DNA of 64,000 bases from Macrostomum lignano. Its lineage: Eukaryota. Each line of letters begins with the position of its first letter. The first letter of the stretch is position 1. A program made the position numbers and the translations under genes. The notes below the pieces were generated by a model, which was given only the letters and a program-made list of their open reading frames with translations, searched no databases and had not been told where the DNA came from. Positions 1-64,000 of the stretch are shown in pieces. The DNA lies in the NCBI GenBank assembly GCA_002269645.1, contig NIVC01000543.1:310001-374000 (forward strand), in the 5' to 3' direction.

Positions 1-705
1 ACCGGGTGAGTCACGTGCTTTCGGACCCCTCCCTTCTCTAAGGAGAGGAGTGACTCATGTTGCTAAAAATAGCAACTGAGTCACAGCCGCGTGTACTCTG
101 GCCAGGGACCTCAAGTGACGTCAGTTCTAAAAATAGAACAAGTCACGAGGTCTTCCGCACGCTTGTACCCTGCCCAAGACTCTCGAGTGATGTCAGTTCT
201 AAAAATAGAACAAGTCACGAGGTCTTCTGCGTGGGTGTTTCCCGGCTATAAATAGGAGCTCCCTCCCCCTTGTTTCCGTCAAGGAGTCTTCTTTCTGTTC
301 AACCTTGAGTTCTACGTCTGCGTGTGACCAAATCCCCCGAGTGTCTGAGCCTTTGCACATATTGACTCTATTCCTATTGCTCCGACTGAAACCCGACCAA
401 GTCAACCCAAGTCTACGAGAGGCTAACTCAGCCCTCCCTCTACCATCCTAGCCCGGCAGGTACTGCTGACGAGACGCCTTATACGTTGAGCTGCAAATCT
501 GCACGTCGTGCTGTGTTCGTTGACTTCATTATTTCGTTCTGACGGGAAGCTCACCTCACCGAAGGCCGAGACCTGAAGGAACTAGTGGCAGCACTACCTA
601 CGCTACTAAAGTTAAGAAGGCTTCTAAGTGAGAGGACAAAGCCCAAGTCACTGCGCTGTACAGCAGGACAACCACAGGTACAACACTGGTGGCAGCGGTG
701 GGATT
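1..705 (+). mobile_element. 3' part of a Ty3/gypsy-type 5' LTR (starts before the window, ends ...CAACA at 685) plus primer-binding site; internal region lost after about 745
   Basis: CA end followed after 1 nt by TGGTGGCAGCGGTGGGATT (687-705), the reverse complement of the 3' end of eukaryotic tRNA-Leu(AAG/UAG) including CCA; TATA-like CTATAAAT at 246-253. Confidence 0.75.
7..255 (+). promoter_or_regulatory. LTR U3 enhancer/promoter cluster: 4 MEF2-consensus sites, AP-1 and CRE motifs, 72-bp-period duplication
   Basis: CTAAAAATAG at 63-72, 127-136, 199-208 and CTATAAATAG at 246-255; TGAGTCA 7-13 and 77-83, TGACTCA 51-57, TGACGTCA 116-123, TGATGTCA 188-195; 110-155 repeated at about 183-227. 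Confidence 0.6.
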
Positions 706-750
706 CAAAGACCTACCAGGCCACCCCAAGAAAAACCAGTCTATTTCATT

Positions 751-1681
751 AAATTTTTCATAGTGTAACTAATTTAGTAGGATTGCATTGTAATCAGTTA
801 TTCATTAATTTTTCGCTATTTTTATAAACTATCCCACATTGCCTTGATTTGCCATCCCTGTTTAACTGCTGTGACTTGTCTATACAGAGGACAGTAGTTT
901 GAATCTCTCCATAAACTCTCTCCTCTCCACACCTCTCCACTCATGGGGGTACAGAGAAGGCTATTAAAAAGTTATTCCAAAACACTGTACATTCGCTATA
1001 TACATTGAGCCCTATCGCCTGACCCTTCGTCTGGACTGGGGGAATGAGTGAGTGAGTGGCATAAACAACAGAAAAAGCAGACAAAATTCACATGCTTATA
1101 GTTTCTGTCCTGATTAAGATACAGAGTTGAGACTTTACATTCAGACAGAGAATGAGTTAAAAAAGAATTGTGTCAAATTTGAAGCTAATCGCCTCATGTT
1201 GAGCAAATTTATGGCAGCCGAAAGTTAGTCATTTTAAAACCTATTTACACCCTTTGCCCAGATTGGGAGGCAGGCGGGTGAGGTTGGGGTGGCTGCCTCG
1301 CTGAAAAAACAGCTTAACTTTAAAAGTGCACAGCGCCGTTTAGGATTAACTTTGAGACTTGAAATTTAAAATGATTGTGTCAAAATAGTTGAAGATTGAT
1401 TGTGTCAAATTTGAAGAAGATTAGTAGAAGTGGCGCGATGCTATGAAGGATTTAGTGGAAAAATTGCGCATTTTGAGCCGTTTTTTGCACTTTTAGGTAT
1501 AAAGACTAAAATTTAGGAAATTTAAAGATAGCCTAAGACATTCTCCGTAGTGAGTTTAGGGTGGATGCAAAATTTGGTGTCATTTAGTCGGGTGGTTTGG
1601 GAGTCCATAGCAAACAAAATTGTCCACAGACAGACAGACACATAGACAGACAGAGTTTATATTTTTATATGTAGAGAAGAT
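751..1681 (+). mobile_element. Interspersed repeat copy 1, Lep1/HINE-like (Helitron/Helentron-derived non-autonomous element)
   Basis: Collinear with 7808-8755 (roughly 80-90% by eye); 3' (CAGA)n microsatellite followed by ...TTTTATATGTAGAGAAGAT, typical of Lep1/HINE-type ends. The repeat is certain, the class less so. Confidence 0.65.
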
Positions 1682-1710
1682 GAACTTTTAATTTTATACT
1701 AGAACCTTCT

Positions 1711-2496
1711 GGCTCATTCCATATAAGATGGACATATTTGGAAAATAGAAATAAGTCAATATTTTTGCTTGCCATTGCCTTATTAGCCTTTTTTTCTACC
1801 AAATGTTTTTTATGTGCAATATATACAATCTAAGAATAAAGGAATGGTAAAATGTTGGATTAGTATGTTATCAATTGGCAAAAAGTCATTTTTGTAAAAA
1901 TGTAGGCATTTTTCAAAGCAAAAGACATCATTAAGATTTTGTACCTTTTAAAAACAAATAGAAAACTTTTGAAGGTTGAAACAAACTATAGATAAAAGTA
2001 TAGTACTTGAATCATCAGATAAAAGCATTGGTGGCCAAATAATCTATTATATTTTTAATGTATTAGTACCTCAAAGTTACTGAATTAACAGAAAAAAATA
2101 TGTTACAACCATAATGTTATGACCATAATGCTGCCTTTTCTTTTGTATCTTTGTTGCCTTTTGGGTTTATATATTCTAATAAAAGAGTATGATTTCTAAA
2201 GATGTTTTTAGTCAAATTTTAAAAATGTATTGCAAAATATCAAAAATGAAAAATGTTATAAGACTTTTACCTTTTAGTTTCTATATGTCAAAAATCCTGT
2301 TGTTATAGCCATAAGTGTCATTTAAGGTTTAAAAGCATCTATACTAATGATAATATCTATATGAAATGCTATAAATATATTCTAGACAAAATAATCTTTC
2401 ATTTAAAATATTGGTTTAGTATACTCTATTATTAGATTTCATTTTATAAGTAAAAATAGCCTGTCATGTTACAACCGTGCTTATATGGAATGAGCC
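1711..2496. mobile_element. Non-autonomous DNA transposon (MITE-like, 786 bp), superfamily unassigned
   Basis: Perfect 17-bp TIR GGCTCATTCCATATAAG (1711-1727) / CTTATATGGAATGAGCC (2480-2496); flanking direct repeat CTTCT at 1706-1710 and 2497-2501. Confidence 0.85.
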
Positions 2497-5400
2497 CTTC
2501 TACTTTTGTTTAATTAAAAATATAAGCTATACTTTTTTAAATATCATAATTTCTTAATAAGTTTTTTATGAAACTTTTTTTGAAAAAAAAGATTTTTATT
2601 ATCTTAATCTAAACCACAGATACTAGAATAACTAGATAGTCTATTTAATACATAATGCTTTGGGGCATAATCTTAGTTTCCCCTATTGGAATATGCTAAC
2701 AAATTGTGGACACATGCCTGTTGCATTTACAAAATTTGTGTAATAAAATGAATATGTGTAATATCACTATTTAAGTTAAGGTAGGAGTTCCAGTAAGATT
2801 TTGAAACTTTTAAATTTCTAATTTTTTATTATATAGTATGATAGATCTTGTTTGTATAAGTAAAGACACCTCACTTTTAAATTTTGGTCAAATAATAAAA
2901 TAGTCATAGTGTCATATTTTTTGACACTTTTGTAATGCATTTTTCCTAATAGGTACTGTGATTGTTTTTCTTAAAAATGTCTGATTTTCCAAGTTATAGA
3001 TAATATAACTTTTGAATTATCCAATGCATTTTTATGCTTAATATGTCATTTTTTAGCATTTTTCTTGTAGATTATTCTGAATTAGTGCTTTACAAAATAC
3101 AATTGATAGTTTTTCTTTTATTTTCATAATAATGAGGTGCCATAAATGGAATTTTAATCTTTCAACCACAATTATTTCATTTTTATCCTTATATAGATAG
3201 ATCATCCAGCTGCAAAACCAAGCCGATCTAGCTGTCTGGCAAAGGGCCTAGCCAAGGTAAGTTGCAAAAATGCCCATCTAATTAGTACTCTAAATTAGGA
3301 AAGGAGTACTAATTAGATGACAAGGTATTTACTCCTGCTGTTTACCCAAAACATTGGTATTTAAGCTGTGGTAAGATCTAGCAATAAGATCATTGTTTCC
3401 TTGTGTTAGTATGCCATTTTGGATGAATAAAACAGAAGAGAAAGAAAATCCATTTGCTTTTATCCATCCAAAATATATATTAAGGGTATATTTGGAAAAA
3501 CATTTTTCTGGGAATTTTCACTGAAAGAAAATAAAAAAGTTTGTATATATCATATTCTACATAAAATTCTACATAAAATTTTGATGGGAGTCATATGGAA
3601 GGCACTATAAACAATGGTTGAAAACAAAAGATGAAACTTTTAAACAGAAAATTTATAAAGAAATTTTTTTTACAAATAATTATTTTTTAAAAGAATTTTA
3701 TATTCTTTTTCTGAATATTTACTTTGTTTGACTCAGTATTAATACATTAATTCAAATTTCAGAATCTACAATGTTAACTTTTTTACTTTTTGATCACAAA
3801 ACAATTTTTTTTCAAAAAAAACTTTGATGCCATATAACTTTCTTGTTATTGCACCCATTGTAGTGTAGAAAAACTTGTTAGAAATTAAATTTTATTTTCT
3901 TTTGAACATTGCATTGATTTTTTATGTTTCTTCATTTTTTCTGTTTTTTTATTCACTCACTGGAGCCCTTACCTTTAGCAACTTCTTGTTCTGGGTTAAT
4001 GAGTTCAATAGACTATTGACTGCTATAGACTAACCTTTTTTTTAACTTATTAGCCTAAGTTGATTTTTTAACTCAAAATAATTTAATGCAAGAAACTAGG
4101 ATTATGCCTACCTTTACTATATTTAGGCCTTAGCTTAGCCTAGGATACATAAAATTCAAAATAGAGAAGGCAATGAACAAGTACAATTTAACTTATATAT
4201 AAGATTTGTTCAATTAGTTCAATTCAATTAATTACCTTTGTCTTTGGTGGCTGGATATGCATGAAACTCAAACTTGAAAAGGTTTTAAAATTCCAGTTAG
4301 GATTGAAATCCATTGCTTAAAACTTAGATTAAAAATTAAAGTATAATTTTCAATAGGCTAAGGCTATGTTACTGGCAATAATATGAATATGACTGGGGAC
4401 CTAAACCTTTGTCCTTATTAGGCTTAGTGCCAACATAAATGGATTGGTAAGTCAAACAAGGCTACTAGGCTTAGTACAAATCCTGCCAATAATGACATTA
4501 CACTTAGGCCTACTTTATACAGGCCTACAACAAGCAAATTACTGCAAATATAAAGCTTTTCTATCGTTTTTTGTTAGGCCTTGCTTTTTGGAGCCTAGCC
4601 CTACTTGTGAGTCTGTGACTATAATGCACACAGATCTACTAGCCTAGAGATATATAGATATAGAATAGACTAAAAGGCTAATGGCCATAGCTATAACTAG
4701 GTAGTCTAACTCTGAGAAATAACTGATTAATTTAATTGATTGATGGCCGCGCAGGTTTGTAATGAGTGGTTATTTATTTATTAAAATAAAAATAAAATAT
4801 TTCGTTGCAATTTTGCTTAAATTATGCATTTAAACAATACCAAAACCATGTATATTTGATTAAAAAATTTTAATTTGTTGAAATTAGCAAAAACCGGCAG
4901 AGTATGTCCTGTCTGCGGCATTTTAGGAACTAGAGATTATAACGGAAAAATCGTTTAAAACATTTTAATATTAATTTACAATTAAAATAGACCATTTTTA
5001 GAAATTTTTCTAAGTCTAAGCCGCTTTATTTTGCATTGTTTAAAACAAAACTACTGCTAGTTTCCTATAAATCATCAAAATGGGGGGATATATCCCCGAA
5101 TCCCCCCCATTTACGCACCTGTTACGTATCAAACCTACATCACTACAGTGCGAAGCCTCCCACAGTGTAAACCCGCCCATCCGTGTAATCTTTGCAACTA
5201 TATACGTAAATACGTCATTTTTCCTGCGTGGAAAATCTCTTTTACACCCATTTTGTAACCGCGTGTGGGTTTCCACTCCCAGTTTTTTTTCCTTTTTATG
5301 TAATTCCATAGGTTTCCACCCGGTGTTAATCGTCACCACCCGGTGAAAACCCTTTTTTTCCACTGCGTGTAACTTCTTCCACCCGGGAGCAACTCCAGGA

Positions 5401-6059
5401 CTTTTATTTCCCATCCGGTAGCTCGATCATGAGTCTATTATAGAGTCTACGCTCACCAGTTCTAGAACTAAATACTAACTCGATCAACCCGTCTTCAGTC
5501 TGAATCGTCTGAAGCAATCGTGCTTCAGACAAGCCATATTTTCCCGCCTACCATGCATCCATGAAGTTGGGAGTGATCAGAGGGCGTCGAGCGTCAAGCC
5601 GACCGCAGCACCACTGAAAGCGGACAAAGTGCTGAAATCGGGTCGACATCTGCAGCTGTGGCGGCGGTCTGCAGATCTATTTCCTGTCGGTGTTGCACCC
5701 TTTGCTTCTCTATAAATCTTCTACCATGTGGCTGCCCGATTTGCGACTGGACTCTCTAGCGCTATACCTCAGATGCGGGATGGCATTGTGGAAGTGTAGC
5801 TCGTCTAACAAATAGTAGGAAAACAAGCTGTTGAAACCCGCGGATTTTGAACCCGGGGAACTCCATTCCCCGGAATTATTTTTGCATGTATTCTAAAATC
5901 TGAGGTCAAACTTAAACAAAAACTTGTTCCCTTGTTAATAGTTAGGATAGAGTTAAACATAAAGTAGTGCACATTCATGTAAAATTAGGATTTGAGGCAA
6001 ACATTGATATTGTTGGCTGGGGTGCTGCGCAGAATGTCAGGCAAACTCTGGCCTTTACG

Positions 6060-7560
6060 TACCTCTGCCTCTCCCTATGTCCTTTGCATCCTTTGAAACT
6101 TCCATCTTCTTTTCTGTTTCCTATCTTCTCTCTCGTCTTTTCTTTTTCTCCCCTCTTATCTCTTCTTTCTTCTCTCCTCTCTCGTCTCTTCTCTCATCTC
6201 TTCCCTCTCCACTCTATTATTTTCTCTCTCTTCTCTCTTCGCTCTGGTCTCTGTTCTCTCATATCTCCTTTCTCCTGTTTTATCTTTTCTCATTTCTCTC
6301 TGCTCTCTACTCTCTCTTCCCTCACCTCTCTTCTCACTCCTTACTCTACCCTCTCTCAACACTTTCCTTATCTCTACTCTCTCCTTTTTCCTCTCTTCTC
6401 TCAACTCTTTCCTCTCCTCTGTCCACTCTCTCCTCTCATCTCTCTGCTCTCTCCTATCCTATCTCTCTTCTCTCTCTTCTCTCCCCTCTCCTCTCCTCTC
6501 TCGTCCTTTTCACCAATTTCCCCTGTCCTCTCGATTCTCTCCCTTCCCCTCCTCTCTCCTCACTCACTTCTCATCTCTCCCTTGTCTCCACCTCTCATCC
6601 CTTATTTCTTATCTCTCCTGTTTTCTCTCTATTCCCCCATCTCTCGTCTGTTCACTCTCGTTTCTGCTCTCATCTCCCCTCTCTTATCTGTCATCTTTAC
6701 TCTCATATGTTCTCTCACCTCTCTCCCCTTGTACTCCTCTCTTTCCCCTTTTTGACTCAGGAGGACTCGATCCTTTCTTCTTTCTTCTCGTCTCTTCTCT
6801 TCTCTCTTCTATACTCTCTCCCTCTCTTGTCTTCTTTCTTCTCTCTCACTCTCCTCTCTCCTCTCTTATATCGTCTGTTCACTCTCATCTTTGCTCTCTC
6901 ATTTCCCTCTCTCTTCTGTCATCTCTACTCTCCTCTCTACTGTGTACTCTTCTCTTTCCCCTCTTCTGACTCCTCTCTTTCTTTACTCCTCTTCTCTTCC
7001 CTCTTCTATACTCTCTCCCCTCTATTCTCTTTTCTCGTCTCCGCAATCTGCTCTCTCTTCCTTCATCTCTCATCTCTACTCTACTCTCTCATATATCCTT
7101 TCATCTCACTCATCTCTACAATCTCATCTCTTTCCTCTCTCCTCCTCTTCCCTTTACTCTATCATCTCTCCTTTGTCCTCTCTTCTTTCTCAACTCTCTC
7201 TCTCTCATCTCTATCTTCTCTCTTCTCACTCGTCTCTCCCCCTCTTATCTCCTCCCCTCTATCCTTTCTAATCCCCCCTCTCGATACTCTCATCTCCTCT
7301 TTGTTCTCTCATCTCACTCTTCTCTACTCTCCTCTCTCATCGATCCTCTGTCTTATCTCTCCCCTCTTCTCTCTCCATCTTCTCACCTCTACTATTTCCT
7401 CTCCCTTCTCTCTCCCCTCCTCTCGCTTCTTCGTCCCATATTCTCTGCTCTCTCCTCAACCTCCTCGTACGTCTCTCCTGTTATCTTCTATCTTTTCTTT
7501 TATCCCCTCTCGCCCCTCCTCCTTTTCTAATAGTCTATTTCTTTTCCTTTTCACTCTCAT
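6060..7560 (+). repeat. About 1.5-kb degenerate CT-rich polypyrimidine/polypurine tract
   Basis: Plus strand almost entirely C/T (CTCT, CTT, CTCA units), very few G. Confidence 0.95.
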
Positions 7561-7807
7561 ATGGCCCGTAGCTGCCGATCTGCCGATCCCTGCTTCGAAA
7601 GCCAGTTTGTGGGACGTAGTACTATCATGGTTGTTATAATTTCTCATGCTTTAATAACGTCATCTTTCTGATCAATTAGCAGCCCTGAGAGAAATTTGTA
7701 TATCTCCAGCTCCACCACCACAGTCTGCAGCAGTCTAACAACCATGGAAATACGCATTTCTTAGGAGGCCATTCAAATTTTAAAGTACCTTATGCGAATC
7801 CTAATGT

Positions 7808-8755
7808 TAAAAATTTCATGGTGTAACTAATTTAGTAGGATTGCATTGTAATCTGTTATTCATTAATTTTTCGATATTTTTACAAACCATCCCATATCGC
7901 CTTGATTTGCCATCCTTGTTTAACTGCTGCAGACTTGTCTATTCAGAGGACAGTGGTTTGAAATTGAATCTCTCACTAAACTCTCTCCTCTCCACGCCTC
8001 TCCACTCGCGGGGGTACAGAGAAGGCTATTAAAAAGTTATTCCAAAACACTTTACATTCGCTATGTACATTGAGCCCTATCGCCTGACCCTTCGTCTGGA
8101 CTGCGGGAATGAGTGAGTTGAGCGCCACAAACAACAGAAAATGCAGACAAACTTCACATGCTTACAGTTTCTTTTTCGGTTGAGTTACAAAGTTGAAACT
8201 TTACATTTAGACAGAGAATGAGTCAATGAAGAATTTTGTCAGGTTTGAAGTCAATCGCTTTACGTGGAGCAAACTTATGGCAGCTGAAAGTTAGTCAATT
8301 TTGAAACCCTTTTACACATCTGGGCCCAGATCGGTATCGGGAAAGAGAGGCAGGCGGGCGGAGGTTGGGGTGGTTGCTACGCTGAAAAAAACAGCCTAAT
8401 TTTAAAAGTGCACAGCACCGCTCAGGATTAACTTTGAGACTCGAAATTTTACATGATTGTGCCAAAATAGTTAAAGATTATCTGTGTCAAATTTGAAGAG
8501 AATCGGTAGAAGTGGAGCGGCGCTATGGAGGATTAAGTGAAAAAATCGCGCATTTTGAGCAGTTTTTTGCACTTTTAGGTGGGAAGACTCAAATTTAGGG
8601 AATTTTAAGGTAGCCTAAGACATTCTCCGTAGTAAGTTTAGGGTGGGTGTAAAGTTGGTGTAATTTGGTTGAGCGGTTTGGGAGTCCATAGCGAAGTAAT
8701 TTGTCCACAGACAGACAGACAGACAGACAGAGTTTTGATTTTTATAGGTAGAGAT
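7808..8755 (+). mobile_element. Interspersed repeat copy 2, Lep1/HINE-like
   Basis: Direct, collinear copy of 751-1681; ends with (ACAG)n then TTTTTATAGGTAGAGAT. Confidence 0.65.
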
Positions 8756-9309
8756 AAACGTCAACATGTTTTATCTTTTTGTTCACGTTTATTTTCCTAT
8801 GGGATGGTATTATACTCGGTCATTAGTGTGATGTACATACGTTGTCAATTTTTTCACCAATATGGCTCGATCGGCCTTGCAATAAATTTTTGTCGCATAA
8901 TTAATCAGTTGTATAAACGTCCAAACAATTTTACGCATTACATATTCTTCCAACACTTAATTCATCATACTTACAGTCAGTATCGTATGCAGCATTACTG
9001 CTTCTTCACATTTTTTCGTAAATTTGAAATCAGAATTGAATCTAGCGAACAGTTCAGCTATTTCATAATGCAGTTTCTATAAAAAACCTTAAACGCCATC
9101 ATTTTTGCACTCAAATTTGCGTCACAGCTAAAACGCTATTAGCGACTTGTATGATCTAACAGTTATTTTGACTCGCTTTGCAAAATGACACTCAAGTTTC
9201 TCATATACGCTCGTACCTATAGTCGCACGCTTATACGAGCTATTTGTTACTTGACAGAAAACTTAACCCACATGCTGCAATACATGTATGGCTCAGCAAG
9301 ATCGTAAAA

Positions 9310-9720
9310 ACCGAATGACAAATACAGATCGACAACGGCTGGTTGATTCTTTTGAAGCTGGCGAATACTGGAAAGTGCTGGGAAGCATTCTAAACATCAA
9401 GATATCAACAGAAAAATTGATTATCGCTATCTGCGTTTGAGAAGCCCGTACTGCCAATCTGAGGTTGGCGGAAGAAGGCATATAAAGACGGACGCTGAAA
9501 TGTTGGCCAGATCGTATCCGAGAGGCGGTTTGTGACTGGCCGAAGCTGGATCAGAGATGGCCTGGGAAGCCGCCCTGTGTCCGTCTCTACTATCGCCAAA
9601 GTGCTGGAAGAACAATTCATTTATACTCGTACGCTCGTACATGCAAAACTGAAGGCAAGGATGCAAATGTTCCGCTGGAAAGCTCTTCATCTTCTCTTCA
9701 ATGGGTATCAAATATAGGAA
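9310..9720 (+). pseudogene. Highly degenerate Tc1/IS630-like transposase N-terminal relic
   Basis: Broken frames read TDRQRLVDSFEAGEYWKVLGSILNIKIST and VSVSTIAKVLEEQF; the latter resembles VSKSTIARKLDKQLF of the Tc1-like ORF at 46843. Confidence 0.35.
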
Positions 9721-11280
9721 AGAATACGTCAGACATGCAAGAATGTTGTTTGAAATACTTCATCATTTAGGATTAGCAATGTTGGACTTAATCTACAGAA
9801 AAAAACAACGAAATCGATCACTTTGCTTACAAATGAAAAATTCATTAGTCTCAGTATAATTACTGCGGAGAAAATTAAACTGTTCGAACACATTTTACAA
9901 TGATGACGCCATTGAAAAATAGGGGTAGTTAGCTAAAACTGAAAACTGAAAGGAAATTTTGCGCGAAAGACAAAAAATTTGCGAGTGAAACGTTGACAAG
10001 ACAATCAAAGTTGAGAATCAAAATCGTCTGAATCGAAACTGTCAGCAATTAGAGCAAGAGCAATACGTTAGAGCAAGCGCCTGATAACAGAGGATGAATT
10101 AATACATGTACGTTGATGTAAATCCGATATGAATCTAAAGCATGGAATTACGAGCAGTAGTAAGTTATTTAGTATATATGCGGATATATAGTGTTAGTAA
10201 GAGCGGAAAGCCAGGAAATATATTACAGTGTAACCCGGCGCAGACTCCTGGATAAAATATGCTGGTCACGGAGAATGAGGTATCAAACGCCGAATGCCAG
10301 CGGTCACAATAAATATTTGGATGGCCACACTACAAGACTGTACATTATGAAAAGATAAAACTTACACATTAACATGCGGCTTGAATGAACTACATGCAAT
10401 TAACGTACATGTACGAAGTTTTTTACGAGCCTTGTTCCTTTTATTAAAATCATTTAATTAAAAAATCTATAGTTAATGCACCCTAAAAAGCCAATATTTT
10501 ACACCCACTGTTTACCCAGCCCAGCGCAGACGCCAAGCTCAAGTTCGTTAAACTTAAAATGTAAAACTGAAGAACTAGTTTTCATTCTCGTTTCGTTTTC
10601 AAATTATGAACAGAAAACATTAGTTTACCTTCGAAAGTAATACTTACACCCAGAAAGTACAGCATTAGCTACATTAAACTGACGACAAAAAATCTATCAA
10701 AGAATTTTCTGTTTGCACCTGCAGAATTCTTGGTTTGTACCATTTAATTGGTACGAGCTACTTGATTAAAATACGAGCCCGGCAGCTCGAACAACAAAAT
10801 GATATATGAAAGGGGTACTTGCTGCGACAGAGTTTTACACCCCGAGCACCTGCTTTGTCTTAATATATAGCGCGTATTTATTACTGATCACATAAGCATA
10901 ACACATCCGATGAATCTATACATCGCAGACTAACGAAAAACTCATCATTCAGACAGTAAGTAACAGCCATTTCTAAAAGCCAAAGCAGGCCTTAAGTCCC
11001 CTTTACATCGGTTTTTGACATCATTGTGAGATATCTAAATTTACACTAATGGCTGAAGGATTATTAAGTTGATGACCGAAAATAGTTTGTACTGGCCGCA
11101 GAACAGCAGCAGCAGGTCCTTTAGACTCTCTACCGCTTGAAAAGCATTAAGTGCAGCATTTCGCACCAGAGTGTGAAGCTCACCAAGTTAAAAAAAACAG
11201 ATCAAATTAAAAGATCAACAGCGTTTTTTTTATCAAAGTTTTACACATGAGGAGCAGGAGTTCAGAAACTCAAAATACCA

Positions 11281-12362
11281 TCAAACACTTCCGCCTTTCC
11301 ACTTGTGGCGCTCGTCAGCCAGAGCGCTGGGCTGCAGGTGATTGAAGGCTCCAGTAGTCAGGCAGTGCCCAGCGCCAGTCAGAGCCACTACCGGGCCGAT
11401 GGCGGCTCCCGGCAGCTGCCTGATCATGCCGACAACGCCACCTTCCGTGGCAGCCGCTCGCATTTCGTCTGCGGTGTCGCTGGCAGTTTCCCGGATGACG
11501 CGGACGGCCCCGGCACAGGCGTCACGGAAGTCGCCCGGGCACTGGCACCGCGCGAGACAGCGCGTATTCGCCGCTGCCGTCTCCGCTCGGTCAGGGGCAG
11601 CGGGCTGAGGACATCTTGGCTGAGCGCAGCAGCAGCCTGCAAGCCGCCCAAGATGCGGCCAGTCAGATCGAGCAAAGCGGCACCGCTGCTGCTAGCAAAA
11701 GAGTTCGCGCCGCGCTGCAGGCCTCGCAGCAGCAAGCCGTGCCGCATCCACGAGTCCACAGGCAGCCATACGAGGTCTCGCAGGCCAGTCAGAAGCTGCA
11801 GAAACACCCTGGCTGGCCCCAGGCCCCGCACTACCTGGCCTTTCTGCTTATCCCGCAGGTCGAGGACCCACTCCCCGAGGGCGTAGGTGCACAGCCGATC
11901 GATGCCCAGCAGTCCGCCGCGGTGCTCCAGCCGCTTCAAGCGGAGCTCCACATCATTGAGATGAAGGAGACCTAGCGCGATGCCGCCCAGCGTGCCCTCG
12001 GATGGCTTAAAGCGGCCGCCATTAAAGTCCAGCCTGATGAAAACTTCGGGCGAGAACACAAAGCAGCGGAAGTAAAGCTGTTGCTGCTGATTTTGTTGTG
12101 ACTGCAAGGACAGCGGCTGCTGATGCTGCTGCTCAGACTCCCGCTGAGCCACGATGGAGCCTTCAGCCAGTTCATCGAACAGCAGATTGATTTGTCTACT
12201 GGTCTCCATCACAGCCGTTTCTGAATCAGCTGCATCAGCAGCCTCCCCTGTCGACTCAAAGGAATCTTCAGGCTTAGCATCTCCGACAGCGCCTGCTGAG
12301 ATGGAGCAAGCGTCGTTTGGTTCCGTTTGTGCCGGCTGCGCTGGCGACAAGCGTTGAGAAAC
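11281..12362 (-). CDS. ATG2: ATG2 exon 13 (last coding exon; frame break at about 11540-11605)
   Basis: First frame to DVLSP; second frame QCPGDFRDACAGAVRVIRE...GVVGMIRQLP...WKGGSV, stop TGA 11281-11283. Acceptor at 12362 preferred, about 12335 also possible. Confidence 0.85.
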
Positions 12363-15300
12363 CTTAGTGTGCGAGGGGACAGCAGATGCCTTTTGATAAT
12401 TTCTTTAAACATTACAAGAATTACTTTAAGTGGCAAAAATTTGAGTCATCGAAGAAAAACCATGCAAGAACTGTTTAACTATGGAAACGGCGGCTTACCT
12501 CTGCAAAGAAAGCCTTGAGAAAATAGAAGGCGTCCTGGTCCACGATAAGCCGCACTGGCTGCAGCGAGACCATCAGTAAGCACTCGGCCTTGTGCGCGGC
12601 CGACTCAGATTTCTGGTGGGACAGCTTAAGCGACAGCATAGGGGTGTAGGTCTGCCTGGGCATGAGCTCGGACGTGTGGCGGTACAGAAAGCTGTTAATA
12701 GGGGAGGTGGCCACTTTGTCCAGAATTTCTAAATCCTCTATAATTACCACCTGTCGCTGCAGAGTTTGCGAGTCATCGGGGAATCGTGAGTGGCGGACAG
12801 ACAGCTTTTTAACTTGCAGCTGCATGCACTGGTCTGAGCGGCGGCCACAGGCAGATTGCTGTTTACTGGAAGTCGGCAGCTGGCGCGCTGAGTATGAAGC
12901 CGAGCTCTGAAGATAAGACAATGCTACTAACATTAATTTACTAGTGCTGATAGACAAAAACTTCATTTTATAAAAATGCTAAGCAAAGTACTATGTAGTA
13001 AAGTCCCAAATGCTTTCAGCACTTACAAGCGCGAGAGTGACGCTGTTTGAGGGAGTTGCGCGAAAGTCCAGCCCGCCGTACAGAGAAACGCTAAAGCTGA
13101 TGTCTCTAAGGGTGACCTGGTCCAGCGGAATCCCCAGCTGCTTTGGCTCCTTAAGTTTGTCAGCCCGGCCAGCAGGAACCGGATAAAAATGGTCATCGAT
13201 TCTGATTGGCTGCCGACATATTTTCTTCACCTCAAAGTCGCCGTTGCGAACGCTGAGTCCGAGGCCAGGCTCATCAACAATGGTGAATCCCAGGTCATCC
13301 TGGGACTCTTCAACGTGCTCATCAGCCTCGCCAGCTCGGGATCCAGCATCGCTTAGAGCCTCTTGAAGTTGCATGGGAATGCTCGACATCACGGAGCTAC
13401 TGAGTGCGCTGTTGTTACCTTCTGGCTGCTGCCGCTTCTGTAGCAAAGAGGATGAGCTGCAGCTTGACTCGTCCGCTGAATCACCAGGTTCTCCACTGCT
13501 AGTGGTGAGGTCACCTTCGTTGGCCAGGTGAGACATTAAGGATAGCAGTGCCTGCAGACTGTCTGAGCACAGATGAAACTGCAGCCCACGGCTGGAGCAG
13601 TTCAGAATGAACTTTGGTTTTCGCTGTGGAGCAGGCAATTGAAAATATGCGATATTCAGTGTAGATTGCGAGCAGGTGTATAATGTGATTCGTCAATACT
13701 CATCAGTTAAATGGGAGCAAAGCAATGTGCATTAAAAATCCTTACCAAGACACCAGTGGAATCGTTCATTCCAACATGTAATTCCAGAACTTCAAAGCCG
13801 GCAACGTGAGCATAGTCTGAAATCAAACAGGATAATGCTCGTTTGCTATTGAATAGTAGATAGGGAAAATTTACACCTTATTTTCGTCTCAAAATTCTTT
13901 GAGAAGTAACAGTCTGATCAGCACTCATTCCACGCGCATAATAAGATCTAATTTAGGTAAATGAATACCTCGCTTCCACTTGGCGGAGGCGGCCCGATCT
14001 GTCAAGTAGAGGTCAGCATTTTCAAAGAGGAAGTTGCAGGCGCTGCTGTTGGCCTCCAGCTGCACAGTGCTGCTGATGTAGGCGTTGCGGACAGTCAGAA
14101 TTGATCCGATCTGCAGCTTGGTTGGCCTGCAGGTGCGGATCAATTGCTAGCCGTGAGCAAATTCAATCTTCACATCGTGGGAACAGGACGGAAACACGAT
14201 GAGCCCAGCCTACTCTCAAAGCTACTAAAAAATAGATTACTTCGAGGCGCAACTGGTCAATGTTGCAAAGATAACTCACCGATAGTTCAGCGCGATGTCA
14301 CTGAAGCTCACATGCAGGGTAGTGCGAACCAGGGGCGCACTGTAGCCCTCGATGGGGTAGTCCAGCAGTTCGAACATGTTCATTAGCTGGCTCAACCAGA
14401 ATTGCTGCCTGGGCTGCATTCGGTAGTGCAGGGCGGCCCGCGAGACCAGGAGGGCGATGGAGCACTCCTTTAGTCGTGACTTAAGCTCAGCGTCCACCGC
14501 CAAACTCAGCATCGGCTGTCGACGTCGGCTGCTGAACTGCATCTTTTCGGTTGCTGACCCTGCCATGTGACTGTTGGGTGAGAGCACCAGCTGCAGCTGC
14601 TCAGGTAACGGTGCTGTGAGCTGGTGGAAGCAGGGCTCTGAGAAGAAGCTCAAAGGCACGAGGCCTGGAATTAGTAAACGTATATTAAGACAAAGTAAAC
14701 AATTATATCTGAGTTAAGAAGTACACTAAAAAGAAAAAACTTACCAGCATGATACAGACTAAAATCTCCCAGAGCAACGGTAGTATAAACTTTGTTAGGA
14801 TTGCCTCCATGACCAGAGACTGTGAAGACCTCCGCATCCGTGAAGTCCAGCAATACGGCGCCCGCCTGTTGCGCCTGGGGCTGCGGATTCTCCAGATCTC
14901 GGGGACAAAGCGGCAAGTTTCCGACCAGCCGACCAGACTGAATAGAGATGGAAAGACAGAGGTCTGACTGCTGCTGCGGAGAACCCCGGAAGCCAAGCTT
15001 GTTAGATGACTTGCGGGATTCATCTTCATCTTCGCTTCCTGACCAAATGAGAAACGAAACGGCCGATATAATAAGTACACAGTGTAAACCAAGACCAAAG
15101 AATTGCAAACTGAGAAATCTCACCTCCGGCTGAGAGAGAAAACCTAAATGAGGTGAACTGCTGAGAAAACGAGGCCCCAGAGCTGCCAAGCATCTCCGCA
15201 AAGTTGATATGCGCAGGTAGGAAAGTCCGTTGGTCACACTGGGCTGGCGCAGCTGGCTGCCAAAGTGTGAGATCATTGAGCAGCCGGTTATACAGCATTT

Positions 15301-18300
15301 CTAGATTTGACTGACAGTCAAGGTTGATGAGGCAGCGGGCCAGAGTCAGCTCAAACACCAGGCGAGAGTTCGCAGCAGAGTTGGTGCGGAACTCGGACAT
15401 CTCTGCGGGGTCGGCAGGCAGTACGCGAGACTCCCATACGAAACTGGACTGGCCGTTGCCGCCACCCTTGCCGATAAGGTCCCGCTTGGAGGAGAAGGGT
15501 GTGGCACCCCAGGCGGGGTTGAGCAGTATTGAGTCCATTGGCGGGGTGCCAAGGGTGCCCAAGCCGCTGGGAGGAGCGGAAGCAGCATTGGAGTCGAAGC
15601 CGATTGAGTCGGGCAAGAGCCGCAGGTTGCGGGCGGGTCTCATGCGGATGTGCAAGCGGGCAGCCTCGCTGATGCCGTCTACAGCCTGCGCAGCCTCGGG
15701 CGAGCAGCGCCAGGCCTCTGCGAAACGAATTTGCTCGGTCTCTGAGCACAGCGTGGCGATCAGGCCGTCGGCACAAGTCGCCTCCAGAGCGAAGTCGGCA
15801 TCGGTCTGCAGGCTCGCCAGGAGGGTGAGCTGCCGCAGGCGCAGCTCCAGCCACTCCGAGCGGACCACCTTTTTGTACCAGCGGGTCTGGCGCTGGCCAC
15901 TCGGTCGCAGGTCTGGCACAGGAAAGTACAGCCGCAGCAGAGCCTGCGGCGACTCGACTCGAATTTCTGACCGCTCGGTATCGCTGAAGTTGCCTCCCGC
16001 GCAGTCGCCACCTTTCAGAGAAATTTCGGAAGCCACTGAGGAGAATGGCTGCTGATCGAACATCTGATTCTGATGCATATCCTGAGAGTCAAAGAAACAG
16101 GCGTAAATATTATGGCTAACCTGCCCCGTCATTCCCGAGCTACTTCTGCCCGCCTTTGAATTGTCCTATTTAGCCTGCTTAGCTATTTTGTTGTTTTCAA
16201 TCTAGTTTGCAATGAACGACGATGCCAAGGTAATGCAAAGTTTCACGAGTAAATTTTAACTAGAATATTTGAACAAGGTGCAAAAACTTGTACCTGGGAA
16301 TCGTAGCGTGCAGGCTGGGAAAAATCGAAGGCCTCCTTAAGAGCAGCCAACCGATCAATAAGCGTTAGGTCCACATCGATGAGACAGCTCGCTAGACTCA
16401 ACTTAACGCTGCTCAGCCTGTCTAGTTCTCGGCCGCGCTGCGGGGAGTTTCATTTTTTCATTAGTGCATTGGTATTCACACATTCAGCTATTGATAGTAG
16501 CTAAATTCTAAAATATTATACAATAAAATTAGATTATAAAATAAAATTAGTCTTATCAAATCAGTTATTCATCGCTGATTAACTAAATAGGAAGCTGGCA
16601 AATGCAGAGTGAAATGCAGTTTCACTGGCCGCCATGCTAAGCAGAAATAAACAAACCAAACGAAACTGCATGGCGCCTGATCAGACAATCATTCCACGAT
16701 TTGTGCAAACATCTGCCAGCTTTTCGAATACTGCAATGCAATACTTCTTACGTGCGAATGTACACACAGATACGCAGGTGGAAATCGCAGTCCGGTATCA
16801 ATAGAAACTGCTAATTACTAAGAGCAGAAACGGACTAACATGCCACCCCAGCGTGCCATCCCCGCCCTGTTATTGCTTACATGCCGCTCGGTTTGAACAA
16901 AGTCTATTCTTATGCTGGGCTGGCTGGAGTGCAGCGACTGCTCCGGAAAAGCAACAACCTGTCGAAATGAAGAAAAGGGTTTGTATACGATTTATTTAGA
17001 AAATTAGAAGAGTTATTTTGAAACTTTCAATACAAGTTGATAGTCCAATCCCCTATTAATTTAAAATATAGACTTGAAAATATGCAAATTTCTCTAATCA
17101 ATGAACAAAAATACTAACATTTGATAAAGCAGCACTCGACACTGGACAAAATACTGTCGAAAGAAAACAAACAAAGTTTAACATTAAATTATGGAAAAAG
17201 AATAATGGTGTGCGAAAGTTGATCAGACTGCATAGTCGTTTCGCCCCTGCAGACACCGTCAACCAACTAAACGAGCGAGACGGGTCAACAAAGAGGGCCG
17301 CCCGGATAGGTCCAAACAAAGCAAATTACAGCTGCAATTGATTCTAAACGCAGCGAATGACTCAGCTGTTAAGACAACTCACAATGCACTACCCGATTCA
17401 TTCAGCTGCGGCCATAATAAGACGGCTAGACTAACTTATACTCGCTCGCAAGCGGTCGACTCGCAATAGTTCTCAAAAATATTGATATTAGATATGAATG
17501 CTGAGTGTTATGAGTTACTGTAATAGGGTCCCTTGTCTTGTCAGTCAGAGCAACTTAGTGGTTCCAATTTCCCATAAACGCTGCGTGTTTGTCATTGAAA
17601 GTAAAGTACATTGGAGCTTTTAGAAATTCGAAATAAATCCCGCGTTTAAAGCAATATGCTTATCACAAAACAGCAAGTAAACTGTTTTTTATTAGTGACA
17701 GCAAAGCTGAAGTATCGGCATTCAGCAAAACACGTATAGAAAAAGCATAATTTTAAAACTTATTAGGATTTAGACAGACAACTTAGTTTCAGATCGATGA
17801 AAAGGGTGCCTATACTAAATTCAGGTTTAGTCCGGGGTAGACAAAATCCAAAAAAGAACGAGAAAATATCTGTTCGCTATTAATGTAAAAAGCACGAAGT
17901 ATTTTGGAATTCACTCTACATGTACGAACGTACATTGGTGCATTGGATAGGAGTTGCTCTCGCTCAACTCAGGTGAAGTGAGGGCAGGCGGAAGACTGAG
18001 ACGGCAGGGAGTAGCGGGATAAAGGCGAGACGCACAAAAATTGCAGGCTGCCAGGCAAGATTTGTACACCAGACTGCCCGCTTATTTCTCTCTTTTTTAC
18101 CCGTCCTTAACAGGTCCTGTAGCTGGCTAGACAGAAAGAGCAGATGGGAGAGAGCAGTTGCGATGAGTCATGCTTGAATTCTCACCCTTCTCTGTTTATG
18201 CGGTGTACTGAGAAGCCAAGCTGGCGGTCAGAAGAGAGCAGAGGACAATGGCGCATTGAACGGGCCCTCCACCCCTCTGCCCAAGCAAAGGAAGGAAACG

Positions 18301-21300
18301 CCTCTTCGCCTTATAAGAGCTGAGCGCATTACTGCAGTCAGCTTTAAGGAAATGTGCAGTCAGAGACCACCCACAAAGGCTATTGAATTTACTAAGCCAA
18401 AAAAACTAGTCACCTACCGAAACAGGAAATCGCAAACATAATATTTATTTTAAAAGCCGGAAAGCCTCATGTTTTGAGCTCAGAGAAAAATTCACTGTCA
18501 CAAACGACAAACGGTCTCAAAACCATTACGCAACAAAGCAGGTATGATCAGCCTTCAGAGATCAGAATTGTTTGTTGTATTCTGCATGAACATGGCAGTT
18601 GCGTTGAACAGTGCGCTTTACTTATCGCAAGAGAACTACGCCCCGTGCTCATTTACTTCGAGTCCTTTTCGAATTCTTGATTGCTCAAACAAAGATCTCA
18701 GTGATGTGCCGCAAGTGGACCGCTTAATGGCAGTAAGCGCTTTCTACTTGGATGGCAATCCGATCAAATCAATTGGACCCAGCGCATTCGCCAATATGAG
18801 CAGCAGTCTCTCGTTCTTGTCACTCACATCGACAGTTGCAATGGACCGCATCGATGACGCGGCTTTCACGAGTCTGACAGCCCTTACCAGCCTGAACGTG
18901 GAAGCCACAAAAGGGAACGAGTTAAGCATGAATAAGGTAAATATTGACAAGTTGTTCTCTGGTCTAAAAAACTTGGCGACTGTCAGAATGGTCAGTGTTA
19001 ACATTAAAGAACTGCCAATCAGCTTTGGAGGCGGAACAAATATCGGAAACGTGTCATTTGTGCGCGCTGCTATAGCTACAATAGACCTCTATGCATTCTC
19101 GAATGCATCCAACCTACGCTCCTTAGATCTAAGCAACAATCCGCTAAATTTGGCTTCGACGAAAATGAACTGGCTAGGCTCAGCAGAGAACCTCGAGACT
19201 GTAACGCTAAGTACATGCGAAATAACAAGCGAAAACCTCGGTCAGATACCATCCATGCCGAAACTGAGGAGGCTTGATCTTAGGTTAAACAAGTTGAAAA
19301 GGCTAGACACAAACTCTCTAGTCAATGTAGCGTCATCACTTGAAGAATTAGTGCTGAGCAGCAATCAGATTTCCGACGTAAGCACTCAAGGATTAGCAAA
19401 CTTGGCTTCATTAAAGCAACTCATCATGATCAGCAATTTAAACATCAATGCAATTCCCCCAGAAATCAAACAGCTATCAAACCTTGAACTCTTAGACCTT
19501 CGAGGCACAAAAGTAGCTGGAATACAAGCGGATAGTTTTCACACTAACTCGAAGCTCAAGATACTAAAACTGGACTACACAAATGTGCATTCATTCCATG
19601 CATTAGCATTTGCACGTGCAGCAAACCTAGAAGAGTTTACTGTATCAGCCGGATCCTTAAGTACATCAGCCATATTAGATACAGCAGGAACTCAGCGGCC
19701 CGGCAACTGGTCAGTTATTCTTACTGAGATTCCGCGAATAAAGGTACTTTCGCTCAGTGGCATCGGAATGAATGCAAATGAAAGAGGCGGCATTACAGAC
19801 GGTATCTGGAGCAGTCTGATTTTGCTACCTAGCCTTCAAAAACTGACGCTCGAAAAAAATAAACTATCTTCAATACCAGATTTTTATTTCTCGTATTTCC
19901 GAAACCTGACCTATGTGAATCTAAGAAACAATAACATCAGTAAGCTAACATCGGCATCGATGTATGGCCTGGGAGCGACAAAGCTGCTTCTACAAAACAA
20001 CTATCTATCCTATATGGATAACTGCACTCTGTCAATGTTTGAAAAATTGGATAGCGTCTCTCTTGGTGGAAATCCCTTTTATTGTGGCTGTGCCATGCAG
20101 TGGCTTTGGCGGAGAGTTTCTGCAGAGATTGCGATTAATCTTGTCAGCATGCAGTGCTCTTCACCAGCGAAACTTTCTGGAAGAACTTGGAACACTCTTA
20201 GTGAAAGCGACTTCTGCGACTTGGGAGAAACAGCACCAAACAATTGCAGCATTCAAATACCAACAACTGAGTCTCCCACAACATTTTCTTACTTGTTGGA
20301 CATCAAAATCACTAAAGATACTGAATCGACCGTGAGGCTGGAAGCTAATTTAGATAGACTGGTAGGAAAATTTTCAGCATACTTTATTAGGTACTGGCTG
20401 ATTTCGCAACCGGAAGTTGTTTTTAATACAAGCCTGATGCCACTCAAAGCTGCTGTAACGACGTTGAGGGCCAGAGTAAACGAGAAATATCGCTACTGCT
20501 ACGTGCTTTCTAATGGCACTAGCCAGTTACTCGAAAGTTTGGCTAACTGCAGAGATTTCACTTTGACTGGATTGGCCAGTGCAGCTGTGATAGCAATATC
20601 TGTACTTGCGGCAATACTTGGAATTGCATTGATTTTTGTCATTGTCTGTCTTGTGTGCAAAAAGCTGCGGCACAGACAAAGCACTCAAATGAGGGGGTAC
20701 ACTGAAGAGGACCCATATGCATACGTCTACCCGGATGAAAAGCAGGTGGGCAAGCAGCCACCAAATAAAAGCCAATTTCAGGCTACTCTCCGGCCAGAAA
20801 GCAAAAGATTTAGCAAGCGCAGCAGACCAAATTTATCTGGCTCAAGACCCAGCCTGGCGACTTCAACAACTACACTAGCTACACCACGGATGAGCAGCTC
20901 CGGGTTTGCAATTCAGAACGGTGCAAGACCAATGTCAGGACAATCTATGAATCAGCAGCACCACCAGAATCCCAGGCTGCTAAGAGAAGGAGTGCAACCC
21001 AGCCAGTCTATGCTAAGTATTGCTAATGACAAACGAGCCCGTCCAGAGCAGCACACGCAACAGCAGCTGAGCAGAAGCCAGGACCATCTTAGCGGTGTCT
21101 CTGAAAGAGGGAGAAGCAGTCGTGCGCTACCGCCGGCACCTAGACAAGCCCACAGCCAGGAGCTGGTGCTGGATGTCAGCCAGGCAGTCGGTCGGTTTAA
21201 ACATCTGCAACAGTACCCAGAGCAGCCGCCGTCACTTCCACCACCAAGAAGTCGACTGCTATCTTTGGCTTCTGAGCAGCAGCAGCAGCAGCCACAGCCT

Positions 21301-24300
21301 CTGAGCTATACAGGATACTACGGAGACGGCGCCTATCTGCCAATGTCCCAAGCAACTGCTGGGTGTCTGGGCGAATCAAGCACTGACCAGGACCACAGAC
21401 TTCAGACACCAGTGTCACTAGCCTACAACGAGTACTTGCCTGACAATGAGGCACAACACGGATTTTCGCATTCGGACAGAGTCGCTGGCGGAGTCGATAA
21501 CTCGGCATTCCAAAGGCACGAGACATCTGGCTACTACGAGATGGGGCAGTTTTGAATGGCAAGTTTCCAAAGACTTGGTAAGCTTTTTAAAATATTAGAG
21601 ACAATATATTTTGGTTGATATAATTCGCATCAGTCGTAGCGCTAGCATTGAAGAAAAGTCTAACGAGCTTAGAAATACCCAGTAGTTCGAATGAAATAAT
21701 AGTTAACAAAATACACGAGTTCAAAAGGAATTCATAAGTTTAGAAATAAATGCCTTTTAGTTAGAGGCAAAAGCGGCTGTGTGCATCCTGGCGCACTTCG
21801 AGCAACATTTTCACACAACCGGCAAGAGACACTACTGCCCATTTGACAGACTCCCCTGAGCAGGCACACAACAATCGTGCGGATACGTACGCAGTCATAT
21901 GCACAGGCACACACTCACACAGGAGTGCACAGCCGTCCTAACTTATTTATCCTTAGGCATGTGCCTTAACGCCCTTAGGTTGGGCCTCAAGGGCGTTAAT
22001 TGCACGGGCAGACCCAAGCCGAGATTTCAATTCAGCCCCAAAAGAATGTGACTGCACTTAGAATCGAGCTTGGGCTACTAACATAAGAGTGCAAGGGGGG
22101 CCGTAGCCTAGCAGTCTAGCGCAGGCTCTGGTGTGCCAGCGATCCAGGCTCGATTCCAAGTGCAGTCACATTAATTTGGGGCTAAATTGGAATCTCGGCT
22201 TGGCTCTGCTCGTGCAATTAACGGCCTTGAGAGCCAACCCCCCAAGGCGCAGTGAAGTGTACATGCCTAACGATAAAGTGGGTTGGGGCCGCTGTACACT
22301 CCTGTGTGTGTGTGTGCCTGCGTACGTATCCGCGCGCTTGTGTGCCTGCTCAGGGGAGTGGGCGGAATGGGCAGTAATGCCTCTCGCCGGTTGTGTGCCT
22401 ATGTCGCTTAAAGTGCGCCAGGGTTGCACACAACCCCCCTGCCTAATAAAAAAAACATAAGAGTGCCGCGCTAAGGCCACGGACTAGGCTACGCCCCCGT
22501 TAGGAATTAACGCACTTTACGAAGTACATATGCACTTTTAATTAATTTTACCTTTAAGTAATTTACCTTTTCTCATGTTTCTAAGTCTATAGACAAAACA
22601 AATGCATAAAAGATTAGCCTCATCATCTTGCACCTGAAACCAATGTAAAATGACACCCCCTATCTTTTCTGTGATAATTTTGTTCTTTGAGAATAACTCA
22701 ATTATTTTGTCTTTTCACTTCTCTTTTGTACAGAAACTTGTGTGAAACATTGCATGCGCCTCATTATTTTTTCTCATGGATTGCTGTTTCTTCATATACT
22801 TGTGACCCTATAAACGTATTTTAAATTTTAATTTAACTCCTGAATGCTTTGCTAGTAAATAAAACAATAATCAGAGCGTGGAAATAAATGAATCCGCGGT
22901 CAATTAAACTCTATTATTGCTGGTACAATTTCGAAGTGAACTATTATTAATTCTCTAGGGCGTCGAGCCCGATCTCACAAAGCTAGCTGCGCACTACAAT
23001 AACTGCCTCAATACTGTAACTTTAAAACAAGATAAAAACATAAAACATATACGTATATTAATACTAATACAATAATAAATTTTGGACCAACAACTCACAA
23101 AGTTCTAAAGAATTCAATTCTTGCACCTAAGGGAAGCTATTCGTTTGATGTAAGGAAACTGCAGAACAATAAAAACTCACATCGCATACGCGGGGCACCA
23201 AGTCCGATGGCTTCGGTAGTGCTAGCGTCGGCTCCGCTTTGCGCTCGAACAGAGTCTCAGTGAAGTCCGCGAGTCCCATTGATACAGACAGACTGGACTT
23301 GCCTAGCTGCCGGGACTCCTCCAGTGTGTAAGTCAGCTTTAGCGGTCTAGCTAAGAATCTGTAATGATGTTTGGATTTCGGCGCCGGAATTTTTAAGCAA
23401 TAAATCTAAACATAAATTAGCCCATATGTGCGAAAAATTGTGCAGTACCCAACCCTACAGATATTCGTTAGTGAAAAGGTAACAGAAACTCCAAAATGGG
23501 AAAACTCCATTAACTAAAACCCATGCAGTATTTTAACTAAAAAATTATTGCCTATCATGCGCAATATGACCAAGTAGTGTAGTTAATATATCATACCTAA
23601 ACTGGCAGAAATGGAACTAGCATGTGCGTCCGACTAAAAAGTGTACGTACACTTAACTTTAACAACCTGGAACAAGCACTTGTGGAACAGGCTCGATATC
23701 GGAATAAGAGCACAGCGTAGACTATCAGCTCTCAATATTTTTGCTTGCTAAGTTGCTTCGATAGTCTAGCGACCTCCTTCCATTTATCCACGTCCTCGCC
23801 AGCCTCTCTTACGCCATCAGTACAGCACACAGCTGTTAGGCTGAGAGCAAGGTTCATGCCAAAACTTTTTTTGGTCTTGAACTTTTGCCCGTGTAAAATT
23901 ACACACGTCTTGAACATTGGCCATGGCCCTATTTGGTAGGTCGACAGTCAGCATTGTTATTGCGCTGCAATTGCCATGGCCATGGCACATGGCAAAAAGG
24001 TTCGAGGCCCACTCAAGTAAAGATTACTTGTAATTGGAGGGATCTCAATATATTTATTGAGGGACCTCAAGGATCTCAATATACTTCCAGCGCGCGAAAT
24101 GAAGTACATAATGTTCTTAAGCGCTTTATCAGACTGAACAATAAGCAAAAATCTCCTGCTTTAAAATGCTTAATTAAATTAAGTAGTATGCTACGCATAT
24201 TTCCTAATTCAATTTTAAACCCTATTGAAGCAAACGAAAACAACTGAGCCTCTCCAGAGGCATGGCTTACCCTAGATGGTCATGAGGACAGAGGTCAACC

Positions 24301-27300
24301 ATAGCTAGGCGAAGTGCGCGCAGGTTCTGAGGCTGCTCGTTGACATCTAGGCCCCTGATCAGACTAAAGAAGGACTCAGACAGAGCCGCCAGCTTGTCTC
24401 TGCCAGACACTGGCTGGTCGATACCGTCATGGGTTGTCTCTGGGTCGCTGTGAAGCACGGTGAAGGTCAGCAGGGCTAGTTCTCCGGTGAGTCCCATTAC
24501 ACGGGACGGCGTTATATCCGCACTGCCATCGAATGCGAAGGGTCTTTTGCACTGCTTCGGGAGACCAAGTCGAGCGCCCGTTCCGGATGCAGCAGTAGCC
24601 CAGTTTTTGCCTGGCTGCCAAGTGGAATCCGAATGGCAGGATTCGGCCATGTCCGGCTGTCCAGCGGCATCCTCCATGGGGCCCATCGAGTAGAACTGCT
24701 CGTCTTCGTCAGTTTCCGAGTCGGATCTGAAGCCGCCAACATCGTCTTCATCCAGCTCGCCAGGCTGCCCAAGTGAAGTACTGAGTAACTGCTCCTCGAT
24801 CCTTTGCCTGTCATCTAAACTCATGGGACGGGAGGATGGGCCACCGGCTACGTCACCAATGTGGCGCCGCCGACGTTGAAGCTGGCCAGTGCCCCTAGTT
24901 CTGCCTGCAAAGGCTTCGACTATCTGCAGAAGCCAGTGAAGCTGGGTTGGACTTAGCAGCACATGAATAGCTCGTCCTGCCTCCACGCTGCAATCAAACT
25001 TAGATCCAGGTAGGTGGTCTTCTTGCTTGAGAACCAACTGGATCTCCGACTGGCCCATCACCTCAGCTATTTTGATTGGCTGCTGGTGTGGCCGCTGCAA
25101 ACCAGCTGGTGGAGATAAAGGAGGCGTGGAAGATGGCAGTGACGGCATGCCAGCAGGACTGGTGCTGAATTTTTTCGGTGTCGGCGGCCCCGATACGTTG
25201 AAGTCACCAACTGGAGCATCGTCAAGGTACAGAGCCAAGCCGCTCAGTCGAAGACTTTTATACAGAAGCAGATTTGAGAAGCTACTAGGCTGATCTGAAG
25301 GTGTCGGGACGTTGCTGGGGGCCTCAGCCGTGTCGAAGTACTCAGCCTGACCGATTCGCACCTGCAGGGATACTGACTTGTTTAATCTTCGGCACACCAG
25401 GGTGATCCGGCTGTCTATGAGTGTGACGCGGATTTTGGACAGCACCGTATCAATTGTGTTGGCGATGCGCTGAACGCCTTCGGTACCGCTCTGCTTCTCT
25501 TCTGGCGTCTCCCGAACGCAGGTCTCGGCCACTTGCATGCTGGTGACCATGCTGCCCAGCATGGAGTCTAGCAGTTGGCTGGAAACCATGGCGTCTACCC
25601 GGTTGCTGGGAGACAGAGTCACGCGAAGCCCGCGGACCTCAACAACTGATGGCTCTGACACCAGCGCGGACCACGGAATGGACACGCTGATCTCCTCGAC
25701 AATACCCTCGGCCATCTCCAGAGGTATGTTCTGGTTGCGAAACACCTCATTGAGACTCTGGTAAAAAAGGTTAACAAATTGATCTGTAGATCTGCAGCGA
25801 TTTTACAAACAACTTTTGTTTGTACATTGATATTATAAATATTCAAATAGAATAGAAAATAATGCATTAAATAAATGTATTGCTTACAATAAAAAATTAC
25901 TATTTATCATAGGTTCATATGCATAAAAGGTCCACATAGTTACTCGTAATTGAATCGGCAATATGTTAGAAACAAAACCCATGGGCAAAATTAGGCGAGA
26001 ATATCTAGCGAGGCATCTAGGAGAGCACCAGTACAACAGCAGCAGCTCTGCTAACAGCTACAGCAGCTCAACTGTGACTAGAACAGTCTGTCGGCTTGCC
26101 ACACAGAACTATCCTAATGTATGTATATACGAGTACATGAATAAGTTTTGAGTTTTTGTTATACAAATTGCTGTACTAACTCAACTTAATAGTGCATGCA
26201 AACTATGTAATCATATCTACTTCTAGGTATAGACTAGGTGGACAATCACACTAAGCAGGGCCAGGATGGTAAAATTCCACGGAGTGGAATCTCAGTCAGT
26301 GGAAGCCCAGTTAGGTAAACTCCTGATCAGTGAAATCAGGAAACGCTTAGTAAGCGAGAACATGGTCAGCATCTCACTTAACATCTGCAGCAACAGCACA
26401 CTGGCCTACAAATGCAGTGGCTAGGCCAGAGCTGTACCTACTACTGTGCATCAAGGACCTGTTTGTCAAGCTAGTTGGTGGCTGCAAGTGGTCCAAGCTA
26501 GACATGTTAAATGCCTTCCTGCAGCTGCCAGTCTGAGCATAACAGGACCTTCCTGGCCATCAACATGTAGCCAGGCCTATACCAACTGATTCATATGCCA
26601 CTTGGTATGAATTGGTAACTATGCTAGCTGAGTTTTAGCACATGCAAGACTTGCTGCTCGGCAACCTAATTGCTGCTTGGAAGCCATAGTGAGAATTTGG
26701 TCAAGGTTCTTAATGCTTAGAGGAAGTAGAAATATGGCTCAACAAGAACAAAAGAAAGTTCTGCAACTTGATTGAGTACCTGGATACTAACCATAACCAT
26801 ATAATTAATGAAAAGATTACAAGGCCAGCAAGTGCAGTTACCTTATCATTAAAAATGGAAAATAAAAGAATTTAAACTTTGGCTAGCAGGCATTAGCTAT
26901 CTTTTTTCTAGAGAGAAGCTCAACAAGATCTGCTACTTGACTGACTTCTAGTCCCTGCTGCATGTCCTCTACCAGGGACCAGCAAAAGTATATACTTTAT
27001 ACTATTTTACTGTTGCTCTACTACTACTATGAAGCTGACAGCTATGATGCATTGACTTTGACTAGGTCCTTCACCACACTGAATTGTGCCTTAATAAATG
27101 TGTAAACTTGTGTAAGTGTGTAAGTTGCTAAGGCTAGCTTAGACCAATTAAATGCAAATATCACCATTGCAATGGCCATTGTTGCCATCAACTGAATCAT
27201 TTGAAACAGAGCCTATAACCACTATAATAAGGACAGACATTGTTTCCATTTTATTTTTACACATATCTTAGCTTTATAATGACATCTCATCATTGTCTAA

Positions 27301-30300
27301 GCATTGTCTGGACCTATACATAGCAAAAGATGGCTTTGATGTTGAGATATTTTAAAATATCTATTGCTTTGAGCAAACCCACATTAGAAAATGCAAATAT
27401 TGCTATGCACATACTTTTTCATTGTTTTTATAAAAAACTGACTTAAACTATTTTTAAAGAATTTTGAGGAGTTTATCAACAAAAGAGCAATAGATATAAA
27501 TCAAAATAGGCTACATCAATTGATTCTTATATAAAAATATATATACTAATATATTTGGGGCTTCAAATAATGAAATATAATTCAAGATAAGTTTCTAAGT
27601 GAACATAGTAAAAAATTAAATACTAGCTTCAAAAACCACTTTAGCATATGTTTTCATTATAAGTCTAAGAGTCAATTTTTTGCAAAAAAAAGCAATACCT
27701 TGTCCTAAATTTGTCCTTAATTGGAATATTGCTAAGTAATAGGGCATATCAAAATAAATTTATAGATTCATTTTTAACTTTTGGACATTTGGATAGACAT
27801 TCAGAAATTGTTTAGTCAATATTTAACAAAATTTTCTATTTAGTACTCAAGACAAAATAAATTTGTAGAAACTTTTTATGCATGTCTCTGCTCTAAAAAA
27901 AAGACACATCAAACACCAGCAAAGATGCTTTGCAAACTGAGATATTCGTTTGCAACAATTGTTAAGAAATTTCCAAATATACCAAATATTGTATATAATC
28001 ATTTTTTGAGAAGTTGCTACATTGTCATACTTTGCTCTTTTTGGATGAAAACTGCACAGCTACTTTATACATGTCTCCACTTTAAAAAACATTGTAAACA
28101 TAACACAAACATAACACAAACACAAGATGCATTTCAAGCTGAGATGTATTACCTTTTTGTTATATTTCAATGCTGCTTGTCATTTTTGTTCTTTTATATT
28201 TGTTACCCATAATAATAATACTAATAGTTATAATATTATTTAATACTAGAGCATAATAGACAAGCATGCAAACAAATATTTATTATATTTGGATATTTAA
28301 AGATGTTCAAATAATCATTGCTAGGGAATATTTCAATTTATAAAACAACTTTATTGCTGTTTGATATGTCTTTTTAATGAAGAGATTAAAATGCAAATTT
28401 AAAATACATGCTTACTATGCATAAACATGTCTTCAAATTTATATTCTTTTACATACTACTAAATTAAGAAGACAATTTTATTTAAAATGACTAAATGATT
28501 TTTGAATGCCTATTCAAATATCTGTTAAGAAACCAATATATTTAAAACTATTTTAATAGCAAACTTAACTTAGATTTAGTTACTTATATAATAGAAATAA
28601 TTTTTATAGCAAACTTTTGGATAACAATCACTGAGTAAAGTGACAATCCCAATCACTTATTGTTTTAAATAAATAAGTTGGAAGTTTTAAAATGACATAA
28701 CAAATTATTGCCAAAGATTCAATATTTCAGCATTCATAGAATGAATTACTTTAGCACTTCTACAAATTAGCACTAATTGCATATTATATCAGTTTTGATG
28801 ATGATTATTCAAATATGAAAACTGCATTAAATGATCATGTTCCAAAAATATAAACACTATTCTTTAGAAAAGTGGAATCATACTGAGCCTACAACTACTT
28901 GCAAATAGTGTCTCAAATAAAATGGGCCTCGGCCCATTGTATAGGCCTTAGCTTCAATTCTATACATAGTATAAAGAGGGCAATGGCTAGAGTTCTGGTA
29001 CTGGAACCCATTTTCTAATGGCTATAAGATCTAGAAATGGTATTCTAGTAATGCAATTTATGGGTATAATATATTGTAGTAGAAACATTTTAATTTTCAA
29101 ATAAGTGGTTGATATTGAGATTTTGTTCAAGATAAGATCAAAACAAAATGGTGAGATTTAAAACAAGAAACTTCTAATGTTCAGACTTCATTAGTAGATA
29201 ACTACCTGCACGATTGCCAGATCCATAGCCATTAGAAACATACATATACAACTAGTAACTGACCTGGCCAACCTGGCCACTATAAATTATGGTAGACTAG
29301 GAATAAGTCACAAAAATGCCTATCCAAAATAATACAGATATGGTACTAATTAGATGATGAGGCATTTAGCCTTAATAAGCAGTTATAGTGACTTACCCTA
29401 ACCTTAACACTTAACCCAAATTTGCATTAATTTTTGCTCAAGGTTTCTTTCATAGATAAGTCGCATTTTGGTCAAAAAGGAAGTCATATGGCCAATGTAA
29501 ATAAGGAGAATTGCATATATATAATTAAAAAACAGGTTCCAATGCTAGAACTCTAGCCATTGCCTATGAAGAAAATTGTAAATTACAATGAAAAAATAAA
29601 GCATAGTATACCCCCTCCATTTTAAAAAACAATCATTTCAATGTTATTACTATATATAAATGATTGTTAACTAAAAGTATAGTGTTTTCTCATTATAGAT
29701 TGTTCAATAATAAATAACCTAATATAATACCTAAATGATGTATATTGGATTAAGCTTCAATTTAAAAAATGTTTTTATTTAAATTGAAATTTGTTTCTTG
29801 TATATACTACACTATGAAAAATATTTTATTTGTTCTTTTGCAATTTTGGAATATGATCATTCCTCTGTAAAAGTTAGCACCTAAATTGAAATGATTATCT
29901 TCGAAAACTGATCAAATATAGGCTGGCTATTTATGGAGTTATAATATATAAACATTGTGGTTTATTCTATTTGAATAGAAAATAGAGACAAACTTCAATG
30001 GTAATTGTTTACCAAAACTAGGAAATTAAGTAGAGGTTGGATAGGATCATACATGCGCAACCTCCAAATTTCGGTCGGCCATGCAACTTAGTTTTAACAA
30101 AAATGTGATGCAGTTTTTGGCCAAAAATGCGACTTACATGTAAAAAAACCCAAAAGCAAAATTAATGCAACTTTGGGTAAACGGCAGGAGTAAATATGAC
30201 TGTCTTATAAACCCAAAATGCCTCATCAGCTACTTAGTACTACTACTTGGTGTTTTTTTGGGTTGGCATTTTTGCGACTTCCTTGGTTGGCCACCAAATC

Positions 30301-31683
30301 GGTCAGCCGGATCGGCCAACTCGGCTGACTGTTGCACATGTATGGATAGGATCCCAATCCCAATCCCAAAATCCTAGGATTCTGGTCTTGATCCTGAAAT
30401 CCCTGGATCCGAAGGTGTTATGTTAGAAGTCAAGGCAAGTGTGTGCAAGCTACGAAATGCTTAAAGCCAGCGATAGGCAGAGAGCCAATATATATATTAT
30501 TGTTTAGTCAAGTGTAGTGAGCAATTTACATTGTACGCGTCAATGGGAGACTGGGGGCAGGTGCACTAAGAGAGAAAGAGAAAGATTGCACGTCGGCTAG
30601 CCAGCATTGATCATTATACAATAGAAGGAAAATTGTATTCCCGCAAGACTAGGATCCTGACCCCAAAAAACACAAGAATTGGGAACAGGTCTTTTGATCA
30701 AAAGTTTATAGAATTAAATGATTACTTAAATGTATTTTGTTTTAACTTATATTCATTATATTATTACTTTGTTTGTTATAAAACTTTTTATCAATTTTGG
30801 TGTGTTTTACTTTTGATCTTGAATTTTTTTGCTCAATTTTGTCTAAATTTATATGGACCTACAAACTATAATATATTAAAAGACCTGGTCCCAATTCCTG
30901 AATCCCAATCCCTATCCTAATCCCAAGAAAAAATTATTCCTAATCCCAAGAAAAAAATTATTCCCAATCCCAATCAAAGATTTCAATCCTGTCTAGCCTC
31001 TAAAATTAAGCAATGATAGTCATCCAAAAGATTGCTAGTTTTATTATAATTCAATTTGAATTAATCCTATTAAAATCTTAAATCTTAATACTAATGGCAA
31101 TAATTACTATTAAACAATTTTTAATATAGAAGTAGTTTTTTTATTTAGGATATTAAGTAGGCCTATGGCTATATATGCATTAGATATAGAAAAATGTTTT
31201 ATTAGTCATAGTTTTATAATATACAAAATAGTAGATTAGATTAGGTTTCAATTAAAATGATAAAATATATAGGTCTATCTTGACTTAATCATAGGGCATT
31301 AGCCATTAGGCAAGTTAGTTAATCTTTGGCTAGCCTACTTTTATGTTTAATAGCTAATATGTTTAATATGTATAATTAAGTTTTAACAATATTAAAAACA
31401 GTTAAGATCTAGATCTGGACTTGGATTTGGTATGCAGAAACACAAAGTTAGACTGGTCTACTATATAGACAGAACTTTAAAACTAAAGAAAGAAACTCTT
31501 GAGTCTTACCTGCACATCTAATTCAATATTATTGACTATTCCTCTGCCTTTTGTGATGTCCACAGTAAGTTGATCAAGCGATATTTTCTTTGCTAAAAAA
31601 GTTCCAAGATAATGCTGTAAAAGATATCGACAAACTCTTTTTTTGAGCCCATCATGCAGGGAAAAGTTCCAGAATGAATTCAT
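11281..31683 (-). CDS. ATG2: Autophagy-related protein 2 (ATG2), 13 coding exons, about 2004 aa after adding 1 nt in exon 13
   Basis: N-terminal chorein-type segment LKKRVCRYLLQHYLG; RFDFNGG..GLLHLNDVELRLKRL..GLLG-type motif; GLQRGANSFASSSG; ATG_C tail GVVGMIRQLP. Exons: 31683-31510, 25757-24271, 23358-23181, 16958-16881, 16437-16294, 16081-15124, 15038-14745, 14664-14280, 14126-13969, 13816-13746, 13623-13027, 12906-12499, 12362-11281; all GT-AG, phases consistent. Confidence 0.93.
12499..12906 (-). CDS. ATG2: ATG2 exon 12
   Basis: IEDLEILDKVATSPINSFLY, VSLQPVRLIVDQDAFYFLKAFF motifs. Confidence 0.92.
13027..13623 (-). CDS. ATG2: ATG2 exon 11
   Basis: HLCSDSLQALLSLM..EGD, EPGLG, SLYGGLDF motifs. 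Confidence 0.9.
13746..13816 (-). CDS. ATG2: ATG2 exon 10 (not in ORF track)
   Basis: (D)YAHVAGFEVLELHVGMNDSTGVL, like ATG2 DYVCVLDVDLLELVI; TTTCAG acceptor, GTAAG donor. Confidence 0.78.
13969..14126 (-). CDS. ATG2: ATG2 exon 9
   Basis: (YR)PTKLQIGSILTV...FLFENADLYLTD; phase 2 to 1. Confidence 0.85.
14280..14664 (-). CDS. ATG2: ATG2 exon 8
   Basis: WLSQLMNMFELLDYPIEGYSAP..TTLHVSFSDIALNYR motif. Confidence 0.9.
14745..15038 (-). CDS. ATG2: ATG2 exon 7
   Basis: SEDEDE...FSLYHA; phase 1 to 1, GTAAG donor. Confidence 0.85.
15124..16081 (-). CDS. ATG2: ATG2 exon 6
   Basis: LRLYFPVPDLRP, PFSSKR, LYNRLLNDLTLWQP motifs; splice sites fit. Confidence 0.92.
16294..16437 (-). CDS. ATG2: ATG2 exon 5 (not in ORF track)
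   Basis: RGRELDRLSSVKLSLASCLIDVDLTLIDRLAALKEAF, resembling the ATG2 (L)DRLAALL motif; CAG|GTAC donor. Confidence 0.78.
16881..16958 (-). CDS. ATG2: ATG2 exon 4 (not in ORF track)
   Basis: VVAFPEQSLHSSQPSIRIDFVQTERH; polypyrimidine-CAG acceptor, GTAAG donor, 26 codons. Confidence 0.75.
18544..21555 (+). CDS. Single-exon type I transmembrane leucine-rich-repeat protein (signal peptide, LRRNT, many LRRs, LRRCT, FN3-like domain, TM, long cytoplasmic tail), nested antisense in ATG2 intron 3
   Basis: 1003-aa ORF; CSNKDLSDVP cap; repeated LxxLxLxxNxL; GNPFYCGC..QWL..MQCSSP LRRCT; hydrophobic span AVIAISVLAAILGIALIFVIVCLVC (about 20581-20658); AATAAA at 21745-21750. Confidence 0.9.
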   Translation: MISLQRSELFVVFCMNMAVALNSALYLSQENYAPCSFTSSPFRILDCSNKDLSDVPQVDRLMAVSAFYLDGNPIKSIGPSAFANMSSSLSFLSLTSTVAMDRIDDAAFTSLTALTSLNVEATKGNELSMNKVNIDKLFSGLKNLATVRMVSVNIKELPISFGGGTNIGNVSFVRAAIATIDLYAFSNASNLRSLDLSNNPLNLASTKMNWLGSAENLETVTLSTCEITSENLGQIPSMPKLRRLDLRLNKLKRLDTNSLVNVASSLEELVLSSNQISDVSTQGLANLASLKQLIMISNLNINAIPPEIKQLSNLELLDLRGTKVAGIQADSFHTNSKLKILKLDYTNVHSFHALAFARAANLEEFTVSAGSLSTSAILDTAGTQRPGNWSVILTEIPRIKVLSLSGIGMNANERGGITDGIWSSLILLPSLQKLTLEKNKLSSIPDFYFSYFRNLTYVNLRNNNISKLTSASMYGLGATKLLLQNNYLSYMDNCTLSMFEKLDSVSLGGNPFYCGCAMQWLWRRVSAEIAINLVSMQCSSPAKLSGRTWNTLSESDFCDLGETAPNNCSIQIPTTESPTTFSYLLDIKITKDTESTVRLEANLDRLVGKFSAYFIRYWLISQPEVVFNTSLMPLKAAVTTLRARVNEKYRYCYVLSNGTSQLLESLANCRDFTLTGLASAAVIAISVLAAILGIALIFVIVCLVCKKLRHRQSTQMRGYTEEDPYAYVYPDEKQVGKQPPNKSQFQATLRPESKRFSKRSRPNLSGSRPSLATSTTTLATPRMSSSGFAIQNGARPMSGQSMNQQHHQNPRLLREGVQPSQSMLSIANDKRARPEQHTQQQLSRSQDHLSGVSERGRSSRALPPAPRQAHSQELVLDVSQAVGRFKHLQQYPEQPPSLPPPRSRLLSLASEQQQQQPQPLSYTGYYGDGAYLPMSQATAGCLGESSTDQDHRLQTPVSLAYNEYLPDNEAQHGFSHSDRVAGGVDNSAFQRHETSGYYEMGQF
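21776..22433. repeat. Foldback inverted repeat, arms about 295 bp (21776-22073 and 22144-22433), spacer about 70 bp
   Basis: Arms are reverse complements, roughly 80% by eye (e.g. GTTAATTGCAC/GTGCAATTAAC, AATGTGACTGCACTT/AAGTGCAGTCACATT, CGGATACGTACGCAG/CTGCGTACGTATCCG). Confidence 0.9.
23181..23358 (-). CDS. ATG2: ATG2 exon 3 (not in ORF track)
   Basis: FLARPLKLTYTLEESRQLGKSSLSVSMGLADFTETLF...RVCD; TTACAG acceptor, GTGAGT donor, phase 2 to 0 fits neighbours. Confidence 0.8.
24271..25757 (-). CDS. ATG2: ATG2 exon 2
   Basis: SLNEVFRNQNIPLEMAEGIVEEISVSIPWSAL...CPHDHL; acceptor TTTTTTACCAG, donor GG|GTAAG. Confidence 0.92.
26260..26690 (+). pseudogene. Old Ty3/gypsy reverse-transcriptase relic in ATG2 intron 1
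   Basis: DLFVKLVGGCKWSKLDMLNAFLQL and GLYQLIHMPLG resemble gypsy RT DLFAKLAGGKKFSKLDL..AYLQL / GLYQY.RLPFG; stops and shifts present. Confidence 0.6.
28979..29564. mobile_element. MITE-like element (about 586 bp) with about 35-bp imperfect TIRs
   Basis: GGCAATGGCTAGAGTTCT.. / ..AGAACTCTAGCCATTGCC; flanks TATAAAGA and TATGAAGA (imperfect 8-9 bp TSD, hAT- or MULE-like). Confidence 0.7.
30031..31002. mobile_element. Non-autonomous hAT-type element (972 bp including nested MITE)
   Basis: TIR TAGAGGTTGGATAGGAT / ATCCTGTCTAGCCTCTA (14/17); exact 8-bp TSD AAATTAAG at 30023-30030 and 31003-31010; subterminal AATCCC repeats. Confidence 0.85.
30048..30344. mobile_element. hAT-type MITE (297 bp) nested in the left TIR of the 30031-31002 element
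   Basis: TIR CATACATGCGCAAC / GTTGCACATGTATG (13/14); exact 8-bp TSD GATAGGAT at 30040-30047 and 30345-30352. Confidence 0.88.
31510..31683 (-). CDS. ATG2: ATG2 coding exon 1
   Basis: MNSFWNFSLHDGLKKRVCRYLLQHYLGTFLAKKISLDQL...ELDVQ, donor CAG|GTAAG, 58 codons. Confidence 0.92.
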
Positions 31684-33245
31684 TGTGTCTTTTTGCAATA
31701 AGGTAGCTAGCAAAAGAAATGCAATTTAGGGGGGCTAGTTTATTATCAATTTAAGCATAATCAATGCCTTAAACTAAACTAAATCTATCAATTAATCCTG
31801 GTTATCTCATAGTATATAGATTTTCAGTAGGCCTACACCAACTTCTAGTTTTTTGATAGATAAGAATATAAAATTTTTTTATCTTCAGTACCCAGTAGAG
31901 TACCCAGTAGGGACATGAGCAGACAGAGCAGATTATAGACAAGTTACACCTAGCTCGATAATTTTAATTCCTTTCGATCTTTTAAAAAGTAGGTTAAAAT
32001 CAGCTGAGGCCTAAGATAGAATAAACTAACAAATGTTAGCTAAAATAAGTAGTGTAGACCACGAGTTGAAAATATTGAGAACTGGAATTTACTTATATTT
32101 TAAATACTAGCTATTGATTTTTAACAGAAATAACTGTTTATTTCCAATACTACGCTAAGTTGTACACTTGTATTTGCAAAACAGACATCAGACTATTTAA
32201 TGAGAATTAATTTCTTTTTCTATTTAAACAAATATGTAAAAATTCTTAATTTTTAATTTTCGATTTATCGCACGTTGCGGCCTCCATTTCATGTTCTATC
32301 TAGAGCATGGGCGGTTTAGGCTGTGAGGTTCAGGCCCGGCCCTCTGCATAAGCGCAGATTTTGCAGATACTTTTAGTACCCTGCTTTTTTACACGTTTTT
32401 TATCCTACTAAAACGTGCATATACTTAATGTTGTTTGTGGCTTGTGTGCACTAATAATTACTCTCGCAATTTCGTGTACATCTGTGTACACTGGCCCCCA
32501 CCCCTTCCTATGTACAGTGAAGTTCTCAACAATATATATCGTATTTACCCAGTGTCTGGGTCTAAGAGTTTTCTCGCTCGCTCGCAAACATGACTTGTGT
32601 GACAGTGTGATTCGTAGAAGCGTGTATCGTATTTCTTTATTTTCATATGCATACCGTACTACTACTATTCTTTCATTTTTTTAAACAATATTCATACGTA
32701 TTATTATCGCGCTATTTTTTACTGTTAATTGCTTTGTTTTTGTATGTATTTATTCTATTATTTGTATTTCATTCATATCGGTATTATTTCTCGTAAAGTA
32801 GTTCTACCTATGTACATGTACTGACGTATGTTATTCTTGCATGATATATTTATCGATTAATTTGTACATGTACATTGCGCGCCGCGTCGGGGGTTTGTCT
32901 GGGTTTTGGATTAGGGGTGTTGTTGTTTGTTATCTGTTTACCTACCAATTAAATATACGCTTGCAGTCAGCCGCCGCTCTCTCCCTTCGCTCCTGGGTTT
33001 TCGCTCCGCTTCTCGCGGGCCCCTTAGCCGTCGCATTCAATTGCTCTAGTCGTACTAAAATTAAGCAGCTACCAATCCAAACCTAACCTTAAATTCAACA
33101 TACCAAATCTGAAATCTGCAATTTACGCTAAGGGAAGTCGGCTGCTGGCTCTAGATTATTAAATTTAACCGCTACACAAATCGTACGTCTTCCCGCCTTT
33201 ATTCGTCCTACTTGGCATTTATCATAAAACACTTACGTCGTATTT

Positions 33246-34312
33246 TTAAAGCAGTGAGGCAACCAGAAACTCGTCGAGGGGGGGGGGGGCAAAAAGCCCA
33301 AGAGGCGGCCTGTATTTTGGCAAAAATGCGCTCGGCCGGCTTTCACTTTTCCAGGTCTCGATCCGTCCTGGGGCGGCTGTGGTGACAGGGGAAATCCCGG
33401 TCGTTTCTCCCGGAGTTCGGGCTTGTGTCCTGACCCTCGCTGTGGTCACCCACCCACTCGCGTACGACGCGAACTGGCGGACCGTGACTTGCCCAACTAC
33501 CGCTTCCAGCTGATGCACCAGACGCATCGCGTCCGCTAGGGTCTCCGGCTGGCTCATGTCAGTCGCTCCCGCACCGCCACACCCGCACGGACGCCCCGCA
33601 TAAATCGCTCCTTCGCAAGATCATCGCGCACATCGGCAGGCGCATCAGGAAAGGCGTTTGCTACCAACTCAATCACAGCTTCAAAGAAATCTTCCACCGA
33701 CTCCTTCTCGCTCTGCTCTCTATTGCTCAGTTCGGTGCGGTAGTCGACGACGGTACGGTGCATAGTGAACCTATCCCTCAAGGCCTGGGTAAACTCGATC
33801 TTCAAATGGCAAGTCGTCCCCAAGGTTCATGTTGTCAACAACTTGGAATGTGCTGAAGTCTAGGTTGCTAAGCAACTGGGCGCGCCGATTCTGCAACGGA
33901 ATCTGCATGGCATCGCAATATACGCTACGAAGAGCTGCAACTACTTCACGAAGTTCATGCCCGGAGCGAATTTCACCAGCCTCAGAATTCTGAGAGCACC
34001 AGCTTGCTGCATATTCTGCTGGATCTGGGCAGTCAACGCAGCGACCAGGTCGTTTACACCGAAAGCCGCACCACCACCAGCACCTCCAGCGGCACCTCCA
34101 GCGGCACCTCCAGCAGCACCTCCAGCAGCACCTCCAGCAGCACCTCCAGCAGCACCTCCAACATCACCTCCAGCAGCACTTCCAGCCTCCATGCCTCAGC
34201 TTCCCATGTCTCTAACCTCAAAATGTTCGCGCCTCGAGTCTTCTTCCTTGCTTAATCTTCCGCAGCGCAGGGTCCCACCAATAATGCCGTTGCGCAGGTG
34301 TACCAGGGTGGT
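33246..34312 (-). pseudogene. Degenerate retrotransposon gag-like ORF
   Basis: N-terminal VHLRNG; (GGAA)n linker; ALRDRF..R..Q...ESVEDF...L...AF.....RDDLAKERFMRG...V...L...PETLADA..L capsid-type motif; internal stops/frameshifts; no pol follows. Confidence 0.75.
34068..34187 (-). repeat. 12-bp tandem repeat (about 10 units) encoding (GGAA)n in the gag
   Basis: GCACCTCCAGCA/G units on + strand. Confidence 0.9.
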
Positions 34313-34397
34313 TAGGTGATGAGGAGTGGTGACGGCGTCAGGCGCACGGACCAAGCTGTTAGGTTAAGGTTTGCTTAGGTTGCTTTTGATGCTGCAG

Positions 34398-35372
34398 ATG
34401 TCTCTGTACGCCGAGCTGGACCTCGATCAAGCGGCGGACGCGGCGGAAGTCAGGAAGGCATACCGAAGACTGGCCCTGCTGTACCATACCGACAAACATC
34501 CGAACCGGCCATACGCGGAGGAGAAGTGCAAAGCCATCAACGAGGCAAAGCCTACGTTGATGGCGTAGTGCAAAGCCTACGCGATTCTAAAATGTCCGTA
34601 CCGACGGTGGCTGTACGACCTGTTCGGTGAGGAGTCCGTGTCCTTTAGTGGTGCGGTGGATTTGGCTAGACGGGTGTTCCCGCCGCCGGGCATCCAGGTA
34701 ACAGAAGACATCGCTGAGGCTCTGAGGTTGGACGAAGAGATGGAGAGCGAGCCGGAAGTAAGCGAAAGTGAATCGGCCAACGGCGATGGGTGGCGACCGC
34801 ATGACTGGGAGTCGGAGGAACAGGAGTTTCGCGAGCAGTGCGAGCAGGCGTACGCACCGGAGACAGCTCCAGAATGCGCCTACATCTGGATCAGCGACGA
34901 TGAAGAGGAGCGTGACAGCGAGATGGAGTCGGAGTTGGAAGACATACCGGACGTCCTAGCGTGGAAGCTGGTGTTGGCAGGGCGACAAGCGGTAGAGCCG
35001 GAGTGATTGGTGTTGCCAACGTCTGTAGAGTTTGGGGAGCTGCGGAAGAAGCTGAGAGAAGCTCTGCTAGCTGGCGAAGAGGCGGAGATTTGGCAGGCGG
35101 TGAGGCATCTGTGGGAGATGTTCGTAGCGCGAGGGGAAGAGCCCCGAAGATACGTCACGGCCGCGCTGGTTCAGGTGCTGAAGTTCTTGCGGCGTGATCT
35201 GTCGGTAACGTGGTCAAAGGGCCGCGGTCGACGCCGGGGTTGGAAGGTGGAGCGGTTGAGAAAGGCGGTGAGAGCGGTGAACGCCGTGGTTGAGCAGTAC
35301 AATCTGCTGCAAGCCGGTCACGTGAGGAGGCTGCTGCGCTGGTGTGCTCGAGTGGTGGCGTGCGATTGCTAG
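34398..35372 (+). pseudogene. Intronless J-domain (DnaJ/Hsp40-type) ORF with acidic middle and basic C-terminal region; two in-frame stops; HPD changed to HTD
   Basis: SLYAELDLDQAADAAEVRKAYRRLALLYHTDKHP..AEEKCKAINEA[30-nt insert with TAG]YAILKCPYRRWLYDLFGEE; track ORFs 34371-34568, 34638-35006 and 35007-35372 share one frame; AATAAA near 35850. Confidence 0.8.
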
Positions 35373-36758
35373 TAGGGTGTGAGTGTGGGTTGTGCTGGGG
35401 GTGCAGGCCCTGTCGTGCGGGTCCGGTTGTTCGTCTCCCTGTCCCTGATGCTGGTGTGTGTATCGTATTTTCCGTCTTACTCGTATGCTGATGGGTTACC
35501 GTACGGGTGGTATGAGGGTTAGGTAGAGAGGCGGCCGGGAGACTGGAGGCAGGAGGCGCACGGTTGGCGAGCACCTGGTCGTCCAGCGTGGGCAGCCATA
35601 GCGGCGGCCGGGTGAGCAGCAGCGGCGTCCTCCACTGAACTGGTGGCCTCAGGCCGAGCAGGTTCCAGCGGACGCCAAGCGGTCACCGGGCAGAAGCTTA
35701 AATCTGGTTCCGCCGGCGCCAGCACCAGAACCCCGGACCCAGGCCAGCTGGCGAGAGTCAACGGCACAGGGACGAGAAAGGGCAGCCGGCTCTTCAGGGA
35801 TGTGCAGAGGGACGGTGCGGTGGGAAACGGTGACTAGCTCTGATCCTTTATCAATAAACCCTGTTGCGTCGTTCATCGTTAAATAATTGGTGTCGGAATT
35901 CCATAAATCTTGTTGCGTCATTAGCAGTCAAGGGTTTTTGCGTCGTCAATGGTCGAATTTTTGCGGCATCAAACGTTGATTCCTTTTGTCATCATTGGTT
36001 CATCTGTTTGTTTTATTTCGTGTTCAACCCCATCAATTTCATGTACGCGTGTTGTCAGTCATGTAGGGCTGGCAGGCTTTGAATCCGTCGCCCAAGTGCG
36101 GTACAGATTGTGCAGCTGTGTTGTCATTCGTTGTCATGCGTTTCTGTAATCTGCGTTACTGGCTCGTATGAACTTCTTCCTTTTGTTGGGAGGCGGGGTT
36201 TTGTGCTGTGCACTTTTACAGTGCCAGTGCACCTAGCCTCCCAGCGGGCTGAGTCACACCGTCAACTGTTTGCCTGCATTATTTTTTGTTATTACCCCCC
36301 CCCCCTTGCGTATGCCGCAGCCAGAGGCTTAAGTCAGTTTGGTTTTTTGGTTTTTGTTCGCTCGCCCCGCGTGGCGATTGGTCGCGGCCAGCCCAGGCGT
36401 GTAGTGATTGGCTGAGCCGGCGGCGGGCCTGGTGCTGCCGTCCCCGGGGGGGTTGGCTAGGGGTTGGTGGGGTGGTGGGGTAGAGAGCGCGTGGCCCTTC
36501 CCCCCTCCGCGGGCGTGTGCTATTTAGCATCGCTCGCGGCGGGTTGGAGCGATGCGCGGCTCGGCTATCCCCCCCCTCTCTTAGAACTCTGCATTCCGTC
36601 AGCGTTATACAGCCACCAAAGTTACGCTCGTACGACCTGAAAAGAAATATATCGAAAAGGCCACCTACTTGCACCGGCCCTGAGCGACCGCCGCTAGCTG
36701 AGTAAGTGCGCATTCTGCCTTCCTTCTTTCGGTTGCCTAGGGGGGGACAGAGAGTTCG

Positions 36759-37048
36759 TGTATCCTGACGCCGACTCAGCTCGATTAGAGGGAGACGTCA
36801 GAAGGGTACCTACTGTACGTACCTACGCCTTTACGCCAGCCAGTGCGTCCCGACGCCTCGCTGAAGGCGGCCCGCACCACTGCGTCCCGACGCGTGGGAA
36901 GGCTGCATGGGTGCGTCCTGACGCCCCAGACTGTCAGGGGAAGTGCTCGCCCTAGCGCCCGCGCGCAGGCTAAGCAAGGACCCGCTTGTACTCGATACTG
37001 TACCCTGTAGGACCACCCTACTGCCGGGCCGGGGGCTGCAGGGATACA
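36759..37048 (+). mobile_element. Unpaired LTR-like segment (290 bp)
   Basis: Inverted termini TGTATCC...GGATACA; purine run AGGGGGGGACAGAGAG just upstream (PPT-like); no TSD and no second copy in the window. Confidence 0.45.
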
Positions 37049-37483
37049 ACAGAATGTTTTCTATAAAAGAGAAATACAGGTGCTTAAGTATAGTTGCCGA
37101 ACTTACCATTTGAAAGATGCAAGTCTTGGTTGGCTTGCGACTGATAAGCTTCGTCTGATGGGCTTCTTTGGTACTGTTGTGTTGCTACTCAATGCGTGTG
37201 CGTAGTTGTGTGTACGTTCGATGTACATCTGTTAGCTATCGATCGCATTACAATATATGATATATAAGTGAGAGCGCGGTGAGTTTGAGAGCTTGAGAGT
37301 TTCGCCTACAAACTTGCAGACTGGCTGGCTTATTCATTCTACAACATTGGCGTCGCAAGCTAAAGCCAACACCCACCCCAATTAGCCGGGGTTGGAGTCA
37401 GTCTGAGTGAAGTGTCTGCAAAACACACGCCAAGCCAACACAAGTTGCTACAACAGCGCCAAACTGCAAAAGTGCAAACGAAA

Positions 37484-38833
37484 ATGGCAAGCGACAATTC
37501 CTCAACAGAAGCGCCGCGGATCAGCGTATCGCCGCCAGATCAGTTCCTGCCGCAGCCAGGCCGACCGACGAGGCCGTGGAAAGAGTGGAAGTCTCTGTTT
37601 GAGAATTACCTGCTGGCGGCCGGTTATGACACTCTGCCGGAGGCGAGGAGGCGTGCGCTGCTGCTGCACTGCCTGGGCGCTGAAGGCCAGCGAGTCTTCA
37701 CGGCTGTGGCGGCAACGAGGACTCCGGCTCCGACAGGATTCGCTGCGACAATCACGATTCTGGACGAGCAGTTCGGGGTCAAAGTCAACGTGGTGGCCGA
37801 GCGCCACAAGTTTCGGCAGCGCAGTCAGCGTCCCGGTGAAAAGATTGCGGACTTTGTGGCGGCCCTGTATGCTCTAGCTGGCTCATGTGAGTTCCGCGAC
37901 ATGATGGAAGAAATGATTCGGGACCAGATCGTGGAGAAGGTCAGCGACAGGCGAATTCGAGAGCGCCTGCTGATTGAGGACGGTCTGACCCTGCAGAAGG
38001 CCGTGACTCTGAGCCAGCAGTGGGAGACCAGCATCGCCGAGGCCGGCCTGATCGAGATGGGAGGCGCAGCTGCTTCCGGAGCCCAGCTGGGAGAAGAGGT
38101 GAAGAGAGTCCGACTGCAAGCCGACAGGAAAGACGGAGGTCAGAGGCGATCAGCGGATCGCGAGCGCTGCTCGAAGTGCGGAGGCGGACACACCAGCCGA
38201 ACTCGCTGTCCAGCTGAAGGCAAGATGTGCCATGTCTGCGGTCGGGCGAACCATTTCGGCCGGGTTTGCCGGTCGCAGGGAGCCAAGGTCGCCGAGGTCG
38301 TGGACGATAGCGACCACGCCGTGTACACAGTTCGCGGTGCTGCCAGCCCCGACATCCGCTGCCGGCTGAAGATGCAGGGCACCTGGCTGAATCTGCTCGT
38401 GGACTCTGGAGCCAAGGTATCCATTCTGTCGGAAAGGACTTTTAGAAAACTCGGGAACCGGGTGCCACTGCAGCCGTCGACCCAGAAGCTAATCGCGTAC
38501 AACGGCGAGGCGATCAGTGTAGTGGGCGAGGCAGTGCTTTCCGTCAACTACCGAGAACAGCAGGTGCCGTTTTTCTGCTTCACCGTGGTGCAACAAGGCT
38601 CTGATATCATGGGCGTGGACTTGATGCAGCACCTCAACTTCCAGGTGGTGGACAGGGACGGCGACCTGGTGCGCACAGTCGATAAAACAGCAGAGCTGCC
38701 GACCTGGCTTCCCGAGCGCTTCAAGCCTCTGGCGCAGGGGCTCGGGCGGATCCGAGGATTCGAGCACCGGCCCAGGCTGAACCCGGCCGTGCCTCCCGTA
38801 TCTGCCGCTCCGCCGTATTCCACTCAGCATTAA
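37484..38833 (+). CDS. gag-pro: Element A gag-protease (single frame)
   Basis: MASDNSS..., CSKCGGGH and CHVCGRANHF knuckles, LLVDSGAKVS protease. Confidence 0.85.
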   Translation: MASDNSSTEAPRISVSPPDQFLPQPGRPTRPWKEWKSLFENYLLAAGYDTLPEARRRALLLHCLGAEGQRVFTAVAATRTPAPTGFAATITILDEQFGVKVNVVAERHKFRQRSQRPGEKIADFVAALYALAGSCEFRDMMEEMIRDQIVEKVSDRRIRERLLIEDGLTLQKAVTLSQQWETSIAEAGLIEMGGAAASGAQLGEEVKRVRLQADRKDGGQRRSADRERCSKCGGGHTSRTRCPAEGKMCHVCGRANHFGRVCRSQGAKVAEVVDDSDHAVYTVRGAASPDIRCRLKMQGTWLNLLVDSGAKVSILSERTFRKLGNRVPLQPSTQKLIAYNGEAISVVGEAVLSVNYREQQVPFFCFTVVQQGSDIMGVDLMQHLNFQVVDRDGDLVRTVDKTAELPTWLPERFKPLAQGLGRIRGFEHRPRLNPAVPPVSAAPPYSTQH

Positions 38834-39873
38834 GGACAAGGTCCAGGCGGAGATCGACCAGCTGTTGGCAGATGACATCGTCGAGGAGATCCAAGCTTCC
38901 GAGTGGATTTCGAACCTCGTGATCGTCCCGAAGCCCGAAGGTAAAATTAGAATCTGCAACGACCTCAGGTGTCCAAACAAGGCTATAGTGCCGGATAAGC
39001 AGCCGCTGCCAACTTTCGAGCAGCTGACGACGGAGTTCAAGGGCTCGACCGTGTTCACGAAGCTCGATTTGAACTCGTCGTACCTGTAGCTGGAACTGGC
39101 GGAAGACCGGCGGGACCTAACGGCCTTCATCACGGAGAAAGGCCTTTACCGGTACAAGCGCGTCTGCTACGGCCTTAACAGCGCTCCAGCAGCCTTTCAG
39201 AAGGTGCTTAGTAAGATTCTCCACGGCTGTTTGGGGACGCTGCACTACATTGATGATATCGTGGTGCATGCTGCCAACGAGACGGAGCACCGGCGGCGGC
39301 TCACGGCAGTGCTGGACCGGCTGCTCGCCCATGGCGTTACGCTTAACACCGCCAAGTGCCAGTGGGCTGCAGAGTCCGTGCAGTTTCTGGGCTACATCGT
39401 CTCGGCGAGAGGCCTTCAGCCGATGCAGTCCAATGTGGAAGCCATCGAAGCGGTGCCGGAGCCTCAGAACACCGAGGCGGTGGCCTCATTTCTCGGAATG
39501 GTAAAGTTTTACTCGAACTTCCTACACAACTGTAGAGAGCGAAGCCGAGAGAGAGAAAGTTAAGTGTTGTGTGTAGCCGATAAAGCCTCAATCCATTGTA
39601 GGCTCTGTGCGATCGATTTATATATTTAGCAGCGACCCTGCAGTTGAGACTGCGTACATTAAAAACAGAAAGCCAAGAATATTGGATGTACATCGGAAAT
39701 GCACACCAGGACTAAAAACACTTATTATGCAAGCACTGGGCAGCAGGTGCCTACAATTCTCCCCAACCAGAGAGATCTCAGGGGATAAAAAAAACGAGCT
39801 CAATTACTCAGTTACTACCGGCCCAAACCCCAAAGCAATCAAAGCGGCCCGCCCACGCACAAAAACCCTAGGA

Positions 39874-42800
39874 TCACAATTTGTAGCTGAGCACTCTGTT
39901 ACGGGCAGCTCTTGGATGTTCTCGCGTGGCGATGCTACCGCTGGGTAGACCGGCGGGCTCTCCGGCAGGTTGGCCGGCAGGTTGGCCGGCAGGTTCGCCG
40001 GCAGGTTGGCCGGCAGGCTCTCCGGCAGGCTGGCCGGCAGGCTGGCCGGCAGGCTGGCCGGCAGGCTGGCCGGCAGGCTGGCCGGCAGGCTGGCCGGCAG
40101 GCTGGCCGGCAGGCTCTCCGGCAGGCTGGCCGGCAGGCTCTCCGACCAGGGGCCGCAGCTGCGAGACGTGGCGCATGCAGGACTGTTCGCCGCGTTGCAG
40201 GACACACGTGTCTCCCTGGACCTGCTTGACTGTCCAAGGATGTGGCTCGAACGGCAGCTGCAGTTTGTTACGTGGCTGCTTCTTTCGCAGAACTTTGTTG
40301 CCGACTCTGACGCCGTGCTCCTTGACACCCTTGCGATCATCGAAGCGCGCCTTCATGTCTTGGACATAGTTTCTGTGCCAGCTCTGCACCTCTTCATGGT
40401 TAACGTCGATGAGCTGTGATGGTTTGATGGTCGGGATGCCGTTGTTCATCGTCCTGCCCATGAGTAGCTCAGCAGGTGCGCGGCCGGTCGCTCGATGTGG
40501 TGTCGTGCGGAACGCCAACAGCCAGTCCTCGATAGCCTCCCGCCAGTTACGACCTTCGGCCACTGCCGTCTGAATCACTTTCCCGATGCTGCGGTTGACT
40601 CGCTCCGTCGCTCCATTGGATTCTGGGTGCAGCGGGCAGATGAGGCGGTGGTGAATGCCGTACGAAGCGAGGAAGCTGCGGAAAGCTGCCGAGCTGAATG
40701 GCGGGCCGTTGTCGGTGACCACCTCAATCGGGACGCCGTATCTGCCGAACAGCCTCCGCAGGTGGGGGATCACGCTCTCCGCCGTCGTCGAGTTGAGAAA
40801 ATTGACTTCTGGGTATTTTGAATACAAGTCGGTGGTGACCAGGAGCATCTGGCCCTGCACTGGGCCGTAGAAATCCATACCTAGTAGCAGCCAGGCACCG
40901 TCCGGAATATCTGTCGGCCTCTGTCGCAATCCGGTGGCCGCAGCCTGGCACAGTGTGCAGCACTGGACGAAGAGCTCGCAGTCGCTGCGCATCCGAGGCC
41001 ACCACACCTTCGTCTGCAGGCGTTTAAGGGTGCGATCGGTGCCCAGATGACCGGTGTGCGCCAGTTGAAGGATCGGCCTGCGCAGCGACTCGGGGATGAC
41101 GATGAGGTCACCGCGGAGTAATACTCCGTCGCTTTCCGACAGTTCGCCGCTGATGGACTTGAAGGAGCGCTGGGCTGCCGCTCGCATGTCCCAGCGGCCG
41201 GTTCGAATCGCGTTCAGCGCCGCCTGGACGTCCCTGTCGGTGCGCGATGCTTCCCGAACCTGGTCGAGACTGAAGCCCTTTGGCACGGCCCCGGTCGACA
41301 CGGCGTTGGTGAAGGCGGCGTCGAGCTCTTCACCTACATTCCGACGCCGCTCTGGCAGTGGCTGCCGACTCAGCAGGTCAGCCGGGTTGGTCGAGCCTGG
41401 CCGGTAGAGCAGGTTGAAGCGGAGATGCTGAATGCGCAGTGCCATTCGCTCGATCCGCGGTGGCGGACGGGAGCCAGGCTTGAAAAGCGGCACGAGCGGT
41501 CGGTGGTCCGTCACCACGACGAAGTCTGGGTCGCCAGCCAGATAGTGCTCAAACTTGAGACACCCAAATTTGATGGCCAACGCCTCCCGCTCGATCTGCG
41601 CGTACCGCTGCTCCACCGGCGAGAGGGCTCTGCTGGCGTAGGCGACGGGTCTGCTGTTGCCGTCTGGCTGCCGCTGCGTGAGGATGGCGCCGAGGCCGAT
41701 CGGCGATGCGTCCACCAGGAGCTCCGTGTGCAGCCTGCGGTCGAAAAAGGCCAGCGTGTCCGCGTCTGAGAATGCCTTCTTGATGCCGTTAAACGCCGCT
41801 GTGTGTTTTTCTGTCCACTCCCAGGCTTGGCCCTTCTTCGTTAGCTGCCGGAGTGGGGCCGCGAGGTCAGCGAAGTTCGGGATGAACTTTGCCAGGAAGT
41901 TAGCGGTTCCCAGGAAAGAGCGGACGTCGGCCACGTTGGAGGGCTCTCGGAAGTTCTGCATGGCGTCAATTTTCTCGGTGGCCGGTTGCATGCCCCGGGT
42001 GGTCAGGCGCATCCCAAGAAACTCGACAGTCGGCCGGGCGAACCTGCACTTGTCCTGATTGAGGGTGATCCCGAACTCTCGGAGGCGCTGAAGGCAGGCG
42101 TCCAGCCTCTCATGGTGCTGCTTCAGGTCGGAGGCGTATACCACCACGTCGTCGTGCGCCCACCGGACGCCGTCGATGCCGCTGAGGATGCCAAGCATGA
42201 CTCGTTGAAGGATTTCCGAGGCATTTGTGAACCCCAAGCTGAGCCTCTTGAGCCGCATCAGTCCGAGGGGCGTGCTGAAGGTGAAGAGGTGACGGCTGCT
42301 CTCGTGGACTGGGATCTGATAAAAAGCCTTCCGGATATCGAGTTCGCTGAACAGCTTGGCGTCTGCCATTTCCTCGGTGATTTCATCCAGCGTGGGGATT
42401 TGCTGCTTCTCTGGGATGACGAAAGCGTTGAGATCACGGAGGTCCTGGCAGATTCGAACGCCACCGTCGTCCTTGGGCACCACCACCATGCGTGACACCC
42501 AGGCGCTAGGACCTTTGACTGCCTCAATGATGCCCTGCTCCTCCAAAGCCTTGAGCTCGTCAACTACGGCCTCTTTCAGGTGCGCCGCCACACGTGAGGG
42601 CGCCTGGCAGACTGGAACAGCGTCATCGGACAGCTGGATCTGGACCTCTACACCCTTGATGCAGCCGATGCCGTTGAAGACTTCTTTGTGCCTCTGCAGG
42701 ATGGCCTTGAGCTGGGGGTCGCTACACTGCTCGGAGGGTGTGGTGTCGGCGATGGCGTTTATGTTTTGCGGCTTGGTAGCTTCAGGTCGCTGGATCTTCA

Positions 42801-43200
42801 GCACTCCTAGCTTGAATGCGGGCTGACGCCCCAGTATCGTCAGGCCGTCGCCGTCCATGATGTGGAAGGTCGCGGTTGTTCTGGCAGATCCCACTTGGAT
42901 GTCAAGATCGGCGGTACCCACAATCCTGAGAGGTGTCGGTACCCCGTAGGCGCGAACTTCGGCTCTTGTTGGGCGTGGGCTTGGCAGGCTGAGCGCTCTG
43001 AAGGTGCCGAGACTCATGATACTGCAGCTGGCTCCGCTGTCAATCATCATGGGAAGCTGCCAGTTTGCCACCTGCACAGTCAGTGAGACGTCGGATGGGT
43101 ATTTGTCGCGGTTGTACAGCGCAAACACATCCTCGTTGACGGAGCCGTCGGCAGCTGTGAATACAGCATTGGTGCTGATTTGCTGCTGTGGAATCCGGCT
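39874..43200 (-). CDS. pol: Element B pol (PR-RT-RH-IN), uninterrupted, -1 frame relative to gag
   Basis: IDSGAS, RICQDLRDLN, AHDD, VDASPIGLG, HTGHLG..C..C, TDNGPPF; 1084-aa track ORF, frame open further upstream. Confidence 0.93.
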   Translation of the reverse strand, partial: SRIPQQQISTNAVFTAADGSVNEDVFALYNRDKYPSDVSLTVQVANWQLPMMIDSGASCSIMSLGTFRALSLPSPRPTRAEVRAYGVPTPLRIVGTADLDIQVGSARTTATFHIMDGDGLTILGRQPAFKLGVLKIQRPEATKPQNINAIADTTPSEQCSDPQLKAILQRHKEVFNGIGCIKGVEVQIQLSDDAVPVCQAPSRVAAHLKEAVVDELKALEEQGIIEAVKGPSAWVSRMVVVPKDDGGVRICQDLRDLNAFVIPEKQQIPTLDEITEEMADAKLFSELDIRKAFYQIPVHESSRHLFTFSTPLGLMRLKRLSLGFTNASEILQRVMLGILSGIDGVRWAHDDVVVYASDLKQHHERLDACLQRLREFGITLNQDKCRFARPTVEFLGMRLTTRGMQPATEKIDAMQNFREPSNVADVRSFLGTANFLAKFIPNFADLAAPLRQLTKKGQAWEWTEKHTAAFNGIKKAFSDADTLAFFDRRLHTELLVDASPIGLGAILTQRQPDGNSRPVAYASRALSPVEQRYAQIEREALAIKFGCLKFEHYLAGDPDFVVVTDHRPLVPLFKPGSRPPPRIERMALRIQHLRFNLLYRPGSTNPADLLSRQPLPERRRNVGEELDAAFTNAVSTGAVPKGFSLDQVREASRTDRDVQAALNAIRTGRWDMRAAAQRSFKSISGELSESDGVLLRGDLIVIPESLRRPILQLAHTGHLGTDRTLKRLQTKVWWPRMRSDCELFVQCCTLCQAAATGLRQRPTDIPDGAWLLLGMDFYGPVQGQMLLVTTDLYSKYPEVNFLNSTTAESVIPHLRRLFGRYGVPIEVVTDNGPPFSSAAFRSFLASYGIHHRLICPLHPESNGATERVNRSIGKVIQTAVAEGRNWREAIEDWLLAFRTTPHRATGRAPAELLMGRTMNNGIPTIKPSQLIDVNHEEVQSWHRNYVQDMKARFDDRKGVKEHGVRVGNKVLRKKQPRNKLQLPFEPHPWTVKQVQGDTCVLQRGEQSCMRHVSQLRPLVGEPAGQPAGEPAGQPAGQPAGQPAGQPAGQPAGQPAGQPAGEPAGQPAGEPAGQPAGQPAGEPAGLPSGSIATREHPRAARNRVLSYKL
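39950..40144 (-). repeat. 12-bp tandem repeat (about 16 units) encoding (G-Q/E-P-A)n at the integrase C-terminus of B
   Basis: CCGGCAGGCTGG-type units on + strand. Confidence 0.95.
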
Positions 43201-43988
43201 GCTGTTTGCCGAGGCTGACGGCAGGCAAGAGCGAGGTGGTTGGGCTTACCGCAGTTGTGGCAGATCTTGCCCTTGGCAGCGTCGCAGGTAGCGTGGCCTT
43301 TCTCGCCGCAGCGGTAGCAGGTGCGCTGCTGCTGGTCGCCGGGCCTGCTATTCGTCTGAGCCGGGCCACGCCTGTTCGTTCTCACCTTGTCGCCCTTGGC
43401 AACGCTGGCCACGTGCGAGTCTGTCTTCTCCATCTCCGTGGCTTGTTCCTCTGCAGCCTCGAATGCCCTCGCCTTTCGCAAGGCCTCTTCCAAGCTGATG
43501 TTCGCCTCCTGAAGCAGCCGCCTGCGCAGCTTGTCAGAGCTGCAGGTTGCCACGAGCTGGTCTCTGATGAGCGAGTCCTTCAGCTGCTCGAAGTCGCACG
43601 GCTCTGCCGCAGTGCGCAGTCTGGCGTACCAGGACTCGATGGACTCTCCGGTGGCCTGGGTGCATAGGCGGAACTGATATCTGGCGAATACTATGTTCTT
43701 TCTTCCGTTGAAGAATGTCTTCAAAGCGTCCAGCGTCTGCTTGAGGGTGACTTGGCCGTCCTCTGTGGCCGCTGCAGGCTTGGCCTCCTCGCGGATGATG
43801 TCGGCGATTTCCTTGCCTGCTGTGTAGCTGAGTAGTTTGCACTTTTGCTTCTCGTTGGTGATGCCTGATGCATCGATGAAGTCTTCAAAGCGGTCCGCCC
43901 ATTGACTCCAGCGCTTGCCCGCGTTGTGTGGGTCTGCTGATACTGAGAATGGCTCAGGTGGGGGCAGTGAGAGAAAGTTGGCTGCCAT
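43080..43988 (-). CDS. gag: Element B gag
   Basis: Starts MAANFLSLPPP at 43988; CYRCG..GH and CHNCGKPNH knuckles. Confidence 0.9.
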   Translation of the reverse strand: MAANFLSLPPPEPFSVSADPHNAGKRWSQWADRFEDFIDASGITNEKQKCKLLSYTAGKEIADIIREEAKPAAATEDGQVTLKQTLDALKTFFNGRKNIVFARYQFRLCTQATGESIESWYARLRTAAEPCDFEQLKDSLIRDQLVATCSSDKLRRRLLQEANISLEEALRKARAFEAAEEQATEMEKTDSHVASVAKGDKVRTNRRGPAQTNSRPGDQQQRTCYRCGEKGHATCDAAKGKICHNCGKPNHLALACRQPRQTAAGFHSSKSAPMLYSQLPTAPSTRMCLRCTTATNTHPTSH

Positions 43989-44355
43989 GATTTGTTTACC
44001 GCGCGGTAGGCGGCTTGCGACGCCACTGTAGAGAGCGAAGCCGAGAGAGAGAAAGTTAAGTGTTGTGTGTAGCCGATAAAGCCTCAATCCATTGTAGGCT
44101 CTGTGCGATCGATTTATATATTTAGCAGCGACCCTGCAGTTGAGACTGCGTACATTAAAAACAGAAAGCCAAGAATATTGGATGTACATCGGAAATGCAC
44201 ACCAGGACTAAAAACACTTATTATGCAAGCACTGGGCAGCAGGTGCCTACAACAACCTATCCGACATCGCCGAGCCGCTGCTGCAGCTACTTCGCAAGGA
44301 CTAGCCTTGGAACTGGACAGCGGACTGCCAGAAGGCCTTTTGGAGGCTTAAGAAG

Positions 44356-45920
44356 ATGGTAGTATCCCCAACGTGCCTGCGATTCTTCTGTCCCGACGAC
44401 AAGATAATCGTGGCCTGCGACAGCTCTGCGCACGCTCTGGGTGCCGTGTTGATGCAAGAAGACAGCGCTGGCGTTCGCAAGCCAGTTGCTTTCGCGTCGA
44501 GGACTCTGTCGGCGACCGAGCGCAAGTACTCCGCGTCAGAAAGAGAGGCGCTGGCATGTATCTTCGCCTGCGAGCGTTGGCACTACTTCCTGTTCGGCCT
44601 GAGATTCGAACTGCACACCGATCACCAGGCTCTGACGACGCTGCTGACGGCTCAAGGCAGCGGCCACCGACCTTTGCGGCTGCACCGATGGGCCGACCGC
44701 CTGCTCGCGTACGACTTCCAAGTGTGCCACGTTCCCGGCAAGAAGAACATCGTGCCCGACTTTTTGTCACGCCATGGCGCTTTCGGAGAAGATTGCGCTG
44801 AAGATCCGACCGAGCACCAGGTGAATGCCGTATTGTTATCGGGCGCGTTGGAGGTTGTCAGCGCAAGCGATTTGGCCGAGGCATCCCTGCAGGACCCGGT
44901 AATAAGCGAAGTAATAGCTCTGACGCTCCAGGGATGGCCGAGCTCCATCAAGCATCTGCGGTCGGAGTTGCAGCCGTTCTGGAGAATCCGAACGCAGCTG
45001 ACGGCCTGGAATGACGGCAAGTGCCTGGCCAACGGCACTCGAGCGGTGATCCCCGCATCCCTGAGGGAGAAGACGCTGCAGCTGGCACACTTCGGGCACC
45101 TCGGCGTGAGCAGAAGGAAGCAGCACTGTCGGGACGCCGTCTGGTGGCCGCAAATCGACCAGCACATTGAGGAGTTCGTGCGGCACTGCGAGGCCTGTCT
45201 GCTAAGCGAGAAGAATTTCAAGCCATCCAAGACGGTTCTGACCCCGACAAAGTGGCCGATGCGTCCATGGGAGGAGCTTCAGCTAGACATCTTTGGGGAG
45301 CTGCACTCGGCTCCGAACTCCTCCTACCGCTTCATCTTGGTGCTGTACGACTTGCACTCAAAGTGGCCGGAGGCTGCCTGCATGTCAACCATCACAAGCG
45401 CTGATGTCATCGACGCCTTGACAACGTGGTTTAGTCGTTGTGGGCTGCCGAAGAGTATCAACACAGATGGAGGGCCTCAGTTCGTGTCCGGTGATTTCGA
45501 GGATTTTCTCCGGCGCTGTGGCATCCAGCATCGGCAGTCGCCGCACTACCACCCTCAGGGCAACGTGGCGGTGGAGCGTTTCAACCGGTTTCTCAAGGAC
45601 GGCCTCAAGACGCACTTGGAGGAGGGCTATGACTTCAAGGACGCGGTGAAGGCACTGCTATGGTCGTACAGAGCCACCCCGCATGCACTAACTGGAGTTT
45701 CGCCGGCGGAGCTGATGACAGGCCGGAAGATCAGCACTCCCCTGACAGCCCTACAGCCAAGGACGGCAGCGTGGCACAGACTGGCGGCCGGCATCAAGCG
45801 GAAACAGCAGCGAGTTTTCAACCAGCTCAACTCGACCAGGAGACCCCCGCCGACTTTCATGGTTGGCGACTGGGTGCGGGTGAAGCGGCCGTTCGCCCGC
45901 GGCAAGCTAAGCAGCCGAGC
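44356..45920 (+). CDS. pol: Element A RNase H-integrase remnant
   Basis: ACDSSAHALGAVL, YSASEREALA, HFGHLG..C..C zinc finger, TDGGPQF, VERFNR. Confidence 0.85.
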
Positions 45921-46694
45921 CTCGAGAGATCTCCCGGATCGCGAGCGCCACCACCGTCATCCTCAATGTTGGCTCCCGCTGGCACGTCGACAATTGTGTT
46001 CGAGTGCCGCGGCCCGCCGGAGCGCTGCCACACTGGCCCGCGACGGCTTCCAGCGCGGCGGCGATTCCGGCGGCAGAGCCAGCGCGGCCGCAGCAGACAG
46101 CCCAGACTGCGGTTCGAGTGAGCACGAGGACGCGAGCGCCTCCACAGTGGTACGGGGAAATTGTGACGCACTAACTGATTTATTAGTGACTGCTAACTGG
46201 CATTATCACGAACGCTGTGTATTTGAAGCGAAATTAGTTGTTCTCAGATTAATATTGCGATTTAATGCTCAGCGAAATACTCAGTGTGATGATATGCTTT
46301 TATTCCTTCGATGCTCAGTCATGCGCTTTTATTCCTTGTTCAATATTTCGACGAATTCGGTTTTCGCAATTCCGCTCATCGGAAGGGAAGGTGAATGTTG
46401 TGTTGCTACTCAATGCGTGTGCGTAGTTGTGTGTACGTTCGATGTACATCTGTTAGCTATCGATCGCATTACAATATATAATATATAAGTAAGAGCGCGG
46501 TGAGTTTGAGAGCTTGAGAGTTTCGCCTACAAACTTGCAGACTGGCTGGCTTATTCATTCTACAACAGGTACCGCAGTATCCAAGCTGGGATTCTTTGGA
46601 ACTGTCGGCTGCTCGACTAAATCTATTGGCCGCTTTGAGGCATCGCTTATAGCCGTCGAGGCGTTGAAGACTGGCACTGGCATGGCTCAATCTC

Positions 46695-47210
46695 TTGAGC
46701 TCGGAGAAGACTCCATCGAGGATTGCTCGGTGGCTAAACATGAAAATTCGAACGGTATACTCAATAAGAAGGCGATACGAAACCACTGGCCGCCAAGATC
46801 GTCTTCCCAGAGGCGGCTTGCGACACGAAAAAACTTGGAGAGATGCACACAAACACGCTGCTGCAAATGTTGGAAGAAAATCCACTTTTAACGCTGAGTC
46901 AAATGCAACATGATCTTCAACAATCTCATGGAATGGAAGTTAGCAAAAGTACGATCGCTCGGAAGCTCGACAAGCAATTGTTTACGATGAAGTGCTTGGT
47001 AAGGGACGCAGATGTGCCAGCAGCCAGGAACAGCCCCGAAAACGTTGCAATGATGCGTGAGCATGCCGAATGGCTGCTAGGTCTGCCAGCTGATTGCCAT
47101 TTGATTTACGTCGACGAAACAGGCTTTAATCTGTGGACGCGACGTGGTCAAGGCCGCAGCAGATGTGGTCAACGAGTGCGCCGGGTTGTTCATACACAAC
47201 GCGGTGTCCA
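46695..47210 (+). mobile_element. Tc1/IS630-like transposase fragment (N-terminal HTH to first catalytic Asp), frameshifted and truncated
   Basis: IARWLNMKIRTVYSIRRRY..TG..LPRGG; VSKSTIAR; LIYVDETGFNLWTRR. Confidence 0.75.
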
Positions 47211-47211
47211 A

Positions 47212-47790
47212 GTGAACAACCAGTCCGACGCTCGATGACACCTCGACCAGCCGTTTGATCTGGCGCTGGGCGCCTTCAACGGACGAGGACAGGAGGAGGG
47301 CTAGGTCGTCGGCGTAGCCAAGCACGCTCAGGCACTTTTCGCTGTGGCGGCGACCGATGTGTCTGCGCAGCAGCAGGAAGCCGTCGTCAGCCGAGGGGAG
47401 TGCGGTCCGAAGCACCCAGTCCAGCAGCAGCAGGAGGAACGGCGCCAGCGTGTCGCCCTGCAGAACTCCTGATGAAGTGTCGAACAGGTCAGACAGGCCG
47501 TCCGCCGTCGACATCACAGCAGCTCGAGTGTCGTGATACAGCGACATGACAGCGTCGACTAGCTGCTGGGGTACCCGGTAGGCTCGCAGGACAAGGGGAA
47601 GCGCGGCTCTCAACACCGAGTCAAACGCCTTTCGAAAGTCAACGAAGACAATGATCAGCGTTGACTGGCGGATGCGCGGCTTCTCGATGACACGGCGGAG
47701 TGCGAGGATCTGTGTCACTGTACCGCGTTGCGGCCGGAATCCGTTCTGCTCGTACCGCAGGTACGGGTCTAGCACCGACTGCAGACGATG
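47212..47790 (-). mobile_element. Non-LTR (RTE-like) reverse transcriptase fragment
   Basis: EQNGFRPQR, FVDFRKAFDSV, GVLQGDTLAPFL, LGYADDLAL. Confidence 0.9.
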
Positions 47791-47794
47791 CAAA

Positions 47795-49030
47795 GCAACA
47801 AGCATAGCTTCCGATTTTATGCCTGTGCCGGTCAAGAGCTTAGCGTTCCAGCGTAACAGTGTTTCCAAGAATTGAGGACCGCTTCTTATGGCGAAGAAGC
47901 CCAGAGTCGTGCAACCGTTTTTCGCTGGTACAGCTCGTCTTCGGCATCAGTTGCGCCTGACCCTCCTCAAGCATCCGGTGACGCTCCAGAACGTGGGCGA
48001 CCAAGGTCTGTTCGCACCACTGAGCTCGTGGACTTCATCAGATTGCTAATTTAGGAAGCGAGTGAGAATGCTCTCTGAATGGTTAGACACGCGTAAGTCA
48101 ACAATTCATCGAATTCTTACCGATGATCTTGGACTTCGCTGCGTGACATCCGTGTTGGTTCCCTGTCAGCTCAGCGAGACTAAACAGGCTGGCCAGACTT
48201 GAGTTTGGTAAAAACATGCGCCCTGATTTTGAGCGTATAGGAGTGAACGATGTAATGGACAAACTGCTGGTTACCGAGGACGAGTCCTGGATATTTCTTG
48301 AAGGCAGTGCCCAGCAAGATGCGGAACCTGTGTTGGGTGCAAGCGGGCGAGCCTCGGCGACAGTTGGTGAGAAGGTCTGTGAGCGACAAAAAGACGCTTA
48401 TTGCTGTCGCCTTCACCCCGGCAAGCGGTTCTCAGTAAGAACAACTGCTCCTGGAGAGACCGTTGACTCGCAGTTTATTGTGGAGTTCATGAAGCACACT
48501 GGAGACCTATGGAGATCTGTTGTGTATGAACTTAAGTTCTATGGTTTATGGGTGAAGCCTTATTCATATTTTAAGTATAGCAGCCAGCTACTTCGCTGCT
48601 GAAAATATACGCGCTGCATGCATCTACGATCTCTTCCTAACTCGGCATCTTGCATTCGTCTTCGTTACTTCGAAAAGTAAAACAAAGAGAAGTCGCCCGG
48701 TTCACCTGGACCAAGTCATCTGGCAGTGGGACAATGCAAGGCCGCAAGTGTCCGCAGAAACTCGAGGCTACATGAAAAACCGGAACATCCGCATGCTGTA
48801 CCAAGCTCCCTATAGTCCAGACATAAACCTTTGCGACAAATTCTTCATCTGATCAGCTGGATGAAGCAAGACTTCAAGCGCGTGTTCCACAGCCATTGCG
48901 AAGTGAAGGTGATGACGCATTGCAGTGGCTGGGAGGATTTGAAGACGACGGCATGAAACGCGAGGTTCACAGACTGTGAGAGCATTTCAACGCGCCGTTA
49001 TTAAGTCAGGAGACAACATTACTGCTTGAC
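47795..49030 (+). mobile_element. Degenerate mariner-type transposase with an unrelated insert at about 48520-48680
   Basis: YGEEAQSRATVFRWY, GRPRS, VTEDESWIF, WQWDNARP, APYSPDINLCD. Confidence 0.85.
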
Positions 49031-49113
49031 GACGTTCATCCCTTTTGTTCATGTCAACGTTTTGTTGTTTTTGACTGTTAAGAAGTGGCAATCGAGGCGC
49101 TATCGTTAGGAGA

Positions 49114-52100
49114 TTGAGAGATGCGCTGGCGATGCTCCAGATGCTGACTGGCGGGCGCCTAGTCAGACGGGATCAGGATGGTCGATTGGATGTGGCGGAG
49201 CTTAGAGACTATCTCAGGTACACCGCACGCATTGGCGAGTTGTTGGACCTGGGCTTCGACAAGAGCCATGTCATGAGATTTGATAACGAGTGCCGGCTCA
49301 GCCAAGCGTCAGATGGCAAGTGGGAGTTGCACAGCTCGGATCTGAGTCTGGTTGCGGCGTACCTCATGGATCCCCAGAAGCAGCAATCGGGGGGGGGGTG
49401 GTGCCCAAGAGCGCAATCAACTGGTTTGCTTCGACTACAACAGGATACGCGGGTGCGAACGCAAGAGCTGTCGGTTCCCGCATCGCTGTCGAAGATGCGG
49501 CCTGGCGCACTCTGAGGCAGCCTTCCACCGCAACGAATCAAGCGGTGAGGAGAAACCGCAACACAGACTCGATCATAGCGCGAATTTTATTCCTCCTATT
49601 TTATCCACTGGTCTCAATCTGGCCGAGTAGCAGGCGGAGTTGTGCAAGCTGGATCTCCCGCTTGGTCGGATGGCTTTTATCCTTGATGACATTGCTAGCG
49701 GCCTTCGCATCACCAATCGTCAGATGCGTGGCAACGAGCTGGTTGAGGTGGCAAACTACTTTAAGCACCAAGACAAAGTCGCGCGTCGCTAATGAGCTTC
49801 GTCTCAGTCGTTATCGTCTCTGTGCTGCTGGTGACAAACCTCGCATAGTCAGCGCCCTTGGTGCGTTGCCGAAGTCCAACAGTGGCGTTCGCCTAATCCA
49901 CGACTGCAGCCGGCCGCAAGGGAAGTCTTTGAATTCCGATTATGAGAGCGAGCAGAGACTACGTTTCACCTGTGTCCAGAACTTCGCTAAGAGGCTTAAG
50001 AAGAATTAATTTATGAGCAAGGTCGATCTCAGCGAAGCCTATCGTTCATGTGGGATCCATCCTGACGACCACAAGTTTACCGGTTTGAAATTTCGGTGAG
50101 GTGGCGATGCTTGCGACACCTACATAGTGGACACGCGGCTGCCATTTGGTGCTGCTGTTTCCTATCATTTCAGCGAGGCGGTCAAATTGATGATGGTGCA
50201 CCGCGGCTTGAATACTGAGGCTTATCTGGACGATTTTGCCTTTTGCAGCTCGCAAAATGAGTTTGAGGCCTTCTTCAATGGGTTGACGTTGCTGATGATC
50301 ATACTGGGCTTCACCGTGAATTGGACGAAGTGTCAGCGGCCTTCGCAAAGGTTGACGTTTCTCGGTGTGGAGCTCGACACCGTCAAGGGCCTGAAGCGGC
50401 TTTCAGACGAAAAAGTGGAGAAACTTTTAAAGCAACTGGACGATGCTGCTGCAATGCAACGATCGCACCAGCAAGCAAAGTTTACAGATCATCGGCAGGC
50501 TGGTGTGGGCTTCGCAGGTGATCGAATGCGGTCGGCCGTTCCTTCAGGACCTAATTTCGCGCTCTAAAAATTTCGCGGTCAGCAAGATGAGATGGATGCG
50601 GCCCGGTGTAGCCAGCTGCGCTGGTGGAAGTCTGCTCTGCTTGCCTAGAGGTGGAAGACACTCTGGTTCAATAGCGATTTCGATGCCGCCGCGATCGAGT
50701 CGGACGCCTTCCTGGTGGGCGGCGCAGCTGTGTTGCGGTTGCCGGGGGCGTGAGTGACTGGCGCTACGTTAATTGGGACCTCGACGCTGATGCTGTTTTT
50801 AGGGATCTGCCAATCAATTACAAGGAGGCTGTGATACCTCTGCTGGCGTTGCTGTCGTGGCGGGATCGCCTGCACAAACTGTCGGCTGTGCATCTACTGT
50901 GATAATATGGCAGCGTGCAATGGGGTCTCCAGGTGCCTTCTGGTGATGAGGCTGTTGCAGACGGTGGCGCTGCTTTGCATTCGTCAGAACATTCAGCTGC
51001 GTGCTTACCGCATGCCGGGTCGTTTCAAATTTTTGCTGACGCCGTGTCTCGGCTGCATGAGGGCAGTCAGTTGTTGAATTTTTTGCTGCGCTATTATAGC
51101 TCACTGGTGCATTCCACCGATTGTTCGCTTGTCCGGCACACGGTTTCTGCTGCCACATCCGCTTTTCTCTGTTTTCATGTCGCCAGACTGCGCCATACCA
51201 CCTCAGCCACAGAGCCCGTGAACTACTCGGTTCCTCTTACGCGGCTCGCTCGAAAAGCGCCATCAGCTCAACGTGCGGTCCTGGCGCGCGTACTGCTCAG
51301 CCAAAGGACTCCACCCCGCCGGCCCGGTTGTACTGTGTCCGCGCTGCTAAACTACCTGGCTGGCCTCACCGACACGCGCCTGCGAGCCTACAGTAGCATT
51401 CGTGGTCACGTTAGCTCGCGCTTTCACTGTGGTTTCGGCTGAACGGCACTCAGTACCTGACAAAACACACCCTCACCCAGCATCTGCTGCGGGGCTGCAA
51501 GCGAGCGCTGGGGCTTCAGGTCAACCAAAAGCTACCAATGTCTCCGTCGGTGCTGCAAAAGCTTTGGTCTCTGGTTGACAAGGGCGACAATCGGCAACTG
51601 GCCTGCTGGGCGGTCACCATCACTGCCTGGTGGGGAATGCTGCGAAAATCCTCACTCCTTTGGTCGTCGCCTCAGTTGGGTAGTAGAATAGGGTGAAAAA
51701 TCTGGCACCTCACCGTTGCGGCCTCCTCTTAAGCGTGGACTTTGGCAAGACTATTCAGTTCCGGGATCAGGTGCACCGCGTCCTGCTTCCGAAGTTTCCC
51801 GCCTGCCCCGCGCTCTGCCCGGTAGTGGCGATTCGCCGACATTTGTGTGTCAACAAAGCTGGCGATGGCCTAGGCGCCACTCTGGTCCTTCATCGATCGC
51901 AAATGGACAGCGGCGCTATCTAGCCGCTCGGGACTTGGACCGGTTTCTTGACTCTAAGCTGCGGAAGGCTGGGTGTGGTGAGAAGCTCTACTCGGATCAC
52001 AGCCTGCGGCGAGGTGGGGCCACCTGGGCAGCTCGAATAGGCCTGCCGCGGTGGCGGAGATTCAGCGGATCGGCGACTAGAAGATTTCGGCGCTGGAGCG

Positions 52101-52630
52101 CTACTTGCCCCACTCGGGTGTTGTCACTGCTGCGGCCTCTCTGCGTTTTTCTTCCGCCCTTTATGCTCATTTTTGACGGTGGTCTTCTCGCTGGTTTGTT
52201 TTTGCAATGTGCCTAACTGCCATGGTCTCAGCCCCCGTTGTGTTTGGCTTTGGAGGCCTTCTTCGTTGCTGAGCCAAATTCGCATTTTAATTCCTTGTAG
52301 CTGGAAGCACAATAATAAACTGGTTTGTGAGGCGCAAGCGCACAAACCGGCTTTAGTGCCCAGCGCGTTGATTTGTACATGTGCATCGCCGCCAGCCCCC
52401 CACCTCTGGGTGGCAGGGCCGGGGGGCCGGGGGTGTTTTTAAAACCCCCGTCGCGCCGCTCTACTGGCGGCTCACTGCCTTATCGCAGTGATTTTTTTCT
52501 TTTTTTCTCGTGTTAAGTCTGCTTTAAGCTTAATAGATTGAAGATCGAAACACTTTTTTTATTGACGGAGGCCTTCCTTTCTGTGCCAAATTCGCGTTTT
52601 AATGCCTTCGTAGCTGGAAGCACTAAAACA
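49114..52630 (+). mobile_element. Degenerate Ngaro/DIRS-like tyrosine-recombinase retrotransposon
   Basis: gag-like ORF with CFDYNRIRGCERKSCRFPHRCRRCG finger; RT RLIHDCSRP, KVDLSEAYR, RLPFG, YLDDF, LTFLGVELDT; RNase H IYCDN; recombinase HSLRRGGAT; split 3' direct repeats 52252-52312 / 52567-52625. Confidence 0.85.
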
Positions 52631-54089
52631 GCCATAATTACCTGCTAAAAAACCAGGTACAAACGTAAGTAAACGCGTTATGCGTAAAGTGCTATCACGC
52701 ACAAAAACACGTATTTTGCGCGTTTTTTTGTGCAGTGCAGCAAAAACACGCTTAAACTGCTCGTATTATGTGTATTTCGCATGCATTTATAGCGGATTTG
52801 CGTATTTTAGCGCATAAGTTACACGGCTCGTAGCCACGTGTTGTGCGCGTTCCTTCTATAATAAAATACGCGTTTCACGCTCGCGGTCACTGCGCGTACA
52901 TGTATATGTATATAAATACTAGCATGGTTCGCCGGGTCTAGCTCATACTGTACTCGTTGCACAGCGGCTTGACCTTCTACAAATTTAATCGTCAGTCAGG
53001 CTTAGGGTTAGGCAACCAAGATGATAAGTAACTCAAAAAAATGCTTGCGCTCGGCCAGTGGACTTGTCTACATGGCGAGTGTTGCAGGTGGCAATTGCAG
53101 GGCGTACTCAGCAACCTTTTAAGGAGCTACATGTAGGAGCGGTGACATTTGAGAATTTTCATTGTAAGCATTCTGTACTTGGAATTGTCATGAATGACAA
53201 GAAAATTTAGAAACAAAAAAGAAGTTTATAGTCAACGCCAGCGAGAACAAGCAACAATCTTAGTTGTTATACTCGTATACGGGCAATTAGCTAATCCCTC
53301 GGTACTGAGTGTATTTATTGTAGTAAAGTTGCTGTTAGATAAAAAATACTTTGTTATAATTACCTTCACTCGTAGCAAGGCGCAGCTGCCCGCTTACAAA
53401 AGGCTGAGCACGAGTAAAACTATTGAGTAGCGCATGCCGTACCGTGAGAAAAATTAGCAATCCAATAGGTATTTTACTAGTAATAACGGAACAAAATCAG
53501 AAGATTTTCACAATTTTAAGATTTTTCCGAGCGAGACGTGTATGAAGGAGGCTAAATGTGGAGATATCGCCAACAGCAAACAGAGAAGCAATGTGCGCAG
53601 AAAAAAATCTTAAGATGTAAGATTATTTTAATAAAACTGCTGATTGGGCAAAGAGCTGGAGGCAGGAAGCATGCAACAGATAAAATTAGATCAGGATCAG
53701 CCTAATTCTGAGCTGCGAGTCCACAACCACCGGAACCGGGCTAGATCAGCGTTCACATTATCCGATATTTATTCGAACGTATTGTCAAAGAAACGGGAAA
53801 CAAGCCGGACGAACCGAAGTTTCTGAATTCAGTCAAAGGCAGAGCATCTTGGAACAAAATTCCCAAAGATAGGCGGTTTTTTGAAGTGATGAACTGTTTA
53901 AAAACTAATTTTGAATGGACTGCTTTTGGGTAAGTACCATTAATTTGTTATTATTTTATGCAATAAACTTGCTAGCCACAAATTTGTCAGGATAAAGCGA
54001 CTAGTGTGGTGATAGGGCAGCGCATGAATAACTATGCAATAAGCCTGCTAATACATGTATATATATAGCATGTACATGCATGTAATAGC

Positions 54090-55965
54090 TTTTTGCAGGC
54101 CATTTGATACTACAAGCAAGCAATTTAATACTCGCAATCAGTGGGGAAACCCAGCGCTAAAAGACAGATTCCTCAGTAGGCTATGGTCTAAGCTATGAGC
54201 TTTGGAGCAACCAATTTAATAACTCGAGCACTCATTCAGTTATTTCCAGGGTCTCTGGTGTCGCTTTGGCTGCAAAACATTCAAAATGGTAGAAGATGAA
54301 GCCAGCGAGCTGAGCAGCTAGCTTTTAGAGGAAGATGGAGAGAGCAGATAAAGCGCTAGAAGAATAAGATTATGCAGCACGTGGCTCCTATGATAGCGCT
54401 GCTCATGCACACTTCACAGGATTGTAGAAACTGCTGATTTCACACCAGCCAAGTGCGGTGAATCGTTTAAGCACATGTCCGCTTCGTTCTCCACTGCATC
54501 ACTGACTGGTGAAGCAATTCTATAAGACTACTGATACTTACGAGTCGTAGCTTTGTCTCCCCACAGTGTTCAAAAGCGAAACCAGTGATTTTGACATTAC
54601 TAAATGAGTGCTCGAATTATACCTGTTCCACTTCACGTCTGTCAAAAGTAGCCTCAAATCTGTTGTGGATAGAAATGCATAAATTCAGCTCGCAAACTGA
54701 GTGCCAAATAATGGCAAAGAACCTATGGCAAAGAACCTCACATCAATTTTGTCGCAAGTAACTTCAAATCCATCTTCTATATCGTCTATAGGAAAAATAA
54801 GTTGTGGCTAATTCCGGGGATAGAAAAAGGGACTGTAGTAGACTGACTAAACGTTCTGCACAGGAACTTAATATAGATATTTATGGCAATTCTCAAGTTA
54901 AAAGCTGTCTAAAGTAAGTTCAAATCTGTCATAGATAAATCCACTGCTGCTGGAAGCTACGAGAGATAGCAACAGTTTCTTTTGCCTTGCCAGCCATGCC
55001 CTATACAAGAATCTGCTGACTAGTCAACTGCTACAATGCTGGACGTGATTGGAGAAGACTGGCTGTTGACATCTGGATCAAAAGGACGACCGCAAATCTC
55101 ATCTTTAAGCATCATTTGTAGGGAAAATAGAACAGAGTACACTGTAAGAGACGGTGCTAGGCATATGAAAGTAACGCACTGCACCAGTATGTTGCCGAGA
55201 AACCGAACAGTTACGGACAAGCCTGCTTTGATCGCCGAGACATCTTTGCCTAGGATGCATGAAGTTCACTTTGACTGTAACTGTTTGACTGTTGAAAATA
55301 GACGGACTTGATCATGGATGAAGGAATAGAAAGGATCGCTCATCTGAAAGCGAGTCTATGGTCAAGACTTCCTAAAAATTGGGATATTCCCCCCCCCCCG
55401 CCATGAATTTCATTGGCTGCTGGAATTTAATAATAGTCCCCCCTAAGTTCTTAATGACTGAAGATTGTACGCGGGGGAAATTCACTATTAACGCGTGTGC
55501 TAGGCTGTAGCATTGACAAAGATAACCTTTTCAGCCAGTAATAACTTGGGGGGACTATAATTAAATTCCAGAAGCCAATAAAATTCATGGGGGGAGTATT
55601 CCAATTTTTAGAAAGTCTTGGCCATAGACTCGCCTTCAGATGAGCGATCCTTTCTATTCCTTCATCATGGAATTGATTCACTGAAGACAGATTTGAAGCC
55701 ACTTGCGACAGAATTGATGTGAGGTTCTTTGCCATAGACACTTCGTTGGCACTCAGATTGCGAGCTGAATGTATGCATTTCTCCTATCCATGACAGATTT
55801 GAAGTGGAAAAGGTACATTAAATTAGTTGCTCCAAAGCCATAGACTACATGGCTTTGAAGGTTTATGGTTTGAACTATAGACTACTGAGAAATCGGTCTT
55901 TTAGCGCTGGGTTTCCCCACTGATTATTAAATTGCTTGCTTTTAGTATAAAATGGCCAGCAAAAA
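54090..55965. repeat. Large interrupted foldback: right arm about 55510-55965; left arm in three pieces (54090-54220, 54620-54780, 55315-55465)
   Basis: e.g. CAGTGGGGAAACCCAGCGCTAAAAGA, CTATGGCAAAGAACCTCACATCAATT and GATGAAGGAATAGAAAGGATCGCTCATCTGAA each have a reverse-complement partner in the right arm, in mirror order. Confidence 0.88.
54220..54619. mobile_element. About 400-bp MITE-like insert in the foldback left arm
   Basis: TIR TAACTCGAGCACTCATT / AATGAGTGCTCGAATTA (16/17); absent from the mirror arm; TA-like target. Confidence 0.65.
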
Positions 55966-55997
55966 TCTGTATTTTTTACACTACTTCATCCCGATCA

Positions 55998-56415
55998 AAT
56001 AGCTACATCTCCATTCTATTCTAATCCATTCTAAATAAACCCCCTATTTAAAACGACCCTTTTTAACAATTGCAGTGAACAGTAAAGCGTTCTATGCAAG
56101 TGTGGTGGATATTTGATTGTGTAATGATATTCTTTATCAGTGCCTATCAGATCAAAGATATGTCAACGTGAAAATAAGTTTGATCTGATAGGCACTGATA
56201 ATGGGTATCATCACACATGCAAATATCCACCACACTTGCATAAAACGCTTCACTGTTTTAGCTGTGCAATTCTTAAAAAAAGGGCCGTTCAAAAAAGGAT
56301 TTATGTGTTGAAGCTGCATGAGTGAGCTTGAGGCACCACTAAGCAATAATGGAATGCAACAATGATAACTGATGAACCAACCATTGCATCATTTAGAATA
56401 GAATGAGGATGTAGC
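55998..56415. repeat. Long imperfect hairpin with a 23-bp perfect core and 22-nt loop
   Basis: TTATCAGTGCCTATCAGATCAAA (56134-56156) / TTTGATCTGATAGGCACTGATAA (56179-56201); pairing continues outward (GCAAGTGTGGTGGATATTTG; CTACATC..CATTCTATTCTAA). Confidence 0.85.
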
Positions 56416-57397
56416 AGTATTATCGAATTTGAGAAATCGCGATTTTTGGATCACCATAATATAACCACCCTCCCTATCTCTTGCTGTTACAATTCTAAAA
56501 GTCAATCACTTCGCTTTGAAAAAAAAACACTCAAGATAGAAAGAACGTCACAAAAGGTCTAACAAATGACAGTAGGAAAAGCAAAGCAAAACGGTAAAAT
56601 GGCACGCACTGAGGGATAAAACCCATTTTACGACGCGTAAGGGCACTTAATAAAATTATCATTTCCATAGGCAGGCAAATTAATCAGAAAAGCAGCTGCA
56701 GGACATGCATTGCCACAAAACAGGTTTAAGCCTACGGAGGCCGTGACACACATTAGCTCATTCATGTACAGCAGTTAACTCATTTAATCTTTCATTGGGC
56801 TCTTGTAACTTCGTAGAAAAACATAAAATGAGGACTGAAGGCGAATGAAGACTTTTAGCACAATACTGGCTCTGAAATGCATCCAATTGGAGCACTACTA
56901 GCCAGCAGCTTATTTACTACATACAGAAGCTTATGTAGTATTATGTATAACATGTAGTATGTATGTAGTATTATATTATGTTCTCTTATTTGTGTGCATC
57001 TATAACGACATCTATTTGAAATAGGCAAATACAATAGTACGCACAAACATAATAGCAATAATTTGATTCATACAACTGCCGAAAGCTTACAAAGTATCCT
57101 GGGTATCGTATTTTTGTTCATGCTTACATATACCACAGAATATACACTAGCTAACTTTAATTCACTAGCTAGTACCCCAGTTCTAATTCCACAAGCTGGA
57201 ATGCCTGCACCTTTTAATGGTCTATAGGATTAAGCTCGGCAGTTTAAATAAAATAAATTTGATGCGAATTGAAGTGATATTAAATTTACAAACTGATTTG
57301 GGTATAGAAGTTCAGCGCGAATTCTCAATACACACATAATTGGAAAACAGAGTACAAGGCCACCTCACACGTAGCACAAAAACGCAACAGAAGCTGC

Positions 57398-57772
57398 TCA
57401 GGCTTCATCGTCAGTGTGAGCCCCGCCTCCGCAGCCCTGCAGACGCAGCCTCGCGAAGTCTTCGAAGATCAGATCATCGTCTGGTGGGTTGCTGTGTTCG
57501 GCGGTGTCCAAGTGTATGAGGTCCGGGTCCACCGCGTTAGCGGCGGCAGCAGCAGGCTCAGTCGCGGTCTCGTTGCAGCCGGCTGTGGGGGCAGATGCAA
57601 TGGCGGTAGAGGCGGCTGGTTGTGTTTCGTCAGCGGCCAGCGAATCTGCATCGGGTGGCTTTGGATGCGTCAGAATGAATGGTAGCTCCACTGAGACGTC
57701 CGAAGCGCCGAAGCCGAGCACAAGACGGACTTTGACGCGGTAGCTCACTACAATGCCAAGCGACTCTCTGCC
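57398..57772 (-). CDS. ARRB: Beta-arrestin, last coding exon
   Basis: LGIVVSYRVKVRL, VELPFILTHPKP, clathrin-box-like LIHLD, AP2-binding DDLIFEDFARLRL; acceptor TTTCGCAG; stop TGA. Confidence 0.93.
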   Translation of the reverse strand, partial: GRESLGIVVSYRVKVRLVLGFGASDVSVELPFILTHPKPPDADSLAADETQPAASTAIASAPTAGCNETATEPAAAAANAVDPDLIHLDTAEHSNPPDDDLIFEDFARLRLQGCGGGAHTDDEA

Positions 57773-57943
57773 CTGCGAAAGCACAAACAGTAAGGTGCGA
57801 TTTATTATCGAGAGTTTGGCAAAGTCGAGAGTTTACTCGACTTATTAGCTTGTAAAAAATGCCGACTCCAAAAAACTCCGGCATTCAAACCGATGTTACT
57901 TTTGAGTTTAAAAGCAGCCCTAATCGTGACAGATAATACGCAC

Positions 57944-58354
57944 TTGTTGTTGAGTCTCTCTGCAGCTACTGCTCACGGATGCAGCGATAGTGCTGCTGGC
58001 CAGACTGGTATCTTCGTGCTTGAGCTGCCCGTCCAATGCGAGTCCTCGCTTGTCCCTGTTGTTGGAAAGCAGCGGGCAGACACGGTAAACCTTGCACCAT
58101 CCCGTCTGCGATGGGCCGATGGGAAATCCCTCATCTGACTCGAGTTCAGCTACAGCACACTTGTAGCTGTTCGGGCTGAACAGGCAGATGTCGGCAACTT
58201 GGCTCACTGTGATACGCACCCGCTTCACCGAACGGTGAGAGTTGTTGTCAACCAGCACGTTGATGGCGATAGACTCGCCGTGGTAGTACTGCTCTTTGTC
58301 CAGACTGGCCTCCAGCCTCAGACAGCCGGAGCTCATCATAAAAGCCTTGGTGGT
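57944..58354 (-). CDS. ARRB: Beta-arrestin (non-visual arrestin), penultimate coding exon
   Basis: [58 protein letters not shown]; donor CAA|GTGCG; acceptor at 58355 is a best guess (137 codons, phase 0). Confidence 0.92.
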
Positions 58355-59058
58355 CTGCTCGGGAAGGGGCGCAAAATAATGCAGATTTTTTAAGACATGC
58401 TATGTAGCCAAATAAATCTATTAGCGACAGGAATACCGTCATTTTCCGCCCTTCAAACTAACGAAGGGGATTTTTCCCTCCTGATAAATTCTTTGGTGCG
58501 CCAGAAAGCCGTCAGCACCTTTAACAGATGGCACCAGGTGACATCCCTAGCAGTTTAGGCTTGCCCCATTTCGAGGTTTGATCAGAAAAATTGACATAGT
58601 TGCAATAGGGTGTCTATAGTTAGTCACCTGGTGCCACCTTTAGGGCCCAGACGCTTCACCTGGGTAAACGAAGTCAGGGCTGATGCAGACACACGTGGTC
58701 GGCGTGCTGATGAAATTTAGAGACTTGGCAAGACTGGGCTGAGGTGCAGTGATGATTTGCGCAACATGGTGTGGGAAAAGCGCCTATTTTAGCGGCTTGC
58801 GAAAACGAAGTAAGTTGCAAGCGAGAAAAGTAAAAGTTTATTTGCTTTACGCGGTAAGTATAAATAAGCACGCGATCACATGGGGAGGTGCGCCAAAAAG
58901 GTGGCACGATTGAAGGCCAACCCCCCGACTTAGCATATTGGCTGTCTGTCCGAGTACACCGACCCCCAGCCTGGCGGGCAGGGGTTTCAGTGCAGATGTA
59001 CTCGCAATCGCTGGCTGCGTGCTGATTGGGCCGCCACACAGCTCCCCCCAGCACCGAG

Positions 59059-62000
59059 CTATGTGTCGAAAACCGTTCGGCGGCACCGGCGAGGCGGCTG
59101 CCGGCGGCTGGGGAGGGCGGCCTGGGGTTGCTGGCTGTCAGCGGCGGCCGAGGGCGGTACAGGCCGCTTAGGCGGGCGGCCTCTCGGTCGTACAGATGGC
59201 AGCGGGACTGGCTCTCGCGAGTCGATGATGGCCGGCTTCAACCTGTCGACTGTCACGCGGTCTTGGCGCGTCCCCAGGTCGAGCAGGAAGGTCTTGGCGT
59301 CCCGCTCGAGGACCTTGAATGGGCCGTCATACGGCTTCTGCAGCGGGGCTCGGTGACCGTCACGCCGGACGAACACGAACGGGCAGGCATCGAGTGCGGC
59401 GGGCCAGGCGGTCGGGCGGCAGCCGTGATGCGCCGTGGGTGTCGGCCGGAACGCCTGGACTGCGTCGCGGAGCCGAACGAGAAACTGGTCGTGGCCTTCG
59501 GTTGCCGGGCAGGGCTGCAGGCACTCGCCAGGCACGCAGAGGGGCGCTCCGTAAACCAGCTCAGCCGATGATGCCGGCAGGTCCTCCTTGGGCGTCGTCC
59601 GGATGCCGAGCAGCACCCAGGGCAGCTCGCTGACCCAGGCCGGTCCCGTCAGCCGCGCCCTGAGGGCGGCCTTCAGCTGCCGATAGAACCGCTCGACCAG
59701 CCCGTTCGCCTGCGGATGGAAGGCCGTAGTCCGGTGCAGCTGCATGCCGAGCAGCCGGGAGACGTTGGACCAGAGCTGCGACGTGAACTGCGAGCCGCGG
59801 TCCGAGGTGAGGTCACCCGGCACGCCAAATCGGGCAACCCAGTGGGCGATGAAGGCGGAGGCACAGGCTGCGGCGGAAGTGTCAGTCATCGGGATCGCCT
59901 CCGGCCACCTGGTGAATCGGTCAACGATCGTCAGCAGATGCGTAAAGCCTTGAGAAGACGGCAGCGGCCCCACCAAGTCGACATGCACGTGGGCGAAGCG
60001 CTGGTCTGGGACGCGAATGCTCTCTACCGGGGCGGTGACGTGCCGATGCACCTTGGCCGTCTGGCAGGCTACGCAAGTGCGCGCCCACCGGCTGACGTCC
60101 CGGTTCATGCCAGCCCACACGAATTTGGCGGCCACGAGGCGCCGCGTGCTGCGGACTGACGGGTGGGCGAGGCCATGGATGGCGTCGAAGACGGCGCGGC
60201 GGAAATCCGGAGGCACCAACGGGCGCGGCCGGCCGGTCGAGATGTCGCACAGCAGGGCGACGCCAGGGCTGAGCTGCAGCGGCTCGAGCTGAAGGCTAGC
60301 GTCCTCTTGGGCAGTCGGGTCTGCTGTCTGCGCCTGCGCCATGGCCGCGAAGTCCACACCGGGTAGCAGCCGGTGCTGTACCGAGGCGATCGTGCAGCGG
60401 GACAGCGCGTCCGCCACCGGGTTGTCCTTGCCCGCCACGTGCTGGACATCGGTGGTGAACTCAGACACGTACGCCAGATGCCGCTGCTGTCGTGCTGACC
60501 ACGGGTCCGACATCTTAGACATGGCCGCGACGAGTGGCCTGTGGTCCGTGAAGGCGGTGAAGGCGCGGCCCTCGAGCGCGTAGCGGAAATGGCGGACCGC
60601 CAGGTACAGGGCAAGCAGCTCACGGTCGAACGCGCTGTACTTCTGCTCAGGCGCTCGGAGCTGCCGGCTGAAGAAAGCGAGCGGCTGCCACGCGCCGCCC
60701 ACCCGCTGCTCGAGCGCTGCGCCGACGGCGGTGTCCGAGGCGTCGACAGTGAGGGCGATGGGCGCGTCCGCCCGCGGGTGCGCCAACAGTGCGGCGGAAG
60801 CCAGTGCCCGCTTGGCTCCTTCGAAGGCGGCAGTCAGCTCGGGCGTCCACCTCACGAGCTTCTCCTTGCCAGCAGTGGCCGCATGGATGGGGCGCAGCAC
60901 CTGGGCGGCCCGCGGCACGAAGCGGTGGTAGAAATTCACCATGCCGGCGAACTCCTGCAGGCCCTTGACGGTGGCTGGCGGCGCGAACCTGGCGATGGCG
61001 TCGACTTTGGCGGGCAGCGGCACGGCTCTCTGGGCGCTGATCCGGTGGCCGAGGAAGTCGATCTCACTGCGGCCGAACTCGCACTTCGCCGGGTTGATGA
61101 TCAGACCGTTGTCCGCCAGGCGCTGGAACAGCGTGCGCAGGTGCTCCAGGTGCTGCTGCGGGCTGCGGCTGGCGACTAGGAAATCGTCAATGTAGGCGAA
61201 AACGAAGTCGAGATCCTGGCAGACGGAGTCCACCAACCGCTGGAAGGCCTGGGCGGCGTTCTTGAGCCCGAACGGCATTCGCAGGAACTCGAAGAGGCCG
61301 AACGGGGTGATGACGGCGGTCTTGGGCACAATGGCCGCAGCCACGGGCACTTGGTGGTAGCCGCGAACCAGGTCGATCTTGGAGAAGACCGAGCAGCCGG
61401 CCAGGCGCGCTGAAAAGTCCTGAATATGCGGCACCGGGTAGCGGTCGGGCACCGTGGCGTCGTTGAGCCGCCTAAAATCGCCGCAGGGACGCCAGCCACC
61501 CGAGGCCTTGGGCACCATGTGCAGCGGTGAGGACCACGGGCTGTTGGACCGGCGCACGATGCCGAGCTGCTCCAGGAGCCGGAACTCCTCCTTGGCCACC
61601 GCCAGCTTGTCCGGCGGCAGGCGGCGAGGGCGGGCGTGGACCGGCGGGCCCTGCGTCGGGATGTGGTGCTCCACCCCGTGCCGTGGCGCAGCCCGCTGGA
61701 AACTGGGCTCGGTGAGAGCGGAGAACTCGGCCAGCAGCTGGCTGTACGGGTCCGCGGTGGCAGCCGCGGCGAGCTGCAGACCAGGCCCGATGCCGTCCAG
61801 CAGGTGCACGCTGGCGAGCGAGCAAGCGTCCAGGAGCCGCCGGTGCGGCATGTCCACCAGCAGGCCGTGGTGGCGGAGGAAGTCCGCGCCGATCAGCGGG
61901 CGCGAGACTTCGGCCAAGACGAACGGCCAGGAGCAGCGCTTGATGCCGAGGTCGAGCGTGAGCTGCCGGGAGCCGAAGGTGCGGATCAGGCTGCCATTGG

Positions 62001-62184
62001 CTGCGTAAAGCGGCGGGCCAGTGGACCGCAGGCGTGCATCGGTGCCAGTGACAGGGAAGATGCTGACCTCGGCGCCCGTGTCGACCAGAAAACGCCGGCC
62101 CGTCAGCACATCGGGAATGAGCAACAGGCTGCTGTTGTTGCCGGCCGCCGAGCTGGTCACTGACGACCGGCCTGCCCGTTTCCC
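59059..62184 (-). CDS. pol: Element C pol (PR-RT-RH-IN), uninterrupted
   Basis: FLVDTGAEVS, RPCGDFRRLN, YIDD, VDASDTAVGA, HGLAHP..C..C, SDRGSQF, GPFKV. Confidence 0.95.
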   Translation of the reverse strand, partial: GKRAGRSSVTSSAAGNNSSLLLIPDVLTGRRFLVDTGAEVSIFPVTGTDARLRSTGPPLYAANGSLIRTFGSRQLTLDLGIKRCSWPFVLAEVSRPLIGADFLRHHGLLVDMPHRRLLDACSLASVHLLDGIGPGLQLAAAATADPYSQLLAEFSALTEPSFQRAAPRHGVEHHIPTQGPPVHARPRRLPPDKLAVAKEEFRLLEQLGIVRRSNSPWSSPLHMVPKASGGWRPCGDFRRLNDATVPDRYPVPHIQDFSARLAGCSVFSKIDLVRGYHQVPVAAAIVPKTAVITPFGLFEFLRMPFGLKNAAQAFQRLVDSVCQDLDFVFAYIDDFLVASRSPQQHLEHLRTLFQRLADNGLIINPAKCEFGRSEIDFLGHRISAQRAVPLPAKVDAIARFAPPATVKGLQEFAGMVNFYHRFVPRAAQVLRPIHAATAGKEKLVRWTPELTAAFEGAKRALASAALLAHPRADAPIALTVDASDTAVGAALEQRVGGAWQPLAFFSRQLRAPEQKYSAFDRELLALYLAVRHFRYALEGRAFTAFTDHRPLVAAMSKMSDPWSARQQRHLAYVSEFTTDVQHVAGKDNPVADALSRCTIASVQHRLLPGVDFAAMAQAQTADPTAQEDASLQLEPLQLSPGVALLCDISTGRPRPLVPPDFRRAVFDAIHGLAHPSVRSTRRLVAAKFVWAGMNRDVSRWARTCVACQTAKVHRHVTAPVESIRVPDQRFAHVHVDLVGPLPSSQGFTHLLTIVDRFTRWPEAIPMTDTSAAACASAFIAHWVARFGVPGDLTSDRGSQFTSQLWSNVSRLLGMQLHRTTAFHPQANGLVERFYRQLKAALRARLTGPAWVSELPWVLLGIRTTPKEDLPASSAELVYGAPLCVPGECLQPCPATEGHDQFLVRLRDAVQAFRPTPTAHHGCRPTAWPAALDACPFVFVRRDGHRAPLQKPYDGPFKVLERDAKTFLLDLGTRQDRVTVDRLKPAIIDSREPVPLPSVRPRGRPPKRPVPPSAAADSQQPQAALPSRRQPPRRCRRTVFDT

Positions 62185-62877
62185 TGGAAGCTGCAGGGTG
62201 CCTCGCAGCGATGGGCCTTCGCGCCGAACCGGCGATGATAAAAGCACAGCCCGCTGTCCTGACCGCGCTGTGGGGGCCGATTCTGCCGGGCCGGGCGGCT
62301 GCTCCTGCTGGCCGAAGCCACCGCCGGCTGGTCAGGCGGCAGGGAGGTCGCCACCGCTGGCTGCTGGACGGAGGCAGCGGTGAACTGCGGCCTGCTGGCC
62401 CACAGCCTGTCGGCGAGCTGCGCTGCTTGCCGAGGCTCCGCGAAGTCGGCGGTTGCCATGGCCATGCGCACGTCCGGCGGCAGCTGCTGGCGGAACAGCT
62501 CTTCGAAGAGCAGGCACGGTGGGTGGTCTCCCAGCAGGGCGAGCATCTCATCCATGAGTTCTGAGGGCCGCCGATCACCGAGGCCGGTCATGTTGAGCAG
62601 GCGACTGGCCCTCTGCTGCCTCGTCAAGTCGAAGGTGCCTTTGAGACGTTGCTTCAGCGTCTCGTACTTGCCCTCTGCTGGGGAGCCTCTAAAATGTCGA
62701 GGAGGCGTTCAGCCGTTTGCTGGTCGAGCGCTGCCACCAAGTAGTTGTACTTGGTCGCATCTTGCGTGATTCCGCGCAGAGAAAACTGGGCTTCGGCTTG
62801 AATGAACCATGCGCGGGTTGAGCTGCCCAAAACGTGGGCAGTTTGAGAGAGACAGCTGCCTCTGTGTTGGAAGCCAT
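62157..62877 (-). CDS. gag: Element C gag (two single-C gaps near 62815 and 62685)
   Basis: VSLKLPTFW..P-AWFIQAEAQF..GIT.DATKYNY..., L..LGDRRPSELMDEM; adding one C to each C-run gives one ORF. Confidence 0.85.
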
Positions 62878-64000
62878 TGTACGAAATAGCTATGTCGGGC
62901 TCACCAATTTAGCGGCTTGCGAAAACGAAGTAAGTTGCAAGCGAGAAAAGTAAAAGTTTATTTGCTTTACGCGGTAAGTATAAATAAGCACGCGATCACA
63001 TGGGGAGGTGCGCCAAAAAGGTGGCACGATTGAAGGCCAACCCCCCGACTTAGCATATTGGCTGTCTGTCCGAGTACACCCACCCCCCAGCCTGGCGGGC
63101 AGGGGGTTTCAGTGCAGATGTACTCGCAATCGCTGGCTGCGTGCTGATTGGGCCGCCACACTATGAAAAAAAACGGACTTTCTAGCAGAATATATTTTTG
63201 ATAGCGATTTGATTTTTTTTGAGAAAGTGCGTAGCAAAATTTAGCGTAATTAAAGTTCTTGAATTTCGCGTGTCTGTGTTGCTAGGATTAAGGTTAGGGA
63301 AACGTTCACCCCTTGTCAGTTCTAAATGTTTAAATTTAGGTTAAGGAAATACGGTGGCAAATAGAAATTTCTGTATGGAAAATGTGAACCTTGCTATTAA
63401 GATACTTATCAAAAGTATTGAATTTAAGCCTATTTATTGGTCGCTAATAGGTAGTTTCGGTAAAAACCCAAGTTTCAGTAATAAAAAGTAACTAAGAGTA
63501 TTTGCAAGGGTTCTGGGCATCTTTGCACGTCTTTGCCGAAATCGACCCACGATTAGCGGTAAGGCAATTTTGCCATTCGGCGAAGTCCTGAGCAACATAC
63601 AAGCGCAGATGCTGTACGAAGGCATGTACTCAGGGTGGATAGCGGCCCGGACTTTTTAGTCGTCAGGCATGTGCACTCTGTCGGGTATGTGCACTCTCCG
63701 TGCCTTGGTGTTTGGCCGGCATAGGTGTGAATTGCCCCCAGCCATTTTTGTGCACAACAAGCAAATTAATTTGGGCACGTACAAAATCAAACCAGGGGTT
63801 TTGGCGCGAGAGCCAGATCCGTTTTCTGCTGAGCTTAAGTCTATGCACTCGAGTCAGATAAGGCTTAACGTGCATTCCAATTTCAACGCTGATTTCCGCC
63901 GCTCCCAAAAGCACTACCTGTGGCACCGCTGCGTTGTGTCATTTTTGATGAGCAAACGATCTAGGCGTTTCTATTGACTGACTCTATAAGTTTAATGTAG

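Follow-up and report, generated by a model that had tools for sequence, protein, structure and literature searches.

A J-domain ORF3 in a clade of Ty3/Gypsy retrotransposons of Macrostomum lignano and its possible recruitment of Hsc70 to a nuclear host complex

The closest described parallels to a retrotransposon with a captured accessory gene are the bdelloid LTR retrotransposons, whose ORF3 encodes non-env cargo (GDSL esterase, DEDDy exonuclease) and is typically spliced, according to the part of the source available to us (PMC5408684). The words 'DnaJ' and 'chaperone' have zero occurrences in that article. In J proteins and in polyomavirus T antigen it is the HPD motif that recruits Hsc70, as stated in the sections consulted of PMC11720896. 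The LTR families of Macrostomum lignano have been classified, 40 of them in Gmr1/Osvaldo; neither DnaJ nor ORFs occur in the main text as far as consulted, and a term search of five supplementary files revealed DnaJ at 13 places, which are rows of transcript tables and are not tied to elements (PMC12801592). The sequence-only reading of the present locus had known of no described LTR retrotransposon family with a J-domain gene, and none was found in the literature searched, with Repbase, GyDB, subscription journals and bioRxiv supplements lying outside it. The J-domain ORF3 is apparently an undescribed kind of retrotransposon cargo. Positions below refer to the window, a 64,000-nucleotide stretch of M. 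lignano DNA (contig NIVC01000543.1).

The J-domain ORF of the window and its junction with gag

The window holds, on the plus strand at 34398 to 35372, a decayed ORF with a Pfam DnaJ match of E 1.1e-13, composed of a J domain, an acidic linker and a five-helix C-terminal domain (CTD, 35007 to 35372). It is intronless and GC-rich, as had been read from the letters (60% GC against 33% in 31000 to 33200), and its C-terminus is basic and helical. An acidic region was present as well, but it measures 76 residues (38% D/E by the bounds used here) and not the proposed 120 or so. The suspected decay is evident from a TAG at 34566 to 34568, which lies within a 30-nt insertion in helix III relative to the sister copy L020, from a TGA at 35004 to 35006 that precedes the CTD, and from the change of HPD to HTD. 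At 91 to 96% nucleotide identity to L018–L020, L023 and L024, this copy belongs to subfamily A3; dN/dS values of 0.75 and 1.11 against its own subfamily do not differ from neutral.

Upstream of the ORF, the pol-ORF3 spacer (34287 to 34397, plus strand; 96% to L023/L024) ends in a splice-acceptor-like CAG directly 5' of the ATG. In L023 and L024 the matching spacer lies directly 3' of the pol stop. Downstream, the 3' untranslated region (35373 to 36198, plus strand) contains the AATAAA noted near 35850, here placed at 35853 to 35858, and a polypurine tract at 36188 to 36198. It is followed by the 3' LTR of the A3 element (36199 to 37051, plus strand), which is 853 bp long, ends in ACA and bears a splice-donor-like GTAAGT at about 36702. 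This LTR starts 0.83 kb past the ORF stop and not 1.4 kb downstream, where an LTR-like segment had been placed. The stretch 37175 to 37346 was rejected as an LTR of the J element; it pairs with 46396 to 46567 and forms part of an unrelated Gypsy insertion. From the set of LTRs, primer-binding site and polypurine tract, the window copy retains only the polypurine tract and 3' LTR, and pol is indeed missing from the window, for the J element and the gag element alike.

The divergent, broken gag-like ORF on the minus strand could be confirmed. It comprises the 5' two-thirds of a family B-like gag (33471 to 34192; 86–88% nucleotide identity to L041/L043/L044) and has 74% amino acid identity to an intact family-B gag, with a Retrotrans_gag match (E 0.0025) below the cut-off. 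Its ATG at 34192 and that of the J-ORF at 34398 are 205 bp apart, which corrects the earlier figure of about 90 bp. The B-like piece begins at position 34288 with a primer-binding site and leader (34193 to 34288, minus strand; the 5' LTR is missing), continues through part of gag and then, across an internal deletion, passes into the final 94 bp or so of a family B/G-like Gypsy LTR (33378 to 33471, minus strand), whose outer end has a short stretch in common with another, overlapping repeat. A genome search with the gag DNA gave 25 places at 83 to 89% identity (40 candidates scored), and these are family B elements with an ORF3 of their own, 328 residues long, that contains a J domain, a chromodomain and the same CTD.

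The point at which the inverted B-like fragment meets the A3 element (34287 to 34288) is unique: among 30 matches to a 171-bp junction query, 27 covered the gag side only, two the J side only, and one, the window itself, spanned both. The gag and the J gene had been taken for one dead mobile unit, and such a unit would be transcribed divergently from a shared leader. Both genes do come from related elements, and the primer-binding site is the exact place of the join. However, the junction is single-copy, its two sides map to different families, the two outer ends of the block have no target duplication in common, and a head-to-head gag was found in none of the 38 other J matches, which makes a divergent unit highly improbable. 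The layout is a chance join of two broken elements from two related families. In its simplest history, two elements would have inserted next to each other in opposite orientations and deletions would have come afterwards; because the break lies exactly at the primer site, a template switch is a possible alternative origin. The window locus is the debris of a dead element, and the gene itself is a real, selected retrotransposon cargo.

Several other repeats are found in the window. An unrelated Gypsy element with 172-bp LTRs, separate from the J element, occupies 37175 to 46567 (plus strand) and has a second, intact-looking Gypsy nested inside it at 39518 to 44252. This insertion splits a transposase remnant (37076 to 37174 and 46568 to 47238) that we take to be Tc1/IS630-like. 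A decayed element at 49075 to 52440 with reverse transcriptase, RNase H-like and tyrosine-recombinase-like frames is presumably DIRS/Ngaro-like, judged by motif labels. Further features are an AT-rich repeat of about 610 bp at 32598 to 33207 that has many copies at 90–95% identity, a presumed exon at 57920 to 58399 (minus strand) that appears to resemble an arrestin C-terminal domain, and a young Gypsy at 58788 to 63161 with nearly identical LTRs and a pol frame of 1090 residues.

Ty3/Gypsy families with the J-domain ORF3

Searching the genome with the J-ORF DNA yielded 15 matches at 64–100% identity, and a search with the CTD only gave 68 matches among 83 candidates. The J-ORF is multi-copy, and HPD is intact in other copies. 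Layout was counted at 39 chosen loci; at two A3 loci, and at that of G, no match passed the threshold used. In 34 of the 38 J matches the ORF lies directly after pol, at most 3 kb downstream of it and on the same strand. Of the two positions suggested earlier, the env-like slot is thus the one that applies; antisense in a gag leader does not, the ORF being elsewhere on the sense strand after pol.

In the copies fetched, gag and pol (PR-RT-RH-IN) precede the J-ORF on the same strand. Families A, B and C have both the gag (CA, zinc knuckle) and the pol domain order by which Metaviridae are defined (PMC7879559). Full-length relatives with pol and paired LTRs, which the sequence-only reading had proposed to look for, were found, and they also have a primer-binding site and polypurine tract. 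Their LTRs are long (770–950 bp), with TG...CA ends, and the two LTRs of a copy are 97.6–99.9% identical apart from one family-C pair at 87.5%; 4-bp target duplications flank 8 of the 11 elements examined, at seven distinct sites. In A2, C and D the primer site complements a tRNA-Lys(TTT) gene found in the same genome; family A has a related Lys-type site, and B and E use different ones. From this element anatomy we can identify the J-ORF, with near certainty, as the ORF3, in the env slot, of a Ty3/Gypsy clade.

The named J families are A, B/G, C/H, D, E, F and I. In trees that hold only elements of the M. lignano genome, they form one clade against six outgroup elements without ORF3 for integrase (support 100/100), and the J-family clade has a support of 99/99 for reverse transcriptase. 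In a tree of J domains that included 19 from host genes (21 loci), those of the elements group together, apart from the host ones, with weak support (80/82; 74 columns). Their helix IV has a C/D-P-F/Y-R motif in common that is absent from the host domains. On account of this grouping and motif, the sequences fit a single capture of the J domain by the clade. The separation from host domains also argues against a processed pseudogene of a host DnaJ gene, which would account for the intronless ORF and the AATAAA downstream. Such a pseudogene is further contradicted by the polypurine tract and LTR that follow the ORF, by the lack of a G/F region and by a CTD found in only eight genuine proteins of 1.84 billion, and its probability is negligible. 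A multi-copy ORF under purifying selection in full-length LTR elements is instead a retroelement accessory gene, as had been supposed from the start.

Between subfamilies, dN/dS lies below one as predicted (0.09–0.30), with purifying selection in seven lineages and with dS close to saturation in several pairs and at saturation between B and G. Family A against the window copy gave 0.22 (J domain 0.17, linker 0.14, CTD 0.30), and the pol controls were similar (0.15 and 0.28). By dN/dS, selection on the CTD is as strong as that on the J domain.

HPD is kept in families A–G, that is, in seven of the eight named families with a J domain. Family I (five copies: L092, L093, L095, L097, L098) is abundant and intact, and its ORF3 of about 558 residues consists of a J domain without HPD, the CTD and a TatD-like domain. 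Its sister family K (L096, L100, L103) also branches within the clade; between its pol and 3' LTR lie about 1.2 kb with no homology to ORF3, and its LTR donor motif has been kept. Because family K lacks ORF3 despite the complete 3' ends of L096 and L103, ORF3 is dispensable. Families I and K both count against an essential Hsp70 role.

When a CTD profile was run against the 1.84 billion proteins, ten were found, of which two (P0132 and P0133) were discounted as apparent repeat or chance matches. The eight genuine ones are two proteins named as M. lignano, four Logan records and two JGI records; the latter six share 34–76% identity with the nearest family in this genome, and the best match of P0003 in this assembly is at 46%. 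NCBI PAA78660.1, a 'hypothetical protein' of M. lignano without a description, has the same sequence as the ORF3 of family B.

Apart from the ORF3 group, an intronless frame of up to 1449 residues with an N-terminal J domain (HPD) was observed at L056:1226-5572 (minus strand) and L057:4245-8591 (plus strand), and frames of this type occur with the same score at five places on contigs C575, C1744, C1901 and C3488 (two). They match only DnaJ in Pfam, and the J tree places them apart from the ORF3 group. This frame is possibly a second mobile J gene.

Predicted ORF3 protein and splice signals

In the AlphaFold2 model of ORF3, residues 1–104 form a J domain, predicted with confidence, and a helical extension; a disordered acidic linker (107–204) and a five-helix CTD with a basic loop (pLDDT 89) follow. 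The predicted J fold overlays solved J domains at 1–2 Å rmsd. A four-helix J fold with the HPD loop is present in families A–G and absent from the window copy (HTD, stop) and family I. In keeping with the earlier remark that the C-terminus does not resemble DNAJA/B, neither PF00684 nor PF01556 matched, no G/F region was seen and the CTD is predicted to be all-helical.

The only Pfam matches of ORF3 are DnaJ, Chromo and TatD. The chromodomain of family B lies between J domain and CTD (E 1.5e-12) and has two of the three aromatic cage positions, which were taken from HP1. TatD was matched in family E (E 1e-8), and a TatD-like domain has been added in both E and I. No transmembrane segment was detected in six ORF3s, where the highest 19-residue hydropathy was 1.04–1.49, and ORF3 contains no LxCxE, origin-binding or helicase domain. 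From the missing transmembrane segment and LxCxE we conclude that ORF3 is neither an env nor a T antigen.

The structure prediction proposed earlier for the C-terminal domain thus delivered a five-helix fold but no informative fold match: Foldseek found nothing for the CTD at E ≤ 0.001 in PDB or BFVD, and the best VIA hit (M-Sec, Z 8.3, rmsd 3.9, 117 aligned) is in a range common for helical bundles and speaks neither for a new nor for a known fold. In the ESM Atlas there was nothing usable for the CTD, and for P0003 generic J clusters under 0.9. A CTD-Gag complex predicted without alignments scored 0.00, which has no bearing either way.

Splice-like motifs are found at both ends of a putative ORF3 intron. 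A GTAAG donor occurs at LTR position 480–560 in all seven full LTRs scanned (families A–E). A YAG is located 0–1 nt 5' of the ORF3 start in families A, B/G, D and F, against a background of 14 in 300 ATGs, and a CAG lies 16 nt upstream of the start in C and 7 nt upstream in I. Together, these motifs suggest a spliced ORF3 mRNA. The ORF3 of family E has no ATG, and joining its donor A|GT (four of four copies) to the acceptor AG|TG would create one; this is suggestive only, because A-family donors also end in A.

Contigs from runs X5 and X7 (two studies; RNA type guessed) break off exactly at the family-B donor, which suggests that the donor is used. A joint from donor to ORF3 was not present in the contigs of four runs (guessed RNA or unknown kind; family B only). 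The contigs that break at the donor run on into sequence outside the element (L044:9477), and may represent LTR-driven chimeric host transcripts. None of the runs in which the sequence occurs is recorded as RNA. In runs guessed as RNA, contigs cover the length of family B. This coverage is not proof of expression, since a run guessed as RNA, X1, also contains the empty insertion site, like the untyped X15. The empty site in both runs fits a recent or polymorphic insertion.

Possible function and comparison with known systems

In the mechanism that we propose, the LTR donor would be spliced to the acceptor at the ORF3 start, and the resulting ORF3 RNA would encode a class C J protein. Its HPD would stimulate the ATPase of Hsc70, like that of other J proteins, and the CTD with its basic loop would hold a client. 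Recruitment of Hsc70 is probable. The add-on modules, one a chromatin reader and the other a fold that binds nucleic acid, would make a repressive chromatin or RNA-silencing complex the most likely client, and Hsc70 would then loosen it in the way that T antigen acts on Rb. As such a module is found only in two of the seven lineages plus family I, the target of family A is not indicated by its own anatomy, and a nuclear host complex as the target of ORF3 is put forward tentatively. The overall reading, a dead ORF3 joined by chance to the gag of a sister family and an intact gene that is likely spliced and recruits Hsc70 to a nuclear host complex, is held with slightly less than even confidence. 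We are more doubtful of an extended version, by which a J domain captured once would have become a modular, T antigen-like counter-defence, with the CTD and swappable readers aiming Hsc70 at silencing complexes, an env-style spliced RNA and a splice that may form the start codon.

Auxilin brings Hsc70 to clathrin coats, and ORF3 could similarly act as a particle chaperone by directing Hsc70 to the Gag capsid of its own element, to help it assemble or uncoat. In favour of this role, all J families have inherited Gag and ORF3 as a pair, the HPD motif is conserved, and a separate RNA would permit timing of expression. Yet family K and all outgroup families manage without ORF3, and the chromodomain and TatD-like additions are unnecessary for capsid work; we consider this role unlikely. 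In a further alternative the J domain would bind or titrate a partner, Hsp70 or some other, and pass no client on to it, or else the CTD would work alone. A decoy or scaffold of this kind is compatible with the abundance and intactness of the HPD-less family I and with a CTD selected as strongly as the J domain; heat induction of some M. lignano LTR families, reported in the part of PMC12801592 consulted, was also counted in its favour. Against it stand the retention of HPD in most J families and the absence of a heat-shock element, even with one mismatch, from a three-unit scan of 10 LTR regions of the clade, and we rate it marginally below the capsid role. The loosening of a host silencing complex is favoured over both, although it too stays just short of an even chance.

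To our knowledge, few animal retrotransposons encode a suppressor of silencing. A small soluble protein makes evasion of host control or uncoating testable, and the natural HPD-less and ORF3-less families offer built-in controls. Young J families are present in a species whose LTR elements have already been the subject of RNA-seq and transgenesis work, as described in part of PMC12801592.

In summary, ORF3 shares single traits with several known systems. It does not answer to the description of env-bearing Metaviridae, in which ORF3 has transmembrane and surface domains. Like class C J proteins such as auxilin, it joins a J domain to a dedicated client-binding domain and has no G/F region or zinc finger; unlike them, it is encoded by an element, and its CTD has no known fold match. 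Chromoviruses have a chromodomain at the C-terminus of integrase. Family B resembles them as a Gypsy element with a chromodomain, but here this domain lies inside ORF3, and pol of A, B and C has no Chromo match. With polyomavirus T antigen, as far as the consulted part of PMC11720896 describes it, ORF3 shares an N-terminal J domain with HPD followed by a disordered region, the setting of a genome or cell parasite and a presumed function as an Hsc70 adaptor; it differs by the absence of LxCxE, origin-binding and helicase domains and by belonging to a retrotransposon, with no sign of homology beyond the J fold. The elements themselves resemble Osvaldo/Gmr1 in their tRNA-Lys primer (A, C, D), 4-bp duplication, long LTRs and PR-RT-RH-IN order, a likeness by features, drawn from parts of both sources (PMC3286476, PMC12801592), whereas their ORF3 is not an envelope and B and E use other primer sites. 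The bdelloid elements, in the available part of PMC5408684, are likewise Ty3/Gypsy elements with a captured non-env gene after pol that is gained and lost by family; in contrast to their cargo, that of the M. lignano clade is a J-domain co-chaperone joined to an orphan helical domain.
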